A stretch of DNA of 64,000 nt. Origin: Burkholderiales bacterium (GTDB taxonomy: Bacteria > Pseudomonadota > Gammaproteobacteria > Burkholderiales > SG8-39). This document shows, one piece after another, positions 1 through 64,000 of the stretch. Position 1 is the stretch's first letter. Each line of letters opens with the position of its first letter. The DNA lies in NCBI GenBank assembly GCA_035459025.1, contig DATHYT010000034.1, positions 9,072 through 73,071 of the forward strand, in the 5' to 3' direction. The notes beneath the pieces were generated by a model. That model saw nothing but the letters and a program-made list of their open reading frames with translations. It was not told where the DNA came from and made no database searches. A program made the translations under genes and the position numbers.

Positions 1-843
1 TACTTCGTCACCACCGCGCAAGGCCGCTACGTGCTCACGCTGTTCGAGCGCCTGCCCGCGGCCGAGCTGCCGTTCTATCTCAATCTGATGGCGCATCTTG
101 CGCGCCACGGCATCCCCTGCCCGGCGCCGGTCGCCGGCCTGGACGACGCCTACCTCGGCGAGCTGAACGGCAAGCCCGCGGCGCTGGTGACGCGACTGCC
201 CGGGCGCTCGCTCGAGCGCCCGGGGCCGGACGAATGCGCCGCGCTCGGGGCGCTCGTCGCGCGCATGCACCTCGCCGCGCGCTCCTACGGCGCCTATCTC
301 GATAATCCGCGCGGGCCGCGCTGGTGGCGCTTGGCGGCGCGCGATCTCGAGCCGTTCGTCGACGCCGGCGAGCGCCGGCTGCTGGAGGCGGAGCTCGCGT
401 TCCAGGCGCGCCAGCGCTTTCCCGACCTGCCGCGCGGGCCGGTGCACGCGGACCTGTTTCGCGACAACGCGCTGTTCGAGGGACCGCGCCTTTCGGGGGT
501 GTTCGACTTCTACTTCGCCGGTGTCGACTGCCTGCTCTACGATGTGGCGGTGTGCGCGAATGACTGGTGCCTCGCCGATCCGGCGCGCGACCGGCGCCTG
601 GACCCGGCGCGCCTGCAGGCCTTTCTCGGCGCCTATGCGGCGCTGCGCCCGTTCAGCGCCGAGGAGCGCGATGCGTGGCCGGCGATGCTGCGCGCGGCGG
701 CGCTGCGCTTCTGGCTCTCGCGCCTGCACGACCTGCACCTGCCGCGCCCGGGCGAGCTGGTGCACGCGCACGACCCCGCGCACTTTCGCGACATTCTCGA
801 GCGCCGCGCGGCCGAGGCGCCGCCCTGGCTCGCCGCGCCATGA
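1..843 (+). CDS. thrB: homoserine kinase, ThrB (aminoglycoside-phosphotransferase-fold type); N-terminus cut by window edge
   Basis: Open in frame from base 1. Translation reads YFVTTAQGRYVLTLFERLP... and contains the HADLFRDN catalytic-loop motif typical of Pseudomonas/Burkholderia-type ThrB. GC3 is high. Stop is TGA 841-843. Confidence 0.85.
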   Translation, partial: YFVTTAQGRYVLTLFERLPAAELPFYLNLMAHLARHGIPCPAPVAGLDDAYLGELNGKPAALVTRLPGRSLERPGPDECAALGALVARMHLAARSYGAYLDNPRGPRWWRLAARDLEPFVDAGERRLLEAELAFQARQRFPDLPRGPVHADLFRDNALFEGPRLSGVFDFYFAGVDCLLYDVAVCANDWCLADPARDRRLDPARLQAFLGAYAALRPFSAEERDAWPAMLRAAALRFWLSRLHDLHLPRPGELVHAHDPAHFRDILERRAAEAPPWLAAP

Positions 844-1613
844 ACGCGCGCCTGGTCTCGCCCATGCAGGGCGCGCGCTGGCTGGCCGCGGGCTGGCGCA
901 TGTTCCGCGCCGCGCCCCTCGGCTGGCTGGTGCTCGTTTTCGCCTATCTGATGGCGACGATGCTGCTGAGCGCGTTTCCGCTCATCGGGCCGGCGGCGGT
1001 GTCGGTGCTGATGCCGGCCTTCTCGGTGGGATTCATGGCGGCGAGCCGCGCCGCGGCGCGGCGTCAGGCGGTGGAGCTGCCGATGCTGTTCGCCGGATTC
1101 CGCGAGCGCCTGCCGCAGCAGCTGGTGCTGGGGTGCGTCTATGCGGCGGGCTTCGCCGCGGCGCTTGCCGGCTCGGCGCTGCTTGACGACGGCGCGCTGC
1201 TCGGCGTGCTGTTCTCGCCGCAGCGGGTCCAGGCGGAGGGCGGGCCCGGCGATGCGCTGCTCCTCGGCGTGCTCGCGTCGGCCCTGATCTACCTGCCCAC
1301 CATGATGATGCTGTGGTTCGCGCCGGTGCTGGTGGCCTGGCATGCGGTGCACCCGGCCAAGGCGCTGTTCTACAGCCTGGTGGCGTTCTGGATGAACCGC
1401 ACGGCGTTCATCGCCTACGCGCTCGCGCTCGCTCTGGTGCTCTTTCTGTCGATGGGCTCGGTGGTCCTGCTCGCCGCGCTGATGCCCGGCGAGGCCCCGG
1501 CCTTCAATCCGCGCTCGCTCGTTTTCCCGATGGCGCTCGTCATCCTGCCGACGCTCTTCGCGAGCTACTACGCGAGCTACCAGGACGTGTTCGGCGCCGC
1601 CGGAGAACCCTGA
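840..1613 (+). CDS. polytopic inner-membrane protein of unknown function (BPSS1780/DUF2189-like)
   Basis: ATG 840 overlaps the thrB stop (ATGA). 257 aa with several long hydrophobic helices ([61 protein letters not shown]). The family name is recalled, not verified. Confidence 0.7.
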
Positions 1614-4600
1614 TGCAGCCCCGGCTGCGCGAGATCCCGTACAACTACACGTCGTTCTCGGACCGCGAAATCGTGCTGCGGCTGCTCGGCGCCGAGGGCT
1701 GGCGGCTGCTCGCCGAGCTGCGCGCCGAGCGGCGCACGGGACGCTCGGCGCGCATGCTGTACGAGGCGCTGGGCGAGATGTGGGTCATCCGGCGCAACCC
1801 CTACCTCGAGGACGGCCTGATCGCGGACCGGCGCGCGCGCCGCCAGCTGCTCGAGGGCATGCGCCGGCGCCTGGCGGAGATCGAGGCGCGGCGCGCCGGC
1901 AACGAGAAGGTGGGCGAGCTGCTGGCGCTGGCCGGCGCAGCGCTCGAGCGCTTCGCTGCATCGTTCGAGGAGACGCGCGCGCTGCGCGCCAGGGTGCTGA
2001 AGCGCCTGCGGCGCGTGACGCGGCGCGACAACATCGCCTTCGACCCTTACGCGCGGGTCGCGCACGTCACCGACGCGACCGACTGGCGCGTGGAATACCC
2101 GTTCGTCGTCGTCTCGCCCGACACCGAGGAAGAGGTGCTGATGCTGGTGCGCGCGCTCGGCGCGCTCGGCCTGACCATCATCCCGCGCGGCGGCGGCACC
2201 GGCTATACCGGCGGTGCGGTGCCGCTCACGCCGCGCGCCGCGGTCATCAACACCGAGAAGCTCGACACGCTGGGCGCGGTGGAGTGGCTGGAGCTGCCGG
2301 GCGCCGGACGCAAGACGCCCACGGTGCGCGCCGGCGCCGGCGTGGTGACGCGGCGCGTGATGGACGCGGCGGAGGAGGCGGGGCTCGTCTTCGCGGTCGA
2401 TCCGACGTCGGCCGACGCGTCCTGCGTCGGCGGCAACGTCGCCATGAATGCCGGCGGCAAGAAGGCGGTGCTCTGGGGCACCGCGGTCGACAACCTCGCC
2501 TGGTGGAAGATGGTGACGCCGCAGGGCGAGTGGCTCGAGATCGAGCGCTACCAGCACAACTTAGGAAGGCTGCAGGACACCGCCAGCGCCACGTTTCACC
2601 TGCGGCGCATCTCGCCCGACGGCAAGAAGCTGCTCGAAGAGCGCGCCATCGAGCTGCCGGGGAGCGCGTTCCGCAAGCAGCGGCTCGGCAAGGACGTCAC
2701 CGACAAGTTCCTCGGCGGGCTTCCCGGCGTGCAAAAGGAGGGCTGCGACGGCATCATCGTCGCCGCGCGCTTCATCCTGCACCGCATGCCTGCGCACACG
2801 CGCACGGTGTGCCTGGAATTCTTCGCACCGGCGGCCGAGGCCGTGCCGGCGATCGTAGAGATCCGCGACCACGTCGCGCGCCTCGCGGGCGTGCAGCTCG
2901 CCGGGCTCGAGCACCTCGACGAGCGCTACGTGAAGGCGGTGGGCTACGGCACCAAGTCGCGCCGCGGGCAGCGGCCGCGGATGGTCCTGATCGGCGACCT
3001 GGTGGGCGCGAACGTCGACGAGGTGGCGAGCGCCGCGTCCTCGGTGGTGCGCATCGCCAACGCGCGCGGCGGCGAGGGCTTTGTCGCCGTGTCGGCCGAG
3101 GCGCGCAAGCGCTTCTGGCTCGACCGCGCGCGCACCGCGGCCATCGCGCGCCACACCAACGCCTTCAAGATCAACGAGGACGTGGTGATCCCGCTGGAGC
3201 ATCTCGGCGCCTACAGCGACGGCGTCGAGCGCATCAACATCGAGTGCTCGATCGACAACAAGCTCGCGCTGCTCGATGCGCTCGAGGAATATTTCCAGGG
3301 CGCGCTGCCGCTGGTGCAGGGCGAGGAGGCGCTGCCGCGACCGGAGCTGCTCGGCGACCGCGCGCAGCAGGCGCTCGATCTCCTCGCCGCGGTGCGCACG
3401 CGCTGGCAGCGGCTGAGGAACGGCATCGATTTCGAGTTCGCCAAGCTGCAGGCGCGCACCGAGCGCCTGTCATGGAAGACCGAGGTGCGCGCGGAGCTCG
3501 CGCGCATCTTTGCCGGACCGCCCTACGCGAAGATCCTCGAGGAGGCCGACGCGCTGCACAAGCGCGTGCGGCGCGGCCGCGTGTTCGTCGCGCTTCACAT
3601 GCACGCCGGCGACGGCAACGTGCACAGCAACATTCCGGTGAACTCGGACGACTACGCCATGCTGCAGCGCGCGACGCAGGTGGTGGCGCGCCTGATGGCG
3701 CTCGCCAAGTCCCTCGGCGGCGTGGTCTCGGGCGAGCACGGCATCGGCATCACCAAGCTCGAATACCTCGAGCCCGCGGAGCTCGAAGCGTTCCGCGCCT
3801 ACAAGGAGGCCGTTGATCCCGAGGGGCGCTTCAACGCCGGCAAGCTGCTGGCCGGCGGGGGGCTGGAGAACGCCTACACGCCGAGCTTCTCGCTGATCGG
3901 CGCCGAGTCGCTGATCCTGGAGGAGACCGACCTCGGTGCCGTGACCCGCTCGGTCAAGGATTGCCTGCGTTGCGGCAAGTGCAAGCCGGCGTGCGCCACG
4001 CATGTGCCGCGCGCCAACCTGCTCTACTCGCCGCGCGACAAGATCCTCGCCGCCTCGCTCCTCATCGAAGCGATCCTCTATGAGGAGCAGACGCGCCGCG
4101 GCGTGGCGCGCGTGCACTACGACGCCTTCGCCGACGTCGCCGAGCACTGCACGGTGTGCCACAAGTGCGCCAGTCCCTGTCCGGTGGACATCGATTTCGG
4201 CGACGTGTCCATCGCCATGCGCAACCTCCTGCGCCGCGCCGGGAAAGCGCGCTTCAATCCGGGCACGCGCGCCTCGATGCTGCTTCTCACCGCCACCGAT
4301 CCGCGCGCCGTGCGCGCGGCGCGCCTCGCCCTGGTCGGCTGGGGCTTCCGGCTGCAGCGCGCAGCGCATCGCCTCCTCCGCCTTCTGTGGCGCGGGCAGA
4401 CCGCGCGCCCGCCTGCCACCACCGGGCAGCCGCCGCTGCGCGCCCAGGTGGTGCACTTCGTCAACAAGGCGCTGCCCGGCGCTCTGCCGAAGAAGACGGC
4501 GCGCGCGCTCCTTGACATCGAGGACGCGAAGATCGTGCCCATCGTGCGCGATCCGGCCAAGGTGGGAGAAGACTCGGACGCGGTGTTCTACTTCCCGGGC

Positions 4601-5353
4601 TGCGGCTCGGAGCGCCTGTTCAGCCAGGTAAGCCTCGCCGCGCAGGCCATGCTCTACGAGGTGGGCGCGCAGTGCGTGCTGCCGCCGGGATACCTGTGCT
4701 GCGGCTATCCGCAGAGCGCCGCCGGCGAGCAGGACAAGGGCGAGAGGATCATCACCGCCAACCGCGTGCTGTTCCACCGCCTGGCGACCACGCTCAACTA
4801 CCTCGACATCCGCACCGTGAACGTGTCGTGCGGCACCTGCCTCGACCAGTTGGAGAAGTACGAGTTCGAGCGCATCTTTCCCGGCTCGAGGCTGATCGAC
4901 ATCCACGAATACCTCCTGGAGAAGGGCGTCAAGCTCGAAGGCGTCGAGGGCCAGCGCTATCTGTACCACGACCCCTGCCATACGCCGATGAAGCTGCGCG
5001 CGCCGCTGGAGACGGTGCGCGCGCTGACCGGCGGCGCCGTGCAGCCCGCCGCGCGCTGCTGCGGCGAGTCTGGCACGCTCGCCACGACGCGCCCCGACAT
5101 CTCGACGCAGGTGCGCTATCGCAAGGAAGAGGAGCTCAAGCGCGACGTGGCGGCGCTCCCGGGCGACGGCCCGGTGAAGGTGCTCACGTCGTGCCCGTCG
5201 TGCCTGCAGGGCCTTGCACGCTTCGACGCGGACGCGGGCACGCAGGCCGATTACATCGTGGTCGAGATGGCGCGGCGCCTGCTGGGCGAGAACTGGCTGC
5301 CGGAATTCGTCGGCAAGGCGAACACCGGCGGCATCGAGCGCGTGCTGCTGTAG
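1613..5353 (+). CDS. 1246-aa multidomain FAD-linked oxidase / Fe-S oxidoreductase (DUF3683 N-domain + GlcD-like FAD domain + 2x[4Fe-4S] + two CCG domains; YdiJ-like)
   Basis: ATG 1613 overlaps the previous stop (TGATG). Motifs: [16 protein letters not shown] (DUF3683-like), [14 protein letters not shown] (FAD-binding PCMH type), [11 protein letters not shown] and [12 protein letters not shown] (ferredoxin-type clusters), FPGCGSE...CCGYP and YHDPCH...CCGESG (CCG repeats). Confidence 0.85.
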
Positions 5354-5364
5354 AGTTTGCCGCG

Positions 5365-6978
5365 ATGAGCCCGCCGAGCGCCTTGCCGCCGCCCGCGATC
5401 GATCCCGCGGCGCAGCCCGAGTTCAGCGACGCGGCGAGCGCCAAGGCCTGGCTCGAGCACGTGCCGCTCGCCAACGTGTCGGCGGCGCAGCACCAGCTGC
5501 TCGTGCAGATCGAGGAGTTCAACCGCTACGCGGCCGGGCCGGAGGCCCGCTTCGCCGTGATGGAGACGCTGCGCGAGGCGGTGAACTTCGTGCAGATCGA
5601 GCAGGCCAAGCGCTTCACCAACCGCGCGCTGCCGATGCAGGCGGCCGAGGCGACCCTGTTCGAAGAAACGATCGAGCTGTGGGAGCAGATGCGCCTGGGC
5701 TACCTGCGCTGCCTGGAGGCGGATGCCGCGGCGCTGCGCGGCAAGCGCGCGCTCCTCGCGCAGCGCGCGCTCGCCTACTCGGGGCTGCGCATGTTCCACC
5801 ACTACCGCGCTTACCGGCAGGTCCCGGCGCGCGACTGGCGCAACCTGCACCAGACCTACGCGCGCGCCGAGCATCTGGGCGTGACCGAGACGGCGGTGAA
5901 AGACTACCTCAACCGCGACGTGCACGACACCTCGCCGCGCATCGCCTACCTGCGCGCCACGCTGATGGGCATGTGCAACCCGCACGAGCTGACGCCGCGC
6001 CAGCTCACGTTCGTCGCCTACCTGCTCGAGCGCTGGGCCGACAAGGTGGAGATCTCGGGCGCGCCGGTCGACGAGGGCGATCTGCCGCCGCTCAGCGTCG
6101 ACCTCGCCGGCGAGCGCTGCGCCGAGCGCGGCACCGCGGCGGGCGCCGAGCCGCGCTACCTGGATGCGCGGCGATTGGCGAAGAGCATCCGCAACCGCGT
6201 CGCGCTGCTCAGAAAGGGCGAGTCGCCGGCGCGGCTCGCGCTCGGTGAGGACTGCGTGCAGCCCTCGTGCGAGCAGCTGCTCGTGTTCCTGTACCGGCAG
6301 TGGTGCCAGGCGCGCCCCGCGCGCGGCGTGGACCGCGACCGCGCGCAAGACAAGGTGCAGGCCTGCACCGGCCTTGCCGCCATCCACTATTACGTCTCGG
6401 GGCGGGTGTTCCGCGTCACGGCCACCTTCAAGGAGCTCACCGCGAGGCAGCGCGACGAGATCGCCACCTTTGGCCGCGTCAGCACGCGCGACGAGGACGA
6501 CTACAGCGTGGCGCAGGGATTTCTGCTCGAGCAGTGGCAGCTCGAGGACGAGAGCGCGCAGGGCCTGAAGATGCTGCGCCGCGCCGGCAGTCCCGGGCAG
6601 CGCATGGCGGCCGGCCAGCTCGTCGGTGTGCGGCATGCAGACGCAAAGAGCTTCCAGATCGGCCAGGTGCGCTGGCTGCTCGCCACCGAGGCCGGGGACC
6701 TGGTCTGCGGCGTGAAGCTGCTGCCCGGGCTGCCGCTCGCCGGCGCGGTGCGCGGCACCGGCGTCAACGCCGCCGACGAGAAGTACGTGCAGGCCGTGGC
6801 GCTCGCCGCGGTGCCGGCGCTCAAGGCGCCGCCGACTCTGGTCCTGGCGCCGGGCTGGTTCCGGCCCAAGCGCGTCATCGAGGCCGCGATCCCGAAGCCG
6901 ATGCGCGCGCGGCTGCTGGAAGTGCTCGAGCGCGGCAACGATTTCGAGCGCGTCGCCTACGAGGTGTTGCCGGACTAG
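5365..6978 (+). CDS. 537-aa protein with an uncharacterised N-terminal region and a C-terminal PilZ-like c-di-GMP binding domain
   Basis: ATG 5365 lies 12 nt after the previous stop. The C-terminal third carries RVSTR (RxxxR, 6475-6489) followed 19 residues later by DESAQG (DxSxxG, 6547-6564), which is the canonical PilZ motif pair and spacing. Confidence 0.7.
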   Translation: MSPPSALPPPAIDPAAQPEFSDAASAKAWLEHVPLANVSAAQHQLLVQIEEFNRYAAGPEARFAVMETLREAVNFVQIEQAKRFTNRALPMQAAEATLFEETIELWEQMRLGYLRCLEADAAALRGKRALLAQRALAYSGLRMFHHYRAYRQVPARDWRNLHQTYARAEHLGVTETAVKDYLNRDVHDTSPRIAYLRATLMGMCNPHELTPRQLTFVAYLLERWADKVEISGAPVDEGDLPPLSVDLAGERCAERGTAAGAEPRYLDARRLAKSIRNRVALLRKGESPARLALGEDCVQPSCEQLLVFLYRQWCQARPARGVDRDRAQDKVQACTGLAAIHYYVSGRVFRVTATFKELTARQRDEIATFGRVSTRDEDDYSVAQGFLLEQWQLEDESAQGLKMLRRAGSPGQRMAAGQLVGVRHADAKSFQIGQVRWLLATEAGDLVCGVKLLPGLPLAGAVRGTGVNAADEKYVQAVALAAVPALKAPPTLVLAPGWFRPKRVIEAAIPKPMRARLLEVLERGNDFERVAYEVLPD

Positions 6979-8270
6979 GCCACCGCCCGCGCCGGGCCCG
7001 CCGGCGCCAAGCGATCGGCGGGGAATTCGGCGCGAAACGTCGAGCCCTTCCCGAACGCGCTTTCCACCTCGAGGCTCGCCTGGTGCCGCGTCAGCACGTG
7101 CTTGACGATGGCGAGCCCCAAGCCGGTGCCGCCCGAGTCGCGTGAGCGCCCCTGGTCGACGCGGTAGAAGCGCTCGGTGAGCCGCGGGATGTGGCGCGTC
7201 TCGACGCCGATGCCCGTGTCCTGCACGGCGAAGATGCCGCGCTTGCCCTCGAGCCGCCAGGACAGCGTGATCGTGCCTCCCGGTGGGGTGTAGTTCACCG
7301 CGTTGGAAACGAGGTTGGCGAACGCGCTGTGCAGCTCGCGCGCGCTGCCGGTGAGCAGGGCGTCGTGCTCGATGCGGCTCACGACCTGGTGGCGCCCGGC
7401 CGACAGTGCGCGCGCCTCCTCCACGAGCCGCTCCACCAACGCGCGCATGTCGATGGCCTGCTCGTCGGCCGGCGCCGGGCTCGATTCCAGCGCCGAGAGC
7501 GTGAGCAGGTCCTCGATTAGCTGCTGCATGCGCCGCGCCTGCTCGGCCATCAGGCCGAGGTAGCGCCGGCGCTGCGCGGGGCTCATCTCGATTTCGGCCT
7601 CACCCAGCGTCTCGACGAAGCCCGCGAGCACGGTGATCGGCGTCTTCAGCTCGTGCGAGACGTTGGCGACGAAGTCGCGGCGCATGGTCTCGAGCTTTTC
7701 CTGCGCCGTGATGTCGCGCGAGATCAGCAGCTTTTGCTCGTCGCCGAACTCGATCAGGCGCACCAGGAGCACCGTTTCGCCGCGTACGCCGCGCAGCACG
7801 AGCGGCTCGTCGAACCTGCCCGCCTCGAGCCAGGCGATGAAGGCCGGGTGGCGCATGAAGTTCGCCACCGGGCGCCCCAGGTCGCGGCGCGCGTCGATGC
7901 TGAAGTGCCGCGCCGCCGTCGGATTGGCCCACTCGATGTGGTACTCGCGGTCGAGAATCACCACGCCGTCGGGCAGCGCGCGGCCGGCGTCGCGAAAGCG
8001 CGCCAGCGCCGCGCGCAGGCGCTCGCGCTCGTCGTCGCGGTCCTTGAGGTGCCGGTGCAGCGTGGCGAACGCGTCTTCCCACAGGCCGCGCCCCGGGGGC
8101 AGCGCGTCGCGCGAGGGCCGCGAGAGCCAGCGCAGGAACGCCGCGAGCTGCACCGTGTGGAACAGGAGCGCCAGCGCGAGCACCGCCGCTACGCCGCCCC
8201 AACCCCACAGCAGGCCCGCGGCCGCTGCCGCCACTGCCACCGCGAGCGCGCTGGCCCAGGCCGGATTCAA
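6975..8270 (-). CDS. phoR: phosphate regulon sensor histidine kinase PhoR
   Basis: H-box FVANVSHELKTPITVL, a PAS-like segment (VVILDREYHIEWANP), N/G boxes (LVSNAVNYTPPGG, DTGIGV, GGTGLGLAIVKH) and an N-terminal hydrophobic region. The only plausible start is TTG at 8270, overlapping the phoB stop (TTGA). The longer 763-aa track ORF runs out of frame through phoB. Confidence 0.85.
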   Translation of the reverse strand: MNPAWASALAVAVAAAAAGLLWGWGGVAAVLALALLFHTVQLAAFLRWLSRPSRDALPPGRGLWEDAFATLHRHLKDRDDERERLRAALARFRDAGRALPDGVVILDREYHIEWANPTAARHFSIDARRDLGRPVANFMRHPAFIAWLEAGRFDEPLVLRGVRGETVLLVRLIEFGDEQKLLISRDITAQEKLETMRRDFVANVSHELKTPITVLAGFVETLGEAEIEMSPAQRRRYLGLMAEQARRMQQLIEDLLTLSALESSPAPADEQAIDMRALVERLVEEARALSAGRHQVVSRIEHDALLTGSARELHSAFANLVSNAVNYTPPGGTITLSWRLEGKRGIFAVQDTGIGVETRHIPRLTERFYRVDQGRSRDSGGTGLGLAIVKHVLTRHQASLEVESAFGKGSTFRAEFPADRLAPAGPARAVA

Positions 8271-8959
8271 GCGGAAAGGGCGGTGAGCCGGTAGCCCGCG
8301 CCGCGCACGGTCTCGATCAGGCGGTCGTGGCCTGAAGGCTCGAGGGACTTGCGCAGGCGCCGGATATGCACGTCGACCGTGCGCTCCTCGAGGAACACGT
8401 GGTCGCCCCAGACCTGATCGAGCAGCTGCGCACGCGAGTGCACGCGCTCGGCGTGGGTCATGAGGAAATGGAGCAAGCGAAACTCGGTCGGACCGAGTTC
8501 GAGCGCGCGGCTTGCGCCGAACACGCGGTGCGTCTCGGGCTCCAGGCGCAGCCCCGCCAGCTCCACCGGGTCGTCGGTCATCTGCGGCGCGCGCCGGCGC
8601 AGCACCGCCTTGATGCGCGCCAGCAACTCGCGCGGCGAGAACGGCTTGGTGACGTAGTCGTCGGCGCCGGCTTCCAGGCCCGCGACCTTGTCGGCCTCGG
8701 CGCCGCGCGCGGTCAGCAAAATGATGGGGATCGCCCTGGTGCGGTCCTCCCGGCGCATCTGGCGCGCGAGCGCGACCCCCGACATTCCGGGCAGCATCCA
8801 GTCGATGAGCAGCAGGTCGGGCAGGGCGTGGCGCACGATCCCCAGCGCCCCTTCGGCATCCTTGGCGCGGATCACCTGGTGGCCGGCATGCTCGAGGTTC
8901 ACCGCGATCAGCTCCTGGATCGCCGGCTCGTCCTCGACGAGCAGGATGTTGGCGGGCAT
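8267..8959 (-). CDS. phoB: phosphate regulon response regulator PhoB (OmpR family)
   Basis: MPANILLVEDEPAIQELI..., receiver Asp in LLLIDWMLPGMSG, winged-helix C-terminus (VDVHIRRLRKSLEP...IETVRGAGYRL). Sits directly upstream of phoR. Confidence 0.92.
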   Translation of the reverse strand: MPANILLVEDEPAIQELIAVNLEHAGHQVIRAKDAEGALGIVRHALPDLLLIDWMLPGMSGVALARQMRREDRTRAIPIILLTARGAEADKVAGLEAGADDYVTKPFSPRELLARIKAVLRRRAPQMTDDPVELAGLRLEPETHRVFGASRALELGPTEFRLLHFLMTHAERVHSRAQLLDQVWGDHVFLEERTVDVHIRRLRKSLEPSGHDRLIETVRGAGYRLTALSA

Positions 8960-9026
8960 GGTGACGATAATTGGAACGTGTCGAGGCCGTATTGTTGCAG
9001 ACCGCCCGGGGTATCATCGGTCGGCC

Positions 9027-9374
9027 ATGCCCACGCCGACCGAGATCCGGCTGCACCAGAAGTCGCGGCTGCTGGAAGTCGTCTTCGACGACGGCCGCAG
9101 CTTCCGCCTGCCCTACGAGTACCTGCGCGTGTTCTCGCCATCGGCCGAGGTGCGCGGCCACGGTCCCGGCCAGGAAGTGCTGCAGGTCGGCAAGCGCGAG
9201 GTCGAGATTCGCCAAGTCGAGCCGGTCGGCTCGTACGCGATCCAGCCCACGTTTTCCGACGGGCACGCGACGGGCATCTATTCCTGGGACTACCTCTACC
9301 AGCTGGGCGTCGAGCAGGACGCGCGCTGGGCCGCCTACCTCAAGCAGATCGAAGAGGCCGGAGCCAGCAGATAA
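9027..9374 (+). CDS. DUF971 domain protein (gamma-butyrobetaine-hydroxylase-like N-terminal domain)
   Basis: 115 aa: [31 protein letters not shown]...[25 protein letters not shown]. As I recall, this is the usual partner upstream of ubiE in Betaproteobacteria. Confidence 0.8.
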
Positions 9375-9393
9375 CGTAAGCGGTTACTTACTC

Positions 9394-10128
9394 ATGTTCG
9401 ATACCGACTTCGGCTACGAGCAGGTGCACGAGAGCGAAAAGCGCGCGCGGGTCGGCGAGGTGTTCGACCAGGTCGCGCCGCGCTACGACCTGATGAACGA
9501 CCTGATGTCGCTCGGCGTGCATCGGCTGTGGAAGGCCTTCGCCGTGAACGTGGCGCGCGTGCGCGCGGGCGATCGCGTGCTCGATATCGCCTCGGGCAGC
9601 GGCGACCTGGCGCGGGTCTTCGCGCGCCGGGCCGGAACGACCGGGGAGGTCTGGGCCACCGATATCAACCGCCGCATGCTCGAGCGCGGCCGCGACCGGC
9701 TGCTCGACGCCGGCCTGCGGCTGCCCGCCGTGCAGTGCGATGCCGAGCGCCTGCCGTTTCCCGCGGGGTACTTCGATTGCGTCGCGGTGGCTTTCGGCCT
9801 ACGCAACATGACCCACAAGGACGCCGCGCTGGCCGAGATGGCGCGCGTATTGCGGCCCGGCGGCCGCCTGGTGGTGCTGGAATTCTCGCGGGTCTGGAAG
9901 CCGCTCGAGAAGCCCTACGCGCTCTATTCGTTCAGCGTGCTGCCGTGGCTCGGCAAGCAGGTGGCGGGCTCCGGCGACGCCTACCGCTATCTCGCCGAGT
10001 CGATCCGCAGGCATCCGGACCAGGACACGCTCGCCGCGATGATGGAACGCGCCGGTCTTGCGGCGGTCGAATACTTCAATCTCAGCGCAGGCGTCGCCGC
10101 AGTCCATCGCGGTGTCAAGCTGGGTTAG
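9394..10128 (+). CDS. ubiE: demethylmenaquinone/ubiquinone C-methyltransferase UbiE
   Basis: [45 protein letters not shown] motif [30 protein letters not shown]. Confidence 0.93.
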
Positions 10129-10174
10129 CATCGCAGCGCAGTTCGACAACTTTACGCAAAGGAGCGTGCGCTTC

Positions 10175-11005
10175 ATGAGCAAGGGGTGGTTCGGGATCAC
10201 GGCAGCCGTGCTGCTGGGACTGGTGATCGCAATGCCGGAAGCGGAGGCGCGCCGCCTGGGCGGCGCGCGCTCGCTCGGCGTGCAACGTAACGTCACGGCG
10301 CCGCCCGCGGCCGTGCCGGCCAAGCCGGCGCAGGCCGCGCCGGCGGCACCTGCAGCGGGCACGGGCAGCAAGCTCGCGCCGATGCTCGGCGGACTCGCCC
10401 TCGGCGGGCTGCTCGGCGCTTTCTTCGCCGGCAATCCGGTCCTCGGCACGCTGCTTACCGCGCTCCTCGTCGGCATGCTGGTGTTTGCAGGCATCGCCCT
10501 GGTGCGCGTGCTGCGCGCGCCGCGCACCGCACCACCAGCGTTCCAGTACGCGGGCCTGGGCAGCGAGACGGTGGCCGCGCCGCCGCCGTCGCAGGCCGCG
10601 GGGTTGGAGGCGCGCGAGCCGAGCAGCCCGGCGCGCGCGCACCTGCCCGCGGGCTTCGACGCCGCAGGGTTCCTGCGCGCCGCCAAGGAGAACTTCATCC
10701 GCCTGCAAATCGCGAACGACAGCGGCGAGCTCGAAGCGCTGCGCGACATGACCACCACCGGCATGTTCGAGGCGCTCCGCAACGACGCCGGCGCGGGGCA
10801 GCAAACCGACGTGGTGACGCTGAGCGCCGACCTGCTCGAGGTGACGACCGAGGGCGGCCGGCACTGGGCGAGCGTGCGCTTTTCGGGCCTGGTGCGGGAG
10901 GCACCCGGGGCGGAGCCCGTGAGCTTCGAGGAGGTGTGGAACCTGACGAAGCCCGCCGACGGCTCCAGCGGGTGGCTGCTGGCCGGCATCCAGCAGATGC
11001 ACTGA
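10175..11005 (+). CDS. Tim44-like domain membrane protein of the ubi cluster
   Basis: AAAGGAG Shine-Dalgarno 11 nt upstream of ATG 10175. Signal/anchor sequence, Ala/Pro-rich linker and a C-terminal Tim44-like domain (FDAAGFLRAAKENFIRLQIANDSG...WLLAGIQQ). Confidence 0.8.
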   Translation: MSKGWFGITAAVLLGLVIAMPEAEARRLGGARSLGVQRNVTAPPAAVPAKPAQAAPAAPAAGTGSKLAPMLGGLALGGLLGAFFAGNPVLGTLLTALLVGMLVFAGIALVRVLRAPRTAPPAFQYAGLGSETVAAPPPSQAAGLEAREPSSPARAHLPAGFDAAGFLRAAKENFIRLQIANDSGELEALRDMTTTGMFEALRNDAGAGQQTDVVTLSADLLEVTTEGGRHWASVRFSGLVREAPGAEPVSFEEVWNLTKPADGSSGWLLAGIQQMH

Positions 11006-11022
11006 TCGCTCTATACTCCGGA

Positions 11023-11053
11023 GGGGCCACCCTAGGGTGGCCCTTTTTGTTTT
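11023..11053 (+). terminator. rho-independent terminator-like hairpin between the Tim44-like gene and ubiJ
   Basis: Perfect palindrome GGGCCACCC-TA-GGGTGGCCC (11024-11043) followed by TTTTTGTTTT (11044-11053), 18 nt after the TGA at 11003-11005. Confidence 0.5.
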
Positions 11054-11054
11054 C

Positions 11055-11621
11055 ATGGCCACGCTCGAATCCCCGCTGGTACTGGCGCTGAACCGGCTGC
11101 TCGAGGCCGAGGGCTGGGCGCGCGAGCGCCTGGCGCCCTTTGCCGGAGAAACGGTGGAACTGCGCGCGCCGCCGCTGCCGGCGCTGCGCTTTTCCATCGT
11201 CGAGGGCGGCCGGCTCGCGCCCGGCACTGCCGCGAGCCTCACGCTGACGCTGCGGCCCGATTCGCTGCCGGCGCTGCTGCGGGGCGAGGAGCATTTCATG
11301 CGCACCGTCGGCATCGACGGCAACGCGCAACTGGCGCGCGAAGTCCTGCATCTCGCGCGCCACCTGCGCTGGGACGCCGAGGAGGATCTGTCGCGCCTGG
11401 TGGGCGACGCGGCCGCGCACCGCGCGGTGATGCTGGCGCGCGATTTCGCCGCCTGGCAGCTCGACGCCGGTCGCCGGCTCGCCGAGGCCTTCATGGAGTA
11501 CGCGCAGGAGGAAGGGCGCCTGCTCGCGCCGCGCGCCGGGTACGCGGCCTTCGCCGCCGAGGTGGCGCAGCTGCGCGACGCGCTGGAGCGCCTGGAAAAG
11601 CGCATCGGGCGCCTTGCATGA
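11055..11621 (+). CDS. ubiJ: SCP2-domain ubiquinone biosynthesis accessory factor UbiJ
   Basis: Positioned between ubiE/Tim44-like and ubi[26 protein letters not shown]... is SCP2-like, with a coiled C-terminus. ATG 11055 is preferred over GTG 11037, which lies inside the hairpin. Confidence 0.7.
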
Positions 11622-13090
11622 GGCGGCTTGCGCGCATCGTCTGGGTGGCGCTCCGGTTCCGGCTGTATCGCTTCTGGCCGCGTTTCGCGCGGGCCGCCGA
11701 CCCCGAGCGCGCAGTGCGGCTGCGCCGCGCGCTGGAGACGCTCGGGCCGATCTTCGTCAAGTTCGGGCAGGTGCTCTCCACGCGTCGCGACCTCCTGCCG
11801 CTCGACATCGCCGACGAGCTGGCAAAGCTCCAGGATCGGGTGCCGCCGTTCGACCCGGTACTGGCGCGCGCCGAGATCGAGCGCGGCATCGGCAAGCCGA
11901 TCGACGCGGTGTTCTCGAGCTTCGAGCGCGAGGCGGTGGCGAGCGCCTCCATTGCCCAGGTGCACCTCGCGCGGCTCCACGACGGCGCCGAGGTGGCGGT
12001 GAAGGTGCTGCGCCCGGGCGTCGAGCGCGCCATCGCGCGCGACGTGGCGCTGCTCGAAACCGCGGCACGGCTGGTGGAGCTGCTGTGGGCCGATGGCCGG
12101 CGCCTCAAGCCGCGCGAGGTGGTGGCGGAGTTCGCGCGCCACCTGGAGGAGGAGCTGGACCTATTGCGCGAGGCGGCGAGCGCGAGCCAGCTGCGGCGCA
12201 ACTTCGAGGCTTCGGTGCTGCTCGCCGTGCCGCGCGTGTACTGGGACTGGTGCAGCCAGCGCGTGATGGTGATGGAGCGCATGCACGGCACGCCGGTCTC
12301 CCAGGTCGAGCGCCTGCGCGAGAAGGGCGTCGACATCCCGCGCCTGGCGCGCGCCGGCGTCGAGATCTTCTTCACCCAGGTATTTCGCGACGGCTTCTTT
12401 CACGCCGACATGCACCCGGGGAACATCCTCGTCACCGACGAGGGCCAGTACGTCGCGCTCGACTTCGGCATCATGGGCACGCTGACCGAAACCGACAAGA
12501 ACTACCTGGCGCAGAACTTTCTCGCCTTCTTCAAACGCGACTACCGGCGCGTGGCGCAGGCGCACCTGGATGCGGGCTGGGTGCCCGAGGGCACGCGCAT
12601 CGACGATTTCGAGGGCGCGATCCGCGCCGTGTGCGAGCCGATCTTCGCGCGCCCGCTGAAGGAGATCTACTTCGGCAAGCTGCTGCTGCGCCTGTTCCAG
12701 ACCTCGCGCCGCTTCAACGTCGAGATCCAGCCGCAACTGGTGCTGCTGCAAAAGACGCTGCTCAACATCGAAGGCCTCGGGCGCACGCTCGATCCCGACC
12801 TCGACCTCTGGCAGACGGCGAAGCCCTACCTCGAGCGCTGGATGAGCGAGCAGATCGGCTGGCGCGGCTTGGCGCGCGCGCTCGCCCAGGAAGCGCCCAC
12901 CTGGGCGGCGACGCTGCCGCAGCTGCCGCGACTCGCGCACCGGCTGCTGGCCGAAGACCGGCTCGGCGCGCTGGAGCGCGCGCTGGCGCGGATCGGCGAG
13001 CAGAACGTGCGTCGCAATCGTCTGCTCGCGGCGATCGCGGCGCTGCTTGCCGCGGCGCTGATTCTCATTATGATGGCGGCGGCATGCTGA
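11618..13090 (+). CDS. ubiB: ubiquinone biosynthesis regulatory protein kinase UbiB (ABC1/ADCK family)
   Basis: ATG overlaps the ubiJ stop (ATGA). [48 protein letters not shown]. Hydrophobic C-terminal tail. Confidence 0.92.
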
Positions 13091-14514
13091 TCGCCTTCGT
13101 TGCGCTCTATCTCGTGGCCTCGATCGCCATCGGCTTGTGGGCGGCGCGGCGCGTGCACAACTCGCGCGACTACGTGGTCGCCGGCCGCAGCCTGCCGCTC
13201 TACATGAGCTTCGCGCTGGTGTTCGCGACCTGGTTCGGCGCCGAGACCGTGCTCGGCGTCTCGGCCACCTTCCTGAAGGACGGCATGGGTGGCATCGTCG
13301 CCGACCCGTTCGGCTTTTCCTTCTGCCTGGTGCTGATTGCGCTGTTTTTCGCGCGCGCGTTCTACCGCCTGAACCTGCTCACCATCGGCGACTTCTACCG
13401 CAAGCGCTACAACAAGCCCGTCGAGGTCGCCACCAGCGTGTGCATCACGCTGTCGTACCTCGGCTGGACCTCGGCGCAGTTCACCGCGCTTGGGTTCGTG
13501 TTCCACGCGCTCTCGGGCGGCGCGATTCCCCTGCACTGGGGCATCGCGCTGGGCGCCGGCTGCGTGCTTGTCTACACATTGTTCGGCGGCATGTTCTCCA
13601 TCGCCTACACGGACCTGTTCCAGACCACCATCATCATCGTCGGCCTGATCTACCTCGCGTTTCTGCTCGGCGGCATGGCGGGCGGGCCGGGCGCGGTGCT
13701 GGCGCACGCGGCGCAGGCCGACAAGTTCCAGTTTTGGCCCAAGCCCGAGCTGAAGGAGATCCTCGCCTTCGTCGCCGCCTTCCTCACGGCCGCGCTCGGC
13801 TCGATTCCGCAGCAGGACGTGTTCCAGCGCGTGACTTCGGCCAAAGACGCCGACACCGCGGTGCGCGGCACGATGCTCGGCGGCATCGTCTACTTCTTCA
13901 TGGCGTTCGTGCCGATCTACCTTGCCTACTCGGCGCTGCTCATCGACCCGCAGATGGTGGCGCCGCTCATCGAGGGCGATGCGAACGAGAACCAGCTCAT
14001 CCTGCCCAACCTGATCCTGGGGCACACGCCGGTCTTCGCGCAGGTGATGTTCTTTGGCGCGCTGCTCTCGGCGATCATGTCCTCGGCTTCGGGCGCGCTG
14101 CTCGCGCCGACGTCGCTCTTTACCGAGAACGTGCTGCGCCCGTTCCTGCCGAACATGAGCGACCGGCAGTTCCTGCTCACGCTGCGCCTCGTGCTGGTGA
14201 TCTTCGCCCTCGCGGTGCTGGTGTTCGCGCTGGAGAGCGACGCCAGCATCTACCAGATGGTGCAGAACGCCTACAAGGTGACGCTGGTCTCGGCGTTCGC
14301 GCCGCTGGTGCTCGGCCTGTTCTGGAACCGCGCCACCACCGCGGGCGCGCTGCTCTCGGTGGTGCTCGGCCTGGTGACGTGGCTGCTCATGGAGGCCGTC
14401 GCCCCGGAGGCGCTCGTGCCGCCGCAGCTCGTCGGTCTCGCGGCGTCGTTCCTCGGCATGGTGGTCGGCAGCCTCGCCTCGCGGCCGGCGCACGCGCGGG
14501 CGCACCCCGGATAG
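13084..14514 (+). CDS. sodium:solute symporter family (SSF) transporter
   Basis: ATG 13084 overlaps the ubiB end by 7 nt. 476 aa with about 12-13 TM helices. N-terminus [30 protein letters not shown] is typical of SSF. Confidence 0.85.
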
Positions 14515-14517
14515 CGC

Positions 14518-15576
14518 GTGCGCGGCTCGCCGCTCGCACGCCTGCTCCTTTTCGTCTACGCGCTGCTCGTCGTCTACGCGTCGCTGCACCCGCTCGCGGG
14601 GTGGCGCGACCACGGTCTCATGCCGTTCGAGTTCCTCGCCGCGCCGTGGCCGCGGCACGTGGTCCTGTTCGACGTCGCGGCCGACGTCGTCGGCTACGCC
14701 GCGCTCGGCGCGCTCGCCGTGCTCGCATGGCACCCGCGGCTGCGGCGCGGCCGCGCGGTGCTCGCGGCCACCGCGCTGGGCCTGGTGCTGTCGGTCGTCC
14801 TGGAGTCGGTGCAGACCTATCTGCCGACGCGCGTCGCGTCCAACGTGGACGTGCTGTGCAACACGGCCGGCGCGCTCGCCGGCGCGCTCGCGGGCCTCGC
14901 GTTCGCGCCGCTGTCGCCCGCGCTGCGCGGCTGGCGCGCGCGCCTCTTCCTGCCCGGCACGCTGTCGGACCTGGGCGTCGCGCTGCTCGGCCTGTGGCTG
15001 TTCATGCAGCTCAATCCGGCGATGCTGCTGTTCGGCGGCGGCGACCTGCGCAACCTGATCGCTGGCCCGGGCGGGGCGGCGCGCGCGCCGGAGTTCTTCG
15101 CCGCCATCGAGGCGATCACCGCCGCCGCCAACCTCGCTGCGCTGGCGCTGCTTGCCTCGGTGATCGTCGCGCCCGGCGCGCCGGTGCGGCGGCTCGTGCT
15201 GCTCCTGCTCACGGCCGCGCTCGCCGTGAAGACGCTTGCGTTCACGATCATCCTGCGCGCGCAGGACGTCTTCGCCTGGCTCACGCCGGGAGCGCAGCGC
15301 GGCCTCGCCGCGGGGCTCGTGCTTGCGATGCTCGCGGTGGCGCTGCCGCGCGTGGCGCGCATGGCGCTCGCCGCGGTCCTGCTCACGGCGGCCGCCGTGC
15401 TGGTCAATCACGCGCCACCCAACCCTTATCTGGCCGAGATTCTCAAGCTCTGGCAGCAGGGGCACTTCCTCAACTTCAACGGCCTCACGCGCCTGGTGGC
15501 CACGCTGTGGCCCTTCGCCGCCGTCGCCTACCTGATCGTGCTGGCGGCGCGGCGCCGCGACGAGGGGCTGCTGTAG
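14518..15576 (+). CDS. VanZ-like family membrane protein
   Basis: GTG start 3 nt after the previous stop. LLFVYALLVVYASLHPL...ESVQTYLPTRVASNVDVLCNTAGALAG is VanZ-like and is followed by further TM helices. Confidence 0.7.
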   Translation: MRGSPLARLLLFVYALLVVYASLHPLAGWRDHGLMPFEFLAAPWPRHVVLFDVAADVVGYAALGALAVLAWHPRLRRGRAVLAATALGLVLSVVLESVQTYLPTRVASNVDVLCNTAGALAGALAGLAFAPLSPALRGWRARLFLPGTLSDLGVALLGLWLFMQLNPAMLLFGGGDLRNLIAGPGGAARAPEFFAAIEAITAAANLAALALLASVIVAPGAPVRRLVLLLLTAALAVKTLAFTIILRAQDVFAWLTPGAQRGLAAGLVLAMLAVALPRVARMALAAVLLTAAAVLVNHAPPNPYLAEILKLWQQGHFLNFNGLTRLVATLWPFAAVAYLIVLAARRRDEGLL

Positions 15577-15588
15577 AATTCGCGCCCC

Positions 15589-15903
15589 ATGTCCTACTAC
15601 GAGCGCCACGTCTTCTTCTGCTGCAACCGGCGCGACGCCTCCGACCCGCGCGGCTGCTGCAGCGCCAAGGGCGCTTCGGACATGCGCGACTACGCGAAGC
15701 AGCGCGTCAAGGAGCTCAAGCTCGCGGGCGCGGGCAAGGTGCGCATCAACCAGGCCGGGTGCCTCGATCGCTGCGAACAGGGGCCCTGCGCCGTGGTGTA
15801 TCCGGATGCCGTCTGGTACACCTACGTGGACCGCGGCGACATCGACGAGATCATCGAGGAGCACCTGCGGCACGGCCGCATCGTCGAGCGCCTGAGGATC
15901 TGA
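15589..15903 (+). CDS. thioredoxin-like [2Fe-2S] ferredoxin
   Basis: 104 aa: HVFFCCNRR...RGCCSAKG...GCLDRCEQGPCAVVYPD. This is the Cys pattern of the (2Fe-2S) ferredoxin domain family. Confidence 0.8.
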   Translation: MSYYERHVFFCCNRRDASDPRGCCSAKGASDMRDYAKQRVKELKLAGAGKVRINQAGCLDRCEQGPCAVVYPDAVWYTYVDRGDIDEIIEEHLRHGRIVERLRI

Positions 15904-16496
15904 TGCGTCCGGTGACACGGCGCGAGACGGTCCACGGACCCGCCGGCGGCATCGAGTGCGCCGTGGACGAGCCGAAAGGCGCGGCGCGCGGCGTCGCGCT
16001 GATCGCGCATCCGCACCCGCTGTACGGCGGCACGCTTGACAACAAGGTGGTGCAGACTTTGTCGCGGGCCATGGTCGAGCTGGGCTACGCAGCCTGGCGG
16101 CCGAACTTCCGCGGCGTCGGCAGAAGCGAAGGCCGCTATGACGAGGGTCGCGGCGAGGTCGAGGACCTGGCGGCAGTGCTCGAGCATGTGCGGGCGGAGC
16201 GCCCGGTACTGGCCGGGTTTTCCTTTGGCGCGGCGATGCAGGCGAAGCTCGCGGGGCGCGTCGCGCCGGAGCGCATGGTGCTGGTCGGCATCGCGGTAAA
16301 CCATTTCGAGGCGCCCACCGTGCCCGCCAATACCCTGCTGATCCACGGCGAGAACGACGTCACGGTGCCGATCGCGGCGGTGCGCGACTGGGCCGAGCCG
16401 CAGGGCCTGGCGCTCGTCGTCGTGCCGGGGGCGGACCACTTCTTCCACCGCAAGCTGCCCGAGTTGAGAAGCGCGGTCACCGCGAACTGGACCTGA
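15903..16496 (+). CDS. alpha/beta hydrolase (small, about 197 aa)
   Basis: ATG overlaps the ferredoxin stop (TGATG). IAHPHPLYGGTLDNKVV, nucleophile elbow GFSFGA, C-terminal GADHFF. Confidence 0.75.
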   Translation: MRPVTRRETVHGPAGGIECAVDEPKGAARGVALIAHPHPLYGGTLDNKVVQTLSRAMVELGYAAWRPNFRGVGRSEGRYDEGRGEVEDLAAVLEHVRAERPVLAGFSFGAAMQAKLAGRVAPERMVLVGIAVNHFEAPTVPANTLLIHGENDVTVPIAAVRDWAEPQGLALVVVPGADHFFHRKLPELRSAVTANWT

Positions 16497-16497
16497 C

Positions 16498-16911
16498 ATG
16501 CTCTGGGTCAAGTCGCTGCACATCATCTTCATCGTCACGTGGTTCGCGGGCCTGTTCTACCTGCCGCGGCTCTTCGTCTATCACGCGCTGTCCCCCGACA
16601 CGCTGTCGCGCGAGCGCTTCAAGCTGATGGAGCGCAAGCTCTATTGGGGCATCATGACGCCGAGCGGCGTATTGGCGCTCTTTTTCGGCCTGTGGCTGTG
16701 GCTCGGCTGGGGCTTCGGCGGGACATGGCTCACCGCCAAGCTGGCGCTCGCCGCGCTGCTCGCCGCCTACCACCTGTGGTGCGGCAAGCTGATGCGCGAC
16801 TTCCGCGACGAGCGCAACCGCCGCTCGCACGTCTGGTTCCGCTGGTTCAACGAGTTTCCGGTGCTGGTGCTCTTCGCCGCGGTCTTCCTTGCCGTCTTCA
16901 AGCCCGCCTGA
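16498..16911 (+). CDS. hemJ: protoporphyrinogen IX oxidase HemJ
   Basis: MLWVKSLHIIFIVTWFAGLFYLPRLFVYH...LYWGIMTP. 137 aa with 4 TM helices, a classic HemJ/UPF0093 sequence. Confidence 0.85.
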   Translation: MLWVKSLHIIFIVTWFAGLFYLPRLFVYHALSPDTLSRERFKLMERKLYWGIMTPSGVLALFFGLWLWLGWGFGGTWLTAKLALAALLAAYHLWCGKLMRDFRDERNRRSHVWFRWFNEFPVLVLFAAVFLAVFKPA

Positions 16912-18046
16912 GGCGTTCTTCGCCTCCTGCCCCCGGGGGCTCGAGCCGGTGCTCGCCGCGGAGCTGAGCTCCTTCGGCGCTGCCTCGCCGGCGCCTGTCG
17001 CGGGCGGGGTCGCGTTCGGCGGCAGCTGGGAAACCTGCTACCGCGCGAACCTCTGGTCACGCATTGCCTCGCGCGTGCTATGGCGCGTGGCGAGGTTCGA
17101 CTACGCATCGGAGGACGAGGTCTACGACGCGGCGCGCGCGGTGAACTGGTTCGACCTGTTCGACGTGAACCGGACGCTGCGCGTCTCCGTCACGGCGCAG
17201 AAGAGCCCGCTGAAGAGCCTGGAGTTCGCGACGCTGCGCGTGAAGGACGCGGTGTGCGACCGCTTTCGCGACGATGTCGGGCGCCGGCCCGACGTCGATC
17301 GCGCCGCGCCCGAGGTGCGCGTGCACCTGTTCCTCGAGGAAAAGCGCGGCACGCTGTACCTGGACACCTCGGGCGAAGGCCTGTTCAAGCGCGGCTGGCG
17401 CATGCAGACGGTGGAAGCGCCGCTGCGCGAGAACCTGGCGGCAGGGATCGTGATGCTGACGGGCTGGAAGTTCGACCAGCCGCTGCTCGACCCCATGTGC
17501 GGGGGCGCGACGCTGCTGGTGGAGGCCGCGGCGATGGCGCGCGGGCGCGCGCCGGGGATGAAGCGCAGCTTCGGTTTCGAAAAGCTGGATTCGTTCAATG
17601 GCGCGCTCTGGAAGTCGCTGCGCGATGAGGCGGCACAGCCGGCGGCCAAGGCGCCGAAGCTCAGGCTCTTCGGCAGCGATTCCAACGCCGCGGCGCTGAC
17701 CGCGGCGCGGCGCAACCTCGGCGCCGCGGGCGTGGAGCGCTGGGTGACGCTGGAAGCGAGCGACGTGCTCTCGCGCAAGGCGCCGGCGGATTCTGGCGTG
17801 ATGATCGCCAACCCGCCGTATGGCGAGCGCATCGGCGAGTCCGAGGAGCTGGCGCGCTTCTACCCGAAGCTCGGCGATGCGCTGAAGAGGAACTTCGCCG
17901 GCTGGAACTGCTTCTTCTTCACCGCCGATCGGCGCATGGAGAAGCTCATTCGCCTGCAGACCTCACGGCGCACGCCGCTCTACAACGGCGCGCTGGAGTG
18001 CCGGCTGTTCGAGTTCAGGATCGTGGCGGGGAGCCACCGGGACTAG
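16889..18046 (+). CDS. THUMP-domain class I SAM-dependent RNA methyltransferase (RlmL-like N6/N2 type)
   Basis: FFASCPRGLEPVLAAEL..., THUMP region, catalytic IANPPYGERIG. The only in-frame start upstream of the conserved N-terminus is TTG 16889, which gives a 23-nt overlap with hemJ. Confidence 0.8.
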   Translation: MPSSSPPEAFFASCPRGLEPVLAAELSSFGAASPAPVAGGVAFGGSWETCYRANLWSRIASRVLWRVARFDYASEDEVYDAARAVNWFDLFDVNRTLRVSVTAQKSPLKSLEFATLRVKDAVCDRFRDDVGRRPDVDRAAPEVRVHLFLEEKRGTLYLDTSGEGLFKRGWRMQTVEAPLRENLAAGIVMLTGWKFDQPLLDPMCGGATLLVEAAAMARGRAPGMKRSFGFEKLDSFNGALWKSLRDEAAQPAAKAPKLRLFGSDSNAAALTAARRNLGAAGVERWVTLEASDVLSRKAPADSGVMIANPPYGERIGESEELARFYPKLGDALKRNFAGWNCFFFTADRRMEKLIRLQTSRRTPLYNGALECRLFEFRIVAGSHRD

Positions 18047-19002
18047 TACAGCAGCGTGAGCAACCGCTCCAGCGCCGCCCGGCGCGCGGGCGGCGTCGGG
18101 GCGAGCATCTTCTCTCGCTGCAGGATCTCGAGAAGCTTGCGCGGCGCGACGTCCTTGTAGCCGACGATCTCGACGTGCCCGGCACCGACCTCGACGTTGG
18201 TCACCTGCGGAAACCGGTCGACCACCGGGTGGTATTGCTCGGCGAGGCTGAAGATGTGGTCGCTTTCGACGCAGGCGCCGTAGGCGTTGCGCCGCCGGCA
18301 GGTGCCGCGCTCGTCGGTCACCACCTTGAGGTAGCGCTGCACGGAGGGCAGCAGCGCGCCCGGCTTGCGGATGAAATCCGAGTGCTTCGTGATTTCGTAC
18401 CAGTTGTCGCCGGTGATCATCCAGCACATGCCGGGCACCGCGCCTAGGCTCAGCCAGTGCAGCGCCGTGAGGCCGCAGTTGCTCGCCACCGCAATGCCGG
18501 AGAGCGGCGCCGAGACGGTGGCGAGCCGCAGGTTCGGATCGGGGTGTCGCCACAGGTGACTGCGCTCGGCCTCGAGCGCCTTGCGCGCCACCAGGCCGCC
18601 CATGCTGTGGCCGACGAGCGTGATGCCGCCGCCGCGCAGCTTGCCATTGAGCTCGTCCAGCGCCGCGATGAGCTGCGCCGAGCTCACCATCAGGCTGTCG
18701 CGGTCGTCGTAGCTGAAGCACACGGCCTGCTGGCCGTGGAACGCGTAGAGCTGCGCCAGCGAGCGGAAATGCCCGGCCGAGCCGTTGCAGCCGTGCACCA
18801 GCACGGTCACCGGGTGGTTCGAGTTGAGGCGGATCGTGCGATCGGGCGAACCCGTGCAGGGACCCAGGCGCGGAATGTTGAGCGCCGTGTCTGGCGCCGG
18901 GAGCCGCCCCGGCTCGAGCGGCTGCGGATTGGGCACGTGCGGCGGCGAGAGCGCGCAGCCGGCGGCGAAGGCCGCCGTGAGCAAGGCGAAGGCGAGCCGC
19001 AT
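18043..19002 (-). CDS. lipoprotein, lipase/esterase-like alpha/beta hydrolase
   Basis: Lipobox LTAAFAAGC, nucleophile elbow LVGHSMGGLV, 319 aa. Its stop shares CTAG with the convergent methyltransferase stop. Confidence 0.8.
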   Translation of the reverse strand: MRLAFALLTAAFAAGCALSPPHVPNPQPLEPGRLPAPDTALNIPRLGPCTGSPDRTIRLNSNHPVTVLVHGCNGSAGHFRSLAQLYAFHGQQAVCFSYDDRDSLMVSSAQLIAALDELNGKLRGGGITLVGHSMGGLVARKALEAERSHLWRHPDPNLRLATVSAPLSGIAVASNCGLTALHWLSLGAVPGMCWMITGDNWYEITKHSDFIRKPGALLPSVQRYLKVVTDERGTCRRRNAYGACVESDHIFSLAEQYHPVVDRFPQVTNVEVGAGHVEIVGYKDVAPRKLLEILQREKMLAPTPPARRAALERLLTLLY

Positions 19003-19008
19003 GAGTCG

Positions 19009-19155
19009 CTAGCGGTCCTTGGGTCTTTCAGCCTGCGGCGCAGGCTGGCTTTCCTCCGGCTTCTTGTAATCGCCGATCACGCCCTTCAGCGGGCAGGCGG
19101 AGTACGCCGGGCACTTCTTGCAGCCGACCGCGAGGGCGACGGGGCACAGGGTCAT
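19009..19155 (-). CDS. 48-aa Cys-rich small protein (below the length cut-off of the supplied ORF track)
   Basis: Strong SD AAGGAGG 6 nt upstream of ATG 19155. Translation MTLCPVALAVGCKKCPAYSACPLKGVIGDYKKPEESQPAPQAERPKDR, TAG at 19009-19011. High GC3. Ends 6 nt before the next gene's ATG. Confidence 0.65.
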   Translation of the reverse strand: MTLCPVALAVGCKKCPAYSACPLKGVIGDYKKPEESQPAPQAERPKDR

Positions 19156-19173
19156 GGCAGTCCTCCTTCGATG

Positions 19174-19452
19174 TCAGCGGCCGCGGGGACCCCGCACCGC
19201 CGGGTTGAGGCGCTCGATGTCGGCACGCACCTGCTGCTGGCTGCGCTCGTAGACGATCTCTCGGCCCATGGCGTTGCCGGCGTAAGCCAACCCGTTTCTC
19301 GTGGGGGTGAGCGCGCAGCGCACGTTGTGCACGCCCTCGCCCAGCACCACCGTGATCACCTCGGCGCGCTTGCTGAACACCACCACGTCCAGGGTCTGGC
19401 CGGTGGCGGTGACGCGGACCTTGATTCTCTCGTCGTGCATGCCGGTGGACAC
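19174..19452 (-). CDS. hypothetical protein (88-92 aa)
   Basis: GTG 19452 lies 1 nt after the upstream stop; an alternative ATG is at 19440. The translation is beta-rich (IKVRVTATGQTLDVVVFSKRAEVITVVLGEG). No family recognised. Coding-like GC3. Confidence 0.6.
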   Translation of the reverse strand: MSTGMHDERIKVRVTATGQTLDVVVFSKRAEVITVVLGEGVHNVRCALTPTRNGLAYAGNAMGREIVYERSQQQVRADIERLNPAVRGPRGR

Positions 19453-19453
19453 T

Positions 19454-20392
19454 CTACAGCTTTGCGCGGAACTGCAGGTAATCCAGGGCCGCTCTTTCCG
19501 GCGCCTCGATCATCGGCACGTGCCCCACGCCCTGCATCATGACCACGTCGGACTTGATCAGCAGCATCTGCAGGATGCCAGCGGTCCCGGGATGCAGCAC
19601 CCGGTCCTGCTGGCCCCAGACCACGAGCGACGGCACGGCGAGGCCGCGGATGCGCTCCTCCACCGAGTCGGCGGCGAGCTGCTTCAGGATGCGCGCCTCG
19701 AGCGCGTAGTTCCTGACGCGCTCCTGCGCCACCACGTCGAGAAACGGCCGCGGGATCATCAGCGGCTTCGCCGTGAGCAGCGAGACCAAATGCGCGAAGT
19801 CGTCCTCGTCCTGCACCAGCATCGGGTTTTCGCCCGTTTCCGACACCCTCCTGAGCACTTCGCTCGGCGGCGCGCTCCACACGCCTGCGGCGCTGAGCAG
19901 CCACAGGCTCTCGACTTCCCTGGGATGCAGCGCGGCGTAGGTGAGGGCGATGTGCCCGCCCATGGAGTTGCCGCCGAGGTGCAGCTTCGACACGCCGAGC
20001 GCGCGAGCGAAGGCGCGCAGGCGCTCGGCCTGCGCGGGCGGCGCGTAGTCGGCCTGCGGCGGTTTGGAGGATTCGCCGAAGCCGATGTGGTCGGGCACGA
20101 TGACGCGAAAGCGCGGCGTGAGGTACTTGGCGACGCGCGTGAAGTTGTCCTTGTTGCCGCCGAAGCCGTGCAGCAGGAGGAGCGGCGCGCCCCGGCCGCC
20201 TTCCAGGTAGACGTAGGTCAGGCCGTTGGCGAGCGTGAGCTCCCTGCGCTCGAGCCCGGCGAGGCGCCGCTCGTATTCGAGCGCGACACGCACCGCGCGC
20301 TCGGGAGCGGCGGTGTACAGGTACACGCCCGCGCCCAGCACGAGCGCGCCCAGCACGCCCAGGGCGGCCAGCACCCACTTCAGGACGCGCAT
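19454..20392 (-). CDS. membrane-anchored alpha/beta fold hydrolase
   Basis: ATG 20392 overlaps the upstream stop (TGATG). N-terminal TM (VLAALGVLGALVLGAGVYLY), oxyanion LLLLHGFGG, elbow LGGNSMGG, catalytic His in GVGHVPMIE. Confidence 0.85.
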   Translation of the reverse strand: MRVLKWVLAALGVLGALVLGAGVYLYTAAPERAVRVALEYERRLAGLERRELTLANGLTYVYLEGGRGAPLLLLHGFGGNKDNFTRVAKYLTPRFRVIVPDHIGFGESSKPPQADYAPPAQAERLRAFARALGVSKLHLGGNSMGGHIALTYAALHPREVESLWLLSAAGVWSAPPSEVLRRVSETGENPMLVQDEDDFAHLVSLLTAKPLMIPRPFLDVVAQERVRNYALEARILKQLAADSVEERIRGLAVPSLVVWGQQDRVLHPGTAGILQMLLIKSDVVMMQGVGHVPMIEAPERAALDYLQFRAKL

Positions 20393-20844
20393 CAGCCGAA
20401 AAAGCCGATGCCGCGCGCCGTCATGGCGGCGCAGGCGAGGATCAGCACGATGCCGACCAGCTCGAGGTGCATCAGGCGCAGCAACCGGCGGCGCCGCGCC
20501 TCGCTCAGCACCGGCGCGTGCCCCTGGCGCAGGGCGCCGCGCCACGACATGAACTCGAGCGTCGGCGGAATCGACGCGAGGCCCACGCCGAGGAACAGCA
20601 CCAGCTTGGCGAGGAACGGCCAGCTGTGGAAGTAGTAGCTCGCGCCCTTCTCGAGATAGAACACGCGCAGCAGCCCGACGAGCAGCACCACGCCCGAGGA
20701 CAGGCCGAAGAACATGTCGGTGAGCTGCAGGCGCCGCGCGGCGCGCACGCCGAGCTCGCCCCGGATAAGAACGAACTCGATCGCCAGCGTCGCCACCAGC
20801 GTGAACGCGGCGAGGTGGTGCAGGAATGCGAGCAGCGTGCCCAT
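20392..20844 (-). CDS. DUF2214-like 4-TM membrane protein
   Basis: 150 aa: MGTLLAFLHHLAAFTLVATLAIEFVL... with four hydrophobic helices. The family name is recalled. Confidence 0.7.
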   Translation of the reverse strand: MGTLLAFLHHLAAFTLVATLAIEFVLIRGELGVRAARRLQLTDMFFGLSSGVVLLVGLLRVFYLEKGASYYFHSWPFLAKLVLFLGVGLASIPPTLEFMSWRGALRQGHAPVLSEARRRRLLRLMHLELVGIVLILACAAMTARGIGFFG

Positions 20845-20847
20845 CGC

Positions 20848-21060
20848 CTACTTGCGGCCGCCGACCAGAATCAGGACCACGCCGAGGGCGATCGCGCCCA
20901 CGCCGGCCCACACCGGGACGTTGACGCGCTCTTTCGCCTTCACCGACAGCTGCACCGGCCCGAGCTTCACGTCGCGCCGCTCCTTGGTGTAGGTGAAGCC
21001 GCCGTACACGAGGCCCAGGGTGCCGGCGACGATCAGGGCGATGCCGAGGATCTTCTTCAT
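20848..21060 (-). CDS. 70-aa two-TM small membrane protein
   Basis: MKKILGIALIVAGTLGLVYGG...WAGVGAIALGVVLILVGGRK. ATG lies 7 nt after the upstream TAA. Confidence 0.65.
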   Translation of the reverse strand: MKKILGIALIVAGTLGLVYGGFTYTKERRDVKLGPVQLSVKAKERVNVPVWAGVGAIALGVVLILVGGRK

Positions 21061-21067
21061 GGCGCCA

Positions 21068-21397
21068 TTATTCCATTGCGGGAGGCGCCGCGCGCGGCCG
21101 GAAGCGCGGCCAGCGCCGCAGCCAGGTGCGCTCGACGGTGTAGATCGCGGCCGCGCCCGCCATGCCGAGCGCGAGCGCGGCGAGCAGCAGCCCCTGGCTC
21201 TGGCGCGCGTAGGCGAGGGCGGCGAGCGCCACGGCGCCGCCGACGCTCGCCAGCACGAGCGCGGTCTCCGCCGGGTGCACGTTCATCTCCAGTTGCCCGA
21301 GGCAATGCGAGCAGTCGAGGTTCATGCGTGCGATCAGGGAACGGGCGGGCTTCGTCTCGCCCAGGTCGGTGCCGCAGAGCGGGCAGCGGGTGTCCAT
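21068..21397 (-). CDS. zinc-ribbon (CPLC...CSHC) protein with two C-terminal TM helices
   Basis: 109 aa: MDTRCPLCGTDLG...LDCSHCLGQL, then ALVLASVGGAVALAALAY and LLLAALALGMAGAAAIY. High GC3. Confidence 0.6.
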   Translation of the reverse strand: MDTRCPLCGTDLGETKPARSLIARMNLDCSHCLGQLEMNVHPAETALVLASVGGAVALAALAYARQSQGLLLAALALGMAGAAAIYTVERTWLRRWPRFRPRAAPPAME

Positions 21398-21404
21398 CAG
21401 TGGC

Positions 21405-21728
21405 TCAGGCCCCGGGGAGGTTCAGGTCCTGAACCGAGAAGTCGCGCCGGCACTGCGCGCAACGGTAGCGCCGGCGCCCGAGCAGCGCGGCGGCCTGCGC
21501 GCGCTGGCGCGGACGCAGGTAGATCCAGGCGGCGAGGGCGATGACGGCGAGCACGGCGTACGGCTCGCCGGTGTCCGGCGTCGCCCACAGGAAGGCGAGC
21601 AAGCAGGCCAGGGCGACCCAGAGCAGCAGCTCGACCGCGACATAGCGCGCGGCGCTGAAGCTCGGGTCCGGCGGGTCCTCGTAGCGCAGCAGGAAGCCGC
21701 AGGCCGGGCAGGTCTTCGCCTCCTGCAC
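21405..21728 (-). CDS. split zinc-ribbon membrane protein (N-terminal CPAC and C-terminal CAQC flanking two TM helices)
   Basis: GTG start 15 nt after the pilU stop, with no clear SD. 107 aa: MQEAKTCPACGF...two TM...YRCAQCRRDF. High GC3. Confidence 0.55.
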   Translation of the reverse strand: MQEAKTCPACGFLLRYEDPPDPSFSAARYVAVELLLWVALACLLAFLWATPDTGEPYAVLAVIALAAWIYLRPRQRAQAAALLGRRRYRCAQCRRDFSVQDLNLPGA

Positions 21729-21743
21729 CGCCGGGCGCGCGCG

Positions 21744-22880
21744 CTACACGATGTCGAGATGCTCGATGCCCTTGGACAGGTCCTTGTCCTTGGCTTCCTT
21801 GCCGTGCAGCTTGATGGCGAGGCGCACCTCGTTGGTCGAATCGGCGAACCGCAGCGCGTCCTCGTAGCCGATGCGCCCCTGCTCGTAGAGGTCGAACAGC
21901 GCCTGGTCGAAGGTCTGCATGCCCAGCTCCCTCGACTTCTTCATGATCTCCTTGATGCCGTGCACCTCGCCCTTGAAGATCAGGTCGCCGATCAGGGGCG
22001 AATTGAGCAGCACCTCCACCGCGGCGGCGCGCCCGCGCCCCTCCTTCACCGGGATCAGGCGCTGCGAGATCACCGCCTTCAGGTTGAGCGACAGGTCCAT
22101 CAGCAGCTGCTGGCGGCGCTCCTCGGGGAAGAAGTTGATGATCCGGTCCATCGCCTGGTTGGAGTTGTTGGCGTGCAGCGTTCCCAGGCACAGGTGACCG
22201 GTCTCGGCGAAGGCGATGGCGTGCTCCATCACCTCGCGGTCGCGGATCTCGCCGATCAGGATCACATCGGGCGCCTGGCGCAGCGTGTTCTTCAGCGCCG
22301 CCTCCCAGGAGTCGGTGTCCACGCCCACCTCGCGCTGCGTGATGATGCAGTTCTTGTGCGGATGCACGTACTCCACCGGGTCCTCGATGGTGATGATGTG
22401 GCCATGCGAGTTCTCGTTGCGGTAGCCGATCATCGCTGCGAGCGAGGTCGACTTGCCCGAGCCCGTGCCGCCGACGAAGATCACGAGCCCGCGCTTGGTC
22501 ATCGCCACGTCCCTCAGCACCGGCGGCAGCTTCAAGTCCTCGAAGTTCGGAATCGTGGTGGTGATGACGCGCAGCACCATGCCGACATTGCCCTGCTGCA
22601 CGAACGTGTTGACGCGAAAGCGCCCGATGCCCGCCGGGTTGATGGCGAAGTTGCACTCCTTCTTCGATTCGAACTCGGCTGCCTGCTTGTCGTTCATGAT
22701 CGAGCGCGCGAGCATCGAGGTATGCTGCGGCGACAACCCCTGCTGCGACACCGGCGTCATCTTGCCGTCGATCTTCATCGCCGGCGGGTAGCCGGTGGTG
22801 ATGAACAGGTCCGAGCCCTTCTTCGCGACCAGGGCGCGCAGCAGGTCGTACATGAACTTGGTGGCTTGTTCGCGTTCCAT
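21744..22880 (-). CDS. pilU: type IV pilus retraction ATPase PilU
   Basis: KGSDLFITTGYPPAMKIDGK, Walker A GGTGSGKST, GEIRDREVMEHAIAFAETGHLCLGTLHANN. Confidence 0.92.
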   Translation of the reverse strand: MEREQATKFMYDLLRALVAKKGSDLFITTGYPPAMKIDGKMTPVSQQGLSPQHTSMLARSIMNDKQAAEFESKKECNFAINPAGIGRFRVNTFVQQGNVGMVLRVITTTIPNFEDLKLPPVLRDVAMTKRGLVIFVGGTGSGKSTSLAAMIGYRNENSHGHIITIEDPVEYVHPHKNCIITQREVGVDTDSWEAALKNTLRQAPDVILIGEIRDREVMEHAIAFAETGHLCLGTLHANNSNQAMDRIINFFPEERRQQLLMDLSLNLKAVISQRLIPVKEGRGRAAAVEVLLNSPLIGDLIFKGEVHGIKEIMKKSRELGMQTFDQALFDLYEQGRIGYEDALRFADSTNEVRLAIKLHGKEAKDKDLSKGIEHLDIV

Positions 22881-22908
22881 CGCGTTCTCCTACGCTGTGC
22901 TTGCCGTC

Positions 22909-23952
22909 TCAGCCGGCAAAGGCATCCTTGTTCATCGCCTTGCCGCGCGCCTCGCCCATCGACACCACGTTGCGCCGCACGAGGTCCTGCAGGTTCTGGT
23001 CGAGCGTCTGCATGCCGATCTGCGCGCCGGTCTGGATCGCCGAGTACATCTGCGCGATCTTGTTCTCGCGGATCAGGTTGCGGATCGCCGGCGTGCCGAT
23101 CATGATCTCGTGCGCCGCGACGCGTCCCGCGCCGTCCTTGGTCTTCAGCAGCGTCTGCGAAATCACCGCGCGCAAGCTTTCCGAGAGCATGGCGCGCACC
23201 ATTTCCTTCTCGGCCGCGGGAAACACGTCGACGATGCGGTCCACGGTCTTCGCCGCGCTGCTCGTGTGCAGCGTGCCGAACACCAAGTGTCCGGTTTCCG
23301 CGCCGGTGAGCGCCAGGCGGATGGTCTCCAGGTCGCGCATCTCGCCCACCAGGATCGAGTCCGGGTCCTCGCGCAGCGCGCTCCTCAGCGCGTTGGAGAA
23401 CGACAGCGTGTGCGGCCCGACCTCGCGCTGGTTGATCAGGCATTTCTTGGACTCGTGCACGAACTCGATCGGGTCCTCGATGGTGAGGATGTGGCCTTCC
23501 TCGTTCTCGTTGATGTGGTTGATCATCGCCGCGAGCGTCGTCGACTTGCCCGAGCCCGTCGGCCCGGTCACCAGCACGATGCCGCGCGGGTATTCCGAGA
23601 TCTCGGTGAAGATCTTCGGGCATTTCAGCTCCTCGAGCGACAGCACCTTGGTCGGGATGGTCCGCAGCACCGCGGCGGCGCCGCGCTGCTGCACGAAGGC
23701 ATTGACGCGAAAGCGCGCGAGGTTGGGCACGGCGAAGGAGAAGTCGCACTCCAGGTTCTCCTCGTAGAACTTGCGCTGCCCGTCGTTCATGATGTCGTAG
23801 ATCATGCTGTGCACGTCCTTGTGCTCCAGCGCGGGGACGTTGATGCGCTTGACGTCGCCGTGCACGCGCACCATCGGCGGCAGGCCCGAGGACAAGTGCA
23901 GGTCCGAGGCCTTGTTCTTGACGACAAACGCAAGCAATTCAGTGAGATCCAT
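22909..23952 (-). CDS. pilT: type IV pilus twitching-motility ATPase PilT
   Basis: Conserved N-terminus MDLTELLAFVVKNKASDLHLSSGLPPMVRVHGD starts at ATG 23952. The track ORF adds 24 unconserved codons. GPTGSGKST, VGEMRDLETI, GHLVFGTLHT. Confidence 0.93.
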   Translation of the reverse strand: MDLTELLAFVVKNKASDLHLSSGLPPMVRVHGDVKRINVPALEHKDVHSMIYDIMNDGQRKFYEENLECDFSFAVPNLARFRVNAFVQQRGAAAVLRTIPTKVLSLEELKCPKIFTEISEYPRGIVLVTGPTGSGKSTTLAAMINHINENEEGHILTIEDPIEFVHESKKCLINQREVGPHTLSFSNALRSALREDPDSILVGEMRDLETIRLALTGAETGHLVFGTLHTSSAAKTVDRIVDVFPAAEKEMVRAMLSESLRAVISQTLLKTKDGAGRVAAHEIMIGTPAIRNLIRENKIAQMYSAIQTGAQIGMQTLDQNLQDLVRRNVVSMGEARGKAMNKDAFAG

Positions 23953-23984
23953 TACAATCCCCCGCGAGACGGTCCGGGCAAAGT

Positions 23985-24671
23985 ATGGGGTCAATCGCGC
24001 AGAACTTGCAAGCCGTGAAGTCACGCATCGCCGAGGCCGAACGCGTCGCAGGACGCGCCCCGGGCGTGGTGGCGCTGCTCGCGGTGTCCAAGACCCATGC
24101 GCCGGAGCGGATCGGCGAGGCCTGCGCCGCCGGCCAGCGCGCGTTCGGCGAGAACTATGTCCAGGAGGCGCTCGACAAGATGGCGCACCTCGCCGCGCTG
24201 CCGCTCGAATGGCACCTCGTGGGGCCGCTCCAGAGCAACAAGACGCGCGCGGTGGCCGAGCGCTTCGACTGGGTGCACACCGTGGACCGCGAAAAGACCG
24301 CGCGGCGCCTTGCCGAGCAGCGCCCGGCGGGGCGGGCGCCGCTCAACGTGCTGATCCAGGTGAACGTCTCGGGCGAGGCGTCCAAGAGCGGCGTCGCGCC
24401 GGCGCAGGCGGCCGCGCTGGCCGCGGCGATCGCACCGCTCAAGAACCTGCGTCTGCGGGGGTTGATGGCGATTCCGGAGCCCGGCGCGCCACCGTCGCGC
24501 TTCACCGAGATCGGCGCCCTGTTCGAGGGGCTGCGGGGCGAGTTCGGGCTGGACACGCTGTCGCTGGGCATGAGCGAGGACTTGGAGGCGGCGATCGCCG
24601 CGGGCTCCACCATGGTCAGGATCGGCACCGCGATCTTCGGGGAGCGGCGCAAGGTGAGGCACGCGGCATGA
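23985..24671 (+). CDS. yggS: YggS-family pyridoxal-phosphate homeostasis protein
   Basis: LLAVSKTHAPERI (PLP Lys), FGENYVQE, WHLVGPLQSNK, SLGMSEDLEAAI. Divergent from pilT, as in many proteobacteria. Confidence 0.9.
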   Translation: MGSIAQNLQAVKSRIAEAERVAGRAPGVVALLAVSKTHAPERIGEACAAGQRAFGENYVQEALDKMAHLAALPLEWHLVGPLQSNKTRAVAERFDWVHTVDREKTARRLAEQRPAGRAPLNVLIQVNVSGEASKSGVAPAQAAALAAAIAPLKNLRLRGLMAIPEPGAPPSRFTEIGALFEGLRGEFGLDTLSLGMSEDLEAAIAAGSTMVRIGTAIFGERRKVRHAA

Positions 24672-25480
24672 GGATCGCCTTCGTCGGCGGCGGCAACATG
24701 GCGAGCGCCCTGATTGGCGGGCTGATTGCCAGGGGCACCCGCTCGGGCGAGCTCTCGGTGATCGAGCCGCTACCCGCGGCGCGCCGGCGCCTGGCGGCGA
24801 AATTCAAGGTTCGCGCGAGCGCGGCGCCCGATGCGCGCACGCGGGCCGCGGACACGCTGCTGCTGGCGGTGAAGCCGCAGGACATGCGCGCCGCACTGGC
24901 ACCACTCGCGGGCGCGCTCGCCGGCAAGCTGGTCATCAGCATTGCCGCAGGCATCCGCCTGCGCGAGCTTTCGCGCTGGCTCGGCGGGCACGCCAAGCTC
25001 GTGCGCTGCATGCCGAATACGCCGGCGCTGATTGGCGCCGGCATCACCGGGCTCTATGCGCCGCCGGGGGTGACGGCTGCCGAAAAGCGCCGCGCCGAGC
25101 GCATCCTCGGTGCGGTTGGCGCCACCGTCTGGGTCGGGAACGAGGCGCTGCTCGACCCGGTCACCGCGGTTTCCGGCAGCGGCCCGGCCTATGTGTTCTG
25201 GTTCATCGAGCAACTGGCGGCGGCGGGCGAAGCCCTCGGCCTAGCGCCGGGCGTGTCGAGGAAGCTGGCACTGCGCACCGTGCTCGGCGCGGCGCAGCTC
25301 GCGGCGGGGAGCCGCGAGCCGCCCGGCGTGCTGCGCGAGCGCGTCACCTCGAAAGGCGGTACGACCGCGGCGGCGCTCAAGGTGTTCGAGGACGAAGGGC
25401 TCGGCGAGCGCTTCCGGCGCGCGGTCGCGGCCGCCAGCCGGCGCGGCACCGAGATCGGCGACGAGCTGGGGCGCGACTGA
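24668..25480 (+). CDS. proC: pyrroline-5-carboxylate reductase
   Basis: ATG overlaps the yggS stop (ATGA). IAFVGGGNMASALIGGL, VRCMPNTPALIGAG, VSGSGPAYVF, VTSKGGTT. Confidence 0.92.
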   Translation: MRIAFVGGGNMASALIGGLIARGTRSGELSVIEPLPAARRRLAAKFKVRASAAPDARTRAADTLLLAVKPQDMRAALAPLAGALAGKLVISIAAGIRLRELSRWLGGHAKLVRCMPNTPALIGAGITGLYAPPGVTAAEKRRAERILGAVGATVWVGNEALLDPVTAVSGSGPAYVFWFIEQLAAAGEALGLAPGVSRKLALRTVLGAAQLAAGSREPPGVLRERVTSKGGTTAAALKVFEDEGLGERFRRAVAAASRRGTEIGDELGRD

Positions 25481-26031
25481 TGCTGGTGCAGATCGGCCAG
25501 TTCCTCGTCGACGTCGTGGGCAGCTTCTTCGTCTTCATCCTGCTCGCGCGTTTTCACTTCCAGTGGCTGCGCGTGCCGTTCCGCAATCCGATCGGCGAAT
25601 TCATGATCGCGGTGACCAACTGGATCGTGCTGCCGGCGCGGCGCGTGATACCGCCGCTCGCGGGGCTCGATCTCGCGACACTGATCGCCGCCTGGCTGCT
25701 GCAGGCGCTGGCGCTCACGCTGCTCGTGGCCATGGCGGGCGGCTCGGGCTCGACACTGGTGTTCGTCGCTTCGGCGTTCGACCTCGTGCGCTACAGCCTG
25801 TACATCCTGGTGTTTGCGGTGGTCGTGCAGGCGGTGCTGTCCTGGGTCAATCCGCACTCGCCGGTGATGTACCTGTTCGACGCCATGACACGGCTGTTCC
25901 TGCGGCCGATCCGGCGCGTGGTGCCGCTGCTCGGCAGCGTCGACCTGTCGCCGCTGGTGCTGCTGGTGCTGCTGCAGGTGGCGCTCATCGCGCTCGAGCA
26001 CCTGCGCACGGCGGCGTGGAGCGCGCTCTAG
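25480..26031 (+). CDS. yggT: YggT-family membrane protein
   Basis: ATG overlaps the proC stop (TGATG). 183 aa with duplicated YGGT-type TM repeats (ILLARFHFQWLRV...; VQAVLSWVNPHSP). Confidence 0.85.
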   Translation: MLVQIGQFLVDVVGSFFVFILLARFHFQWLRVPFRNPIGEFMIAVTNWIVLPARRVIPPLAGLDLATLIAAWLLQALALTLLVAMAGGSGSTLVFVASAFDLVRYSLYILVFAVVVQAVLSWVNPHSPVMYLFDAMTRLFLRPIRRVVPLLGSVDLSPLVLLVLLQVALIALEHLRTAAWSAL

Positions 26032-27017
26032 GCGAGATCCTTGGGATCGACCTCGTTCAGGAGCGCTTCGCCCCTGACGAACCGCGGCAGATTATCGAGA
26101 AACAACTGCTCCCAGCGCCGGCGCACGCCGTCGCCCGAAAACGATGTGTGCGAGGTCAGTCGGATCTTCGGGTGCGTCCAAAGCGGATCGTCGGCCGGCA
26201 GCGGCTCGGTCCGAAAGACATCGAGCACCGCGGCGGCCAGCCGGCCCTCGTCGAGCGCCTGGCGCAAGGCGGCATCCTCGATCAATCCGCCGCGGGCGAT
26301 GTTGACCAGCACGGCCCCCGGCTTGATCGCATCGAAAAAAGCTTTGTTCGCCAGGCCCCGGGTGGCATCGTTCAGCGGGCAGGCGAGGACGACAACGTCG
26401 GCGGCCGGCAGGAAAGTAGGAAGGTCGGCGATGGTGCCCGCGCGATCGACCGTCGCGCCGGTCTCCGGCGTACGCCGAACGACGTGGACGTGGGCGGCAA
26501 AGCCCTTGGCGCGTTGCGCGATCGCGCGGCCGATCGGGCCAAAGCCGAGGATCAGCCAGTTCGTGCCGGCGATCTCGCGGAACGGCGTGCGCTGCCAGGT
26601 CCTGCGCGCCTGCAGCTCGCGCTGCTCGGCCAGGGGCTGGAACAGCGCGAGCACCTGCGCCATCACATACTCGGCAATCCCGATCGCCTGGGCGGAGCTG
26701 TTGCAAATGCGCACGCCCTTGGCCGCGATCTGCTTGTACGCCGGAGCGTCCAGGCCGGCGTTGAAGGTCTGCAGCACCTTGATCGATCGGCACCGGAGCG
26801 CCACCTCGAATGCGGTCCGCAGGCCGCCCTCGAGGCTCAGCTCCGGACTGAGCCAGAGATAGTCGAGATCGACCTCCGCAGGATCCACCCGGGCGCCGTC
26901 GATCTCGAACTTGCCGTCGAGCCCGAACGTGACGATGTCGACGTCGAGCCGCAGCGCGTCAAGACGATCCTTGATGCGGCCGTAGGAATTGGCATACATC
27001 GCCACCGACACTGCCAT
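26028..27017 (-). CDS. D-isomer-specific 2-hydroxyacid dehydrogenase family protein
   Basis: Rossmann motif WLILGFGPIGRAIA, VLVNIARGGLIDE-like segment, catalytic His in LTSHTSF. Start ATG 27017 (alternative 26999). The stop shares CTAG with the yggT stop. Confidence 0.85.
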   Translation of the reverse strand: MAVSVAMYANSYGRIKDRLDALRLDVDIVTFGLDGKFEIDGARVDPAEVDLDYLWLSPELSLEGGLRTAFEVALRCRSIKVLQTFNAGLDAPAYKQIAAKGVRICNSSAQAIGIAEYVMAQVLALFQPLAEQRELQARRTWQRTPFREIAGTNWLILGFGPIGRAIAQRAKGFAAHVHVVRRTPETGATVDRAGTIADLPTFLPAADVVVLACPLNDATRGLANKAFFDAIKPGAVLVNIARGGLIEDAALRQALDEGRLAAAVLDVFRTEPLPADDPLWTHPKIRLTSHTSFSGDGVRRRWEQLFLDNLPRFVRGEALLNEVDPKDLA

Positions 27018-27052
27018 TGGGGCGACTACGCTAACACAGCCGGGCCTGCCGG

Positions 27053-28822
27053 CTAGCGCCGGAAGCGGATCTCCTGCGGGTAGGGAAAGACGTCCTCCTG
27101 CACCCCGGCGCGCAGGCGCGCCTGCTTGTCGGCCCAGAACTGCGGGTCCATCAGGTCGGCGTGGCGCTCGAGGAACAGCGCGCGCGAGGCCGCGCCGGTG
27201 ACGAGGAACTTCTCGAACTGCTCGGGAAACACGTCGTGCGGGCCGATCGAGTAGTACGGCTCCGCGGCCATCTCGTCGTCGAACGAGCGCGGCGCCGGGA
27301 TCCTCCGGAAGTTGCACTCGGTCATGTAGGCGATCTCGTCGTAGTCGTAGAACACGACGCGCTCGTGGCGCGTGACGCCGAAGTTCTTCAGCAGCATGTC
27401 GCCCGGAAAGATGCCGGCGCCGGCCAGCTCCTTGATGGCGTCGCCGTACTCGTGCAGCGCCTGGCGCACGCGCTCGATGGCGCCGTCGCCGATCGCCTCC
27501 TCGAGGTACAGGTTGAGCGGCTGCATGCGCCGCTCGATGTACATGTGCTTGATGACCACCTTGTCGTCCTCGAATTCGATGTTCGAGGCGGCTTCGGCCT
27601 TCAGCTCTTCGAGGAGCTCGGGCGCGAAGCGCTCGCGCGGCAGCGCCACCAGCGAGTACTCCAGCGTGTCGGCCATGCGCCCGACGCGGTCGTGCATCTT
27701 CACCAGCAGGTACTTGTCGAGCACCGTCTGCCGGTCCATCTCCTTGGGCGGGGCGAAGCGGTCGCGGATCACCTTGAAGACGTAGGGAAACGACGGCAGG
27801 GTGAACACGAGCATCACCATGCCCTTGATGCCGGGCGCGACCGTAAACAGGTCCGACGAATGCTTCAGGTGATAAAACAAGTCCCGGTAGAACATGGTCT
27901 TGCCCTGCTTGGCGAGGCCCACCGCCATGTACATCTCGGCGCGCGGCTTCCTCGGCATCAGATGGCGCAGGAACGACACGTAGGCCGCCGGCACTTCCAT
28001 ATCGACGAAGAAGTAGGCGCGCGCAAAGGAGAACAGGACGAGCAGCTGGTCGGCCTCCAGCAGCAGCGCATCGAGGTAGAGCTCGCCGCGCTCGTTCTGC
28101 AGGATCGGCACCGCGAACGGCACTTCCTCGCTGCCGTTCACGATCTTGCCGACCGCGTAGGCGGCCTTGTTGCGGATGAAGAGCGACCCCAGGACCTGGA
28201 TCTGCAGGTTGGGGCGCGCGCGCGCAGGGCGCGGAAAGCGCGCGCGCAACGCGCGCAGGACGCTGCGCAGGTCGCGGTGCAGGTCTTCCCAGGGGTTGGC
28301 GAGGTCGAAGCCGCGCACGATCGCCGCCAGGGTCCGCCGCAGGGTCTTCCTGCGCGGATAGTAGCTGCGATAGGCAAGCTCTTCGCCCTCGAGGTGCTCG
28401 GTGGCCACCGCCGGCCGCCAGAAGATGAACTCATTGCGGTAGTAGCGCCGGTGCAGCACCTGGCAGGCAACGGAGTTGTAGAAGGTCTCGGCGCATTCGG
28501 GCTGCCGGTGCTCGTGCAGGAGCGGAATGTAGGCGAGCTTGATCGCCGGCCACAGCGACTCGTCGGTCTCGGCTTCCGGAAAGTGCGACCGCACCTCCTC
28601 GACCGCCTCCTGCACGCGGCGGTCGTACATCAGGATGCGCGCGCGCGCGAGCTCGCCCATCGCCGCCCAGTCGGCGCGCTCGAACAGGTGCTTCGCGCGC
28701 GCCGAGGCCTCGCGGAACAGGCGGTAATGCTTGTCGAAGCCGGCGAGAATGGTGCGCGCCACCTCGCCGGCGCGCTCGCCGCGCGCCGCGTGGATGGGCA
28801 GGACCTTCGCCGGCGCCGTCAA
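27053..28822 (-). CDS. aceK: isocitrate dehydrogenase kinase/phosphatase AceK
   Basis: 589 aa: ILAGFDKHYRLFRE..., FIFWRPAV..., GIFPGDMLLKNFGVTRHERVVFYDYDE (AceK kinase core). Begins 1 nt after the aceA stop. Confidence 0.92.
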   Translation of the reverse strand: MTAPAKVLPIHAARGERAGEVARTILAGFDKHYRLFREASARAKHLFERADWAAMGELARARILMYDRRVQEAVEEVRSHFPEAETDESLWPAIKLAYIPLLHEHRQPECAETFYNSVACQVLHRRYYRNEFIFWRPAVATEHLEGEELAYRSYYPRRKTLRRTLAAIVRGFDLANPWEDLHRDLRSVLRALRARFPRPARARPNLQIQVLGSLFIRNKAAYAVGKIVNGSEEVPFAVPILQNERGELYLDALLLEADQLLVLFSFARAYFFVDMEVPAAYVSFLRHLMPRKPRAEMYMAVGLAKQGKTMFYRDLFYHLKHSSDLFTVAPGIKGMVMLVFTLPSFPYVFKVIRDRFAPPKEMDRQTVLDKYLLVKMHDRVGRMADTLEYSLVALPRERFAPELLEELKAEAASNIEFEDDKVVIKHMYIERRMQPLNLYLEEAIGDGAIERVRQALHEYGDAIKELAGAGIFPGDMLLKNFGVTRHERVVFYDYDEIAYMTECNFRRIPAPRSFDDEMAAEPYYSIGPHDVFPEQFEKFLVTGAASRALFLERHADLMDPQFWADKQARLRAGVQEDVFPYPQEIRFRR

Positions 28823-28823
28823 C

Positions 28824-30128
<1,305 letters not shown>

Positions 30129-30253
30129 GGGAATCCTCAGGTTAGGTTGGGAGAAAGCCTCCCTTCGACCATAGCCCAGAAAAATACCGCGCAGCAACAA
30201 TTCATCTGCCGCCGTCTTAGTATTCCCAAAACAAGGATTTACAGAGACTTAGG

Positions 30254-30282
30254 CCGGCATCGTTTCATGATGCGGATGCCGG
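30254..30282 (-). terminator. stem-loop downstream of rodA (weak terminator candidate)
   Basis: CCGGCATC (30254-30261) pairs with GATGCCGG (30275-30282) around a 13-nt loop, 28 nt past the rodA stop. There is no U-run on the minus strand, so function is uncertain. Confidence 0.3.
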
Positions 30283-30309
30283 TTTCAGAATGCTGCTGCT
30301 GCGCAAAAC

Positions 30310-31422
30310 TCAGGTTTGGACGAGCTTGCGGTGGCGCTGGATGCCCATCAGAAGGCCCACGCCGACGAACAGCGTCGCGAGCGACGTGCCGCCGTAGGAA
30401 ACGAAGGGCAGCGGCACGCCGACCACCGGCAGGATGCCGGCCACCATGCCCATGTTGACGAATGCGTAGGTGAAAAAGATGAGCGTCACCGCGCCCGCGA
30501 GCAGCCGCGCGAACAGCGTCGCGGCCTGCGCGGCGATGGCGAGCCCGCGCGCGACGAGCAGCGCGTACAGCGCGAGCAGCAGCACGTTGCCCACCAGCCC
30601 GAACTCCTCGGAGAACACGGCGAAGATGAAATCGGTGTGGCGCTCCGGAATGAACTCGAGGTGCGTCTGCGAGCCGTTCAGCCAGCCCTTGCCGGCAATG
30701 CCGCCCGAGCCCACCGCGATCGTCGATTGGATGGTGTGGTAGCCCGCGCCGAGCGGATCCTGCAACGGGTCGAGCAGCGTGAGGATCCGGCGGCGCTGGT
30801 AGTCGTGCAGCAGGCCCCAGAGCGGAAACAGGCTGGCGATCGACAGTACGGCGAGGCCGGCGAGCAGCCGCCAGCTCACGCCGGCGAGGAAGATGACGTA
30901 GAAACCCGCGGCGGTCACCAGCAGTGCCGTGCCGAGGTCGGGCTGGCGCGCGATCAGCGCCACCGGCAGCGCGAGCAGCACGCCGGCGACCGCAAAATCG
31001 CGCAGCCGGATCGCGCCCTCGTTGCGGTGGAAGTACCATGCCAGCATCATCGGCACCGCGATCTTCATCATCTCCGAGGGCTGGAAGCGCATCACGCCCA
31101 GGTTCAGCCAGCGGCGCGCGCCGTTCACCACCTCGCCGCCCAGCGCCACGGCGACGAGCAGGGCGACGCCGGCGCAGTAGGCCGGCAGCGCGAGCCGCGC
31201 CAGCGTCTGCGGCGCCACCTGCGCCACCGCCCACATCAGGGCCAGCGCCACCGCGAGATTCGCCAGCTGACTCGCCACGCGCGTGGCGTTCTCGTAGCTC
31301 GCCGAGTACAGCACGCCGAGCCCGACCAGACTGAGCGCCACCGCGATCGCGAGCAGCGGCGCGTCGATGCCCTCGACGACGCGCGCGCGCAGGCGCCGCA
31401 GCGGGTAGCCGGCGATCTCCAT
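30310..31422 (-). CDS. rodA: peptidoglycan glycosyltransferase / rod-shape protein RodA (SEDS family)
   Basis: ATG overlaps the mrdA stop (TGATG). RFQPSEMMKIAVP, HTDFIFAVFSEEFGLVG, LPFVSYGGTS. Confidence 0.93.
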   Translation of the reverse strand: MEIAGYPLRRLRARVVEGIDAPLLAIAVALSLVGLGVLYSASYENATRVASQLANLAVALALMWAVAQVAPQTLARLALPAYCAGVALLVAVALGGEVVNGARRWLNLGVMRFQPSEMMKIAVPMMLAWYFHRNEGAIRLRDFAVAGVLLALPVALIARQPDLGTALLVTAAGFYVIFLAGVSWRLLAGLAVLSIASLFPLWGLLHDYQRRRILTLLDPLQDPLGAGYHTIQSTIAVGSGGIAGKGWLNGSQTHLEFIPERHTDFIFAVFSEEFGLVGNVLLLALYALLVARGLAIAAQAATLFARLLAGAVTLIFFTYAFVNMGMVAGILPVVGVPLPFVSYGGTSLATLFVGVGLLMGIQRHRKLVQT

Positions 31423-33335
31423 CAGTCGCTCTCCGCGTCGCTCTTCACTTCGGCCTCGGGCACCGCGCGCCGCGGCTCTTTCGGCAGCTTGCCGAGCAGG
31501 TAGTAGTCGAGCACGGTGCGTGCGATCGGCGCCGCGGCGCGCGCGCCGAAGCCGCCGTTTTCCACCAGCACGGCGAGCGCGATCTTGGGGCCCTCGAGCG
31601 GCGCGAACGCGATGTAGAGCGAGTGGTCGCGCAGGCGCTCGGCGACCTTGTCCTCCTCGTACTTCTCCCCCGCCTTCATGCCCACCACCTGCGCGGTGCC
31701 GGTCTTGCCGCCGCTCGTGTACTGCGCGCCGGCGAACGCCCAGCGCCCGGTGCCCTCCAGGTTCACGCCGGCCATCGCCTCCTTGATGAACGCGATGTGC
31801 TCCGGCTGCAGCTGCACCTGGCGCACCAGCTGCGGCTCCAGGTACTGGCGCTCGCCGGTGCGCGGGTTGTCGATGTGCGACACGAGCCGCGGCCGGTACA
31901 TGGCGCCGTTGTTGGCGAGCGTCGCCAGCGCCTGCGCCAGCTGCACCGGCGTATAGGCGTTGTAGCCCTGGCCGATGCCGATGGAGATGGTCTCGCCCGC
32001 ATACCAGCGCTGCTGCTCGGGCCGCGAGAAGCGCGCGTGCTTCCACTCCGGCGAGGGCAGCACGCCCTCGGCCTCGCCCTCGAGGTCGATGCCGGTGCGC
32101 GCGCCGAAGCCAAAGCGCTTCATGAATCCGGCAATGGCGTCGATGCCCATGTCATTGGCGAGCATGTAGTAGTACACGTCGGAGGACACGACGATCGACT
32201 TGTACATGTCCACCGTGCCGTGACCACCGGGCTTGGAGTCGCGGAAGCGCCGGTCGCCGAACACGAAATAGCCCGGGTCGGAAATGGTGGTGCGCGGCGT
32301 GCGCTTGCCGAGCTCGAGCGCCGCAAGCGCCATGTACGGCTTGAAGGTCGAGCCGGGCGGGTACAGGCCGGCGATGGCGCGGTTGTTGAGCGGCCGGTCG
32401 GGCGAGCTCATCAGCGCCTCCCAGCTCTGCGGGTCGATGCCGTCGACAAAGAGATTCGGGTCGTAGCCCGGGCTGGAGACGAACGCGAGCACGCCGCCGG
32501 TGGCCGGCTCGATCGCGACCAGCGCACCGCGGCGCTCGCCGAAGGTGCGCTCAGCCACTTCCTGCAGGCGGATGTCGAGGGTCAGCGCGACATTGTTGCC
32601 GGGCTGCGCGGGCGTGCGCGAGAGCGCACGGATGCCGCGGCCGGCGGCGTCGATCTCCACGCGCTCGAAACCGGTGGTGCCATGCAGCTCCTGCTCGTAG
32701 CTTGCTTCGATGCCCGCCTTGCCGATGTAGTCCGTGCCCCGATAGTTGGCATCGACCTGCATGCCCTGCAGTTGCTCGAGGTCGCTCGTCGTGATGCGGC
32801 CGATGTAGCCCAGCACGTGCGAAGCGAGCTCGCCGTAGGGGTAGCGGCGAAACAGGCGCGCCCGGATGTCGACACCGGTAAAGCGCCAGCGATTGACGGC
32901 GATGCGCGCCACTTCTTCGTCGGAGAGCCGCGTGCGGATCGGCAGGCTTTCGGCGTTCTTGGTCTCCTGCAGGAGCTTGCGGAAGCGCGCACGGTCGCGC
33001 GGCTGGATGTCGACGAACTCGGCGAGCTGGGCGATGGTGGCCTCGAGGTCACGCACCTGCGCCGGGAAGATCTCCAGCGTGTACGCGAGGTAGTTGCGGG
33101 CGAGGATCTCGCCGTTGCGATCGAGGATCAGGCCGCGGTTTGGCGGCAGCGGCACGACGGCGATGCGGTTTTCCTCCGCCTTGGCGCTGTAGGCGTCGTG
33201 CTGCAGCACCTGCAGCCAGACGAAGCGCGCCAGCAGCAGCGCGAATGCGATCAGCACGGCCAGGCCCGCGACGCCCAGGCGCACCTGGAAGGCGCGCAGC
33301 TCGCTCTCGGTGTTCCTGAGCTCGGCGAACCTCAT
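31422..33335 (-). CDS. mrdA: penicillin-binding protein 2 (elongasome transpeptidase)
   Basis: ATG 33335 overlaps the mreD stop (ATGA). RGLILDRNGEILA, active-site PPGSTFKP, SSDVYY (SxD/N), GKTGTAQV (KTG). Confidence 0.93.
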   Translation of the reverse strand: MRFAELRNTESELRAFQVRLGVAGLAVLIAFALLLARFVWLQVLQHDAYSAKAEENRIAVVPLPPNRGLILDRNGEILARNYLAYTLEIFPAQVRDLEATIAQLAEFVDIQPRDRARFRKLLQETKNAESLPIRTRLSDEEVARIAVNRWRFTGVDIRARLFRRYPYGELASHVLGYIGRITTSDLEQLQGMQVDANYRGTDYIGKAGIEASYEQELHGTTGFERVEIDAAGRGIRALSRTPAQPGNNVALTLDIRLQEVAERTFGERRGALVAIEPATGGVLAFVSSPGYDPNLFVDGIDPQSWEALMSSPDRPLNNRAIAGLYPPGSTFKPYMALAALELGKRTPRTTISDPGYFVFGDRRFRDSKPGGHGTVDMYKSIVVSSDVYYYMLANDMGIDAIAGFMKRFGFGARTGIDLEGEAEGVLPSPEWKHARFSRPEQQRWYAGETISIGIGQGYNAYTPVQLAQALATLANNGAMYRPRLVSHIDNPRTGERQYLEPQLVRQVQLQPEHIAFIKEAMAGVNLEGTGRWAFAGAQYTSGGKTGTAQVVGMKAGEKYEEDKVAERLRDHSLYIAFAPLEGPKIALAVLVENGGFGARAAAPIARTVLDYYLLGKLPKEPRRAVPEAEVKSDAESD

Positions 33336-33847
33336 AGCGACCGGCGCTCGTCGAGCAGCGCCGACCGGCGCTGCGGCAGCAGCAGCAGCCAGCTCACCAC
33401 CGGCCATAACAGCGTGGCGGCCGCCGGCCCGATGAACAGCGTTGGGCCCGGGAACTCGGCGCCCGCGGCGAGGCGCACGCCGAGCGCTACGGCCTGGGCC
33501 CCTTCGAGCAGGAGCAGCACGTGAAGCATCTGCCCCGGCATGTCGAACCACAGGATGCGGCGCGACAAGCCAATGGCGGCAAAGGCGAGAGCCGAGTAGG
33601 CGAGCGCGTGCTGCCCGAGCAGCACGCCGTTGCCGGCGTCCACCAGCAGCCCGAGCGCGAAGCCGGTGGCAAGGCCCACGCGCCGCGGCTGGCGCACGCA
33701 CCAGAAGGCGAGGGTCAGGGCGACGAAGTCCGGCGTCAGCATGACATCGGGCCAGGGCAAGAAGTCCAGGATCAGCGCGCCGATGAACGACGCGACGATG
33801 ACGCCGGTGCGTACCGGCATCAGGATGTGCTGCGGACGCTCAGCCAT
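33332..33847 (-). CDS. mreD: rod shape-determining protein MreD
   Basis: 171 aa, hydrophobic, positioned between mreC and mrdA. ATG 33847 overlaps the mreC end by 8 nt. Confidence 0.85.
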   Translation of the reverse strand: MAERPQHILMPVRTGVIVASFIGALILDFLPWPDVMLTPDFVALTLAFWCVRQPRRVGLATGFALGLLVDAGNGVLLGQHALAYSALAFAAIGLSRRILWFDMPGQMLHVLLLLEGAQAVALGVRLAAGAEFPGPTLFIGPAAATLLWPVVSWLLLLPQRRSALLDERRSL

Positions 33848-34757
33848 TCCCGGCCCCCGGCTTGCGTGCACGCCGCGTCTTCAGCCCTTTCTTCTCGGCG
33901 GCGTCCTGGGGATAGGCGGGCGGGCGGGCGCCCGCCGAGAGCAGCAGCGCATAGCGGCCGCGCTCGATGCCCGCCACCGGCTGCGCCAGCACGCGCGCGA
34001 ACGTGTAGGAAGCATCGCGCTCGACGCGCACCACCTCGGCCACCGGCAAGCCCGGCGGATACGTGCCGTCGATGCCCGAGGTGACGAGCAGGTCGCCGCT
34101 CTCCACCTCCGCGTTGGCCGCCATGTAGCGCAGCTCGAGCAGACCCGAGGCGCCGCCGCCGAAGGCGATCGCGCGCAGCCCGTTTCTCAGCACCTGCACC
34201 GGGATCGCCTGGTTCTTGTCGGTGAGCAGGGTGACTTCGGAGACGAAAGCGTGCGCGCGCGTGAGCTGGCCGATGACGCCGATGTCATCGACCACCGGCG
34301 CGCCCGGACGCGCACCGTGTTGTGCGCCCCGGTCCACGATCACCTTGCGCGCGTACGGGTCACGCCCCGAGTACAGGATCTCTGCGGGCAGGGCCTTGCG
34401 GTCATGGCGCTCGGCCGCTCCGATCAGGCGGCGCAGATTGGCGGCCTCGGCGGCCGCCGACTCGAAGCGCTGCGCGTCGAGCGCCGCGGCGAGCAGCCGG
34501 GCGCGCAGCGCGGCGTTCTCCTCGCGCAGGTGCGCCTGGCTGGCGAAGTAGCCGCCGAGCCCCTCGACGGCGGCCACCGGCAGGCGTGCGAGTTGCTGGA
34601 TCGGATAGGCGGCGAGCGTCAGCACGCTGCGGATGGCCTCGGCGTAGCCGAAGCGCGCGTCGAGCACCAGAAGCGTCAGCGAAAGCGAGGCGAAGAACGC
34701 GAGCCGGACGAGGGGAGCGGGGCCACGTACGAAAAAGGGCGGGGGCGTGTGCTCCAT
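33840..34757 (-). CDS. mreC: rod shape-determining protein MreC
   Basis: N-terminal anchor, coiled coil (LREENAALRARLL), VVDDIGVIGQLTRAHAFVSEVTLLTD, LVTSGIDGTYPPGLPVAEV. Confidence 0.9.
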   Translation of the reverse strand: MEHTPPPFFVRGPAPLVRLAFFASLSLTLLVLDARFGYAEAIRSVLTLAAYPIQQLARLPVAAVEGLGGYFASQAHLREENAALRARLLAAALDAQRFESAAAEAANLRRLIGAAERHDRKALPAEILYSGRDPYARKVIVDRGAQHGARPGAPVVDDIGVIGQLTRAHAFVSEVTLLTDKNQAIPVQVLRNGLRAIAFGGGASGLLELRYMAANAEVESGDLLVTSGIDGTYPPGLPVAEVVRVERDASYTFARVLAQPVAGIERGRYALLLSAGARPPAYPQDAAEKKGLKTRRARKPGAGNG

Positions 34758-34801
34758 CGCGTAAGAAGAGGGCGGCCGCGGCGCGCGGGCGCCCTCTTCG
34801 C

Positions 34802-35878
<1,077 letters not shown>

Positions 35879-35915
35879 TTAACTTTGTACGCTAAGGCTG
35901 TGTCGCTAAAGGGCA

Positions 35916-35976
35916 TATAATACCCGCAACCAGGCCCCGGGCAAGCACGGGACCGGCCTTCGAACCCGTTTTTTTT
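35916..35976 (+). promoter_or_regulatory. gatC leader: perfect -10 hexamer followed by a hairpin and T8 tract
   Basis: TATAAT at 35916-35921. ACGGG (35947-51) pairs with CCCGT (35965-69) and runs straight into TTTTTTTT (35969-35976), 12 nt before the gatC ATG. CGGG can alternatively pair with CCCG at 35936-39. Confidence 0.35.
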
Positions 35977-35987
35977 GCGCCGCCGTA

Positions 35988-36275
35988 ATGTCGCTTTCCC
36001 CTGACCAGATCCGGCTGATCGCCCGGCTTGCGCGCATCGCCTTGCGCGAGGACGAATCGGCCGCGGTCGGCGAGCGCCTGAACCGGGTCCTCGCCATGCT
36101 CGACCAGCTGAAGGCAGTGGACACCGAGGGCATCGAGCCCATGTCGCACGCGCTGGACGTCACGCAACCGCTGCGGGCCGATACGGTGACCGAGAGCGAC
36201 CAGCGCGAGCGGTTCCAGGTCGCCGCCCCCGCGGTCGAGGACGGGCTGTACCTGGTACCGAAGGTGATCGAGTAA
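35988..36275 (+). CDS. gatC: Asp/Glu-tRNA amidotransferase subunit C
   Basis: 95 aa: IARLARIALREDE...LDQLKAVDTEGIEPMSH. Confidence 0.92.
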   Translation: MSLSPDQIRLIARLARIALREDESAAVGERLNRVLAMLDQLKAVDTEGIEPMSHALDVTQPLRADTVTESDQRERFQVAAPAVEDGLYLVPKVIE

Positions 36276-37736
36276 GTGCTCGACTCCGGCCTCGGCGAGC
36301 TGCAGGCGGCGCTGGCCGCGCGGCGCGTATCCAGCGTCGAGTTGACGCGCCTGTACCTCGAGCGCATCCGCGCCCAGAACGGGCCGCTGAACGCGTTCAT
36401 CACGGTGGACGAGGAGGTCAGCCTGGAGCAGGCGCGCGCCGCCGACGCGCGCCGCGCCCGCGGCGAGGCCGGGCCGCTCACCGGCATCCCGGTGGCACAC
36501 AAGGATATCTTCTGCACACGCGCCCTGCGCACCACCTGCGGCTCGAGGATGCTCGAGCACTACACCAGCCCGTACGACGCGCATGTCATCGAGCGCTTCG
36601 AGGCCGCCGGCGCGGTGCAGCTCGGCAAGACCAACATGGACGAGTTCGCCATGGGCTCGTCGAACGAGACTTCGTACTTCGGGCCGGTGCGCAATCCCTG
36701 GGACCGCACGCGCGTGCCCGGCGGTTCCTCGGGCGGCTCGACGGCGGCGGTGGCCGCGCGCATGGCACCGGTGGCCACCGGCACCGATACCGGCGGCTCG
36801 ATCCGCCAGCCGGCCGCGCTGTCCGGCGTGTGCGGCCTGAAGCCGACCTACGGCCTGGTGTCGCGCTACGGCATGGTGGCGTTCGCCTCGTCGCTCGACC
36901 AGGGCGGGCCGATCGCGAAGAGCGCCGCCGATCTTGCGCTGCTGCTCAACGTCATGGCGGGCCACGACGCGCGCGACTCGACGAGCCTCGCGCGCCCGAA
37001 GGAGGACTACGCGCGCAGCCTCGACCTGAGCCTGAAGGGCCTGCGCATCGGCCTGCCGCGCGAATACTTCGGCGAGGGCGTGGAGCCGGGTGTGCGCGCG
37101 TGCGTGCAGGCGGCTCTCGACTGGTTCACGCAGCAGGGCGCGCGCACCGTGCCGCTCGAGCTGCCCAACGCCGCGCTGGCGGTGCCCGTGTACTACGTGC
37201 TCGCGCCCGCCGAAGCGTCGTCGAACCTGTCGCGCTTCGACGGCGTGCGCTACGGCCACCGCGCTCGGGAGTTCGCCGACCTCGTCGACATGTACAGCCG
37301 CACGCGCGCCGAAGGCTTCGGCGCCGAAGTGCAGCGGCGCATTCTGGTGGGCACCTACGTGCTCTCGCACGGCTATTACGACGCGTACTACCTCAAGGCG
37401 CAGAAAGTCCGGCGCTTGATCGCGAGGGACTTCGCCGCCGCTTTCTCACAGTGCGACCTCGTCATGGGGCCGACGACGCCGACCACGGCGTTCGCCCTCG
37501 GCGCCAAGCTGGACGACCCCGTGCAGATGTACCTGAACGACATCTTCACCATTCCGGCGCCGCTCGCCGGCCTGCCGGCGCTGTCGGTGCCCTGCGGCTT
37601 CGATGGCCAGGGCCTGCCGGTCGGCCTGCAGCTGACGGGCAGCTACTTTGCCGAGGCGCTGCTGCTCGGCGCGGCGCACCAGTACCAGCGCGCCACCGAC
37701 TGGCACCTGCGCGTGCCGAAGGAGGCGCCGCTGTGA
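36276..37736 (+). CDS. gatA: Asp/Glu-tRNA amidotransferase subunit A (amidase signature)
   Basis: GTG immediately after the gat[38 protein letters not shown]. Confidence 0.93.
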
Positions 37737-38464
37737 GAACGCTGGGCGCGGTGCTGCTCATGCTCGCGCTGACCGCGGCGCGGGCCGACGACGCGGGCGA
37801 AACGCGCGAGCTCCTCGGCATGCTCGGCGGGCGCGCCGCGTTGATGACGCTGTACGACAATCCGCGCCCGGACGGCTCGGCGCGCCTGACCGGCCAGTAC
37901 CTGATCCTGCCCACGCTGCTGCAGCGCTTCCTCGAGGGCGAGCGCAGCAAGCAGCTCGGCGTCACGTTCCTCAAGGAGGGCAGTTCGCCCATCCTCTACG
38001 GCCGGCCGGCCACCGCCACGCTGCAGGGCACATGGACCGGGGGTGTCTTCAAGGGCACGCGCTATGGCCCCGGCGGCCAGGAGCGGGAGCGCTTCGAGTT
38101 CAGCGAGAAGTTTCCCGACATGAACCGGTACAGCGCCGAGGTGCGCTGCGAGCCGGGCGAGGGTCGCTACAGCTCGACGCTCGATCTTGCCGTGCACGAG
38201 GGCCGGCTGCAGCGCCTGGCGTGGAGCTCGCGCGTCGCGCCGGCGGGCCACATCTGCGCGCTGAAGACTGCCGAGCAGCAGCCGGTCGAGGGCGGGCTGC
38301 GCTTCGTCGCCGGGCGCTGCCGCGTCACGCTGCGCGACCTGGGCGAGCTCGTGCGCGTGAGCGCCGAAGACTGCGCCGAGCACTGCGGCTCGCTCGCGTA
38401 CCTGGAGCCGGTGCTGATCGATCGCCGTGGCGGCTGCCAGCTCCTGCGCCTGAATTCGAGGTAG
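37733..38464 (+). CDS. secreted Cys-rich hypothetical protein inserted between gatA and gatB
   Basis: GTG 37733 overlaps the gatA stop (GTGA), with AAGGAGG 7 nt upstream. Signal peptide [20 protein letters not shown]. Six Cys in the mature part. No family recognised. Confidence 0.65.
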
Positions 38465-38468
38465 GGCG

Positions 38469-39932
38469 ATGGCCTGGGAGATCGTCGTCGGCCTGGAGAC
38501 GCATGCGCAGCTCGCCACGCAGAGCAAGATGTTCTCCGGCGCGGCAACGGCGTTCGGCGCACCGCCCAACTCGCAGGCCTGCGCGGTGGATCTCGCGTTG
38601 CCGGGGGTGCTGCCGGTGGCCAACGCCGCCGCGGTGGCGCTGGCGGTGAAGTTCGGGCTCGCCGTCGGCGGCCGCATCAATGCGCGCTCGGTGTTCGCGC
38701 GCAAGAACTACTTCTACCCCGACCTGCCGAAGGGCTACCAGATCAGCCAGTACGAGATCCCGATCGTCGCCGGGGGCGCACTGACGTTCGCCGCGCCCGG
38801 CGGCGAGAAGACCGTGCGCCTGACGCGCGCGCATCTCGAGGAGGACGCGGGCAAGTCGCTGCACGAGTTGCCACACTCGCACAGGGCGCTCGGCCACGGC
38901 ATGAGCGGCATCGACCTGAACCGCGCCGGCACGCCGCTGCTCGAGATCGTGTCCGAGCCCGAGCTGCGCGGGGCGAAGGAGGCGGTGGCCTATGCGCGCG
39001 CGCTGCATGCGCTGGTGCGCTGGATCGGCGTGTGCGACGGCAACATGCAGGAGGGGTCGTTCCGCTGCGACGCCAACGTCTCGGTGCGGCGCGCCGGCGA
39101 CGCCAAGCTCGGCACGCGCTGCGAGATCAAGAACCTGAACTCGTTCCGCTTCATGGAGCAGGCGATCGAGTTCGAGGCGCGGCGGCAGATCGCGCTGCTC
39201 GAGGATGGCGGCGCGGTGGTGCAGGAGACGCGCCTGTACGACCCCGACAAGGGCGAGACGCGCTCCATGCGCACCAAGGAAGAGGCGCACGATTACCGCT
39301 ATTTCCCCGATCCGGACTTGTTGCCGCTGGCGGTGAGCACCGAGGACATCGAGCGGCTGGGCGGGCAACTGCCCGAGTTGCCGCAGGCGATGGCCAGGCG
39401 CCTGCAGTCGGCCCACGGCCTATCGGAGTACGACGCGCGCCTCATCACCGCGAGCCGCGAGACCGCGCGCTACTTCGAGCAGGTCGCGGCCGGTGCGGAC
39501 CCGAAGCTCGCGGCCAACTGGATCAACGGCGAGCTCGCAAGCCGACTTAATGAAGACGGCATAGACATCGGCGCCGCTTTCGTGTCTGCGGAAGTCCTGG
39601 CCTGGATGATCGGCCGCATCGCGGATGGCACCATTTCGAACAAGATCGCCAAAGACAAGATCTTCCCCGAGCTTTGGCGTCGCAAGAACGTCGCGGTAGG
39701 CAAGGCGGAATTTGAAAAGCTGATAGCCGACAACGCGCAGGTCTCCGATGCCGGCGCCATCGAGCGAATCGTCGACGAGGTGCTGGCGAAGAACGCGAGG
39801 CAGGTCGAGGATTACCGCGCCGGCAAGGACAAGGCCTTCAACTCCCTGATCGGCCAGGTGATGAAGGCGACGCAGGGCAAGGCCAACCCCGCGCAGGTGA
39901 ACGAACTGCTGAAGAAGAAGCTCGCGCGCTGA
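38469..39932 (+). CDS. gatB: Asp/Glu-tRNA amidotransferase subunit B
   Basis: [38 protein letters not shown]-terminal YqeY-like tail [17 protein letters not shown]. Confidence 0.94.
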
Positions 39933-39933
39933 G

Positions 39934-40629
39934 CTAGCGGCGCCCGGTCAGCTGGCGGTACTTGCGCTTTTCCTCGTCGTAGCGCGCGTTGATCTCGGCG
40001 GCCTCGCGCTTGCGCGATTCGAGCAGCTGCTCCTGCAGCGAAAGGTCGTAGGCCACCGCTTTGACGTCCTGTTTGTGCTTCTCGGGCATCTCGCGCTCAT
40101 CCTTGTACTTCTCGGACTGCTTGGCGAGCAGCGCCTGGCGCTGCCGGAGCTGTGCAATGCGGGCCTGGACCTGCGCCGCCGCCTCCTGGTTGCTGGCGAG
40201 GTCGCGCTCGCGCACGCGCTCGATGTCGCTCTCGTCGGAGTAGGTCTGCAGCAGGGCACGGTCGCGGCGCGCCTGCACCTCGGCCTGCTTCCGCGCCTCG
40301 GCGCGCGCGGCCTCGGCCTCGGCGGCCTTGCGCTCCTCGGCCTCCTTCGCCGCGCGCTGCTCGGGCGTGAGCGGGGGCTCGATGCGAAACAGCAGCGTCC
40401 CCTGCGCCGAGAGCGCCTCGACCAGCTCGCCCGTGCACTGCGGCGGGATCGTGGAGCCGTAGTACTTGCGTCCCGCCTTGGTCACACAGCGGTACGAGCG
40501 CACCTGCGCGCGCAGGGCGTTGATGCGCGCCTTTTCCGTGGCCTCGTCGGACTTCGCCTGCGCCAACGTCGCGTCGGGCCACGCAGCGATCAGCAACGCG
40601 CAGGCGGCGAGCAGGGGTATGCGGAACAT
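39934..40629 (-). CDS. secreted DUF4124-like coiled-coil protein
   Basis: GGAGGG SD upstream of ATG 40629. Signal peptide MFRIPLLAACALLIAAWPDATLA, YRCVTKAGRKYYGSTIPPQC (DUF4124-like), then a long Ala/Glu/Arg/Lys coiled coil. Confidence 0.7.
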   Translation of the reverse strand: MFRIPLLAACALLIAAWPDATLAQAKSDEATEKARINALRAQVRSYRCVTKAGRKYYGSTIPPQCTGELVEALSAQGTLLFRIEPPLTPEQRAAKEAEERKAAEAEAARAEARKQAEVQARRDRALLQTYSDESDIERVRERDLASNQEAAAQVQARIAQLRQRQALLAKQSEKYKDEREMPEKHKQDVKAVAYDLSLQEQLLESRKREAAEINARYDEEKRKYRQLTGRR

Positions 40630-40653
40630 CGCGACCCTCCATGGTGCGATCAT

Positions 40654-40686
40654 CGCGCGGATTCTAACCCTGCTAGAATCCGCGCG
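40654..40686. promoter_or_regulatory. 13-bp perfect inverted repeat carrying back-to-back TAGAAT -10-like hexamers in the divergent DUF4124/pyrE promoter region
   Basis: CGCGCGGATTCTA (40654-66), 7 nt, TAGAATCCGCGCG (40674-86). TGCTAGAAT (extended -10-like) faces pyrE, and the mirrored TAGAAT faces the minus-strand gene. Confidence 0.4.
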
Positions 40687-40694
40687 CTTCCACC

Positions 40695-41384
40695 ATGCAT
40701 TCCGCCGACCGCGCGTTCATCGCCGAAACCACCGCGAAGATGCTCCTCGAGGTGAAGGCGGTCCTGTTCTCCGAGGGCAAGCCCTTCATCTTCACTTCGG
40801 GCTGGGCCAGCCCGGTGTACATCGACTGCCGCAAGCTCATCTTCTATCCGCGCATCCGCGGCCAGCTGGTGGACTTCGCCGTCGCGACGCTGGCGCGCGA
40901 GGCGGGCTTCGAGCAGTTCGACGTGGTGGCGGGCGGCGAGACCGCCGGCATTCCGTATGCGGCATGGATCGCGGACCGGCTTGGCCTGCCGATGCAGTAC
41001 ATCCGCAAGAAGCCCAAGGGCTTCGGGCGCAACGCGCAGATCGAGGGCGACATCCGCGAGGGCGCGAGGACGCTGCTGGTGGAGGACCTGACCACCGACG
41101 GGCGCTCGAAGATCAATTTCTGCAAGGCGCTGCGCGAGGCGGGCGCGGTCGTCGAGCACGTGTTCGTGAACTTCTACTACGACATCTTCCCGGAATCCAA
41201 GCAGGTGATGCAGGAGCTCGGCGTGCGGCTGCACCACCTCGCGACCTGGTGGGATGTCCTGCAGGTGGTCAAGCAGGGCAACTACCTGACCGGCGCGCAG
41301 GTGGGCGAAGTCGAGAAATTCCTCAACGCGCCGGCCGAGTGGTCCGCCGCGCACGGCGGGGCCTCGAGCATCGCTGCGTCTTGA
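40695..41384 (+). CDS. pyrE: orotate phosphoribosyltransferase
   Basis: [20 protein letters not shown] motif [14 protein letters not shown]. 229 aa, the long Betaproteobacterial type. Confidence 0.9.
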
Positions 41385-42157
41385 GGGTCGTCACCCTCAA
41401 CGTCAACGGCATCCGCTCGGCGGCGAAAAAGGGCCTGTACCGTTGGCTCGCCGCGCAGAAGGCCGACGTCGCCTGCCTGCAGGAGATCAAGGCGCACGAC
41501 GGCGATCTGCTCGAGGCGATGCGCGCGCCGCGCGGACTGCGCGGTTTCTTCTCGCATGCCAGGAAGAAGGGCTACGCCGGTGTCGCGCTGTACAGCCGGG
41601 CGCAGCCCGACCGGATCGTCGAAGGCTTCGGCGTGAAGGAGTTTGATGAAGAGGGACGCTGCCTCGAGGCGCGCTTCGGCAAGCTGTCGGTGATCTCGGT
41701 CTACCTGCCCTCGGGTTCCGCGGGGCCGCACCGGCAGGCCTCCAAGTTCCGCTTCCTCGATGCGTTCCTGCCGCACCTGAAGCAACTGCGCAAGAGCGGG
41801 CGCGAGGTGGTGCTGTGCGGCGACTGGAACATCGCGCACAAGGAAATCGACCTGAAGAACTGGCGTTCCAACCGGAAGAACTCGGGCTTCCTGCCCGAAG
41901 AGCGCGCCTGGCTGACGAGAGTGTTCGACGGGCTCGGCTTCGTCGACGTGTTCCGGCGCCTCGATCCCCGGCCCGAGCAGTACACCTGGTGGTCGAACCG
42001 CGGTCAGGCCTGGGCGAAGAACGTCGGCTGGCGCATCGACTACCAGATCGCCACACCGGGCATCGCCGCCAAGGCGACGAAAGCTTCGATCTACAGGCGG
42101 CGCCGCTTCTCGGACCATGCGCCGCTGACGGTCGACTATGTCTGGCCGCTCGCCTAG
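41381..42157 (+). CDS. xthA: exodeoxyribonuclease III
   Basis: The only start preceding the conserved N-terminus is TTG 41381, overlapping the pyrE stop (TTGA). [33 protein letters not shown]. Confidence 0.88.
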
Positions 42158-43451
42158 CGCGCTGCGGCCCTACCTCGAGGCCGCACCGCTCGCGGCCCTC
42201 GCTCTCGGCATCTCTTCGGGCTTCGCGTTCGCGATGATCGGCGCGACCCTCGCCACGCGCCTTGCCCAGCACGGCGTCACCAAGAGCGCGGTCACCGCGT
42301 TCGCGCTCACGTTTCTCGCCTACAACCTGAAGTTCCTGTGGGCGCCCGTCGTCGACAATGTGCGCCTGCCGTTGATCGGCCGCTTCGGCCAGCGCCGCAG
42401 CTGGCTGTGGCTGGTCGGCGTGCTGGTGATGGCGGCGGTGGCCTTTCTCGGCGTCGCCGATCCGGAGGAGTCGCTGTTGCTCGTGGCGGTCGCCGCGATC
42501 ACTGTCGGCGTGGCCGGTGCGACTTTCGACATCATCATCGACGCCTATCGCATCGAGCTGCTCGAGCCGCGCCAGCTCGGCGTCGGCTCGGGCATGTCGC
42601 AGTACGGCTGGCGCATCGGCGCCGCCGCGGCGGGCGCGCTGGCGCTGGTCCTCGCCCAGCAGCTCGGTTGGGGCGTGGCGTACGCCGCTTGCGCCGCCTT
42701 CGCGCTCCCGGCGATGCTGGTCGGCGTGGTGATGGGCGAGCCGCGGCGGCACCGCACGCCCGCCGCACCGCGCGGTGCGCTCGAGGCGGTCCGCGCCTAC
42801 TTCAGCCCGCTGCTGGAGTTCCTGCAGCGCCAGGGCGCGCTCGTGGTGCTGCTGTTCGTCCTCATCCACAAGATCGGCGACACGCTTGCCAACCTGACGC
42901 TGCGGCTGCTGTTCGAGAGCCTCGGCTTCACCAACAACGAGATCGCCTTCTACGACGTCGGCATCGGCTTCGCAGCGCTGCTCGCCGGCATCTTCGTCGG
43001 CGGCATCCTGTACGTGCAGCTGGGGATGAAGCGCGCCGTGCTGGCGAGCCTGGTCCTGATGGCGGTGTCGAACTTCAGCTTCGCCGCGCTGGCGGCGGTC
43101 GGTCATACCAACCTCGGCATGGCGGCCGCGGTGGGCTTCGAGAACTTCGCCAGCGGCATCGGCGGCGTGACGGTGGTGGCGTACCTGTCGGCGCTGTGCA
43201 ACCTGCGCTTCACCGCGACCCAGTATGCGCTACTGTCTGCGCTGGCGAGCATCGCCGGGCGCTTCCTCACGGGGACCACGGCCGGCTCGATGATCGAGGC
43301 GATCGGCTACGTGAACTTCTATCTGCTCACCACCGTCGTCGCGTTCCCGGGCGTGATCCTGTTCTGGCTCATGATGCGCTCGGGACTCGCCGACCTGTCG
43401 GTCGGCACCGCCGGCACGGTGGGCGAAGGCGACGCGCGCGGAGGCTCCTGA
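42138..43451 (+). CDS. ampG: AmpG-family muropeptide MFS permease
   Basis: LGISSGFAF, YNLKFLWAPVVD, GQRRSWL. 437 aa with about 12-14 TM helices. Overlaps xthA by 20 nt. Confidence 0.88.
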   Translation: MSGRSPSALRPYLEAAPLAALALGISSGFAFAMIGATLATRLAQHGVTKSAVTAFALTFLAYNLKFLWAPVVDNVRLPLIGRFGQRRSWLWLVGVLVMAAVAFLGVADPEESLLLVAVAAITVGVAGATFDIIIDAYRIELLEPRQLGVGSGMSQYGWRIGAAAAGALALVLAQQLGWGVAYAACAAFALPAMLVGVVMGEPRRHRTPAAPRGALEAVRAYFSPLLEFLQRQGALVVLLFVLIHKIGDTLANLTLRLLFESLGFTNNEIAFYDVGIGFAALLAGIFVGGILYVQLGMKRAVLASLVLMAVSNFSFAALAAVGHTNLGMAAAVGFENFASGIGGVTVVAYLSALCNLRFTATQYALLSALASIAGRFLTGTTAGSMIEAIGYVNFYLLTTVVAFPGVILFWLMMRSGLADLSVGTAGTVGEGDARGGS

Positions 43452-43693
43452 TGCGAAAAGCGCAATGCGGGTTGGGCTGGTTCGGGTCGCTGATCGTGCT
43501 GGCGCTCGCGGTGGGCGCCGGATACTACGTGTACCAGCAGCTGGCCGTCCCCGACGCCTCGCCGAGCTGCGAGGCGGCGCTCAACGGCTGCATCCACAAG
43601 TGCCGACAGACGGCGACCGACGCCACCACGATCCAGGCCTGCCAGCAGGCGTGCCGGGAGGAAGAAACGGTCTGCAAGAGCCTCAGGCGGTGA
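43451..43693 (+). CDS. 80-aa membrane-anchored Cys-rich small protein
   Basis: ATG overlaps the ampG stop (TGATG). TM anchor WFGSLIVLALAVGAGYYVY, then six Cys (SCEAALNGCIHKCRQ...ACQQACREEETVC). Confidence 0.55.
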   Translation: MRKAQCGLGWFGSLIVLALAVGAGYYVYQQLAVPDASPSCEAALNGCIHKCRQTATDATTIQACQQACREEETVCKSLRR

Positions 43694-44261
43694 CGCGGTA
43701 GACGGCCAGGCTGCCGAGCAGGTTCGGCAGCACGCTCACCGGCCGCCCGCGGTGCAGCACCACGCGCTCGCGGATCTTCGCGCCGAGCTTCGCGCACAAG
43801 TCCTCGAAGTCGTGCAGCGTGCACAGGTGCACGTTCGGCGTGTTGTACCACTGGTGCGGCAGCTCGTCGGACACGGGCATCCTTCCCGCGAGCACCTGCA
43901 GCCGCGCCCGCCAGTGGCCGAAGTTAGGGAACGACACGATCGCCTCCTTGCCCACGCGCAGCATCTCGCGGGTGAGGAGCTCGATGCGGTGGATGGTCTG
44001 CAGCGTCTCGGACAGGATGACGTAGTCGAAGGAGCCGCCCTGAAAGAGCGCGAGGCCCGATTCCAGGTCGAGCTGCAGGACGTTGACGTCGTTCTTCAGG
44101 CAGGCGAGCACTTCGGCGTCGTCGATCTCCACGCCGTAGCCGTGCGCCTGGTGCTGCTCCCACAGGTGCCGCAGCAGCGAGCCGTCGCCGCAGCCTAGAT
44201 CGAGCACGCGCGAGCCCGGCGCCACCCACTGCGCGATCGCTTCGAGGTCGGGGCGCGTCAT
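43683..44261 (-). CDS. metW: methionine biosynthesis protein MetW
   Basis: ATG overlaps the metX stop (ATGA). [34 protein letters not shown]. Confidence 0.92.
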
Positions 44262-45379
44262 AGGTCGATGCTGTCGAAGTAGGCGGCGAGCGCGCCGTGA
44301 TAGCGCGGGTCCTCGAGCAGGAACGCGTCGTGCCCGCCGGGGGCGTCGAGCTCGAGGTAGGAGACGATGCGCCGGTTGTCGAGCAGCGCTTTCACCATGG
44401 CGCGCGAGCGCGCCGGCGCGAAGCGCCAGTCGGACTTGAACGAGACGACGAGAAACGCCGCCCGGGCACGCTCGAAGGACTTCGCCAGGTCGCCGCCGAA
44501 GTCGCCCGCCGGGTCGTAGTAGTCGAGCGCCTTGGTGATCCGCAGGTAGGTGTTGGCGTCGAAGTACGTCGAGAACTTGTCGCCCTGGTACCGCAGGTAG
44601 CTCTCGATCTCGAAGTCGATGTCGAAGTCGAAGCCGAGCGCGGCGCGGCGCAGCTGGCGCCCGAACTTCTCCATCATCGCGTCGTCCGAGAGGTAGGTGA
44701 TGTGGCCGATCATGCGCGCGATGCGCAGGCCCCGCGCCGGCACCACGCCGTGCTCGTAGTAGTGCCCGCCATGGAAATCGGGGTCGGTGACGATGGCCTG
44801 GCGCGCCACCTCGTTGAAGGCGATGTTCTGCGCCGAGAGCTTGGGCGTCGAGGCGATGACGAGCGAGTGGCCGATCCGCTCGGGGTACGCGAGCGCCCAC
44901 TGCAGCGCCTGCATGGCGCCGAGCGACCCGCCGATCACCGCCGCGAAGCGCTCGATGCCGAGGTGGTCGGCGAGCCGCGCCTGCGCCGCCACCCAGTCCT
45001 CCACCGTGACCACCGGGAAGTCGGCGCCGTAGGGCTTGGCGGTCGCCGGGTTGACCGAGGTCGGGCCGGTGGAGCCGAAGCAGCCGCCGATGTAGTTGTT
45101 GCCGATGACGAAGAAGCGCTCGGTGTCGAGGGGCTTGCCGGGGCCGACGAGGTTGTCCCACCAGCCGACGTTCCCGGGATCATCGGCATAGGTGCCGGCG
45201 ACGTGGTGCGAGGCGTTGAGCGCGTGGCACACGAGCACCGCGTTGGAGCGCGCGGCGTTCAGCGTGCCGTAGGTCTCGTACATGAGCTCGAAGCGCGGGA
45301 TCTGGGCGCCGCTCCTGAACCGGAACGGCTCCTCGAATACCGCGCGCCTCGCCTCTACGATGCCGACCGAGCCGGCCAT
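44258..45379 (-). CDS. metX: homoserine O-acyltransferase MetX (probably the O-succinyl type in this lineage)
   Basis: [24 protein letters not shown] (nucleophile elbow), [16 protein letters not shown] upstream of ATG 45379. Confidence 0.92.
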
Positions 45380-45395
45380 CCCGCCTCCCAAACGC

Positions 45396-45432
45396 AAAAA
45401 GCCCGTTCAGCTTTCGCGAGAACGGGCTTTTT
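45396..45432 (-). terminator. bidirectional rho-independent terminator hairpin in the CoA-transferase/metX spacer
   Basis: AAAAA-GCCCGTTC-(11 nt)-GAACGGGC-TTTTT. On the minus strand it lies 69 nt after the CoA-transferase stop and 17 nt before the metX ATG. Confidence 0.65.
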
Positions 45433-45500
45433 CGCCGGTCTCTTTAGCGGCATTTGTAGAGCGCCCGCAAGCTGAACATCAAATCGGCGCTGGGACGCGA

Positions 45501-46694
45501 TTATAGCCGTGCGGCCCCGCTTTTCACCATGGCGTCGATCTGCGCGTCGTCGTAGCCCGCCTCGCGCAGTACCTCGCGCGTGTGCTCGCCGAAGCGCGGT
45601 GCGTGGCGCCGGTAGGCGGGCGCCGTCTCCGACCACTCCGAGGGCACCTTCATCGACAGGAGCGAGCCCTCGCTCGGGTGCTCGACGGGCGTGAAGTAGC
45701 CGATCGCCTCGAGGTGCGGATCGCGCAGGATGTCCTCGAGGCTGTTCATGCGCTGCACCGGGATGTCGGCGGACCCAAGCGCGGCGAGCCACTCGTCGGT
45801 CGTGCGCCGGGCCATCTCGTCGGCGACGAAGCTGTAGACGGCGTCGAAGTTCTGGCTGCGCCCCTCCGCGGAGGCGAAGCGCGGGTCGGCCACCATGTCG
45901 GCGCGCCCGACCATCTCGAAGAACGCCTTCCAGTGCTTGTCGTTGTAGATCAGCGCGCAGACGTAGCCGTCCTTGGTCTCGTAGGGGCGGCGAAAGCGCG
46001 TGAGCATGCGCCGGTAGCCCCCCTCGCCCAGTTGCGGCACGAAGGTGTAGCCGCCCAGGTGCTCGCCGAGCACGGACTGCAGCAGGCTCTCGAACATCGG
46101 CACGTCGACGCGCTGGCCCTTGCCGGTCTTCTCGCGCGCGTAGAGCGCCGCGCTTACCGCGTTCGCCGTGTGCAGGCCCACCGAGCGGTCGGCGATGATC
46201 ACCGGCGTGTAGCGCGGCGACTCGCCGCTCGCCTCGCGCGACAGCCACGGCAGGCCCGCCGCGCCCTGGATCAGATCGTCGTAGGCGGCCTTGGCGGCGT
46301 ACGGGCCGCGCTGGCTGTAGCCGAAGCAGCCGACGTAGATGATGCGGGGGTTCACCGCGCGCACGTCCTCGTAGCCGAGCTTCAGGCGCGCCATCGCCTG
46401 CGGACGGATGTTGTACACGAGCACGTCGGCGGCCTTCGCCAGCGCGAGGCAGGCGTCGCGTCCCTCGGGCCTCTTCAGGTCGAGCACGATGCCGCGCTTG
46501 TTGCGGTTGGCGTTGAGGAAGATGTGCCCCATGCCCTTGGAGCGGAACGGCCAGGCCCAGCGCATGATGTCGCCCTCGGGCGGCTCGACCTTCACCACGT
46601 CGGCGCCGAAGTCGGCGAGGATCTGCGTGGCGTAGGGGCCCATCACCACGGTGGTGAGGTCCAGCACGCGCACGCCATCCAGCGGTCCGGGCAT
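45501..46694 (-). CDS. CaiB/BaiF-family (class III) CoA-transferase
   Basis: GVRVLDLTTVVMGPYATQILADFGADVVKVEPPEGD, catalytic Asp region AAYDDLIQGAAG, C-terminal PRFGEHTREVL. Confidence 0.88.
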   Translation of the reverse strand: MPGPLDGVRVLDLTTVVMGPYATQILADFGADVVKVEPPEGDIMRWAWPFRSKGMGHIFLNANRNKRGIVLDLKRPEGRDACLALAKAADVLVYNIRPQAMARLKLGYEDVRAVNPRIIYVGCFGYSQRGPYAAKAAYDDLIQGAAGLPWLSREASGESPRYTPVIIADRSVGLHTANAVSAALYAREKTGKGQRVDVPMFESLLQSVLGEHLGGYTFVPQLGEGGYRRMLTRFRRPYETKDGYVCALIYNDKHWKAFFEMVGRADMVADPRFASAEGRSQNFDAVYSFVADEMARRTTDEWLAALGSADIPVQRMNSLEDILRDPHLEAIGYFTPVEHPSEGSLLSMKVPSEWSETAPAYRRHAPRFGEHTREVLREAGYDDAQIDAMVKSGAARL

Positions 46695-46706
46695 CGGGGG
46701 CCTTTC

Positions 46707-48431
46707 TCAGGCGTTGAGCTGCGCCAGAAGCTCGCGCGTCTTCGCCGAGTCGGTGGAGCGCAGCACCTTCTGCGCCAGCGGCTCGGCCGCGGCGAGGTCG
46801 GTACGCAGCACGCGCTCCTTGATCGCGAGCAGCTGCGCCGGGTGCATGGAGAAGTTGCGCAACCCGAAGCCGAGCAGCAGGCGCGTGAGCGCAGCATCGC
46901 CCGCCATCTCGCCGCACACCGCCACCGGCGTGCGCGCGCGCGCCGCGGCGTGGATCACCTGCGCCACCAGCTGCAGCACCGCGGGGTGCAGCGGATCGTA
47001 CAGGTGCGCCACCGCGTCGTCGGTGCGGTCGATGGCGAGCGTGTACTGGATCAGGTCGTTGGTGCCGAGCGAGAGGAAATCCAGCCGCTTGATGAACATG
47101 GGCAGCGCGAGCGCCGCCGCCGGAATCTCGATCATGGCGCCCACCTCGACGCCCTTGTCGTAGGGCTGGCGCCGCTCGTCGAGCTGCTGGCGCGCCTGGC
47201 CAATGAGCACCAGGGCCTGGTCGACCTCGTGCGCGTGCGCCACCATCGGAAGCAGGATCCTGACCTTGCCGTGGTGCGAGGCGCGCAGGATGGCGCGCAG
47301 CTGCGCAAGGAAAATGTGCGGCTCGGCGAGGCAGTAGCGGATGGCGCGCAGCCCCAGCGCCGGGTTGGGCATCGCCTCGATGTGGCCCGAAAGCGCCTTG
47401 TCGGCGCCGATATCGAGCGTGCGGATCACCACGGGCTTGCCCGCCATCTTGCGCGCCACCTCGCGGTAGGCCTCGAACTGCTCGTCCTCGCCCGGCAGGT
47501 CCTTGCGGTTCATGAACAGGAACTCGGTACGGAACAGGCCGATGCCCTGCGCCCCCGACTCGTGCACCTTGTCCAGGTCCTGCGGCAGCTCGATGTTGGC
47601 GAAAAGCTCGATCGCCGTGCCGTCGAGCGTGGCCGCCGGCGTGCTCTTCAGGCGCCCGAGCTTCTTCCTCTCCAGCTCGTGCTGCGACTGGCGCAGGCGG
47701 TACTCGGCAAGCACCAGGGGATCGGGGTCCACCACCAGCACGCCCTGGATGCCGTCCACGATCAGGAGCTCGCCCTCGCGGATCATGTGGCGCGCATGGT
47801 GCAGGCCGACCAGCGCCGGGATGTTGAGGCTGCGCGCGAGGATCGCGGTGTGCGAGGTGACGCCGCCGACGTCGGTGACGAAGCCGCCGTACTCGTGGCG
47901 CTTGAACAGCAGCATGTCGGCGGGCGAGAGGTCGTGCGCCACCACGATGAGCTTGTGCTCGTCGCTGAGCTTGGGCGCGAGCGGCGCGCGCTGGCCGATC
48001 AGCGCCTTCAGCACGCGCTCGACCACCTGCTGCACGTCGGCGCCGCGCTCGCGCAGGTAGGCGTCTTCGACCTGCGCGAACTGCTCTTCGAGCGTCTCCA
48101 TCTGCTGCACCAGCGCCCACTCGGCGTTGCAGCGGCGCTCGCGGATGATCTCGCGTGGCGCGTGCGACAGCGAGGAGTCCTCCAGCATCATGCGGTGCAG
48201 GCTGAGGAAGGCGCCGAACTCGGCCGGCGCGTCTGCCGGGATCTGGCTTTCGAGCTGGGCCAGCTCCTGCTTGGCGCGCGCGATGCCGGCGTCGAAGCGG
48301 AAGATCTCGCCCGCCACCGCGTGCGCCGGGACCTGGTAGTGCGCCACTTCGAGGCGTGCCGTGGACACGAGGTGCGCCTGGCCGATGGTGATGCCCGAGG
48401 TGACGCTCGAGCCGTGCAGAACGAAGTTCAC
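46707..48431 (-). CDS. ptsI: phosphoenolpyruvate-protein phosphotransferase (PTS Enzyme I)
   Basis: GTG 48431 lies 4 nt after the HPr stop. GGFVTDVGGVTSHTAILARSL (active His), GLFRTEFLF, SLGTNDLIQYTLA, CGEMAG. Confidence 0.92.
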   Translation of the reverse strand: MNFVLHGSSVTSGITIGQAHLVSTARLEVAHYQVPAHAVAGEIFRFDAGIARAKQELAQLESQIPADAPAEFGAFLSLHRMMLEDSSLSHAPREIIRERRCNAEWALVQQMETLEEQFAQVEDAYLRERGADVQQVVERVLKALIGQRAPLAPKLSDEHKLIVVAHDLSPADMLLFKRHEYGGFVTDVGGVTSHTAILARSLNIPALVGLHHARHMIREGELLIVDGIQGVLVVDPDPLVLAEYRLRQSQHELERKKLGRLKSTPAATLDGTAIELFANIELPQDLDKVHESGAQGIGLFRTEFLFMNRKDLPGEDEQFEAYREVARKMAGKPVVIRTLDIGADKALSGHIEAMPNPALGLRAIRYCLAEPHIFLAQLRAILRASHHGKVRILLPMVAHAHEVDQALVLIGQARQQLDERRQPYDKGVEVGAMIEIPAAALALPMFIKRLDFLSLGTNDLIQYTLAIDRTDDAVAHLYDPLHPAVLQLVAQVIHAAARARTPVAVCGEMAGDAALTRLLLGFGLRNFSMHPAQLLAIKERVLRTDLAAAEPLAQKVLRSTDSAKTRELLAQLNA

Positions 48432-48435
48432 CGTC

Positions 48436-48705
48436 CTACTCCCCCTCGCCGAACTTGCCGGCCACCAGCTCACGGATCGCCGCCAGCGCGGCCTCGGCGT
48501 CCGCGCCTTCGGCTTCCACCGTGAGCGCGGCGCCGCGCCCGGCGGCGAGCATCATGACGCCCATGATGCTCTTCGCGTTGACGCGCCGGCCGTTGCGCGT
48601 CAGCCAGACCTCGGCGGCGAAGCGGCTCGCCACCTGGGTCAGCTTGGCCGACGCGCGCGCGTGCAGCCCGAGCTTGTTGGTGACGGTGAGCTCAGCGCTT
48701 GGCAC
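48436..48705 (-). CDS. ptsH: HPr-family phosphocarrier protein
   Basis: 89 aa with the His15 motif NKLGLHARAS and the Ser46 motif NAKSIMGVM. Confidence 0.92.
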   Translation of the reverse strand: MPSAELTVTNKLGLHARASAKLTQVASRFAAEVWLTRNGRRVNAKSIMGVMMLAAGRGAALTVEAEGADAEAALAAIRELVAGKFGEGE

Positions 48706-49096
48706 CGCAGGAATCCGAGTTCATGTGCACCACGCCTTCGGCGCCGCCCGAGAGGGCGCGCTGCACCAGCGCGGCGAGCGCGGCGCGGCGGCCCGAAAGC
48801 ACGCGCACCAGCATCGGCAGCGACACGCCGGATACGCCCTCCACGCGGCCGTCGGCCAGCAGCCGCGCGGCGACGTTGCAGGGCGTGGCGCCGAACATGT
48901 CGGTGAGCACCAGCAGCCCCTCGCCCGTGTCCAGGCGGGCGGCGAGCGTGCGCGCGCGCGCGAGCACCGCCTCCGGGGCGTCGCCGGGCGCCACGCCGAG
49001 CGCGGCGGCCTGTGCGGGGGCGCCGAGGATCTGCGCGGCGCTGGCGAGCAGCGCCTCGCCGATGGCGCCGTGCGAGATCACCAGGACGCCGATCAC
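48692..49096 (-). CDS. PTS EIIA component, mannose/fructose family (stand-alone, regulatory PTS)
   Basis: GTG 49096 overlaps the gshB stop (GTGA). IGVLVISHGAIGEAL contains the phospho-His. Overlaps the HPr start by 14 nt. Confidence 0.85.
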   Translation of the reverse strand: MIGVLVISHGAIGEALLASAAQILGAPAQAAALGVAPGDAPEAVLARARTLAARLDTGEGLLVLTDMFGATPCNVAARLLADGRVEGVSGVSLPMLVRVLSGRRAALAALVQRALSGGAEGVVHMNSDSCGAKR

Positions 49097-50037
49097 CGCT
49101 CGAGCCTCGCTTCCAGCGCCGCGATGAACACCTCTCCCGCGTCGTAGCCGGTCTGGTCCTGGATCTCGCGAAAGCACGTCGGGCTGGTGACGTTGACCTC
49201 GGTGAGCCAGTCGCCGATCACGTCCAGGCCCGCGAACAGTACGCCGCGCGCGGCGAGCGGCGGGCCCATGATCTCGGCGATCTCCCGGTCGCGCGCCGAC
49301 AGCGGCTGCGCCACCCCCTTGCCGCCCACGGCGAGGTTGCCGCGCGTCTCGCCCGCTTTCGGGATGCGCGCCAGCACGTACGGCGCGGGCTTGCCTTCGA
49401 TGACGATGACGCGCTTGTCGCCGGCGCGGATCTCGGGGATGAAGCGCTGCGCCATCACGCTCTCGGCGCCGTGACGCGCCAGGGTCTCCACGATCACGTT
49501 GCGGTTGGGGTCGTCGCGCCGGACGCGGAAGATGCCCGTGCCGCCCATGCCCGAGAGCGGCTTCAGGATCGTGTCGCGGTGCTCGTCGACGAAGGCGTGC
49601 AGCGCCGCCATGTCGCGCGTGACCAGCGAGGGCACCGTGAGCTGCGCGTACTCGGCGATGGCGAACTTCTCGTTCAGGTCCCTGAGCGCCTGCGGCGCGT
49701 TGTAGACGCGCGCACCCTGGCGCTCGGCCTCCGACAGCAGCCACGTGCTCGCCACGTACTCCATGTCGAACGGCGGGTCCTTGCGCATCAGCACCGCGGC
49801 GAAATCCTTGAGCGCGGCCTCGGCCGTGCCATCGCGGCGAAACCAGTCCTCGTCGTTGTCGGTGAGCGCGATGCGCAGGGCGCGCGCCGTGACCGGGCCG
49901 GCGCGCCAGGCGAGCGAGTCCTGCGTGCAGACGTGCACCTGGTGGCCGCGGCGCTGCGCGGCGCGCATCATGGCCACCGTGGTGTCCTTGTACGCCTTGA
50001 GCTCTTCCGGCGGATCGATGATGAAGAGCAGGTTCAC
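49093..50037 (-). CDS. gshB: glutathione synthetase (ATP-grasp)
   Basis: LLFIIDPPEELKAYKDTT, MRKDPPFD, ILKPLSGMGGTGIF, GDKRVIVIEG, TEVNVTSPT. Confidence 0.93.
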   Translation of the reverse strand: MNLLFIIDPPEELKAYKDTTVAMMRAAQRRGHQVHVCTQDSLAWRAGPVTARALRIALTDNDEDWFRRDGTAEAALKDFAAVLMRKDPPFDMEYVASTWLLSEAERQGARVYNAPQALRDLNEKFAIAEYAQLTVPSLVTRDMAALHAFVDEHRDTILKPLSGMGGTGIFRVRRDDPNRNVIVETLARHGAESVMAQRFIPEIRAGDKRVIVIEGKPAPYVLARIPKAGETRGNLAVGGKGVAQPLSARDREIAEIMGPPLAARGVLFAGLDVIGDWLTEVNVTSPTCFREIQDQTGYDAGEVFIAALEARLER

Positions 50038-50070
50038 GGGCGATGCGCGCCGCCGGCTGGCGCCGGCCGG

Positions 50071-50562
50071 CTACTTCTTGAGGGTCACGCCCGACTTGCT
50101 CGCCATGAACTCGATGGCGCGCGCCAGCTCCGCGTCGGAGGCGTCGGCGACGCCGCCGCGCGGCGGCATGGCGCCCTTGCCGCCGATTACGGTCTTCAAC
50201 ATCTCGGGCAGCCCCTTCTTCGCCAACGTGCCCCAGGCCGCCGCATCGCCGATCTTCGGCGCGTTGGCGACCCCCGGCACGTGGCACGCGCCACAGGCGG
50301 CGTTGACGATCTCCTCGCCGGTGCGGGCCGCGGACGCGGCGGCACCGGCGCCCGTGGCGCCAAGCTCGATCCGGCCGACGGGCTGCAGGCGCTGCGCCAC
50401 GGCCTGCGGCGCGAGCGCTGCGGGATCCACGCCCGATTTGTTCAGAACCAGATTGACCAGCAGCAGGATGCCGATGATCGGCACCAGAAACGCGAGCAGC
50501 ACCACCACGATCAGTTGCTGCGGTGTCTTGATGAAGGAGGAATGCTCTTCGGGCGTACTCAT
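50071..50562 (-). CDS. membrane-anchored c-type cytochrome (cytochrome c5-like)
   Basis: N-terminal TM anchor, haem motif CGACH, distal GAMPPRGG. Confidence 0.85.
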   Translation of the reverse strand: MSTPEEHSSFIKTPQQLIVVVLLAFLVPIIGILLLVNLVLNKSGVDPAALAPQAVAQRLQPVGRIELGATGAGAAASAARTGEEIVNAACGACHVPGVANAPKIGDAAAWGTLAKKGLPEMLKTVIGGKGAMPPRGGVADASDAELARAIEFMASKSGVTLKK

Positions 50563-50609
50563 GCGGCGTGGCCTGCGTGCGTTTATAAAGGTATGATTTT
50601 AGCTTGAAA

Positions 50610-50686
50610 GCGCCCGTAGCTCAGCGGATCAGAGTATTGGCCTCCGAAGCCAAGGGTCGTGGGTTCGAATCCCGCCGGGCGCGCCA
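50610..50686 (+). tRNA. tRNA-Arg (anticodon CCG)
   Basis: Hand-folded cloverleaf. Acceptor GCGCCCG/CGGGCGC, D-arm GCUC...GAGU, anticodon stem UUGGC/GCCAA with loop CU-CCG-AA, T-arm GUGGG-UUCGAAU-CCCGC, discriminator G, encoded CCA. 77 nt. Confidence 0.93.
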
Positions 50687-50697
50687 CACCCACGCCG

Positions 50698-51882
50698 ATG
50701 TTTGAGCTGAGCGACACCCAGAAGGCCCTGCAGCAAAGCGCGCGCGACCTGGCGAAAAGGAAGTTCGCGCCGCGCGCCGCCGAGATCGACCGCCGCGAAG
50801 AATACCCGTGGCACAACGTCGAGCTGCTGACGCAGGCCGGCTTCATGGGCATGACCATTCCCCAGGAGTACGGCGGCCAGGGGCTGGGCTACCTGGAGGC
50901 GGTGCTGGTGATCGAGGAAATGGCGCGGGTCTGCGGCGTCACGGGCCGCATCGTCGTCGAGGCCAACATGGGGGCCATCGGCGCCATCATGAAGTACGGC
51001 ACGCAGGCGCAAAAGACGCTGGCCGCGAAGCTGGTGCTGGCCGGGGACAAGCCGGCGATCTGCATCACCGAACCCGAGGCGGGCAGCGCGGCGACGCAGA
51101 TGAGCACACGGGCCGATCGCAAGGGCGGGCGCTACGTGCTGAACGGCCGCAAGCACTGGATCACCGGAGGCGGCGTCTCCAAGCTGCATCTGATCTTCGC
51201 GCGGGTGTTCGAGAACGGCGTGGAGCAGGGCATCGGCGGGTTCATTGCCGTGCGCGGCGAGGCCAGGGGCCTCGTCGTCGGCCGGCGCGAGCCGGCGATG
51301 GGCCTGCGCGGCATCCCGGAGTGCGAGATCCTGTTCGAGGACCTGGAGATACCGCTGGAGATGATGCTGGTGCCCCCCGAGGGAATCCGGCGTGGCTTCG
51401 CAGGACTGATGAACGCCTACAACGGCCAGCGCGTCGGCGCCGCCACGGTGGCGCTCGGCATCGCCGCCGGGGCCTACGAGCTGGCGCTCGAGTATGCGCA
51501 GACGCGCAAGCAGTTCGACCGACCGATCTGCGAGTTTCAGGGCCTGCAGTGGATTCTGGTCGACATGCACACGCAGCTGGCCGCCGCGCGTCTGCTGATC
51601 CACAAGGCCGCGGCGGGATCCGGCGACGGCTTTCCCGACATGACCGAGGCCGCCCAGGCCAAGGTGTTCGCCGCCGACATGGCGATCAAGGTCACCAACG
51701 ACGCCCTGCAGGTTTTCGGCGCGGCCGGCTATTCGCGCGAGCTGCCGCTCGAGCGCATGGTCCGGGATGCGCGCATGTTCACCATCGGCGGCGGCACGGC
51801 GCAGATCCTGCGCACCGTGATTGCCTCGCAGCTGCTCGGACGCAAGCTGCCGCAGACGCGCGACGGCTACAGGAATCTCTAG
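50698..51882 (+). CDS. acyl-CoA dehydrogenase-superfamily flavoprotein lacking both canonical catalytic Glu positions; probable 3-sulfinopropionyl-CoA desulfinase (Acd-like)
   Basis: ACAD fold (ITEPEAGSA, HWITGGG, ERMVRDARMF). The IYEGT position reads IGGGT (Gly365, 51790-92). The IVD/LCAD-type base position reads Gln244 (51427-29). Arg84 (50947-49) sits in VTGRIVVEAN. ATG 50698 lies 11 nt after the tRNA. Confidence 0.75.
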   Translation: MFELSDTQKALQQSARDLAKRKFAPRAAEIDRREEYPWHNVELLTQAGFMGMTIPQEYGGQGLGYLEAVLVIEEMARVCGVTGRIVVEANMGAIGAIMKYGTQAQKTLAAKLVLAGDKPAICITEPEAGSAATQMSTRADRKGGRYVLNGRKHWITGGGVSKLHLIFARVFENGVEQGIGGFIAVRGEARGLVVGRREPAMGLRGIPECEILFEDLEIPLEMMLVPPEGIRRGFAGLMNAYNGQRVGAATVALGIAAGAYELALEYAQTRKQFDRPICEFQGLQWILVDMHTQLAAARLLIHKAAAGSGDGFPDMTEAAQAKVFAADMAIKVTNDALQVFGAAGYSRELPLERMVRDARMFTIGGGTAQILRTVIASQLLGRKLPQTRDGYRNL

Positions 51883-53849
51883 CTTGAAGGCACGGTTGCC
51901 CGCGCGCCCAGCCACGTAATCGCGGCGCCGGCCGCGGCGAGCGCCAACCCGGCGAGCGAAAGCTGCAGGTGGCTCAGGCCCAGTTCGCCGCCGCCGGGCA
52001 TCGCCATGACCAGGCCGCCCGCGAGCATGAGCAGCCGCGCCGCCCAGCCGAGCGCGCTGCGCGCAACCGCGCCGATGCCCACCACGTAGCCTTCGAGCGC
52101 CGAGCCGATGAGCGCGATGCCGGCGATCGCCGTGCCGACCACGACGACGATCTCCCACGGCGTGCCGCGCAGGATGAGCGCCGGGTTGAGCACGAAGAAG
52201 AACGGCACGAAATACATCGCCGCGCCCAGGCGCACCGACTGCAGGCCGACCTGCATGGGCGGCGCCTTGGCGATGCCGGCGGCGACGAACGCGGCGAGCG
52301 CCACCGGCGGCGTGATGAACGACACCATGCCCCAGTACAGCATGAACAGGTGCACCGCCACCGGATCGAAGCCGGCGCCGACCAGCGGCGGCGCGAGCAC
52401 GATGGCGAGGAAGATGTAGCACGCGGTGATCGTCATGCCCATGCCGAAGATGAAGCTGGTGACTGCGCCCATCACCAGCAGCACGTAGATGTTGTTGCCG
52501 GCAAGGTAGACGAGGTCGTTGGCGAGCGTGCCGGCAAGGCCGGTGACCGAGAGCGCGCCGATGATGAGGCCCACGCCCGCGAGCAGCGCCGCGAGCTCGG
52601 AAAGCGCGCCGCCCACGCCTTCTAGCAGCGTGCGCAAACGCCTCCAGTCGAGCCGGTAGCGGCGCGAGAACTGGTTGATGACCAGGAGCAGCGCCGTGGC
52701 GTAGAACGGCGCGAGCGACTCTCGCTGCAGCACGAGCAACATGTAGACCAGCAGCGCGAACACGAACAGGTAGTGCCAGCCCTCGAGGAATGTCTGCCCG
52801 AGCGAGGGCAGCTCTGATCGCGGCAAGCCCTTCAAGCCGTTCTTCGCCGCGTAGCCGTCGATCTGCACGAACAGGGCGAAGTAGAAAAGCAGCGACGGCA
52901 CCAGCGCGGCGACGGCGATGGCGACGTAGGGCAGGCCGAGGAACGACGCCATGACGAAAGCGGTGGCGCCCATCACCGGCGGCATGAGCACGCCGCCCGT
53001 GGAGGCGCAGGCCTCGACCCCGCCCGCGTAGGCCGGCCGGAAGCCGATGCGCTTCATCGCCGGGATCGTGACCACGCCGGTGGTGAGCACGTTGGAAACC
53101 ACGCTCCCGGAGACCGAGCCCATCAGGCCGCTGGCGAAGATCGACACCTTGGCCGGGCCGCCGCGCACCGAGCCGAAGAGGGCGAATGCGAGGTTGTTGA
53201 AGAAATGCGCCGCGCCGGTGTATTGCAGCACCGCGCCGAACATGACGAAGCCGATGACGAGCTCGCCGAAGGCGCGCGTCGGGATGCCGAGCGCACTCTC
53301 GCTGGAGGCGAAGTGAAATGACGCGGTCGAGGCAAGATCGCGCGGCAGCCCGGCGATCGGCCCCGGCATGTGCCCGGCGAACACCGGATACAGAGAGATC
53401 AGCGCCACGACCACGAACACGGCGTTGCCGCCGGCGCGCCGCGTCGCCTCGAGCAGCATCACCCAGCCGACGTAGGCGATCCAAACCGCCTGCGCCGGCG
53501 CCTTGTACTCCCATCCTTCCTCGACGATGCGCTGCGCGTGCAGCGCGAAATACGCGAACACGGCGAACGAGGTCGCAAACAGCAGCACGTCGTACCAGGG
53601 CACGGCATTGCGCCGCGCGTGCTTGCCCGCCGGCACCAGCAGAAACACGCTGCCCACGAGCAGCGCGCATAGCCAGTACAGATACGCGGTGTCGAGAAGC
53701 GTTTTGCCGACGAAGAAGCCGAGGTTGAGCAGCTGGTTGAGCGCAAGGCCGATCGCGCCCGAGACGAGGACGATGAGGACGACGCGCCACAGCGGCGCGA
53801 GCGAACGATAGCGTGCCTCGATCGGCGCCGCCTCGGCGGCGTCGGCCAT
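51879..53849 (-). CDS. TRAP transporter fused (DctQ/DctM-type) permease, TAXI subfamily
   Basis: 656 aa with about 18 TM helices. ALISLYPVFAGHMPGP, SGSVVSNVLTTGVVTIPAMK. Sits directly downstream of the TAXI binding protein. Confidence 0.88.
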   Translation of the reverse strand: MADAAEAAPIEARYRSLAPLWRVVLIVLVSGAIGLALNQLLNLGFFVGKTLLDTAYLYWLCALLVGSVFLLVPAGKHARRNAVPWYDVLLFATSFAVFAYFALHAQRIVEEGWEYKAPAQAVWIAYVGWVMLLEATRRAGGNAVFVVVALISLYPVFAGHMPGPIAGLPRDLASTASFHFASSESALGIPTRAFGELVIGFVMFGAVLQYTGAAHFFNNLAFALFGSVRGGPAKVSIFASGLMGSVSGSVVSNVLTTGVVTIPAMKRIGFRPAYAGGVEACASTGGVLMPPVMGATAFVMASFLGLPYVAIAVAALVPSLLFYFALFVQIDGYAAKNGLKGLPRSELPSLGQTFLEGWHYLFVFALLVYMLLVLQRESLAPFYATALLLVINQFSRRYRLDWRRLRTLLEGVGGALSELAALLAGVGLIIGALSVTGLAGTLANDLVYLAGNNIYVLLVMGAVTSFIFGMGMTITACYIFLAIVLAPPLVGAGFDPVAVHLFMLYWGMVSFITPPVALAAFVAAGIAKAPPMQVGLQSVRLGAAMYFVPFFFVLNPALILRGTPWEIVVVVGTAIAGIALIGSALEGYVVGIGAVARSALGWAARLLMLAGGLVMAMPGGGELGLSHLQLSLAGLALAAAGAAITWLGARATVPSS

Positions 53850-53863
53850 GGCGCTTGCCTAAC

Positions 53864-55018
53864 TCACCAGCTCGTCTGCACCGGGTCGAAGCCGGCCTTG
53901 GTCAGCGCCGCGGCGCGCCGCTTCTGCCACGCTTCGACGAACGCCTTGTCGTCGGCGTACGAGCCCTTCTTCTGCTCGGCCCAGGCCGCCGTGAGCACCG
54001 TCTGGCGCTCGAGAAGCTTGTCGTTGTGCGCCTGCTCGGCGGCGCCCCACTTGCCCATTTCCTTCCAGAAGCGGATCGCGCCGTCGTGGAACGGGATCAC
54101 CCAGGCGAAGTTCTGCCGGTCGACCGCCCAGCCGGCGTTGCCCGGCGCGGCGCCCTTGTACATGTCGTAGGTCTCGACCATCGCCTTGGTCATGTTGTAG
54201 ACGAGATTCGCGTCCTGCGAGGCGTAGGTCATCAGGATCGGGTACGGATAGGTGGCCGATTCCGCGGGCTTGTCCTTCGACAGCTCCGCGCCCTCGGTGC
54301 CCATGAACGGGAAGAAGAACGGCGCCACCGCGTTCATGCGCGCCCAGCCTGCCTTGTCCTTGTGCGAAATGATCGGGTAGACGAGGCCGCGCGGCGACTT
54401 GGCGATCTGATAGGCCTTGCCCGAGATCGACGAGGTGAAGGCGGCGTCGACCTGGTTGTTGATGATGCCGTCCATCGCTGCACCGAAGCCGCCGAACTCG
54501 ACCTTGCGCACGTCGTCCCAGGTGAGGCCGGAGAAGGCGAGCATCGCGGTGATGTTCTGGTTGAGCGCCGGCGAGCCGATCACCCAGGCGACGCGCTTAC
54601 CCTTCAGGTCCGCGATGGTGCGCACGCCCGCATCGCCCGCAGCGACCACGGTCAGCACCTGGTCGGAGGTGTTCAGCATCAGTCCGCGCACCGGCTGCGG
54701 GCCCCAGCTCGGCGCGCCGAACTCGAACACGCCTTCCATGGCGAGGTAGGCTCCGCCCACTCCGTTGGCGGAGAATTGCACCTGACCCTCGCGAATCGGC
54801 AGGTTTCTCGACACGTCGTTCTTGCCCGGCAGCACCCTGAGGCTCACGTTGTACTTCTGCTTGAGCGCGTTGCCGATGGCGACGGCCTGGTTGTAGCCGC
54901 CCGAGCCGACGTCGTAGGCGCTCCAGGAAATCGTCGGCGGCAGCTTGACGTCGGCGTGCGCGGCGACGGAGAAAGCGAGCGTGGCGCCGAGCGCCGCGCG
55001 AAGCAAAGCGTGGGTCAT
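53864..55018 (-). CDS. TAXI-family TRAP transporter solute-binding protein
   Basis: GGAGGAGG SD upstream of ATG 55018. Signal peptide MTHALLRAALGATLAFSVAAHA. SGGYNQAVAIGNALKQ, LPGKNDVSRNLPIREGQVQFS. Confidence 0.85.
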   Translation of the reverse strand: MTHALLRAALGATLAFSVAAHADVKLPPTISWSAYDVGSGGYNQAVAIGNALKQKYNVSLRVLPGKNDVSRNLPIREGQVQFSANGVGGAYLAMEGVFEFGAPSWGPQPVRGLMLNTSDQVLTVVAAGDAGVRTIADLKGKRVAWVIGSPALNQNITAMLAFSGLTWDDVRKVEFGGFGAAMDGIINNQVDAAFTSSISGKAYQIAKSPRGLVYPIISHKDKAGWARMNAVAPFFFPFMGTEGAELSKDKPAESATYPYPILMTYASQDANLVYNMTKAMVETYDMYKGAAPGNAGWAVDRQNFAWVIPFHDGAIRFWKEMGKWGAAEQAHNDKLLERQTVLTAAWAEQKKGSYADDKAFVEAWQKRRAAALTKAGFDPVQTSW

Positions 55019-55077
55019 GATGCCGTCCTCCTCCAAGGTATGCCCACCGATGTTAACCGATTCCCCGGGGCGCTAGA

Positions 55078-55671
55078 ATGCTATCCCCGATGAGCCAGCC
55101 GATCAGCCGCTACCCCGTTCCCGAGCTCAAGAACCTGCCCGAAGACGTGCGCGCGCGCATCCTCGCGGTGCAGGAAAAATCAGGCTTCGTCCCCAATGTG
55201 TTCCTGGTGCTGGCGCACCGCCCCGAGGAGTTCCGGGCGTTCTTCGCCTATCACGACGCGCTGATGGAGAAGGAGGGTGGGCTCACCAAGGCGCAGCGCG
55301 AGATGATCGTGGTCGCGACTTCCGGGGCCAACCACTGCCAGTACTGCGTGGTGGCGCACGGCGCCATCCTGCGGATCCGGGCGAAGAATCCCCTGGTGGC
55401 CGACCAGGTGGCGATCAACTACCGCAAGGCCGATATCCCGCCGCGAGAAAAAGCGATGCTCGACTTCGCCATGAAGGTGGCGCTCGAGTCGCACGCGCTG
55501 GGCGACTCCGACCTCGAGGCGCTGCGCCGACACGGGTTCACCGACGAGGACGCTTGGGACATCGCCGCCATCGCCGCCTTCTTCGCGCTGTCCAACCGGA
55601 TGGCGGACTTCACCGCCATGCGGCCGAACGACGAGTTCTATCCGATGGGGCGGGTGCCGAAGGAGAAGTAG
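55078..55671 (+). CDS. AhpD-like / carboxymuconolactone-decarboxylase-family protein (peroxidase-related enzyme)
   Basis: CxxC motif SGANHCQYCVVAHG, with an FFALSNRMAD tail. Alternative start ATG 55090 if TAGAAT at 55074-79 is the -10. Confidence 0.8.
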   Translation: MLSPMSQPISRYPVPELKNLPEDVRARILAVQEKSGFVPNVFLVLAHRPEEFRAFFAYHDALMEKEGGLTKAQREMIVVATSGANHCQYCVVAHGAILRIRAKNPLVADQVAINYRKADIPPREKAMLDFAMKVALESHALGDSDLEALRRHGFTDEDAWDIAAIAAFFALSNRMADFTAMRPNDEFYPMGRVPKEK

Positions 55672-55675
55672 CCGC

Positions 55676-57541
55676 TCAGGCGGCCAGCACCGCGCCGCCG
55701 CGCGCTGCGGGCGCCTGCAGCCAGCGCGCCACGTCGGCGACACCCTGCCCGGTGGTGGCGGCGGTGCTGAACACGGGAACGGCCGGGCCTTTCTTCAGCG
55801 CGAGCATGCCGAGCAGATCGCGCGCCGTGCGCTCCGCGCCCGCGAGGTCGGCCTTGTTGACGACGAACGCGTCGGCGATCTCCAGGATGCCCGCTTTCAG
55901 CGCCTGCACGTCGTCGCCCAGGCCCGGCGGGCAGACCACCAGGCGGGTCGCCGCGATGCTCGCGATCTCGACCTCGGATTGCCCCGCGCCGACCGTTTCC
56001 ACCAGCACGTAATCGAAGCGCGCGGCGTCGAGCAGCGCGACCACGCTGCGCGTGGCGCCGCTCACGCCGCCAGCGTGCCCGCGCGAGGCGAGCGAGCGGA
56101 TGTAGACCTCCTCGTGTCCCTGCACGTCGCCCATGCGGATGCGATCGCCGAGCAGCGCGCCGCCCGACACCGGGCTCGAGGGGTCCACCGCCACCACCGC
56201 GACGCTCGCGCCGGCCGCGAGCAGTTCCTTTGTGAGCGCGGCGAGCAGCGTGGACTTGCCCGCGCCGGGCGGGCCGGTGATGCCGATCACCCGGGCGTGA
56301 CCGCGATGCGCGGCAAGCTGCCGGCCGAGCGCCGCGCCCTCGGCGCTGCCGTTCTCGATTTCGCTGATGGCGCGCGCGATTGCGCGGCGCTCGCGCGCCA
56401 GCACGCGGTCTGCGAGGCTCGAGCGCGCCTGCAGCAGCTCGGCGTTGTGCTCGCCGAGCTGCGGCGGGGGCGCATAGGCCTGCGCCATGCCGTCGACGCG
56501 GATCGGGTTGCCGACGGCGCGGATCGCTGCGCCCCCGGCGTCGATCGCGACCAGCATGTCGCGTTCCTTTGCGAGCTCGGAGCCGAGCGCCTGCTCCAAC
56601 GTCTGGACCGGGGCGGCCACGACGCCGAGCGGCGCCAGGCGCGCCATCCACGACGCGGTGCTGCCGCCCTTGAAAAGCGGCACCAGCGCGGCGAGCACGG
56701 CGTCGCGGTTCTCGCGCCGCGCCGCCATGGTGGCGAAGCGCGCGTCCTGCACCCAGTCGGCGCGGCCGACCTCGCCGCAGAAACGCCGCCAGAACTCGTC
56801 GTGCGAAATGAACACCACCAGCCAGCCGTCGCTCGTCTCGAACACCTGCGCCGGGACGATGTACGGGTGCGCCGAGCGCGCCATGCGCTGCGCGCGCTCG
56901 CCCGCGTTGAGCCACGCCCCTGCCAGGTAATTCAGCTGCGAGAGCATTACGTCGTGCATCGAGACGTCGATCTGGCCGCCGCGGCCTTCGACGATCTTCG
57001 ATAGCAGCCCGAGCGCGCCCATCATGCCGGCGGAGTTGTCGACCGCCGAGTAGCCGGTCTTCGCGGGCGCGCCGCCGGGCTCGCCGGTGATCGCCATGAC
57101 GCCCGTGAGCGCCTGGATGACGTAGTCGTAGGCCGGGCGGTCGGCGTGGCTGCCTTCCAGGCCGTAGCCGGTGAGCGCAACGCAAACCAGCTTCGGGTTC
57201 GCGTCTTTCAGCGCCTCGTAGGTCAGGCCGAGCTTCCTGATCGCCGCGGGCCGCAGGTTGGTGACCAGGGCGTGCGCGCGGGCGGCGAGGCCGCGCAGCG
57301 CGGCGCGGCCATCGTCGCGCGCCAGGTCGAGCGCGACGCTCTTCTTGCTGCGGTTGAGGCTCGCGAAATAGGCGTTATGCCCGCCCACCTGGTGCGGGCT
57401 GACGCGCCGGCCGATGTCGCCCTCGGGCGGCTCGATCTTGATCACTTCGGCGCCCAGGTCGGCGAGCAGCATGCCGCAGTAGGGACCGGCGAGCATGTGG
57501 CCGACCTCCAGTACGACGATCCCCGAGAGCGGGCCGCTCAT
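55676..57541 (-). CDS. fusion protein: class III (CaiB/Frc-type) CoA-transferase (about aa 1-372) + MeaB/ArgK-type mutase-associated GTPase (about aa 373-621)
   Basis: One uninterrupted 621-codon ORF. GIVVLEVGHMLAGPYCG, catalytic Asp in RPAYDYVIQALTG, PQLGEHNAELL, then RAIARAISEIENG, P-loop GITGPPGAGKST (56249-56275), DPSSPVSGGALLGDRIRM, VETVGAGQSE, NKADL. ATG overlaps the stop of the B12 subunit (ATGA). Confidence 0.85.
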   Translation of the reverse strand: MSGPLSGIVVLEVGHMLAGPYCGMLLADLGAEVIKIEPPEGDIGRRVSPHQVGGHNAYFASLNRSKKSVALDLARDDGRAALRGLAARAHALVTNLRPAAIRKLGLTYEALKDANPKLVCVALTGYGLEGSHADRPAYDYVIQALTGVMAITGEPGGAPAKTGYSAVDNSAGMMGALGLLSKIVEGRGGQIDVSMHDVMLSQLNYLAGAWLNAGERAQRMARSAHPYIVPAQVFETSDGWLVVFISHDEFWRRFCGEVGRADWVQDARFATMAARRENRDAVLAALVPLFKGGSTASWMARLAPLGVVAAPVQTLEQALGSELAKERDMLVAIDAGGAAIRAVGNPIRVDGMAQAYAPPPQLGEHNAELLQARSSLADRVLARERRAIARAISEIENGSAEGAALGRQLAAHRGHARVIGITGPPGAGKSTLLAALTKELLAAGASVAVVAVDPSSPVSGGALLGDRIRMGDVQGHEEVYIRSLASRGHAGGVSGATRSVVALLDAARFDYVLVETVGAGQSEVEIASIAATRLVVCPPGLGDDVQALKAGILEIADAFVVNKADLAGAERTARDLLGMLALKKGPAVPVFSTAATTGQGVADVARWLQAPAARGGAVLAA

Positions 57542-57951
57542 GCCAGCGCGCGCGCCAGCTCGTCGATCATCTGCGCGAGCGGCGCGTCGTTGGTGAACAC
57601 GCCCTTCACGCCTGCGGCGAGGAGCGCCTCGCGGTCCTGCGGCGGGATGGTGCCGCCGACGAATACCGGGATGTCGCCCGCGCCCGCGGCGCGCAGGCCC
57701 TCGAGCACCTCGCAGGACAGCGCCTGGTGGCTCCCCGAGAGGATGGAAAGGCCCACGGCGGCGACATCCTCGTCGAGCGCCACGCGCACGATGAAATCGG
57801 GCGACTTGCGCAGGCCCGTGTAGATCACCTCCGCCCCGGCGTCGCGCAGCGCGAGCGCGATCACCTTGGCGCCCGCGTCGTGCCCATCGAGGCCGGGCTT
57901 GGCGACGAGGATCCGCTTGCCCGCGAGGGGCCCTGCGGCGGGCGCGCTCAT
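57538..57951 (-). CDS. cobalamin-binding small subunit of a split acyl-CoA mutase
   Basis: 137 aa. DxHxxG motif in KPGLDGHDAGAKV, GLSILSGSH, VFVGGTIP. ATG 57951 overlaps the large-subunit stop (ATGA). The rest of the 764-aa track ORF is a shadow frame. Confidence 0.9.
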   Translation of the reverse strand: MSAPAAGPLAGKRILVAKPGLDGHDAGAKVIALALRDAGAEVIYTGLRKSPDFIVRVALDEDVAAVGLSILSGSHQALSCEVLEGLRAAGAGDIPVFVGGTIPPQDREALLAAGVKGVFTNDAPLAQMIDELARALA

Positions 57952-59528
57952 AGCCGCACCGGCTCCTGGAACTCGCCCCAGCAGCGCTTGAGGCGCGCGA
58001 CCATCTCGCCCACGGTGGCGTAGGCGTGGCAGCACTCGACGAGCAGCGGCATCAGGTTCTCCTTGTCGTCGGCGGCCGCGGCCTCGAGCGCATCGAGCGC
58101 CCGCCCCGCGCGCGCCGCGTCGCGCCGCTGCTTCACGGCGGCGTGCTTGTCCAGCACGCGCGCGGCCGTGCCCGGGTCGAGGCGGAACACCTCGCCGAAG
58201 CTCTGCGCCTGCCCTTCGCGCCGGTAGCGGTTCATGCCGACCACCACGCGCTCGCCGCGGTCGGTCGCGTCCTTCTTCTCGCGGGCGCGCAACGCGATGC
58301 GGCGCTGCAGCCAGCCGTCCTCGATCGCCTTCACCACGCCGCCGTAGGCGTCGATCTCGCCCATCGCCTGGCGCATGCCTTCCTCCATGCGGTCGGTGAG
58401 CCACTCGACGTAGTAGCTGCCGCCGAGCGGATCCACGGTCGCCGCGACGCCGCTTTCGTGCTGCACGATCTGCTGCGTGCGCAATGCGAGCTCGGCGGAG
58501 AACTCGGTCGGGATCTGGAAGGCCTCGTCGTAGGCGCAGGTGAAAATCGACTGCGCGCCGCCGAGCACCGCGGCGAGGTTCTCGATCGCCACGCGCACGA
58601 TGTTGTTGTAGGGCTGCGCGGCGACGAGCGAGGAGCCGCCGCACACCACGCCGAAGCGAAAGTGCAGCGCCTTCTCGTCGGTAACGCCGTAGCGGCTGCG
58701 CAGCAGCTGCGCCCACAGGCGGCGCCCGGCGCGGAACTTGCACGCCTCCTCGAACAGGTCCATGTGCACGTAGAAGAAGAACGACAGCCGCCGCGCGAAC
58801 TTCGCCACGTCGCCGCCCCGGCGGATGAGCTCGTCCACGTAGGCGAGGCCGTTGGCGAGCGTGTAGGCCATCTCCTCCACCGCCGTGCAGCCCGCGTCGC
58901 GCACGTGCGCCCCGGCGATCGAGATCGCGTTGAAGCGCGGCGTCACCTCGTTCGCGTAGAGCACCGAGTCGGCGATCAGGCGCATCGACGGCCGCACCGG
59001 GAAGATCCAGGTGCCGCGCGCGACGTACTCCTTCAGGATGTCGTTCTGGATGGTGCCGGTGAGCTTGGCGCGCGGCACGCCCTGCTTGTCGGCCGCGGCG
59101 AGGTACATCGCGTAGATGATCGCCGCCGTGCCGTTGATGGTGAACGAGGTGGAGATCGCGCCGAGGTCGATGCCGTCGAACAGGGTCTCCATCTCCGAGA
59201 GCGAGAACAGCGACACGCCCACCTTGCCGACCTCCGGCCGCGCCATGGGGTCGTCGGGGTCGTAGCCGCATTGCGTGGGCAGGTCGAGCGCGACCGAGAG
59301 CCCGGTCTGCCCCTGCTCGAGCAGGAACCGGTAGCGCTGGTTGGACGTCTCCGCGGAGCCGAAGCCCGAGTACTGGCGGATGGTCCAGGGCCGCCCGCGG
59401 TAGCCGTCGGCGAAGATGCCGCGCGTATACGGATAGACGCCCGGCGCGCTGGGCGCGGCGGCCATCTCCTCGCGCACCACCACGGGCACCTCGATTCCCG
59501 AGGGCGTCGTTACGCGCGCGTCGCTCAT
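57948..59528 (-). CDS. acyl-CoA mutase large (substrate-binding TIM-barrel) subunit, divergent methylmalonyl-CoA-mutase family member
   Basis: PYTRGI, RPWTIRQYSGFGS, GLSVALDLPTQCGYD, GTIQNDILKEYVARGTW, PYNNIVRVAIE, LRTQQIVQHESG. Several family-invariant motifs are replaced (see findings). Confidence 0.88.
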   Translation of the reverse strand: MSDARVTTPSGIEVPVVVREEMAAAPSAPGVYPYTRGIFADGYRGRPWTIRQYSGFGSAETSNQRYRFLLEQGQTGLSVALDLPTQCGYDPDDPMARPEVGKVGVSLFSLSEMETLFDGIDLGAISTSFTINGTAAIIYAMYLAAADKQGVPRAKLTGTIQNDILKEYVARGTWIFPVRPSMRLIADSVLYANEVTPRFNAISIAGAHVRDAGCTAVEEMAYTLANGLAYVDELIRRGGDVAKFARRLSFFFYVHMDLFEEACKFRAGRRLWAQLLRSRYGVTDEKALHFRFGVVCGGSSLVAAQPYNNIVRVAIENLAAVLGGAQSIFTCAYDEAFQIPTEFSAELALRTQQIVQHESGVAATVDPLGGSYYVEWLTDRMEEGMRQAMGEIDAYGGVVKAIEDGWLQRRIALRAREKKDATDRGERVVVGMNRYRREGQAQSFGEVFRLDPGTAARVLDKHAAVKQRRDAARAGRALDALEAAAADDKENLMPLLVECCHAYATVGEMVARLKRCWGEFQEPVRL

Positions 59529-60268
59529 CGGCGCGCCCCGATTGCCCTGGCGGTGCGCTGCAGCGCCTCGGCGAGGGGCTTGAGCGCGGCCTCGATGCGG
59601 TGCGCGGGTCCGGCGACCACCACGGCGTAGAGCTCGCCGTCGATGCGCACCGGGGCGCCGAGCGCGTGCACGTCGGCGACGTTCTCGCCGCGCGTCGCGT
59701 ACCAGCCGCGCTTCGCGCCCGCCGCGAGGTCCTTTTCCAGCAGCTCGCGCCGCACGAGCGTGTTGCGCGTGACGCGCGCGAGCTTGAGCGTGTCGAGGAG
59801 CGCGGCGCGCTCGGCCGGCGGCAGCGCGCCAAGCAGTGCCTTGCCCGCCGCGCTCGAGTGCAGCGGCTTGCGGTCGCCGGGCTGTGCGCTGTAGCGGATC
59901 GAGTGCGGGGACTCGACGACGTTGAGGTACACGACCTCGGTGCCGCTCCTCTTGCCGAAAACGATCGTCTCGCCGGTGGCCCTGCCGAGCGCCTCGAGAA
60001 GCGGTGTTACGCGCTCGAGCATCGGATCGTGCTCGGCCACCGCGCGCGCCTTCTGCAGCCAGCGCAGCGTGGGGTACCAGCCCTTGCGCAGGCCGAGCTC
60101 GTACAGGTACCCGCGAAGCTCCAGGGTGCGCAGCAGCGCGTAGCAGGCAGACACCGGGATCGCGAGCCGGCGCGCGAGCTCGGCGATGCCGAGCGGCTCG
60201 CCCGCGGTGGCGAAGGTCTCCAGGATCTGCAGCGTGCGGTCGGCGCTCTTGACGGTCGACATGTTCAC
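59525..60268 (-). CDS. IclR-family transcriptional regulator
   Basis: SADRTLQILETFA...LGIAELARRLAIPVSACYALLRTLE (wHTH) plus an IclR effector domain. Start GTG 60268 or ATG 60262. The stop overlaps the mutase ATG (ATGA). Confidence 0.88.
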   Translation of the reverse strand: MNMSTVKSADRTLQILETFATAGEPLGIAELARRLAIPVSACYALLRTLELRGYLYELGLRKGWYPTLRWLQKARAVAEHDPMLERVTPLLEALGRATGETIVFGKRSGTEVVYLNVVESPHSIRYSAQPGDRKPLHSSAAGKALLGALPPAERAALLDTLKLARVTRNTLVRRELLEKDLAAGAKRGWYATRGENVADVHALGAPVRIDGELYAVVVAGPAHRIEAALKPLAEALQRTARAIGARR

Positions 60269-60288
60269 ATATGTGAAATAGCTTTCAC
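60264..60288. promoter_or_regulatory. candidate IclR operator: three TTCAC/GTGAA half-sites forming two overlapping palindromes
   Basis: TTCACATATGTGAA (60264-60277, perfect palindrome) overlapping GTGAAA-TAGC-TTTCAC (60273-60288). The site covers the iclR start codons within the 62-bp amidase/iclR spacer. Confidence 0.45.
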
Positions 60289-60330
60289 GATTGTGGCAGT
60301 GTGCCAGCGCGGCAAGGCGCGGGCAAGGGG

Positions 60331-61731
60331 TCAGCCCGCCAGCGGCGGGCGGCGCTTCCAGGCCTGCGTTTCCTGCTCGAACGCGTGCGCGAGCTGCAGC
60401 ACCCCGAAGTCATCGCGATAGCGCCCGATGACCTGCAGGCCGACGGGCAGCCCCGCCGGGGTGAAGCCCGCGGGCACCGAGATCGCCGGGTGGCTGGCGA
60501 TGGTGATGTAGTAGCAGCTCTTCATCCAGTCGAGATAGTTCGTCAGCTTCACGCCGGCGATCTCGGTCGGGTACTCGGTCTCGACCGGGAAGGGCGGCAG
60601 CTGGCTCACCGGCGCGAGCAGGAACTCGTAGGTCTCCAGGAACGCGCGCAGGCGCTGGTAGAGCTCGGTGCGCAGCACTTCGGCGCGCGCGATCTTCGCG
60701 CCGTCGAGCGCAAGCCCCTGCTCGATGTTCCAGATCACCGTGGCCTTCAGCTCGGCGCGGTGCGTCTTCAAGTACCGCGCGTAGCGCAGGGCGAAGGACA
60801 CCGCGCGCAGCGTCTCGAAGGCTTCCGTGGCGCCGCTGAAATCGGGGCAGGCTTCTTCGACGATGCAGCCGAGGTCCTGGAACACCCTGCGCTGCGCTTC
60901 CAGCACTGCGCTCACCGCGGGCTCCACCGGCAAGCCGCCGAAGTCTTTCGTCCACGCCATGCGCACTTTCTTGAAAGAGCGCTTGAGCGGCTTGGCGAAG
61001 ATCGATCCCGGCTCGGCGATCGACACCGGCGCGCGCCGGTCGGGCCCCGCCATGGCGGAGAGCAGGAAGGCGGCGTCTTCCACCGTGCGCGCGACCGGTC
61101 CGAGCACCGACTGGGTGTCCCAGGCGTTCGCCGCGGGGTAGGAAGGCACGCGGCCCGGCGTCGGGCGGAAGCCGACGACGTTGCAGTAGTTGCCGGGGTT
61201 CCGCAGGCTCGCGGCGAGGTCCGAGCCGTCGGCGAACGGCAGCATGCCGCAAGCGACCGCGGCCGCGGCGCCGCCCGAGGAGCCGCCCGCGGTCTTGGAA
61301 GGGTCGTAGGGATTGCGCGTCGCGCCGAACACCTTGTTGAAGGTGTTGCTGCCGGCGCCGAATTCCGGCGTGTTGGTCTTGCCCAGCGTGATCGCGCCCG
61401 CAGCCTTCAGGCGCTCGACCAGCAGCGCGTCTGCAGCCGGGACGTTGTCCTTGAAGACGAGCGATCCCATGGTGGTGCGGACGCCCTTCGTCGGCAGCAG
61501 GTCCTTGTAGGCGATGGGCAGGCCGGCAAGCGGCGGCTTCTTGCCTTTCTGGCGGTCCAGGGCCTTCGCTTCCTTCAGCGCCTGCTCGGGCAGGAAGGTG
61601 ACGATCGCGTTCACCTTGGGGTTCACGCGCTCGATCCGGGCGATGAAAGCCTGCATCACTTCTGTGGCGGAGAGCTTGCGCGCGTGGAGAAGGCGGGCGA
61701 GCTGGCGCGCGGGCGTATAGGGGATGTCCAT
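60331..61731 (-). CDS. amidase-signature family amidase
   Basis: GLPIAYKDLL, GKTNTPEFGAGSNT, AGGSSGGAAAAVA (Ser-cisSer-Lys signature). 466 aa. Confidence 0.88.
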   Translation of the reverse strand: MDIPYTPARQLARLLHARKLSATEVMQAFIARIERVNPKVNAIVTFLPEQALKEAKALDRQKGKKPPLAGLPIAYKDLLPTKGVRTTMGSLVFKDNVPAADALLVERLKAAGAITLGKTNTPEFGAGSNTFNKVFGATRNPYDPSKTAGGSSGGAAAAVACGMLPFADGSDLAASLRNPGNYCNVVGFRPTPGRVPSYPAANAWDTQSVLGPVARTVEDAAFLLSAMAGPDRRAPVSIAEPGSIFAKPLKRSFKKVRMAWTKDFGGLPVEPAVSAVLEAQRRVFQDLGCIVEEACPDFSGATEAFETLRAVSFALRYARYLKTHRAELKATVIWNIEQGLALDGAKIARAEVLRTELYQRLRAFLETYEFLLAPVSQLPPFPVETEYPTEIAGVKLTNYLDWMKSCYYITIASHPAISVPAGFTPAGLPVGLQVIGRYRDDFGVLQLAHAFEQETQAWKRRPPLAG

Positions 61732-61764
61732 GGCTTCAGTCTATCGCGCTAGACTTCTCCGGCT

Positions 61765-62439
61765 ATGCTCGGCCGCGCCGCCATGCTGCTGTTCTTCGAC
61801 ATCGCCCCGGAGGCGATCGCCGAGCACGACGACTGGCATACGCACGAGCACCTGCCCGAGCGATTGTCGATCCCGGGATTCCTGCGCGGCACGCGCTGGG
61901 TGGGCTTGCGCGGCGGGCAGTCGCGGTATTTCGTGATCTATGAGGTGCGCGACACCGGCGTCCTGACCTCCGCGGCCTATCTCGAGCGGCTCAACAACCC
62001 CACGCCGTGGACCCAGAAGATGATGCCGAGCTATCGCGGGATGACGCGGGGTTTCTGCGCCGTGACCGGGAGCGCCGGGCTGGGGATGGGACACGCCGCG
62101 CTGGTGGTGCGGTTCAAGCCTGGCGATGCGGCGCCATTGCGCGATTGGCTCGTGAAAGAGGTCATACCCGGGCTTGCGACGCGGCCGGGGCTGGGTGGCT
62201 GCTTCCTGTTCGAGTCGGCCGTCGCGCCGCCGATGACGCGTGAGCAGCGCATTCGTGGAGCGGACGCGGGCGTGGATTGGGCGCTGGTGGTCACCGGGTA
62301 CGACGAGGAAACGGTTGCCGGTGTCGAGCGCGCTGATTTGGCGAAGACTCGACTGGAAGGTCGCGGGGCGGCGATAGCGGGTTTCGGCCTCTACCGCACG
62401 CACTACACGCTTTACGAGGCCGAGGCGAAGCGTTCTTGA
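61765..62439 (+). CDS. hypothetical protein, apparent tandem ferredoxin-like (EthD/Dabb-like) halves
   Basis: Divergent from the amidase gene. Likely start ATG 61783 (MLLFFDIAPEAIAEHDDWHTHEHLPERL). The second half repeats the pattern (ALVVRFKPGDAAPLRDWLVKEVIPGL). No family recognised with confidence. Confidence 0.6.
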   Translation: MLGRAAMLLFFDIAPEAIAEHDDWHTHEHLPERLSIPGFLRGTRWVGLRGGQSRYFVIYEVRDTGVLTSAAYLERLNNPTPWTQKMMPSYRGMTRGFCAVTGSAGLGMGHAALVVRFKPGDAAPLRDWLVKEVIPGLATRPGLGGCFLFESAVAPPMTREQRIRGADAGVDWALVVTGYDEETVAGVERADLAKTRLEGRGAAIAGFGLYRTHYTLYEAEAKRS

Positions 62440-62442
62440 GGA

Positions 62443-63900
62443 CTACATCAGCACGACGTCGTACTGCTCCGGCGTATACCCCGGCTCGACCTGCAGCGAG
62501 ATCGGCTTGCCGATGAAGTCCTGCAGCATCGCCACCGACCCCGACTCCTCCTCCTGCAGCAGGTCGATCACCGCCTGCGCGCCCAGCACGCGGAACTCGC
62601 GCGCGTTGAAGGCGCGCGCCTCGCGCAGGATCTCGCGCAGGATCTCGTAGCACACGGTGCGCGCGGTCTTCACCGCGCCGCGCCCGTCGCATACCGGGCA
62701 GGGCTCGCACAGCACGTGCGCGAGCGACTCGCGCGTCCGTTTGCGCGTCATCTCCACGAGGCCGAGCTGGGTGAAGCCGCTCACCGTCATCCTCGTGCGG
62801 TCGCGCGCCAGCGCCTTCTTCAGCTCCTCCAGCACCGCGGCGCGATGCTCGTCGGACTGCATGTCGATGAAGTCGACGATGATGATGCCGCCGAGGTTCC
62901 TGAGGCGCAGCTGCCGCGCGATCGCCTGCGCCGCCTCGAGGTTGGTCTTGAACACGGTGTCGTCGAAACTGCGGCTGCCGACGTAGCCGCCGGTGTTGAC
63001 GTCGATCGTGGTCATCGCCTCGGTCTGGTCGATGAACAGCGTCCCGCCCGATTTCAGGTCGACGCGGCGCGAGAGCGCCTTCTCGATCTCCGCCTCGACG
63101 TTGTACAGGTCGAACAGCGGCCGCTCGCCGGCGTAGTGCTCGAGCCGGCCGCGCAGCTGCGGCGTATAGGTCTCGGCGAACGCCGCGAGCTTCTGGAAGT
63201 TCTCGCGCGAGTCCACGCGCACCACGTCGGTGGCGTCGGTGACCATGTCGCGCAGCACGCGCTGCGCGAGCGACAGGTCCTGGTGCACGAGCAGCGGCGG
63301 CTGCGCACCGAGCGCGCGGTCGCGGATATCGGCCCACAGGTGGCGCAGGAACGCGATGTCGGCGGCGAGCTCGGCGTCGCTCGCGCCCTCGGCGAGCGTC
63401 CGGATGATGAAGCCGCCCTTTTCCTCGGGCGGCACCAGCGCGCGCACCTGGTCCCGCAGCGCCTGGCGGCCGCTCTCGTCTTCGATCCTTTGCGAGATGC
63501 CGATGTGCGGGTCCTGCGGCAGGTACACGAGCAGCCGCCCGGCGATCGACACCTGGGTGGAGAGCCGCGCGCCCTTGGTGCCGATCGGGTCCTTCACTAC
63601 CTGCACGAGCAGCGGCTGCCCCTCGGCCAGCACCTTCTCGATGGGCTTGGCCGCCTCGCCGTCAGCGCGGCGCTGCTCCCAGATGTCGGCGACGTGCAGG
63701 AACGCGGCGCGCTCCAGGCCCACCTCGACGAACGCCGACTGCATGCCGGGCAGCACGCGCGCCACGCGTCCCATGTAGATGTTGCCCACCAGCCCGCGGC
63801 TCGCCGCACGCTCGATCAGCAGCTCCTGCACCGCGCCGGAGTGCACCGCCGCGACGCGCGTTTCCTGCGGCGTGATGTTAACGAGGACTTCTTCGCTCAC
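62443..63900 (-). CDS. rng: ribonuclease G
   Basis: S1 domain GNIYMGRVARVLPGMQSAFVEVG, FIDQTEAMTTIDVNTG, IIIVDFIDM, C-terminal CPVCDGRG. GTG start at 63900. Confidence 0.92.
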   Translation of the reverse strand: MSEEVLVNITPQETRVAAVHSGAVQELLIERAASRGLVGNIYMGRVARVLPGMQSAFVEVGLERAAFLHVADIWEQRRADGEAAKPIEKVLAEGQPLLVQVVKDPIGTKGARLSTQVSIAGRLLVYLPQDPHIGISQRIEDESGRQALRDQVRALVPPEEKGGFIIRTLAEGASDAELAADIAFLRHLWADIRDRALGAQPPLLVHQDLSLAQRVLRDMVTDATDVVRVDSRENFQKLAAFAETYTPQLRGRLEHYAGERPLFDLYNVEAEIEKALSRRVDLKSGGTLFIDQTEAMTTIDVNTGGYVGSRSFDDTVFKTNLEAAQAIARQLRLRNLGGIIIVDFIDMQSDEHRAAVLEELKKALARDRTRMTVSGFTQLGLVEMTRKRTRESLAHVLCEPCPVCDGRGAVKTARTVCYEILREILREARAFNAREFRVLGAQAVIDLLQEEESGSVAMLQDFIGKPISLQVEPGYTPEQYDVVLM

Positions 63901-64000
63901 GCCGCCCTCCGATCTTCTGCAGCAGCTGCGCGGTTTCGTACAGCGGCAGTCCGATGATGCCCGACTGGCTGCCGCGGATCTCGGCGATGAACAGCGCCGC
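63878..64000 (-). CDS. maf: Maf-like nucleoside-triphosphate pyrophosphatase, C-terminal 40 codons only (continues beyond window)
   Basis: Translation AALFIAEIRGSQSGIIGLPLYETAQLLQKIGG... matches the Maf/YhdE C-terminus (GS..VVGLPL.ET..LL). TAA at 63878-80. Overlaps the rng start by 23 nt. Confidence 0.75.
   Translation of the reverse strand, partial: AALFIAEIRGSQSGIIGLPLYETAQLLQKIGGRRERRSPR

Follow-up and report, generated by a model that had tools for sequence, protein, structure and literature searches.

Spots and hotspots lying between contiguous core genes, many of them without mobile elements, were described by Oliveira, Touchon and Rocha (2017, Nat Commun; PMC5635113). PlaF (PA2949) of Pseudomonas aeruginosa (PDB 6I8W), to which human ABHD6 is related, is an inner-membrane phospholipase A1 with the catalytic triad S137/D258/H286 and a catalytic domain facing the periplasm (PMC9132575). 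A further comparison set is formed by secreted and cell-surface bacterial lipases and esterases, including BlEst2 of Bacillus licheniformis (6WPY) and the lipase of Proteus mirabilis (4GW3). In this study, a gene array behind pilT and pilU in a Burkholderiales genome was compared with these systems. The earlier statement that no described system has the composition of this array was upheld.

Gene array behind pilU

The window is the whole stretch of DNA analysed, 64,000 nt in length. The original prediction had placed eight minus-strand genes behind pilU at 18043-21728, and all of these open reading frames were found there (Table 1). The gaps from pilU to g8 were 15, 7, 7, 3, -1, 1, 18, and 6 nt, as reported before. 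The gap of -1 is a TGATG overlap of the g4 stop and the g5 start. Homologues of g6 have 88 aa, and the true g6 product is likely an 88-aa protein from the ATG at 19440, which gives a g5-g6 gap of 13 nt, not 1. g8 and the convergent methyltransferase gene overlap by 4 nt at their stops.

Table 1. Genes of the array and its flanks in the window.
Gene	Position	Strand	Description
g8	18043-19002	-	319 aa, lipoprotein alpha/beta hydrolase
g7	19009-19155	-	48-aa peptide, four Cys
g6	19174-19452	-	small soluble beta-rich protein
g5	19454-20392	-	312 aa, PlaF-type phospholipase A / ABHD6-like alpha/beta hydrolase
g4	20392-20844	-	150 aa, DUF2214 membrane protein
g3	20848-21060	-	70 aa, two-TM
g2	21068-21397	-	109 aa, zinc ribbon + two TM
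g1	21405-21728	-	107 aa, membrane protein
pilU	21744-22880	-	378 aa, conserved border of variable interval
pilT	22909-23952	-	347 aa, conserved upstream flank
RlmL-type THUMP/SAM RNA methyltransferase	16889-18046	+	other conserved border; convergent

Each of g1-g8 has homologues, and the pairwise dN/dS of these genes within the genus was 0.18-0.48, in each case below 1. Therefore, the eight are real genes and not chance ORFs, and the purifying selection on them indicates that they are functional, not decaying. pilT, which is divergent from yggS, showed 94-98% amino-acid identity among congeners and a dN/dS of 0.09. For pilU, identity was 92-98% among congeners and 78-89% with respect to other genera and other families. 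The methyltransferase carries the Pfam domains UPF0020, RlmL_1st, and THUMP.

The region 16800-24400 was scanned for transcription signals. No sigma-70-like promoter was found there on either strand, and the sole terminator-like site, on the plus strand at 23900-23912, is not within the array. Co-transcription of the array, possibly from pilTU, is plausible as the simplest reading of this operon-like layout. Since the genes are packed head to tail without promoter or terminator signals, expression of g1-g8 would most likely be passive, on a pilTU transcript extended at its 3' end.

Small membrane proteins, g6, and g7

In g1, an N-terminal CPxC and a C-terminal CxxC flank a hydrophobic hairpin; both pairs are invariant in 10 orthologues, and dN/dS was 0.46. 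The match of g1 to DUF983 reached 17.6 bits, under the Pfam cut-off of 22.6 bits. g2 has an N-terminal four-Cys zinc ribbon with an invariant CxxC...CxxC pattern. Its family is narrow, with 86 clusters among 1.84 billion representatives in a profile search. g1 and g2 are unrelated to each other. The g3 protein gave weak DUF202/DUF3185-like matches. The DUF2214-like identity proposed for g4 was confirmed over the full length by Pfam (PF09980, E 2e-44), and the protein has four hydrophobic segments. The CxxC pairs in g1 and g2, like the four Cys in g7, proved invariant across congeneric orthologues, and the membrane segments as well as the signal and lipobox of g8 (LTAAFAAGC) were consistent with hydropathy. 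Membrane or envelope proteins make up five or six of the eight products, a share above a random draw that hints at a common theme and counts against the gene-turnover explanation given below.

Of the eight genes, g6 is conserved most strongly (dN/dS 0.18), and it has more than 5,500 homologues. A Pfam domain is on record in none of the 120 homologues listed, and the copy in the window has no Pfam match. The AF2 model of g6 (pLDDT 80) shows six strands and a C-terminal helix, with no significant neighbour in the PDB. The protein is without a signal peptide or TM segment. Eighty of at least 579 g6 loci were examined. In all 60 g6 loci studied outside the genus, g6 was solitary: within up to 10 kb on each side there were none of the other seven genes and no pilTU, and no neighbour recurred across the 60 loci. 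g7, which is preceded by a strong Shine-Dalgarno sequence (GAAGGAGGA), has its invariant cysteines at C4, C12, C15, and C21, and 2,444 homologues were found. The families to which g3, g4, g6, and g7 belong are widespread and uncharacterised.

Two alpha/beta hydrolases

The motifs GNSMGG in g5 and GHSMGG in g8 were both present as described in the original prediction. g5 matched PlaF (6I8W) with E 1.1e-62 over residues 11-308 and ABHD6 (7OTS) with E 1.4e-24. The closest solved relative by sequence was 4NS4, an uncharacterised Psychrobacter hydrolase (E 2.8e-75). The predicted triad of g5, S143/D263/H291, aligns with that of PlaF (PMC9132575), and the protein is anchored via an N-terminal TM helix. 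Because the match is full length, includes the TM helix, and conserves the catalytic triad, g5 belongs with PlaF; judged by sequence, it is a clear relative of the PlaF-type membrane-anchored phospholipases A. The predicted role of g5 would be hydrolysis of membrane glycerophospholipids on the periplasmic face, with the enzyme anchored in the inner membrane.

g8 has a lipobox cysteine (Cys16), the GHSMGG motif with Ser133, a conserved His276, and seven further conserved cysteines. Its Pfam matches (PGAP1, DUF676, Abhydrolase_6) were weak, and no PDB match was obtained by sequence. In its AF2 model (pLDDT 72) g8 folds as an alpha/beta hydrolase, and the nearest structures, at TM ~0.45, were BlEst2, Lipk107, Proteus lipase, and type II thioesterases. 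g8 is a divergent lipase/esterase-like lipoprotein. It would be a separate, disulfide-rich lipoprotein esterase or lipase.

Variation of the interval within the genus

The interval was compared in 25 species of one uncultured Burkholderiales genus, with loci collected by using g6 as anchor. Most of the genomes are fragmented MAGs, and a few presence/absence calls are limited by contig ends. Within the genus, the interval between pilU and the methyltransferase gene always holds a subset of g1-g8 in a largely kept order, and the methyltransferase gene adjoins it in every congener whose contig extends that far. Presence among the 25 species was 10 for g1, 18 for g2, 14 for g3, 13 for g4, 24 for g5, 25 for g6 (the anchor), 17 for g7, and 4 for g8. 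The full set was found in two, this genome and one close relative. The 20 scored species with a complete locus showed 14 distinct content patterns. Fitch parsimony gave at least 26 gain or loss steps on the flanking-gene tree, a count that depends on that tree; g4 took at least seven such steps, and g3 was lost or moved at least six times. g2 and g3 are sometimes shuffled to the far end of the array, and g2 stands at the methyltransferase end in G005, G017, and G019. In some species unrelated genes are interleaved, encoding DUF2652, GNAT, O-methyltransferase, cytochrome b561, TPR-GT41 (glycosyltransferase), and DUF1805-like proteins. The DUF2652 gene splits g5 from g6 in three species, and in G024 g5 was deleted and g6 was kept.

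The site and the gene families outside the genus

In a genome of another family (G027) the site between pilU and the methyltransferase gene is empty, with 93 bp. In sister genera, 978-1335 bp separate the two genes, and the cargo is either a DHDPS-family gene with an ArfB-like gene or a DUF423 gene. The convergent core genes pilU and methyltransferase form an ancestral junction. Within the genus the array adjoins pilTU, and this neighbourhood does not extend to the sister genera or to the other family.

In 150 other genomes sampled across the order, homologues were found in 32 genomes for g4, 26 for g3, 18 for g7, 7 for g5, 5 for g8 (solitary in each), 1 for g2 (a single weak match), and 0 for g1 (no credible match). 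No two array genes were adjacent in any of the 150. Homologues of g3 were always apart from other array genes, those of g7 never adjoined one, and none of those of g4 adjoined a g5 homologue; where g4 and g5 co-occurred, they were on separate contigs or 69-117 kb apart. A survey of 34 genera of the family placed g5 in this genus alone, apart from a truncated fragment at another position in one sister-genus genome. None of nine PlaF-like loci in a 400-genome sample of the phylum had another array gene within 1.5 kb. On the question of whether the eight genes travel together, the answer was negative: outside the genus, homologues of g3-g8 are scattered and never adjacent. All the small ORFs have some homologues, but g1 and g2 have essentially none outside the genus; these two are lineage-specific zinc-ribbon membrane proteins essentially confined to it.

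Explanation of the array

The interval is probably a gene-turnover spot at an operon tail, free of mobile elements and holding unrelated accessory genes. The spot lies between the 3' ends of the convergent conserved genes pilU and the RlmL-type methyltransferase gene. The ancestor of the genus would have accumulated a string of unrelated accessory genes, mostly for small membrane or exported proteins. Later gene-by-gene erosion with occasional refilling would have left each species its own subset, and the products of g1-g8 would act independently of one another. Three features count against gene turnover: the same families occur in the same order genus-wide, g5 and g6 are nearly always kept together, and the genes are tightly packed or overlap (ATGA at g4/g5). 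All three are also expected of a real operon with loosely cooperating parts. It is also unusual for six or seven unrelated genes to gather at one site along a single stem branch. Possibly a donor lineage outside the sampling already had the array in assembled form, given that the sampling covered 80 of at least 579 g6 loci and sets of 150-400 genomes.

A smaller functional unit inside the array, either g5 with g6 (and g7) or g4 with g5, the remainder being hitch-hiking cargo, is unlikely. g5 and g6 occur together in 24 of the 25 species, with g7 next in 17, and g4 and g5 overlap by their stop and start in this genome and lie 2 nt apart in several congeners. However, the ubiquity of g6 is partly by construction because g6 was the anchor for collecting loci, g6 is solitary and without a recurrent neighbour in the 60 loci outside the genus, and none of g4, g6, and g7 lies near the g5 homologues of other lineages. 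The DUF2652 insertions and the retention of g6 without g5 in G024 also argue against a g5-g6 unit, and g4 is absent beside g5 in about half of the species. Direct contact between g5 and g6 is unlikely, since g6 lacks a signal peptide and TM segment and the PlaF catalytic domain is periplasmic (PMC9132575).

The original prediction took g1-g8 as fitting a single module for remodelling of the envelope, of lipids, or in association with pili. In its full form, such a dedicated module would be co-expressed with the ATPases of pilus retraction, and the small membrane proteins would be partners or regulators of the two hydrolases. The tight same-strand layout without promoter or terminator signals, the conserved gene order in the genus, the membrane location of most products, and the presence of a PlaF-type membrane phospholipase and a lipase-like lipoprotein are consistent with such a module. 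The synteny data largely refuted it. All eight genes are present in only 2 of 25 congeners and g8 in 4; g3 and g4 each changed state at least six to seven times, mostly by loss; unrelated genes are inserted between members; no adjacent pair occurred anywhere in the genomes sampled outside the genus; the site beside pilU is empty or has other cargo in related genera; and none of the products matches a pilus-related family. With freely varying subsets, unrelated insertions, scattered homologues, and an ancestral junction, a single eight-gene module is very improbable. Of the original proposal, g5 as a lipid-remodelling-type enzyme stood, and the union of the eight genes in one module did not.

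No meaningful repeats, repeat family, or inverted-repeat boundary were found at the array, and none of its genes matched a defence system; matches to phage families were generic esterase/lipase profiles for g5 and g8 only. The remnant of a mobile element or an integron-like cassette array inserted downstream of pilU is disfavoured and extremely improbable: the short same-strand genes, their variable presence, and the occasional far-end position of g2 and g3 look cassette-like, but gaps of -1 to 18 nt leave no room for attC sites, the interval has no integrase, transposase, or tRNA because all its ORFs are accounted for by g1-g8, and its GC content is uniform with the flanks.

Comparison with known systems

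g5 has the length and architecture of PlaF, in which a TM helix leads through a juxtamembrane segment to a lidded alpha/beta hydrolase domain, and carries the same GNSMGG nucleophile elbow. Strong as the match is, the two are far from identical, which makes g5 a distant member of the family, and its genomic context differs from that of PlaF. g8 shares the alpha/beta hydrolase core, the GHSMGG elbow, the C-terminal His, and export with the secreted lipases and esterases and with Pfam PGAP1/DUF676. Its resemblance to BlEst2 and the Proteus lipase is distant (TM ~0.45, 14-17% identity), and, unlike these enzymes, g8 is a lipoprotein and has seven extra conserved cysteines.

The interval resembles the reported hotspots (PMC5635113) in having two fixed conserved border genes clade-wide, rapid gain and loss of content, and no integrase, prophage, or integron; related genera differ in content, and another family has an empty site. 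It differs from them in three respects. Much of the variation here is differential loss from an ordered ancestral set, not wholesale replacement, and the packing of the genes makes them look like a 3' continuation of the pilTU operon. In addition, species of one MAG genus were compared here, whereas the hotspots were described among strains of one species.

Layout of the array behind pilTU

The eight open reading frames that follow pilU on the minus strand, numbered g1 to g8 from the pilU side, were confirmed, and the gaps from pilU onward (15, 7, 7, 3, −1, 1, 18, and 6 nt, with g4 and g5 overlapping) were exactly those of the original prediction. In the databases, g6 homologues have 88 aa and start at the equivalent of ATG 19440, which would make the g5–g6 gap 13 nt. 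The window has a GC content of about 70%, and the source genome is a 3.35-Mb metagenome-assembled genome (MAG), in which each of g1–g8 is single-copy.

Features of the pilTU tail in the window, and of the gene inserted between g5 and g6 in related species
Feature	Position	Strand	Remark
pilT	22909-23952	-	upstream of pilU
pilU	21744-22880	-	followed by g1–g8
g1	21405-21728	-	107 aa
g2	21068-21397	-	109 aa
g3	20848-21060	-	70 aa
g4	20392-20844	-	150 aa
g5	19454-20392	-	312 aa
g6	19174-19452	-	92 aa as called
g6, 88-aa reading	19177-19440	-	start as in homologues
g7	19009-19155	-	48 aa
g8	18043-19002	-	319 aa
RlmL-type THUMP/SAM RNA methyltransferase gene	16889-18046	+	convergent with g8
DUF2652 gene	L015:9130-9981; equivalent positions in L012 and L029 (loci of other species)	+	inserted between g5 and g6

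Homologues were found for each of the eight genes, and pairwise dN/dS among the congeners was 0.18–0.48, lowest for g6 (0.18) and highest for g2 (0.48); therefore, g1–g8 are all genuine genes. The corresponding values for pilT and the methyltransferase gene were 0.09 and 0.18. A search of both strands between 16800 and 24400 gave no sigma-70-like promoter, and the sole terminator-like site in this region falls outside the g1–g8 array. Because of the 15-nt gap between pilU and g1 and the absence of promoter and terminator signals, co-transcription of g1–g8 with pilTU is the simplest reading, and it is put forward as a proposal. At 18043-18046, g8 and the methyltransferase gene overlap by 4 nt at their stop codons, which form a CTAG palindrome and leave no space for a terminator between the two convergent transcripts.

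Relationship of g5 to PlaF

The g5 protein matched the structure of PlaF from P. aeruginosa (6I8W) with an E-value of 1.1e-62 over residues 11–308. Further PDB matches were 4NS4 (an uncharacterised Psychrobacter hydrolase, E 2.8e-75), 4OPM (an Acinetobacter lipase), and human ABHD6 (7OTS). Meta-cleavage product hydrolases and other subfamilies scored g5 at E 1e-21 or weaker, and the Pfam match was to Abhydrolase_1 (E 1e-35). The relatedness of g5 to PlaF is full-length and exceeds that to other alpha/beta hydrolase subfamilies.

In PlaF, the catalytic triad consists of S137, D258, and H286, and the catalytic domain, on the periplasmic side, is tethered by a transmembrane helix (alphaTM1, L5–L27) and a juxtamembrane helix (alphaJM1, A28–L37) (PMC9132575). 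In the HMMER alignment to 6I8W, the triad columns were filled in g5 by S143 (in GNSMGG), D263, and H291. Residues 1–29 of g5 are hydrophobic and aligned with the region of the PlaF transmembrane helix (chain residues 6–27). Thus, g5 resembles PlaF both in a single N-terminal transmembrane helix, aligning with that of PlaF, and in a Ser-Asp-His triad in an alpha/beta hydrolase domain. On the 6I8W match, the aligned triad, and the aligned membrane helix, g5 can be classified by sequence as a PlaF-type membrane-anchored phospholipase A with predicted activity, and as a new member of the PlaF family. The PlaF-type enzymes thus gain, by sequence, a member from a genus of Betaproteobacteria, and such enzymes were rare in the family, order, and phylum samples described below.

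Other proteins encoded by the array

The g8 protein has a lipobox cysteine (Cys16), a GHSMGG motif with Ser133, a conserved His276, and seven additional conserved cysteines. Its Pfam matches were weak (PGAP1, DUF676, and Abhydrolase_6), and no PDB match was obtained by sequence. The AlphaFold model of g8 (pLDDT 72) showed an alpha/beta hydrolase fold; the closest solved structures were bacterial lipases/esterases and type II thioesterases, at TM of about 0.45. The g4 protein belongs to DUF2214 (PF09980; E 2e-44, 151.4 bits, gathering cut-off 34.1, profile positions 4–147 of 147), a family for which no functional report was found in the literature. A relationship between g4 and the nearby HemJ was rejected, since BLASTP similarity was absent.

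The g1 protein carries one CxxC on either side of a membrane hairpin, and both are invariant across the 10 orthologues. The gene evolves fast (dN/dS 0.46) and is confined to the genus. The score of g1 against DUF983 (PF06170) was 17.6 bits, below the Pfam gathering cut-off of 22.6, and membership was rejected; the resemblance is limited to a CxxC followed by two transmembrane segments. The CxxC pairs of g2 are kept in all orthologues, and a g2 profile, searched against 1.84 billion representative proteins, matched only 86 clusters. No similarity was found between g1 and g2, so they are not regarded as paralogues.

The window copy of g6 had no Pfam match. Its family is highly conserved and large: the databases contain over 5,500 homologues, of 86–88 aa in Burkholderiales MAGs. 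The protein is predicted to be cytoplasmic. The g6 model (pLDDT 80) consisted of six strands and a C-terminal helix and had no significant structural neighbour in the PDB. Assignment to PilZ or PH-like domains was rejected, as the Foldseek matches were insignificant (E > 0.1, TM < 0.45); for PilZ, the RxxxR and D/NxSxxG motifs were also absent from the family consensus. The g7 gene, preceded by a strong Shine-Dalgarno sequence, encodes 47–48 aa with four invariant cysteines (MTLCPxAL..GCxKCPxxSxCPLKxVIGDY); none of its 2,444 homologues is named. The product is possibly a small protein that binds metal. Envelope proteins are enriched among the g1–g8 products. The locus flags three abundant unnamed small-protein families: g6 (88 aa), g7 (four-Cys), and DUF2214.

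Homologues outside the genus

One genome per GTDB species was scanned with a g6 alignment, and 80 of at least 579 loci were examined, 60 of them from outside the genus. Up to 10 kb around these 60 loci, the other seven genes and pilTU were absent, and no neighbour was recurrent; the commonest, a 327-aa predicted exported protein, occurred in 10 of the 60. When 150 genomes were sampled evenly across the order, homologues of g3, g4, g7, and g8 were found in 26, 32, 18, and 5 genomes, respectively. Seven genomes contained g5-like genes (threshold E ≤ 1e-40), with at most 44% identity. For g2 there was one weak match with an internal stop, and for g1 two marginal matches only. When coordinates were compared within each genome of this sample, no two of the g families were adjacent; where g4 and g5 co-occurred, they were on different contigs or 69–117 kb apart.

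Across 34 genera of the family (150 genomes), g5 was confined to the genus but for one truncated fragment in a sister genus. This fragment (L133:8127-8672, genome G213) covers residues 131–312 with 54% identity, is not located near pilU or the methyltransferase gene, and may be a relic copy. At nine PlaF-like loci from a 400-genome phylum sample, the other genes were absent within 1.5 kb. Homologues of g8 in lower-GC genomes were solitary, and no small membrane partners were seen beside g5 or g4 homologues elsewhere. A pre-assembled array was not found in the family and phylum samples searched; a donor array may exist in a lineage outside these samples.

Variation within the genus

The locus was fetched from representatives of 24 further species of the genus, an uncultured Burkholderiales genus of the SG8-39 lineage, and the genes were located by tblastn. 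Where the contigs reached, the flanks were constant in the congeners, with yggS, pilT, and pilU at one end of the interval and the convergent methyltransferase gene at the opposite end. Among the 25 species, including the source genome, g1 was present in 10, g2 in 18, g3 in 14, g4 in 13, g5 in 24, g7 in 17, and g8 in 4; g6 was present in all 25, partly by construction, as it was the anchor for locus collection. The complete set of eight occurred only in the source genome and its closest relative, G018. There were 14 distinct content patterns among the 20 scored species with a complete locus. With a maximum-likelihood tree built from the flanking genes, Fitch parsimony required a minimum of 26 gains or losses, with 6–7 state changes each for g3 and g4. 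By the same method, g2–g7 were reconstructed as present at the root and g8 as a later gain.

Gene order was largely conserved across the genus. Displacement to the methyltransferase end was seen for g2 in G005, G017, and G019 (L016, L017, and L021) and for g3 in G007 and G012 (L027 and L030). The displaced copies of g2 (42–50% identity) and g3 (65–66%) were among the most divergent and could be rearranged or separately acquired. In L017 (G017:C9:317386-337385), from a long-contig MAG, frameshifts split yggS, g5, g2, and the methyltransferase gene, a pattern that suggests indel errors in the assembly and not genuine pseudogenes. In some species the interval between pilU and the methyltransferase gene also held at least nine unrelated extra gene families; the interleaved genes included DUF2652, GNAT, O-methyltransferase, cytochrome b561, TPR-GT41 glycosyltransferase, and DUF1805-like genes.

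Within the genus, g1–g8 behave as individually dispensable units. The original prediction suggested that the array could be a single envelope, lipid, or pilus-associated module. Homologues outside the genus were scattered, some of the small ORFs had no conserved homologues there, and no adjacency was found in the 60 g6 loci or in the 150 order, 150 family, and 400 phylum genomes. Since gene content also varies between the species of the genus, the array is not one module, and the original interpretation is upheld only in part.

A smaller functional unit may, with low probability, exist within the array, comprising g5–g6 (with g7) or g4–g5. The overlap of g4 and g5 is consistent with this, as is the retention of g5 and g6 together in 24 of 25 species, followed by g7 in 17. 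However, the ubiquity of g6 was partly shaped by its use as the collection anchor, and g6 is solitary outside the genus. In three species (G016, G014, and G010), a DUF2652 gene (about 285 aa) is inserted exactly between the g5 and g6 orthologues, and G024 has kept g6 though g5 is deleted. Moreover, the predicted cytoplasmic location of g6 is at odds with the periplasmic catalytic domain of PlaF (PMC9132575).

The same site in related genera

The pilU and methyltransferase genes also border the interval in two sister genera and one other family. In G027, of the other family, the two genes are separated by a 93-bp spacer, which represents an empty site; an inverted repeat was seen by eye in this spacer. 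The interval measured 1335 bp in one sister genus (two genomes), where it was occupied by an ArfB-like and a DHDPS-family gene, and 978 bp in a second sister genus, where it contained a DUF423 gene. Since pilU and the methyltransferase gene are adjacent well beyond the genus, their junction is ancestral, with cargo differing by lineage.

The proposed pilus association was not sustained either: linkage to pilU is limited to one genus, the site is empty or holds other cargo in relatives, and no pilus-related family was matched by g1–g8 in Pfam and NCBIfam. The position behind pilTU reflects no functional link to pili. It is very improbable that a g5–g6–g7 unit on the pilTU transcript couples membrane phospholipid remodelling to the pilus retraction motors, with g6 and g7 as regulators. 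A defence or phage origin was rejected, as g1–g8 had no PADLOC defence matches and their only PHROG matches were generic esterase/lipase profiles (g5 and g8). An integron cassette array or mobile element was likewise rejected: repeats, mobile-element genes, attC-sized spacers, and integrase were all absent from the window interval, gaps of −1 to 18 nt make attC sites between the genes impossible, and no integrase ORF was found from yggS to the methyltransferase gene.

Comparison with known gene-turnover spots

Overall, the locus is a neat but ordinary spot of variable accessory genes, among which are a new member of the PlaF family and several small-protein families without a name. It sits at an operon tail; insertions there would leave promoters intact and could borrow transcription. 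Comparative genomics reveals accessory genes, probably independent of one another, that have piled up in one lineage at a permissive convergent-gene junction. The locus is a clean example, from uncultured soil/groundwater Burkholderiales, of whole genes lost singly from a closely spaced operon tail. Its main worth is as a caution: small genes packed like an operon directly behind a known one can resemble a new system.

Gene-turnover spots between contiguous core genes without mobile elements are a known picture (PMC5635113). The present locus shares two features with those spots. The same two core gene families border the interval across the clade, and the accessory content is diverse, without integrase, prophage, or integron. 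On its shared borders and content diversity, the locus fits a mobile-element-free gene-turnover spot.

Follow-up and report, generated by a model that had tools for sequence, protein, structure and literature searches.

The systems described so far that are closest to the locus presented here are those of Advenella mimigardefordensis DPN7 and Variovorax paradoxus TBEA6. In the known pathway, Mdo oxygenates 3-mercaptopropionate to 3-sulfinopropionate; the CoA ester of the latter is made by SucCD or by Act, a CoA-transferase that depends on succinyl-CoA, and is split by Acd into propionyl-CoA and sulfite (PMC6370202, PMC5373536). The desulfinase is devoid of the catalytic Glu, displays AGG where YEG would be expected and catalyzes a non-redox reaction (PMC8360864, PMC9293079), without performing any dehydrogenation (PMC9293079). 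The crystal structure 5AHS is that of a sulfinopropionyl-CoA desulfinase (PMC8360864), and both entries for the DPN7 enzyme (AcdDPN7; 5AF7 and 5AHS) were deposited under the title "acyl-CoA dehydrogenase."

We analyzed a stretch of 64,000 nucleotides (hereafter the window), which is a chromosomal stretch of approximately 70% GC from a metagenome. Genes in the neighborhood of acd were called using GC3 in combination with domain scans, and are the following:

AmpG, then MetX: the genes before the first CoA-transferase (GC3 calls and domain scans)
45501-46694, minus strand: family III CoA-transferase, 4 kb upstream of acd (PF02515, 375 bits)
PtsI / HPr / EIIA, then GshB: between this CoA-transferase and cytochrome c
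Cytochrome c, minus strand: between GshB and tRNA-Arg
50610-50686, plus strand: tRNA-Arg(CCG) (ARAGORN)
50698-51882, plus strand: acd, ortholog of 3-sulfinopropanoyl-CoA desulfinase, 394 aa and a TAG stop
51879-53849, minus strand: TAXI-type TRAP fused permease (TIGR02123, 563.9 bits)
53864-55036, minus strand: TAXI family TRAP solute-binding protein (TIGR02122, 202.4 bits)
55078-55671, plus strand: AhpD-like "peroxidase-related enzyme" (CMD family; CQYC motif; TIGR01926, 220.9 bits)
55676-57541, minus strand: fusion protein of 621 aa, family III CoA-transferase plus MeaB GTPase (PF02515 at residues 5-366, PF03308 at 389-606)
57538-57951, minus strand: B12-binding small subunit, 137 aa (domain scan)
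57948-59528, minus strand: MCM-like large subunit, 526 aa (domain scan)
IclR (minus strand), then amidase, then RNase G: after the MCM-like large subunit

The translated acd product is a protein of the acyl-CoA dehydrogenase (ACAD) fold, as the initial annotation had claimed: the N-terminal, middle and C-terminal ACAD domains (PF02771, PF02770, and PF00441) are all found by Pfam, and the fold can be considered settled given the 62% identity to a crystal structure. The initial annotation had also singled out three residues, and these are present in the translation together with their motifs exactly as described:

50947-50949, plus strand: codon CGC for Arg84, in the motif VTGRIVVEAN, equivalent to Arg84 of AcdDPN7
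51427-51429, plus strand: codon CAG for Gln244, in the motif YNGQRVG, at the catalytic-base position of the IVD/LCAD type, equivalent to Gln246 of AcdDPN7 and Glu254 of isovaleryl-CoA dehydrogenase (IVD)
51790-51792, plus strand: codon GGC for Gly365, in the motif IGGGT, at the base position of the MCAD/SCAD type (the Glu of Y-E-G), equivalent to Gly366 of AcdDPN7

The assignment of Gly365 to the position of the MCAD-type Glu is borne out by a HMMER alignment, in which the I-Y-E-G-T of the butyryl-CoA dehydrogenase 5OL2 pairs with the I-G-G-G-T of the acd protein. Likewise, the placement of Gln244 where IVD and LCAD carry a Glu in front of a conserved Arg agrees with the ungapped alignment obtained by BLASTP with human IVD, in which Glu254 falls on Gln244 and Arg255 on Arg245; the IVD fragment used is an exact match to residues 250-394 of 1IVH. 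These alignments show that both dehydrogenase base positions of the predicted protein are without a carboxylate, and that Arg84 is present. Arg84 is reportedly essential in AcdDPN7, whose positions 246 and 366 we take to be the vacant base positions, and the activity of 3-sulfinopropanoyl-CoA desulfinase presumably corresponds to EC 3.13.1.4.

When compared by phmmer to all PDB sequences, the acd protein has its best match in AcdDPN7 (5AF7/5AHS; E 1.3e-156, 524.7 bits, residues 1-392 versus 1-393), followed at 252.5 bits by a genuine ACAD. The pairwise alignment with AcdDPN7 that the initial annotation had called for gives 62.4% identity over 391 aligned positions, with all three residues being equivalent (R84 to R84, Q244 to Q246, and G365 to G366), which also explains the near-identical numbering that it had pointed out. 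The acd protein also matches NF042439, an equivalog model curated by NCBIfam for "3-sulfinopropanoyl-CoA desulfinase," with 669.9 bits (cut-off, 600). The runner-up model, acryloyl-CoA reductase, reaches 320.7 against a cut-off of 640, and none of the other models approaches its own cut-off. Elsewhere, NF042439 gives 667 bits for the representative of the family's 50%-identity cluster (P0121), 328-454 bits for distant proteins with the same three residues (R/Q/G), and at most 352 bits for proteins devoid of this triad. As acd scores like P0121, it belongs to the core of the family and not to its edge. The superfamily phylogeny, which had likewise been suggested, was computed by neighbor-joining, and acd, AcdDPN7 and P0121 cluster with a bootstrap of 100/100; the wider R/Q/G group is monophyletic, but with a bootstrap of only 37/100.

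Orthology to the crystallized and assayed AcdDPN7 is thereby shown at the level of sequence, and the identity as a desulfinase and not a dehydrogenase, as proposed in the initial annotation, is supported by the NF042439 score, the best PDB match and the tree. We therefore propose that acd very probably encodes a 3-sulfinopropanoyl-CoA desulfinase with an ACAD fold that does not oxidize its substrate, the desulfinase chemistry itself being inferred by orthology. The predicted FAD-containing protein would convert 3-sulfinopropionyl-CoA (3SP-CoA) and water into propionyl-CoA and sulfite, the sulfino group being removed hydrolytically. Judging from the family, Arg84 would bind and polarize the sulfinate for the attack by water, and the FAD would stay oxidized. 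The substrate might stem from 3-mercaptopropionate via a thiol dioxygenase and a subsequent activation by a CoA-transferase or succinyl-CoA synthetase, as in the characterized members (PMC6370202, PMC5373536), and the propionyl-CoA formed would be expected, again from the family, to enter central metabolism.

The nearest genome match of the protein (91% identity) comes from a "Betaproteobacteria bacterium" MAG, and an identical protein is found on contigs of ENA assemblies labeled ZHEN15-1. The initial annotation had warned that a routine annotation would read acyl-CoA dehydrogenase. This holds for older homolog records, which are named "acyl-CoA dehydrogenase family protein" or "AidB-like," but not for the current NCBIfam and JGI annotations: homologs at 82-93% identity carry the name 3-sulfinopropanoyl-CoA desulfinase (JGI, NCBI), those at 93% being named so by JGI.

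The distribution of the three residues was assessed in a MAFFT alignment of 107 full-length superfamily representatives of 50%-identity clusters. The R/Q/G combination is found only in the 8-9 nearest relatives, and is a clade signature and not a chance coincidence. A Glu or Asp occupies one of the two base positions in 83 of the 100 representatives outside the clade, and in none within it; outside the clade, the column of residue 365 holds Glu in 61 of the 100, and that of residue 244 Glu or Asp in 21. Column 84 mostly consists of V, L, T, I or M in the same 100 representatives, consistent with the small hydrophobic residue that the initial annotation had ascribed to ordinary ACADs. Among close homologs, R84, Q244, R245, and G365 are kept in all 122 aligned sequences. 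An ordinary acyl-CoA dehydrogenase that has recruited its catalytic base from another position would have the complete ACAD fold and the motifs contacting FAD, both of which are kept here, and the acd protein contains 15 acidic residues without an acidic counterpart in AcdDPN7. Yet, the known base positions hold none of the 15, and the only one located within a substrate/FAD motif, E127, varies between E, G, D, and Q among close homologs, and is therefore unlikely to be catalytic. Together with the Gln and Gly that are invariant in the clade at the canonical base positions, and with the lack of dehydrogenation by the closest assayed relative (PMC9293079), this makes a dehydrogenase with a displaced base highly improbable, and we retain the desulfinase assignment.

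The extent of the gene required some attention, as the longest open reading frame starts with a GTG at 50659, inside the tRNA-Arg(CCG) gene (50610-50686). Because of this overlap, and because the Met1 encoded by the ATG at 50698 pairs with Met1 of AcdDPN7, the ATG is the right start, and the coordinates 50698-51882 given in the initial annotation are upheld. The ATG follows the end of the tRNA gene by 11 nt, with no visible Shine-Dalgarno sequence in between. The same tRNA and spacing are found in the orthologous loci L087 and L088, whose acd genes are 90-91% identical, but not in L006. The arrangement suggests that acd is transcribed together with the tRNA-Arg gene or by read-through from it. 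The possibility that acd lies on an island inserted at this tRNA gene was also considered and rejected, as the 3' end of the tRNA is not repeated anywhere in the window, the composition shows no break and the neighbors include no integrase.

No other protein gene lies on the strand of acd at this spot, and acd converges on the TRAP permease gene with an overlap of 4 bp (51879-51882). It is therefore in no operon with any of its neighbors, and with the two stop codons overlapping, neither strand has space for an intrinsic terminator; a promoter and terminator scan around acd returned nothing above the shuffled expectation. A monocistronic gene located 11 nt after a tRNA, with neither a visible Shine-Dalgarno sequence nor a promoter, could be taken for a decaying or non-catalytic remnant that has kept its fold. 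This reading is hardly credible, as the frame is intact and full-length, 133 columns are invariant across the 122 close homologs, and the dN/dS of about 0.16 relative to the two orthologs at 90-91% identity indicates that acd is under purifying selection.

None of the usual partners, i.e., mdo, an Act-type CoA-transferase gene or lysR, was found by domain scans to adjoin acd in the window, and no CDO or cupin domain was detected among the approximately 41 window ORFs scanned (of the ORFs at 30-36 kb, the scan took in all but a few). Two family III CoA-transferases are encoded at some distance (45501-46694 and 55676-57541). They are about 32-35% identical to the transferases adjacent to acd in other genomes (about 33% for the one at 45501-46694), and score 238 and 250 bits with the succinate-glutarate CoA-transferase model, versus 472 bits, so that the identification of either as Act is not supported by their sequences. 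The enzyme encoded at 45501-46694 might tentatively be regarded as a candidate for the activation of 3-sulfinopropionate. The second one, fused to MeaB, lies directly downstream of the split MCM-like acyl-CoA mutase and the IclR regulator, and could perhaps link CoA transfer to the neighboring mutase. Homologs of this fusion form more than 45 clusters of 606-739 aa in Betaproteobacteria/Burkholderiales metagenome data, alongside unfused orthologs of approximately 375-390 aa, and are named "MeaB" or "CoA:oxalate CoA-transferase" depending on the source; to our knowledge, this fusion architecture has not been characterized. The operon of the split mutase and the CoA-transferase-MeaB fusion was rejected as an obligatory partner of acd, since L087 shares the acd-TRAP-CMD block but lacks this operon. 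Farther away, an isocitrate lyase gene adjoins the gene for the isocitrate dehydrogenase kinase/phosphatase AceK (27053-30200, minus strand), a pair that represents ordinary glyoxylate-shunt control unrelated to acd.

The genomic context was surveyed in 43 orthologous acd loci from GTDB species genomes. A family III CoA-transferase gene lies directly upstream of acd on the same strand in 14-18 of the 43 loci, often accompanied by a LysR gene, an arrangement that matches the characterized clusters (PMC5373536, PMC6370202). In another set, from other lineages, 13 of the 43 loci, and also L005, L086 and L089, encode directly downstream of acd an acetolactate-synthase-like TPP enzyme, which is not found beside acd in the window. 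This enzyme is about 535 aa long, is encoded on the same strand as acd and often within 13 bp of it (L089, 9207-10814; L086, 9550-11157; L005, 11431-12948), and is followed in Rhodospirillales loci by an MsrB (SelR) gene. Its best NCBIfam match is NF006187, at 341 bits versus a cut-off of 509. The gene cluster of V. paradoxus TBEA6 likewise includes an "acetolactate synthase" (PMC6370202).

The diversity of these ortholog contexts (TPP enzyme, sarcosine oxidase, TAXI-TRAP), a neighborhood devoid of mdo, act, and lysR, and the existence of distant R/Q/G proteins below the NF042439 cut-off would fit a paralog of the desulfinase clade acting on another CoA-bound organosulfur substrate, e.g., another sulfinyl-acyl-CoA, instead of 3SP-CoA. 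We consider this improbable, since acd exceeds the equivalog cut-off with a score equal to that of the core representative P0121 and groups at full bootstrap support with the assayed AcdDPN7, and since succinyl-CoA synthetase can provide 3SP-CoA without any dedicated neighbor gene (PMC5373536). 3SP-CoA thus remains the favored substrate of the predicted desulfinase.

The AhpD-like gene, in turn, is a recurrent genomic partner of acd. In two loci from Rhodospirillaceae MAGs (L009, 6359-6913; L010, 2882-3439), acd is immediately followed, on the same strand, by a homolog of 75% identity, a value close to the 73% of acd, and an "AhpD core domain" gene lies next to mdo-acd in A. mimigardefordensis (PMC5373536). 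The best PDB match of the AhpD-like protein is 2PRR, an uncharacterized structural-genomics entry. The TAXI-TRAP permease and binding protein genes are also found between acd and the CMD gene in L006, L087, and L088, and by inference encode a candidate importer only. One may speculate, at rather long odds, that in this uncultured betaproteobacterial lineage acd, the TAXI-TRAP system and the AhpD-like CxxC protein form a compact module devoid of mdo and act, which would take up 3-sulfinopropionate, an analog of succinate, or some related organosulfur acid from outside and desulfinate it. If this were true, the transporter would be the first TAXI-TRAP system specific for sulfinates, and the AhpD-like protein, whose gene recurs beside acd in three lineages distant from one another, would represent a pathway component not described so far.

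The practical value of these observations lies in annotation, the correct name of the gene product being 3-sulfinopropanoyl-CoA desulfinase and not acyl-CoA dehydrogenase, while the knowledge of the enzyme itself is unchanged. As judged from its sequence, acd would mark its host as able to free sulfite from carbon derived from 3-mercaptopropionate. Homolog searches show that the desulfinase family occurs widely among uncultured Alpha-, Beta- and Gammaproteobacteria. The literature considered here deals almost wholly with two laboratory strains growing on synthetic polythioester precursors, and the role of the pathway in nature is under-studied.

With the isovaleryl-, medium-chain and short-chain acyl-CoA dehydrogenases (1IVH, 3MDD, 5OL2 and others), the acd protein has the fold of three domains in common, with identities of 30-44% and scores of 200-250 bits. 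However, in those enzymes one of the base positions is occupied by Glu and residue 84 is hydrophobic, neither of which applies to the acd protein: the catalytic carboxylate for the C2 proton that characterizes EC 1.3.8.x is replaced by Gln and Gly at both known positions of the predicted protein. AcdA of V. paradoxus TBEA6, likened here by its description, converts 3SP-CoA to propionyl-CoA and sulfite (PMC6370202), and would have the same role in the pathway as acd. It is encoded in an acdA-act-mdo cluster, and many orthologs of acd similarly lie directly downstream of a family III CoA-transferase gene, whereas acd in the window is paired with neither act nor mdo. The strain DPN7 has a CoA-transferase/mdo/LysR/prp cluster (PMC5373536) that is absent from the neighborhood of acd in the window. 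The mdo-act-acd-lysR arrangement is not seen at this locus, and the AhpD-like partner is the sole member that it has in common with the DPN7 cluster (PMC5373536). AcdDPN7 (5AF7/5AHS) has the ACAD fold, Arg84, and the Gln and Gly at the base positions in common with the acd protein, and both keep the FAD/substrate motifs C-I-[TS]-E-P, W-I-T-G-G-G, and x-G-G-T. They differ in the last motif (I-G-G-G-T in acd versus I-A-G-G-T in AcdDPN7), in a deletion of two residues in acd near residue 189 and in an insertion of one residue near residue 307. Unlike that of AcdDPN7, the host of acd is an uncultured betaproteobacterium. This enzyme family has already been published together with its signature and structure, and the gene described here adds a new, uncultured host to those of a known enzyme.

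Follow-up and report, generated by a model that had tools for sequence, protein, structure and literature searches.

In Escherichia coli, the sbm (scpA)-argK-scpB-scpC operon ("sleeping beauty mutase") combines genes for an acyl-CoA mutase, a GTPase of the MeaB type, a protein with the crotonase fold, and a CoA-transferase by which CoA is returned to a dicarboxylate. The mutase, ScpA, is a canonical MCM in one fused chain, the transferase, ScpC, falls outside class III, and YgfG has the first catalytic Glu but not the second. Indoleacetate degradation by Aromatoleum aromaticum offers a precedent for the pairing of a class III transferase with a split mutase: there, IaaL acts with IaaGH, a benzylmalonyl-/phenylsuccinyl-CoA mutase (PMC8360864). 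IaaGH is a two-subunit B12 acyl-CoA mutase for carboxylated, substituted succinyl- or malonyl-CoA, and its partner IaaL can swap CoA with succinate, which conserves the thioester. In Variovorax paradoxus, the relevant genes are acdA (VPARA_05440), act (VPARA_05450), and mdo (VPARA_05600), and Act is a class III succinyl-CoA:3-sulfinopropionate (3SP) CoA-transferase (PMC6370202).

We analyzed positions 50698 to 62439 (about 11.7 kb, directly after tRNA-Arg(CCG)) of a window of 64,000 nt, by which we mean the whole stretch of DNA that was considered. A first-pass annotation had proposed a single pathway for this block: uptake of 3SP by a TAXI-TRAP transporter, activation with succinyl-CoA by a fused CoA-transferase, desulfination by Acd, and regeneration of succinyl-CoA by a mutase. 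Its inventory was accurate, as every gene that it named is present where it was placed, and it had described Variovorax Act correctly; its interpretation was, overall, partly supported. We put the chances at slightly better than even that the block is instead a patchwork whose units were inherited separately, and in which a dicarboxylate would be imported, activated with CoA, and isomerized by a transferase-mutase pair.

Genes of the block

The features are as follows.

50610-50686, + strand: tRNA-Arg(CCG) (ARAGORN; Rfam, 67.5 bits)
50698-51882, + strand: acd, a convincing candidate orthologue of 3-sulfinopropionyl-CoA desulfinase, 394 amino acids (NF042439, three ACAD Pfam domains, 5af7)
51879-53849, - strand: fused TRAP permease, DctQM type, 656 amino acids (PF06808; TIGR02123, 564 bits, cut-off 321)
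53864-55018, - strand: TAXI-family TRAP solute-binding protein with a signal peptide (TIGR02122, 202 bits, cut-off 84)
55078-55671, + strand: AhpD/CMD-family "peroxidase-related" protein with a CQYC motif (PF02627; TIGR01926, 221 bits, cut-off 82)
55676-57541, - strand: class III CoA-transferase::MeaB G-protein chaperone fusion (PF02515, E = 4e-111; PF03308, E = 6e-73)
57538-57951, - strand: B12-binding small subunit, 137 amino acids (PF02310; TIGR00640, 135 bits; the DxHxxG motif is present as DGHDAG)
57948-59528, - strand: atypical acyl-CoA mutase, large (substrate) subunit, 526 amino acids (PF01642, E = 5e-191)
59525-60268, - strand: IclR-family regulator, first gene of the operon (PF09339 and PF01614)
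60264-60277, no strand: perfect palindrome TTCACATATGTGAA at the start of the IclR gene, a candidate operator
60331-61731, - strand: amidase-signature amidase (PF01425; PRK07486, 517 bits, cut-off 465)
61765-62439, + strand: 224-amino-acid protein with a predicted tandem ferredoxin-like (ABM/Dabb-type) fold (AF2, Foldseek)

The genes for IclR, the large subunit, the B12 subunit, and the fusion are coupled by 4-nt ATGA overlaps at all three junctions, as the first-pass annotation had described. Within the fusion, the CoA-transferase occupies about 56426-57541 and MeaB about 55676-56398. The palindrome occurs just once in the window, even if up to 3 mismatches are allowed, and no second copy was found near the TAXI or acd genes at that threshold. 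Three related loci (L001-L003) share it in the equivalent position, and L017 has a variant. The G+C content of the block (0.67-0.73) is similar to that of the remaining window. For all of the genes, dN/dS is 0.08-0.39 (0.15-0.16 for acd), and RNase G is similar, so they appear to be under purifying selection.

Units of the block vary independently among relatives

The block lies in a variable region of an uncultured Burkholderiales lineage. The region is bounded by RNase G and by tRNA-Arg(CCG), cytochrome c, and gshB, which form a conserved anchor on one side; the tRNA gene is at the equivalent place in L001, L009, L012, L092, and L121. Between RNase G and the tRNA, close relatives have gained or lost each unit separately from the others. 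L092 contains tRNA-Arg, acd, TRAP, TAXI, and CMD, but the whole mutase operon is absent. Conversely, six close relatives (L001, L009, L011, L012, L178, and L179) have the mutase operon without acd, and the IclR gene is deleted in L013 and L179. The expectation that the genes would co-occur in relatives, on which the single pathway depended, is thus not supported.

The transporter behaves in the same way. TAXI-TRAP and CMD are found without acd in L001, L009, L011, and L179, and L012 has a TctC gene at the same site in place of TAXI-TRAP. The CMD gene is divergent from the TAXI gene and always adjoins TAXI-TRAP in close relatives, even in L092. Because L092 keeps TAXI-TRAP and CMD without the mutase operon, the transporter does not necessarily serve that operon alone.

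The amidase and the 224-amino-acid protein are further independent units. The amidase gene is directly upstream of the IclR gene, 62 nt away and in the same orientation (the strand is an addition to the first-pass annotation), but it is retained in L092, and an orthologue lies near the mutase genes in just 3 of 55 loci. The gene for the 224-amino-acid protein is missing from both L013 and L092. This protein has no match in Pfam or NCBIfam and has 4217 homologues, none of them named; it contains an invariant cluster of histidines (H21, H25, H27, and H29). The earlier description of it as "tandem Dabb-like" holds at the level of the predicted fold: the AF2 model has a pLDDT of 86.7, and its best Foldseek matches are duplicated ferredoxin-like/ABM proteins (5f9p, with E = 7e-9 and TM 0.64; 3f44; and 9kdp).

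The mutase operon is a variant of a widespread cassette

The full cassette comprises a crotonase-like protein (ECH), the mutase, the B12 subunit, a class III CoA-transferase, and MeaB, usually with an IclR regulator and an organic-acid transporter. A genome scan with the clade-specific peptides FFFYVHM and WTIRQYSG gave 557 confirmed matches, of which the best 80 were at 73-94% identity, and the cassette is present in over 500 proteobacterial genomes. Carriers include Bradyrhizobium, Xanthobacter, Paraburkholderia, and Halomonas, which are commonly regarded as aerobic heterotrophs. NCBI's annotations of these genes give generic names only.

The arrangement is well conserved: in all 83 of the 83 loci scored, the large-subunit gene is followed by that for the B12 subunit, which is followed by the CoA-transferase in 65 of 73; MeaB comes next in 57 of 64. 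The ECH gene adjoins the mutase in 75 of 81 loci (93%), and IclR is directly upstream in 41 of 60. The window has the variant without ECH, so its operon may do less than the full cassette, or something different. Fused transferase::MeaB proteins at 70% identity or above make up about 46 90%-identity clusters; another group of fusions, about 700 amino acids long, is 54-58% identical.

Four kinds of transporters adjoin the cassette: DctPQM (18 loci), MFS (15), TctC (12), and TAXI-TRAP (about 10). TAXI and a fused TRAP permease follow MeaB even in distant alphaproteobacteria (Sulfitobacter, L048, and L059). The window's TAXI protein shares just 25% identity with its cassette-linked counterpart in Sulfitobacter, and solved TAXI proteins match it distantly (49 bits or less). 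Of the proposal that TRAP imports the pathway's substrate, what stands is that the transporter plausibly serves the transferase-mutase pair, though perhaps not exclusively, given its retention in L092. No other catabolic enzyme was consistently beside the cassette among the loci compared, although thiolase-like and DUF35 genes, PaaK-like ligases, or aromatic hydroxylases are near some of them.

The mutase is atypical

The large subunit scores 563 against the MCM equivalog, below the cut-off of 876. Members of its clade share 72-94% identity with one another and no more than 57% with any other protein; the window's protein is 45-52% identical to true MCMs. Like the canonical MCMs of P. shermanii, human, M. 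tuberculosis, and Brevibacillus (the last of which is also split), it has the PF01642 fold, a B12 subunit with DxHxxG, and an associated MeaB chaperone. However, the active-site motifs in the clade are YSGF, R, GAH, RFGVVCGGS, and IFTC, versus YAGF, R, GYH, HxQT, and LHTN in true MCMs. The equivalents of Tyr89, Gln197, Arg207, and His244 are retained, while Tyr243 is replaced by Ala, His328 by Gly, Gln330 by Val, and HTN by FTC, and these replacements are invariant in the clade. Overall, 4-5 pocket residues that are invariant in HcmA and in the MCMs of human, Mycobacterium, and Brevibacillus are replaced.

Judging from these alignments, the mutase is not an ordinary MCM, as the first-pass annotation had suspected: the putative carboxylate-binding Tyr and Arg are kept and the pocket is remodelled. 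The retained Tyr89 and Arg207 equivalents imply that the substrate carries a carboxylate, and the remodelled pocket suggests that its substituent is larger or different. A fused mutase from Methylobacterium aquaticum (pMaq22A_1p), which is probably an ethylmalonyl-CoA mutase (MeaA/Ecm type) given the organism and the architecture, also keeps the carboxylate-binding Tyr and Arg, and it differs from MCM where the clade does, near His328 and near the HTN motif. But it is a single polypeptide that is 39% identical to the window's mutase, has no transferase partner, and keeps the Tyr243 and Gln330 equivalents.

These residues weigh against the most probable of the alternatives, an ordinary MCM system like E. 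coli sbm-ygfDGH that interconverts succinate, methylmalonyl-CoA, and propionate. The cassette does match sbm in its four types of components, the catalytic Glu residues of its crotonase-like protein show the YgfG pattern (first present, second absent), and the Tyr89 and Arg207 equivalents are conserved. Yet the cassette's mutase is split, its pocket differs as described, its transferase is from another family than ScpC, and it comes with a regulator and a transporter; the window's copy also lacks the crotonase-like gene and, unlike the Brevibacillus MCM, any epimerase or carboxylase context. We consider this alternative unlikely.

A separate desulfinase gene beside the tRNA

The product of acd scores 669.9 bits against NF042439 ("3-sulfinopropanoyl-CoA desulfinase"; equivalog cut-off, 600) and aligns at full length with 5af7 (AcdDPN7; E = 1e-156). 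As in the AcdDPN7/AcdA desulfinases of Advenella mimigardefordensis and V. paradoxus TBEA6, Arg84 is retained and the catalytic Glu is missing (GGG instead of YEG). By homology, then, acd is a convincing orthologue of an already-known enzyme type, and the first-pass annotation's candidate holds up. Its ATG is 11 nt past the 3' end of the tRNA, and unlike V. paradoxus acdA, it adjoins neither act nor mdo. It forms a separate transcription unit that is convergent with the TRAP permease gene (the stops overlap by 4 nt). Among the relatives compared, acd was found only in the window, L013/L091, L092, L115, L121, and L177, and of 51 related loci with the mutase cassette, 1 has an acd orthologue nearby; the two accompany each other only in some of the closest relatives. 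We read acd as an independent gene set beside the tRNA in a few relatives.

The single pathway proposed initially is improbable. In its favor, acd encodes a true desulfinase type with no dedicated act gene beside it, Act and the fused transferase are members of one superfamily (PMC6370202), acd and the operon lie within 8 kb in the window, L013, L115, and L177, and both acd-positive loci of known ECH status lack ECH. Against it, besides the distribution of acd, the table of ECH against acd (2/0/2/4) gives a Fisher p of about 0.2, and the pocket of the mutase is unlike that of an MCM. Elsewhere, a class III transferase is directly upstream of acd in 5 of 19 loci, but these Act-like transferases are just 33-37% identical to the fused one. 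Also, the 20 larger annotated genes in the rest of the window include neither mdo nor genes for a propionyl-CoA carboxylase, an epimerase, or a sulfite exporter; for the carboxylase, epimerase, and exporter, this was recognized at first pass. A cycle that recycles CoA remains a sensible view of the transferase and mutase, but none of the window's annotated genes would connect propionyl-CoA with an intermediate of the methylmalonyl type.

We give an equally low probability to acd, TAXI-TRAP, and CMD forming a small unit for 3SP uptake and desulfination, with activation by SucCD as in Advenella and the mutase operon as an unrelated neighbor. L092 keeps exactly these genes and tRNA-Arg after losing the operon, the acd and permease stops overlap, and PMC6370202 includes the CoA ligase SucCD among the enzymes that activate 3SP. 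However, four relatives have TAXI-TRAP and CMD without acd, and several transporter families track the mutase cassette across phyla.

A proposed role for the transferase-mutase pair

Under the mosaic reading, which we prefer, the core is the operon of IclR, the mutase large subunit, the B12 subunit, and the transferase::MeaB fusion. A dicarboxylic acid would be imported, here via TAXI-TRAP. The class III transferase, given its family and its invariant adjacency to the mutase, would load the acid onto CoA; the CoA donor is a guess. The AdoCbl-dependent mutase would then move the thioester carbon so as to interconvert substituted forms of succinyl-CoA and malonyl-CoA (the direction is also a guess), and the product's CoA would be handed to the next acid molecule. 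The coupled pair would thus be an ATP-free, CoA-recycling acid isomerase, comparable to IaaL with IaaGH. The MeaB domain would load and protect the cofactor and, being fused to the transferase, would hold that enzyme close to the mutase.

An Iaa-type module for aryl- or alkylsuccinates, which would interconvert phenylsuccinyl-CoA and benzylmalonyl-CoA or a similar pair and feed beta-oxidation, is the least probable alternative: the split mutase beside a class III transferase is exactly the arrangement of IaaGH and IaaL, a bulky substituent would fit an enlarged, more hydrophobic pocket, and the thiolase-like, DUF35, ligase, or hydroxylase genes near some loci are compatible with it, but neither an IaaF-type decarboxylating dehydrogenase nor other products of the iaa cluster, such as its CoA ligase and hydantoinase-like enzymes, are consistently linked to the cassette, the carriers include organisms commonly regarded as aerobic, and the cassette differs from iaa in having IclR, MeaB (which the window's lineage fuses to the transferase), and a crotonase-like protein.

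What is noteworthy in this block is a widespread, unstudied cassette of a B12 mutase and a CoA-transferase, which lies near a separate desulfinase of a known type.

Gene content and layout of the block

We called the genes of the window by ORF listing with Pfam and NCBIfam scans, and tRNAs with ARAGORN and Rfam. Every gene that the first-pass annotation had named in the block was confirmed. The block follows a tRNA-Arg(CCG) at 50610-50686, the single tRNA that ARAGORN and Rfam placed in the window.

Genes of the block (coordinates, strand, description)
50698-51882, +, acd, putative desulfinase gene
51879-53849, -, fused TRAP permease
53864-55018, -, TAXI binding protein
55078-55671, +, AhpD/CMD-like CxxC protein (CMD)
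55676-57541, -, class III CoA-transferase::MeaB fusion
57538-57951, -, B12 small subunit
57948-59528, -, mutase large subunit
59525-60268, -, IclR regulator
60331-61731, -, amidase
61765-62439, +, 224-aa protein without a family

From gene orientation, there are at least five transcription units: acd, which is convergent with the permease; TAXI-TRAP; the CMD gene, which is divergent from TAXI and convergent with the transferase; amidase-IclR-mutase-B12-transferase::MeaB, in one orientation throughout; and the 224-aa gene, divergent from the amidase. All three of the IclR/mutase, mutase/B12, and B12/transferase junctions have ATGA overlaps. The binding protein and the fused DctQM permease belong to the TAXI-TRAP families (TIGR02122, 202 bits, cutoff 84; TIGR02123, 564 bits, cutoff 321). 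Matches of the TAXI protein to solved binding proteins were too distant to hint at a ligand.

The 224-aa protein belongs to a family of over 4,000 unnamed members with no Pfam model and has an invariant motif, EHDDWHTHEH (His21, 25, 27, and 29). Its structure is confidently predicted (pLDDT 86.7) to be a duplicated ferredoxin-like barrel, and this predicted fold is most like the ABM-type cofactor-free oxygenases. The homolog in L001, a related locus from another genome, is ATGA-coupled to an SDF-family dicarboxylate/amino-acid symporter.

The G+C content is about 69% throughout the window, with no compositional anomaly in the block. The remaining genes are housekeeping genes (MreBC/PBP2, GatAB, AceK, isocitrate lyase, and PilT-like ATPases). 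An Rfam search of the window found no cobalamin riboswitch. It did find a SAM-II (SAM_alpha) riboswitch at 45423-45500 on the - strand (44.3 bits; gathering score 36), just upstream of an alpha/beta-hydrolase gene (44258-45397) that may encode a MetX-type homoserine acyltransferase. A second, stand-alone class III CoA-transferase (397 aa; 45501-46694, - strand) lies directly downstream of an EIIA-HPr-PtsI set, and this arrangement is kept in L001 and L092 at 91-93% identity.

A mutase cassette is widespread, and acd is rarely near it

The first-pass annotation had proposed to read the block as one pathway for a succinate analog such as 3-sulfinopropionate (3SP), with uptake, CoA activation, desulfination by Acd, and a mutase that regenerates succinyl-CoA. 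We scanned one genome per GTDB species with two peptides, FFFYVHM and WTIRQYSG, that are specific to the clade formed by the window's mutase large subunit and its close relatives. There were at least 557 confirmed matches; the best 80 of these are 73-94% identical to the window mutase and come from Burkholderiales, Bradyrhizobium, Xanthobacter, Paraburkholderia, Azospirillum, Halomonas/Billgrantia, Pararhizobium, and others. The clade is found, tightly conserved, in hundreds of soil, freshwater, and marine proteobacterial genomes, nearly always together with a class III CoA-transferase and in most cases with an organic-acid transporter. Cultured carriers include Paraburkholderia caribensis MBA4, Xanthobacter autotrophicus, Bradyrhizobium manausense, Sulfitobacter dubius DSM 109990, Diaphorobacter sp. 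HDW4B, and Billgrantia pellis.

Genes near the clade mutase (counted only at loci whose flanks are long enough)
B12 subunit: 83/83
Crotonase-like gene (ECH), directly upstream: 75/81
Class III CoA-transferase: 65/73
MeaB: 57/64
IclR, upstream: 41/60
CMD ortholog: 6/60
TAXI ortholog: 4/56
Amidase ortholog: 3/55
acd ortholog: 1/51
224-aa homolog: 1/52

This tblastn analysis of co-occurrence, which covered 80 genome loci and about 10 metagenome loci, rejects a single co-conserved locus and runs against the claim that the genes form one block. When all neighboring ORFs were clustered, the only recurrent extra neighbors of the cassette were transporters: DctPQM (18 loci), MFS (15), TctC (12), and TAXI-TRAP (about 10). 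In Sulfitobacter dubius and two other loci (L048 and L059), a TAXI gene and a fused permease follow MeaB in the same orientation; the S. dubius TAXI protein is only 25% identical to that of the window. Cassette-linked DctP proteins resemble 4mco (186-219 bits), an entry in which malonate is reportedly bound. PGAP gives the cassette genes generic names: "methylmalonyl-CoA mutase family protein," "CoA transferase," and "GTP-binding protein."

Plasmid and chromid records set the clade apart, with seven records at 72-76% identity and Streptomyces next at 57%. On the linear plasmid of Streptomyces sp. N50 (L173, 8001-11989), the mutase is followed by a B12 subunit and then, after about 1 kb, by a 54%-identical class III transferase, so the mutase-transferase pairing extends beyond Proteobacteria.

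Several loci have unusual arrangements. In Bradyrhizobium manausense, the clade mutase occurs twice on one contig, at a distance of about 30 kb (L035 and L040), and one MAG contig (L079) has several mutase and B12 gene pieces in tandem. In a sublineage of alphaproteobacterial/Rhodospirillaceae MAGs (L023, L030, L050, L055, and L088), genes for a luciferase-like monooxygenase and a 2OG-Fe(II) oxygenase precede the cassette, and the flanks contain a split TPP decarboxylase, a 3-hydroxyisobutyrate-dehydrogenase-like gene, a formate/nitrite-family transporter, a PaaK-like ligase, and an FAD aromatic hydroxylase. This neighborhood may be a clue to the substrate of the cassette.

The start of IclR in the window is overlapped by a perfect 14-nt palindrome, TTCACATATGTGAA (60264-60277), a candidate operator for autoregulation that is conserved in L001-L003 and present as a variant in L017. 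Because it has no second copy in the window, we rejected a shared IclR operator ahead of the TAXI or acd genes.

A local mosaic beside tRNA-Arg

Both flanks of the region are syntenic with relatives: a class III transferase, PtsI, HPr, EIIA, gshB, a cytochrome c, and tRNA-Arg on one side, and RNase G and Maf on the other. Between these anchors, gene content varies from relative to relative.

Gene content of loci related to the block
L001: SDF transporter, 211-aa homolog, amidase, IclR, ECH, mutase, B12 subunit, transferase::MeaB, CMD, TAXI, TRAP; acd absent, with the tRNA directly after TRAP
L009: as L001 but without MeaB; ABC transporter ahead of the tRNA
L011: ECH absent; IS91-family transposase (8659-9930) immediately past the permease, which is the spot of acd in the window
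L012: TctC gene replaces TAXI-TRAP
L013/L091: IclR, ECH, and the 224-aa gene all absent; has acd, but with malic-enzyme and Mla genes after it instead of the tRNA
L092: collinear with window 43685-55665 (tRNA, acd, TRAP, TAXI, CMD); about 960 nt of unrelated DNA in place of the entire IclR-mutase-transferase operon; amidase kept despite the absence of the operon
L177: acd present
L178: ECH present; TAXI-TRAP genes fragmented; acd absent
L179: IclR, ECH, and acd all absent

Wherever close relatives have TAXI-TRAP, CMD accompanies it. In L178 (12005-15632), gene calling gave only pieces of CMD, TAXI, and TRAP, perhaps because the genes are pseudogenes or the assembly has frameshifts.

The window copy of the cassette lacks ECH and has acd nearby, and we considered whether acd functionally replaces the missing gene. 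The apparent anticorrelation disappeared with more loci (the ECH/acd table is 2/0/2/4, not significant), and L179 lacks both genes; we rejected this explanation. When the mutase gene was used to build a neighbor-joining tree, loci that have ECH or acd were interleaved with loci that do not. Decay of the operon in this lineage was also rejected: dN/dS is 0.14-0.28 for the mutase, transferase, and MeaB. Across all the genes it is 0.08-0.39, similar to RNase G, so the genes are maintained by selection. A classical tRNA-integrated island was rejected as well, given the absence of an integrase, a flanking repeat that is only 12 nt and imperfect, and uniform G+C content. The desulfinase sits beside the cassette by way of a local mosaic. 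With acd near the cassette in so few loci, and present in L092 without the operon, the proposed link from the cassette to acd and 3SP is not supported. The outcome calls for caution: a block that lies next to a tRNA and makes chemical sense as a pathway still failed a test of co-conservation.

acd as a desulfinase

Against the NCBIfam equivalog NF042439 (3-sulfinopropanoyl-CoA desulfinase; cutoff, 600), the Acd protein reaches 669.9 bits, and it aligns end to end and without gaps with AcdDPN7 (5af7; E = 1e-156). R84 is conserved, and the catalytic YEG of the ACAD family reads GGG here and AGG in 5af7. The presence of Arg84 and the absence of the ACAD catalytic glutamate are reportedly desulfinase features. 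The first-pass suggestion of a desulfinase is thus borne out at the level of sequence, and we accept acd as putatively encoding a desulfinase-type Acd, an already-known type of enzyme.

In Variovorax paradoxus TBEA6, acdA (VPARA_05440) is beside act (VPARA_05450), which encodes succinyl-CoA:3SP CoA-transferase, and near mdo (PMC6370202). In contrast, no act ortholog is adjacent to acd in the window, and mdo was not found among the annotated genes of the window. A metagenome scan with acd gave 36 loci with orthologs at 60% identity or more. Of the 19 that extend far enough upstream, 5 (L094, L103, L111, L112, and L116) have a class III transferase gene immediately ahead of acd and on its strand. 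We used these transferases, in place of the Act sequence itself, for the orthology comparison: they are 33-37% identical to the window's fused transferase and 27-35% identical to the second transferase (45501-46694). The fused transferase has the class III fold (PF02515, E = 4e-111, 366 of 366 profile positions) and does not appear to be orthologous to the transferases directly upstream of acd.

On the same strand as tRNA-Arg, whose 3' end is CCA, the ATG of acd follows after exactly 11 nt (50686-50700), with no visible Shine-Dalgarno sequence (cacccacgccgATG). The spacing is kept in two relatives (L092, 9989-10001; L121, 2555-2567), which suggests that a protein-coding gene may be cotranscribed with a tRNA. 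A 12-nt imperfect direct repeat, TAGCTTGAA(A/G)GC, brackets tRNA-Arg and acd (50600-50611 and 51880-51891); one copy abuts the 5' end of the tRNA, and the other spans the overlapping stop codons of acd and the permease. This repeat could be due to chance.

The mutase differs in sequence from canonical methylmalonyl-CoA mutases

The closest solved relatives of the window mutase are HcmA (469 bits) and then human methylmalonyl-CoA mutase (MCM; 435 bits). We aligned the pocket of the clade with these, Brevibacillus MCM, and a probable ethylmalonyl-CoA mutase (Ecm) from Methylobacterium, using what we take to be P. shermanii residue numbers.

Pocket residues (position: clade; MCMs; HcmA; probable Ecm)
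Tyr89: YSGF (Tyr kept); YAGF; Ile; YAGH
Arg207: Arg kept; Arg; Gln; Arg
Asp117 of HcmA: Ala; Ala; Asp; Ala
Tyr243-His244: GAH; GYH; GYH; SYH
His328-Gln330: RFGVVCGGS; R(A/V)H(C/T)QT; RFHCQT; RYGVQVNS
HTN (Asn366): IFTC; LHTN; LHTN; LPAW

The carboxylate-binding Tyr89 and Arg207 are retained (YSGF and VARGTW, opposite YAGF and VRNTY in human MCM), whereas the other MCM pocket residues (Tyr243, His328, Gln330, and Asn366) are not conserved in the clade. These residues do not vary among seven clade members with 75-93% identity to the window protein, and the Streptomyces outgroup shows the same kind of changes (GSH, RFGCVAGG, and MFTA). The window mutase scores 563 bits against PRK09426 (MCM), where the equivalog cutoff is 876, and is 45-52% identical to MCMs: 52% for the true split MCM of Brevibacillus, which adjoins mce and a carboxyltransferase, and about 45% for scpA-type MCMs. 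In the remaining pocket residues, the score, and the identity it falls short of a canonical MCM, so its description as atypical was apt. Two of the regions in which the clade differs from MCM, His328-Gln330 and HTN, also differ in the probable Ecm, which is a fused large-plus-B12 polypeptide. The window subunits are split and 39% identical to it, so the window mutase does not match the Ecm type in architecture or level of identity. From the pocket, we infer that the substrate still offers a carboxylate to Tyr and Arg, with a different or larger substituent at the migrating end, and that the substrates are probably a substituted succinyl-CoA/malonyl-CoA pair.

The crotonase-like protein and the MeaB fusion

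The crotonase-like protein has no NCBIfam equivalog match. It keeps the first crotonase glutamate (GGGAELA) and has FVQG at the second position, where the motif of the rat enzyme is presumably QPE. With the second catalytic glutamate replaced and no equivalog, it is not a canonical hydratase. The decarboxylase YgfG reportedly has the same pattern (first glutamate kept, second gone), which would be in keeping with an epimerase as well. Even very close relatives differ in whether they keep the gene, which has been lost more than once: of the near-identical L009 and L010, only L009 carries it. The mutase and transferase remain under purifying selection in loci without the gene. These observations suggest that the crotonase-like protein performs an accessory and not an indispensable step.

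Fused transferase::MeaB proteins of 614-645 aa with 70% or more identity to the window protein fall into about 46 clusters (90% identity), and a second fused group (688-739 aa) is 54-58% identical. These coexist with many unfused transferases (371-391 aa; 72-92% identical), with loci that have MeaB as a separate gene after the transferase (L005 and Diaphorobacter), and with loci that lack MeaB (L009 and L010). The fusion is therefore real, lineage specific, and can be lost again. Our literature search found no description of it.

Proposed function of the cassette

Across cassettes, the constant core is a transporter, a regulator, a transferase, and a mutase, and, apart from the regulator, the window operon encodes just a transferase, a chaperone, and a mutase. 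The simplest complete function is thus a CoA-recycling isomerization. An imported dicarboxylic acid would be isomerized with recycling of CoA: the transferase would convert acid A and B-CoA to A-CoA and acid B, and the mutase would convert A-CoA to B-CoA.

In indoleacetate degradation, the class III transferase IaaL exchanges CoA between phenylsuccinyl-CoA and succinate and is encoded beside the B12-dependent mutase IaaGH (PMC8360864). This is the closest described precedent for the pair. As in the window, a split mutase adjoins a class III transferase; the likeness is one of gene arrangement. As for IaaF, the only ACAD-family gene here is of the desulfinase type. In E. coli, the Sbm operon is made up of the same kinds of component as the cassette. 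Sbm-type operons have four component types (mutase, MeaB-like GTPase, crotonase decarboxylase, and CoA-transferase), whereas the window operon lacks the crotonase-like gene that most of its relatives have, and the Sbm transferase is from a different family than the class III transferase; we therefore rejected an Sbm-type operon with all four components. Given the IaaL/IaaGH precedent and the Sbm parts, a CoA cycle closed by the transferase is reasonable for the pair. The part of the first-pass interpretation that joined this cycle to acd and 3SP is not supported, so the interpretation as a whole is partly supported, while the observation behind it is confirmed.

We consider the chances about evenly balanced that the cassette encodes an undescribed acyl-CoA mutase specificity (not methylmalonyl-, ethylmalonyl-, isobutyryl-, 2-hydroxyisobutyryl-, or pivalyl-CoA mutase) and that this mutase and a class III transferase form an obligate pair that recycles CoA, the transferase being physically joined to the MeaB chaperone in this lineage. 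It is very improbable that, more specifically, the substrates are noncarboxylate analogs of succinyl-CoA such as 3-sulfinopropionyl-CoA, which would make the cassette a B12-dependent alternative to Acd; after the mutase had shifted the thioester next to a leaving group, loss of this group would be brought about by the crotonase-like protein, by analogy with methylmalonyl-CoA decarboxylation.

The object of interest is the unnamed mutase-transferase cassette, with its lineage-specific transferase::MeaB fusion, within the known kind of acyl-CoA mutases. A literature search for the cassette, the fusion, and new mutase clades turned up the Iaa system and no other relevant work. The described specificities of B12-dependent acyl-CoA mutases are, to our knowledge, no more than a handful. 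The fusion could be a case of channeling of labile CoA esters, provided that it keeps the transferase tethered to the mutase. Finding the substrate of the cassette would fill a gap in dicarboxylate catabolism and would show how pocket residues tune the specificity of these mutases.

Follow-up and report, generated by a model that had tools for sequence, protein, structure and literature searches.

A class III CoA-transferase fused in frame to an arm-less MeaB-type G domain in a B12-mutase operon of Burkholderiales

Background

Can the GTPase chaperone of a B12-dependent mutase share a polypeptide with a CoA-transferase, and what would such a union do for the mutase encoded beside it? MeaB-type chaperones are portrayed as dimers that stand alone, and in the papers searched IcmF (isobutyryl-CoA mutase fused) is named as the sole fused MeaB (PMC10481361; PMC9164220); the gene analyzed here, located in a 64,000-nucleotide stretch of DNA (hereafter, the window), represents a second architecture. 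The fusion offers a natural test of how far the MeaB mechanism needs its own dimer interface and of whether the mutase serves as an assembly platform for the chaperone and the pathway enzymes, and the natural controls for this question all exist within one clade. In the literature searched, we found no description of the CoA-transferase/MeaB architecture or of the mutase subfamily encoded next to it. The preliminary description of this DNA had presented the combination as unfamiliar, and its interpretation as a whole is partly supported.

Domain content of the fused gene

We identified a single uninterrupted ORF of 621 codons with an ATG start on the minus strand (55676..57541), and its 621-aa product is identical to NCBI HSG75549.1, which is annotated merely as "MeaB." The Pfam scan suggested earlier matched CoA_transf_3 and MeaB in this one ORF, further assigned with NCBIfam profiles, and all motifs quoted in the preliminary description were located in the protein at the positions given below. 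The ORF is thus confirmed as a real fusion that joins, in one frame, an entire class III CoA-transferase and a MeaB-type G domain lacking the dimerization arm.

The CoA-transferase domain (aa 5–366; 56444..57529, minus strand) covers the entire PF02515 CoA_transf_3 profile (positions 1–366 of 366, E 4e-111), bearing out the view of the N-terminal part as a complete CaiB/Frc-type enzyme. It includes the N-terminal motif GIVVLEVGHMLAGPYCG (aa 7–23), the motif RPAYDYVIQALTG (aa 135–147) with the catalytic-type Asp139, and the C-terminal family motif PQLGEHNAELL (aa 360–370). Asp139 (in AYDYVIQA) was invariant among 16 and among 58 aligned homologues, and from family knowledge we take it to be the catalytic residue that forms the acyl anhydride. 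None of the named class III equivalogs (succinate-glutarate, succinyl-CoA:mesaconate, oxalate, formyl-CoA, and carnitine) scored above its NCBIfam cutoff, the best scores being 250 bits (cutoff 750), 231 (700), and 226 (522). The nearest kin of the domain are of the dicarboxylate type, including succinate-glutarate, succinyl-CoA:mesaconate, YfdE, and SUGCT. It is followed by a linker (aa 367–388; 56378..56443, minus strand), delimited by the alignment of fused relatives, whose length differs among them, with a 14-aa insertion in one (L002).

The MeaB G domain (aa 389–606; 55724..56377, minus strand) was delimited by profiles, motifs, solved structures, and an AF2 model and includes the N-terminal extension, the P-loop, switches I–III, and NKAD. 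The Pfam MeaB match spans aa 389–606 (E 6e-73), and TIGR00750 (MeaB, NCBIfam) scored 255.1 bits, above its cutoff of 240.75. The motif RAIARAISEIENG (aa 386–398), the P-loop GITGPPGAGKSTLL (aa 420–433) containing GPPGAGKST, DPSSPVSGGALLGDRIRM (aa 453–470) with the switch I pattern DPSSP..GGALLGDRIRM, VETVGAGQSE (aa 514–523) with switch II, and NKADL (aa 562–566), with the NKxD base-specificity loop, are all present. Further, the Asp, Gln, and Lys of switch III align with D182, Q185, and K188 of Methylobacterium extorquens MeaB (GLGDDVQALKAG versus GAGDELQGIKKG), whose roles as switch III residues are taken from PMC9974510.

The C-terminal extension of MeaB mediates dimerization (PMC9974510), and this arm is absent from the fusion, as had been noted from the sequence: the Pfam profile stops at position 229 of 273 (from position 2) and TIGR00750 at 230 of 300 (likewise from 2), and alignments to solved MeaB structures end at approximately residue 250–255 of 315–330. 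By profiles, structure matches, and AF2, only about 12 disordered residues lie beyond the G domain, and the modeled C-terminus consists of a helix (601–609) and then a disordered tail. The AF2 monomer model is of moderate confidence (pLDDT 73.6, pTM 0.44) and uninformative on domain or quaternary arrangement.

Recurrence and selection

The window belongs to a Burkholderiales genome that was assembled from a metagenome, and an indel in the GC-rich linker could in principle have joined 2 genes during sequencing or assembly; indeed, another apparent fusion (L016/P0115), considered as a third fusion type, was rejected as plainly a frameshifted CoA-transferase C-terminus. For the present ORF, such an artefact is extremely improbable and effectively refuted. 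The identical 621-aa protein is found in at least 10 independent assemblies (Logan/ENA/NCBI), and this recurrence excludes an assembly indel that merged 2 genes. The same frame is kept in 46 further clusters of 615–645 aa at 70–96% identity, and the sequence at the junction shows neither a start nor a stop context for a MeaB gene of its own. A search for the 2-domain architecture across genomes, as had been proposed, recovered it in approximately 55 clusters at 90% identity and in 6 clean fused species genomes. Across these 6 genomes, the linker is conserved as protein. The dN/dS of the linker is 0.13–0.67, that of the CoA-transferase domain 0.18–0.30, and that of the G domain 0.21–0.28, with a single comparison giving 0.46. 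By these ratios, about 0.2–0.3, both domains are under purifying selection.

Junction states in related operons

The 2 proteins had been described as normally separate, and orthologous loci agree: in 63 of the 80 species genomes with the same module, the CoA-transferase and MeaB genes are separate, overlapping or abutting at their junction. We also identified a second, independent fusion type of approximately 700 aa that retains the arm and originates in lineages with in-frame, stop-separated genes. A stand-alone arm-less MeaB of 275 aa, 62% identical, is encoded in 2 related operons (L017 and L019), so fusion did not cause the arm to be lost, and the loss is either earlier than the fusion or independent of it. 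In the closest MeaB-less relatives (L086–L088; 92% identical, same synteny), DNA alignment and synteny showed that a block of 729 nt, or 243 codons (55685..56413, minus strand; aa 377–619), is absent in frame, with the whole G domain precisely missing. MeaB-less operons were also identified at L008, L012, L013, L023, and L026. One clade includes separate genes, fusions with and without the arm, a stand-alone arm-less MeaB, and a clean deletion.

These comparisons of gene sequence and order show a lineage-specific joining of 2 operon neighbors that is evolutionarily unstable, tolerated and selected, yet not obligatory. With the G domain deleted in sister lineages and the 2 genes unjoined in most other carriers, the fusion would be beneficial or neutral rather than essential. 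The nearest relatives do without the G domain, which could therefore be heading for loss here too.

Operon and partner mutase

The start codon of the fusion and the stop codon of the B12-subunit gene share an overlapping ATGA (...CTGGCATGAGCGGC...), and the B12-subunit gene (57538..57951, minus strand; 137 aa, DxHxxG present) in turn overlaps the gene of the mutase large, or substrate, subunit (57948..59528, minus strand; 526 aa). The ATGA overlap from which translational coupling had been inferred earlier is thus confirmed. Two points had gone unmentioned: the minus-strand orientation, and the departure of the mutase upstream from a canonical methylmalonyl-CoA mutase (MCM). An IclR-family regulator (59525..60268, minus strand), assigned by profile match and comparison of loci, stands first in this string of overlapping genes. 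A CMD/AhpD-like "peroxidase-related enzyme" identified by profile matches (55078..55671, plus strand) is convergent and lies 5 nt from the fusion stop, a junction common to fused and MeaB-less relatives. Beyond it, Pfam and NCBIfam identified a TAXI-family TRAP solute-binding protein (53864..55036, minus strand; also supported by comparison of loci) and a TRAP fused permease (51879..53849, minus strand). The solute-binding protein likely belongs to the uptake system for the substrate of the module, and pairing of TRAP genes with the module was also found on a Sulfitobacter plasmid.

The conserved module comprises IclR, a crotonase, the mutase large subunit, the B12 small subunit, the CoA-transferase, MeaB, and a carboxylate transporter. 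Its annotated carriers include strains in culture, namely Paraburkholderia caribensis MBA4, Sulfitobacter dubius DSM 109990, Achromobacter xylosoxidans, and Bordetella petrii. The order mutase large subunit, B12 small subunit, CoA-transferase, MeaB is kept in nearly all 80 loci, and the fusion gene lies directly downstream of the genes for the 2 mutase subunits; no further MeaB or mutase paralogue was found within the window. In most relatives, a crotonase gene lies between IclR and the mutase, and it is missing in the window. The crotonase of the relatives has Gln at the position of the second catalytic Glu; its assignment as a YgfG-like decarboxylase was set aside, with no specific family match and only the absence of this Glu established. 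A 3-sulfinopropanoyl-CoA desulfinase neighbors the module only in the window and in one relative (L041), and a reading of the pathway prompted by this neighbor was not supported, given the restricted adjacency and a mutase pocket that is not MCM-like; the TBEA6 proteomics paper provided no link to it.

Profiles and structure alignments place the large subunit in a noncanonical subfamily. It scores 469 bits against HcmA 4r3u, its best PDB match, and 435 bits against human MCM, the next best, and its score for NF006944 is 563, below the cutoff of 876. Using the residue numbering of P. shermanii MCM, the subunit retains Tyr89, Gln197, Arg207, and His244, with Arg207 and Tyr89 being the carboxylate-binding residues, and carries the substitutions Y243A, H328G, Q330V, T331C, S332G, H364F, and N366C. 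The MCM active-site set (Tyr89, Gln197, Arg207, Tyr243, His244, Gln330, and Asn366) is therefore incomplete. Ala243, Gly328, and Val330 are identical in 76 of 76 mutase orthologues, of which 65 have Cys and 11 have Ala at position 366.

Relation to known systems

With the stand-alone dimeric MeaB/MMAA/ArgK chaperones of the G3E group, the fusion shares the N-terminal extension, P-loop, switches I–III, and NKxD, as well as a gene position beside a B12 mutase, and it exceeds the TIGR00750 cutoff; it differs in its covalent CoA-transferase and in the missing C-terminal dimerization extension. In IcmF, a MeaB-type G domain likewise sits inside a larger polypeptide and has no dimerization arm of its own, so that active G–G dimers need oligomerization of the host protein, as would hold for the fusion (PMC10481361). 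The IcmF G domain, however, is joined to the mutase itself, whereas here it is joined to a thioester-making or -consuming enzyme and the mutase subunits are 2 separate ORFs. The score for NF045497 (IcmF), 137 bits against a cutoff of 1,500, places the protein outside that family, and the preliminary description was right to distinguish its fusion partner from the IcmF type.

As a class III enzyme, the CoA-transferase is expected to be an obligate interlocked dimer and may therefore bring 2 G domains together. A stand-alone MeaB without the arm weakens the case for the dimer as a necessary compensation for the lost arm; replacement of the arm is not required, because arm loss predates or is independent of the fusion.

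The sbm-argK(ygfD)-ygfG-ygfH operon of Escherichia coli, which reportedly converts succinate to propionate, has the same 4 functions as the module (B12 mutase, MeaB-like GTPase, crotonase-family enzyme, and CoA-transferase). In contrast, the CoA-transferase of the module is class III rather than YgfH-type, the mutase is split with a non-MCM pocket, and the crotonase has the Gln substitution where its gene is present at all. In HCM, the specificity residues are said to be Ile90, Asp117, and Gln208; in the alignment to 4r3u_A these correspond to Tyr, Ala, and Arg in the partner mutase, which places it outside HCM, although the large/small subunit split is common to it and HcmAB. Tyr243, His328, Gln330, and Asn366, present in both MCM and HCM, are replaced by Ala, Gly, Val, and Cys. 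By alignment, the pocket matches none of those compared here (those of the methylmalonyl-CoA and 2-hydroxyisobutyryl-CoA mutases), and the partner mutase, with its unusual active site, is the more interesting part of the locus. In anaerobic auxin degradation, the class III CoA-transferase IaaL feeds a substituted succinyl-CoA to the 2-subunit B12 mutase IaaGH (PMC8360864). Likened by description, this CoA-transferase-to-split-mutase logic resembles that of the module and offers a plausible functional parallel for a mutase that combines Arg207 with an enlarged pocket; the proteins are separate there, in a different and much larger operon context.

Explanations of the fusion

Taken as a whole, the locus is probably best explained by a true one-polypeptide fusion of neighboring genes in a B12-mutase operon. 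The compared loci show an ancestral operon that held IclR, the crotonase, the mutase large subunit, the B12 small subunit, the class III CoA-transferase, and MeaB together with a carboxylate uptake system. Loss of the stop/start junction in one Burkholderiales lineage then turned a MeaB that was probably arm-less already into the C-terminal domain of the CoA-transferase. The N-terminal domain may produce the acyl-CoA on which the mutase acts; its starting material would be an imported acid, probably a dicarboxylic one, and its putative CoA donor succinyl-CoA or a related compound. The G domain would act as the usual GTP-dependent gatekeeper for adenosylcobalamin loading and removal on the split mutase. 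The main effect of fusion would be to fix co-expression at 1:1, and the CoA-transferase dimer may pair 2 G domains in place of the lost arm.

A scaffold, essentially the coupling proposed in the preliminary description, seems rather unlikely. In this reading, docking of the G domain on the B12 subunit would keep the CoA-transferase next to the mutase, allowing direct transfer of a labile acyl-CoA and linking the supply of substrate to gating and repair of the cofactor. The MCM Y243A mutant is reportedly prone to inactivation, and if the same holds for the partner mutase, with its Ala at this position, a nearby repair chaperone would be in greater need. Fusion of the same 2 genes twice independently, their invariant adjacency and translational coupling beside the mutase, and the reported lability of succinyl-type thioesters of substituted succinates (PMC8360864) are also consistent with a scaffold, but most genomes keep the genes apart, the 92%-identical relatives have deleted the G domain from otherwise identical operons, and the linker is poorly conserved and variable in length.

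The same deletion, together with the loss of the dimerization extension and the MeaB-less operons of the clade, could instead mark the G domain as a nonfunctional remnant, read through into the CoA-transferase and now being eliminated, with the CoA-transferase part alone of importance. We consider such decay quite improbable, since the dN/dS of the G domain resembles that of the CoA-transferase domain, the nucleotide-binding and switch motifs are all intact, and the architecture persists in relatives down to approximately 70% identity.

An undescribed B12 pathway, in which the fused CoA-transferase supplies a mutase of remodeled radical pocket with a carboxylated acyl-CoA that is bulkier or otherwise unusual, within a transferase–chaperone–mutase metabolon, is a speculative and unlikely extension. 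The dimeric CoA-transferase would then hold 2 arm-less G domains docked on the B12 subunit, and the metabolon would channel the labile thioester and tie the repair of the cofactor to the supply of substrate. Apart from the fusion, the mutase subfamily is widespread, with 282 loci identified in the species-genome collection, and has generic annotation only. The substrate of the partner mutase, once found, would reveal a reaction new to the acyl-CoA mutases and, with it, a new route of carboxylate catabolism.

Domain content of the fused gene

The fused gene is a single uninterrupted ORF of 621 codons with an ATG start, at 55676-57541 on the minus strand, exactly where the preliminary description had placed it. 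In Pfam, the proposed complete CoA-transferase half was borne out by a full-length match to CoA_transf_3 (aa 5-366, profile 1-366/366, E 4e-111), and the MeaB-like GTPase half was recognized at aa 389-606 (E 6e-73) but covered only positions 2-229 of the 273-position MeaB profile. The NCBIfam MeaB model TIGR00750 passed its curated cutoff (255.1 vs 240.75 bits, profile 2-230/300), and none of the NCBIfam class III CoA-transferase equivalog models came near cutoff, the top one being succinate-glutarate CoA-transferase with 250 vs 750 bits. All previously cited motifs were located in the protein, with the catalytic and switch motifs intact: Asp139 (in AYDYVIQA) was unchanged across 58 homologues, and switch III aligned as GDDVQALKAG vs GDELQGIKKG in MeaB. 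Alignments to solved MeaB structures spanned approximately residue 10 to 250-255 of 315-330, so the N-terminal extension and the entire G domain are present, and the C-terminal arm reported as missing is indeed absent. MeaB dimerisation is mediated by this C-terminal extension (PMC9974510). The AF2 monomer, of moderate quality (pLDDT 73.6), has a helix at 601-609 followed by a disordered tail.

Recurrence and distribution of the fusion

An identical 621-aa protein (HSG75549.1 in NCBI, named 'MeaB' alone) was found on a 106,765-bp contig of a Burkholderiales MAG, and at least 10 more assemblies from Logan/ENA also contain it. Both Pfam domains occurred together in 46 clusters of 615-645 aa (70-100% identity) of the 90%-clustered protein collection, along with a second set of 688-739 aa (53-58% identity), and six species-level genomes had the fusion as one clean ORF (617-634 aa). 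Between the window and these six genomes, dN/dS was 0.18-0.30 for the CoA-transferase domain, and the G domain gave 0.21-0.28 apart from a single comparison at 0.46, with the linker and tail under weaker constraint than either domain. Recurrence across assemblies, clusters, and species genomes, together with low dN/dS, excludes an assembly indel as the origin of the fusion and indicates that purifying selection maintains both halves.

Scanning one genome per species, we identified 282 relatives and scored gene states in the best 80 loci; in nearly all of these, the large and then the B12 small subunit of the mutase are followed by CoA-transferase and MeaB. CoA-transferase (371-386 aa) and MeaB were separate genes in 63 of these 80 loci, in different frames or in the same frame with a stop, and their junctions abut or overlap. 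MeaB was not detected beside the CoA-transferase in 10 loci, 3 of them on contigs ending within the CoA-transferase, and 7 were scored as fused, including locus L016 (10001-12019; protein P0115). In this apparent 673-aa fusion, the C-terminal third of the CoA-transferase is out of frame and reads as nonsense rich in Ala, Arg, and Gly, so that L016 probably reflects a frameshift or an error in assembly and no true fusion. The fusions of ~700 aa have their nearest loci among the Halomonas type, in which both genes share one frame with a single stop between them, and they retain the complete MeaB C-terminus; they represent a second, independent origin.

At 50% clustering (1.84 billion representatives), only P0086, which is full, and P0245, a fragment, represented the CoA-transferase-MeaB architecture, the remaining long matches being CoA-transferase tandems or CoA-transferase-crotonase fusions. 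Such tandems (~760-860 aa) and class III CoA-transferase-crotonase fusions (654-657 aa) were both common among representative matches, with P0186, P0224, P0121, and many matches of ~800 aa as examples. Public databases already contain the fused proteins, with generic names; we found no description of the CoA-transferase-MeaB fusion or of the partner-mutase subfamily in the literature searched. IcmF is the sole fused MeaB named in recent MeaB papers and a review (PMC10481361; PMC9164220).

Loss and rearrangement of the G domain

Gene content indicates that the G domain is labile inside the window's own clade. Loci L017 and L019 have the order CoA-transferase, TctC, and stand-alone arm-less MeaB (~12138-12833 and 10707-11534, respectively; 275 aa, 62% identity to the window's G domain), and L026 has three TctC genes without MeaB. 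L086-L088, with a CoA-transferase 92% identical to the window's and the same synteny from amidase to TRAP permease, lack exactly 729 nt, that is 243 codons (aa 377-619), comprising the whole MeaB domain. The deletion point lies at 7128/7129 in L086, 4048/4049 in L087, and 2847/2848 in L088, vs 56413-55685 in the window; the flanks are collinear on both sides, and the stop codon is shared with the window, as are the 5 nt that separate it from the convergently oriented CMD gene. The simplest reading of this evolutionary path is that the fusion came first and that the G domain was later deleted in frame in some sublineages.

Possible coupling to the mutase

The N-terminal domain would make the acyl-CoA substrate of the mutase, the C-terminal domain would act as a GTP-dependent gatekeeper for AdoCbl loading and repair, and the fusion would set a fixed stoichiometry. 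Class III CoA-transferases are interlocked dimers, and for this reason the fusion may pre-pair the two G domains, echoing IcmF. In IcmF, arm-less G domains have to meet via the oligomerisation of the host protein (PMC10481361). Coupling of cofactor gating to thioester exchange is speculation, weakened by the separate genes in the majority of loci and by the clean G-domain deletion in the nearest relatives. The fusion is a naturally occurring test case for how MeaB dimerises and how metabolons form.

A distinct partner mutase

We consider the mutase module a more promising lead than the fusion. The mutase large subunit (57948-59528, minus strand) was closest to HcmA (469 bits), followed by MCMs (435-386 bits). 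Active-site residues were mapped onto P. shermanii MCM, and the mapping was checked against chain indices. MCM Tyr89, Gln197, Arg207, His244, and Glu370 are kept as Tyr53, Gln161, Arg171, His208, and Glu335, whereas the substitutions are Y243A, H328G, Q330V, T331C, S332G, H364F, and N366C; at these positions, the residues read Y-H, H-x-Q-T, and H-T-N in HcmA as well as in three MCMs. The subfamily is tightly conserved (76 orthologues, 71-94% identity): SIAGAHVRDAG and RFGVVCGGSSL were the same in 76/76, and SIFT[CA]A.DEA was nearly invariant, position 366 being Cys in 65 orthologues and Ala in the other 11. Plasmids and chromids carry orthologues at 72-76% identity, followed by a gap to the next relatives at ≤57%. 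The altered pocket, the constant motifs, and the identity gap mark a distinct mutase subfamily. Its substrate is most likely a carboxylated acyl-CoA held via Arg207 and Tyr89 in a roomier, less polar pocket.

Operon context and neighboring genes

The start codon of the fused gene and the stop codon of the gene for the B12-binding small subunit (57538-57951, minus strand) overlap (GCATGAGC), in agreement with the translational coupling noted earlier; the small subunit gene in turn overlaps the large subunit gene, and the latter overlaps the IclR regulator gene. The conserved core comprises IclR, crotonase, the two mutase subunits (large and B12 small), CoA-transferase, and MeaB, together with a system for carboxylate uptake, which was TctC in 35 loci, MFS in 21, DctPQM in ~11, and TAXI-TRAP in the window and a Sulfitobacter plasmid. 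The crotonase (ECH) gene lies between IclR and mutase in 68 of ~76 related loci; it is cleanly missing at the window's IclR/mutase junction (59525-59528) and also absent from L003, L004, L013, L015, L027, and L087. The relatives' crotonase has the first catalytic Glu and a Gln in place of the second, and is therefore probably no plain hydratase. The nearest characterised relatives of the CoA-transferase domain work on C2-C6 dicarboxylates with succinyl-CoA or acetyl-CoA. We take the gene set to be functionally parallel to E. coli sbm-argK-ygfG-ygfH; the IaaL/IaaGH pair of auxin degradation is a further functional parallel (PMC8360864). PGAP names in cultured strains are generic ('methylmalonyl-CoA mutase family protein', 'CoA transferase', and 'GTP-binding protein').

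Directly upstream of the IclR-mutase string, an amidase at 60331-61731 (minus strand; NF005686 subfamily, 517 vs 465 bits), syntenic in L084 and L086, might provide the acid substrate by acting on an amide. An acyl-CoA dehydrogenase family gene at 50659-51882 (plus strand), convergent with the TRAP permease, exceeded the cutoff of the NCBIfam equivalog model of 3-sulfinopropanoyl-CoA desulfinase, with 669.7 vs 600 bits, and was present at that spot solely in the window and L041; in L084/L085, a cytochrome c gene directly follows the permease. Further, a second class III CoA-transferase at 45501-46694 (minus strand; 397 aa, 33% identity to the fused one), without equivalog assignment, adjoins PTS enzyme I and is syntenic in L084/L085.
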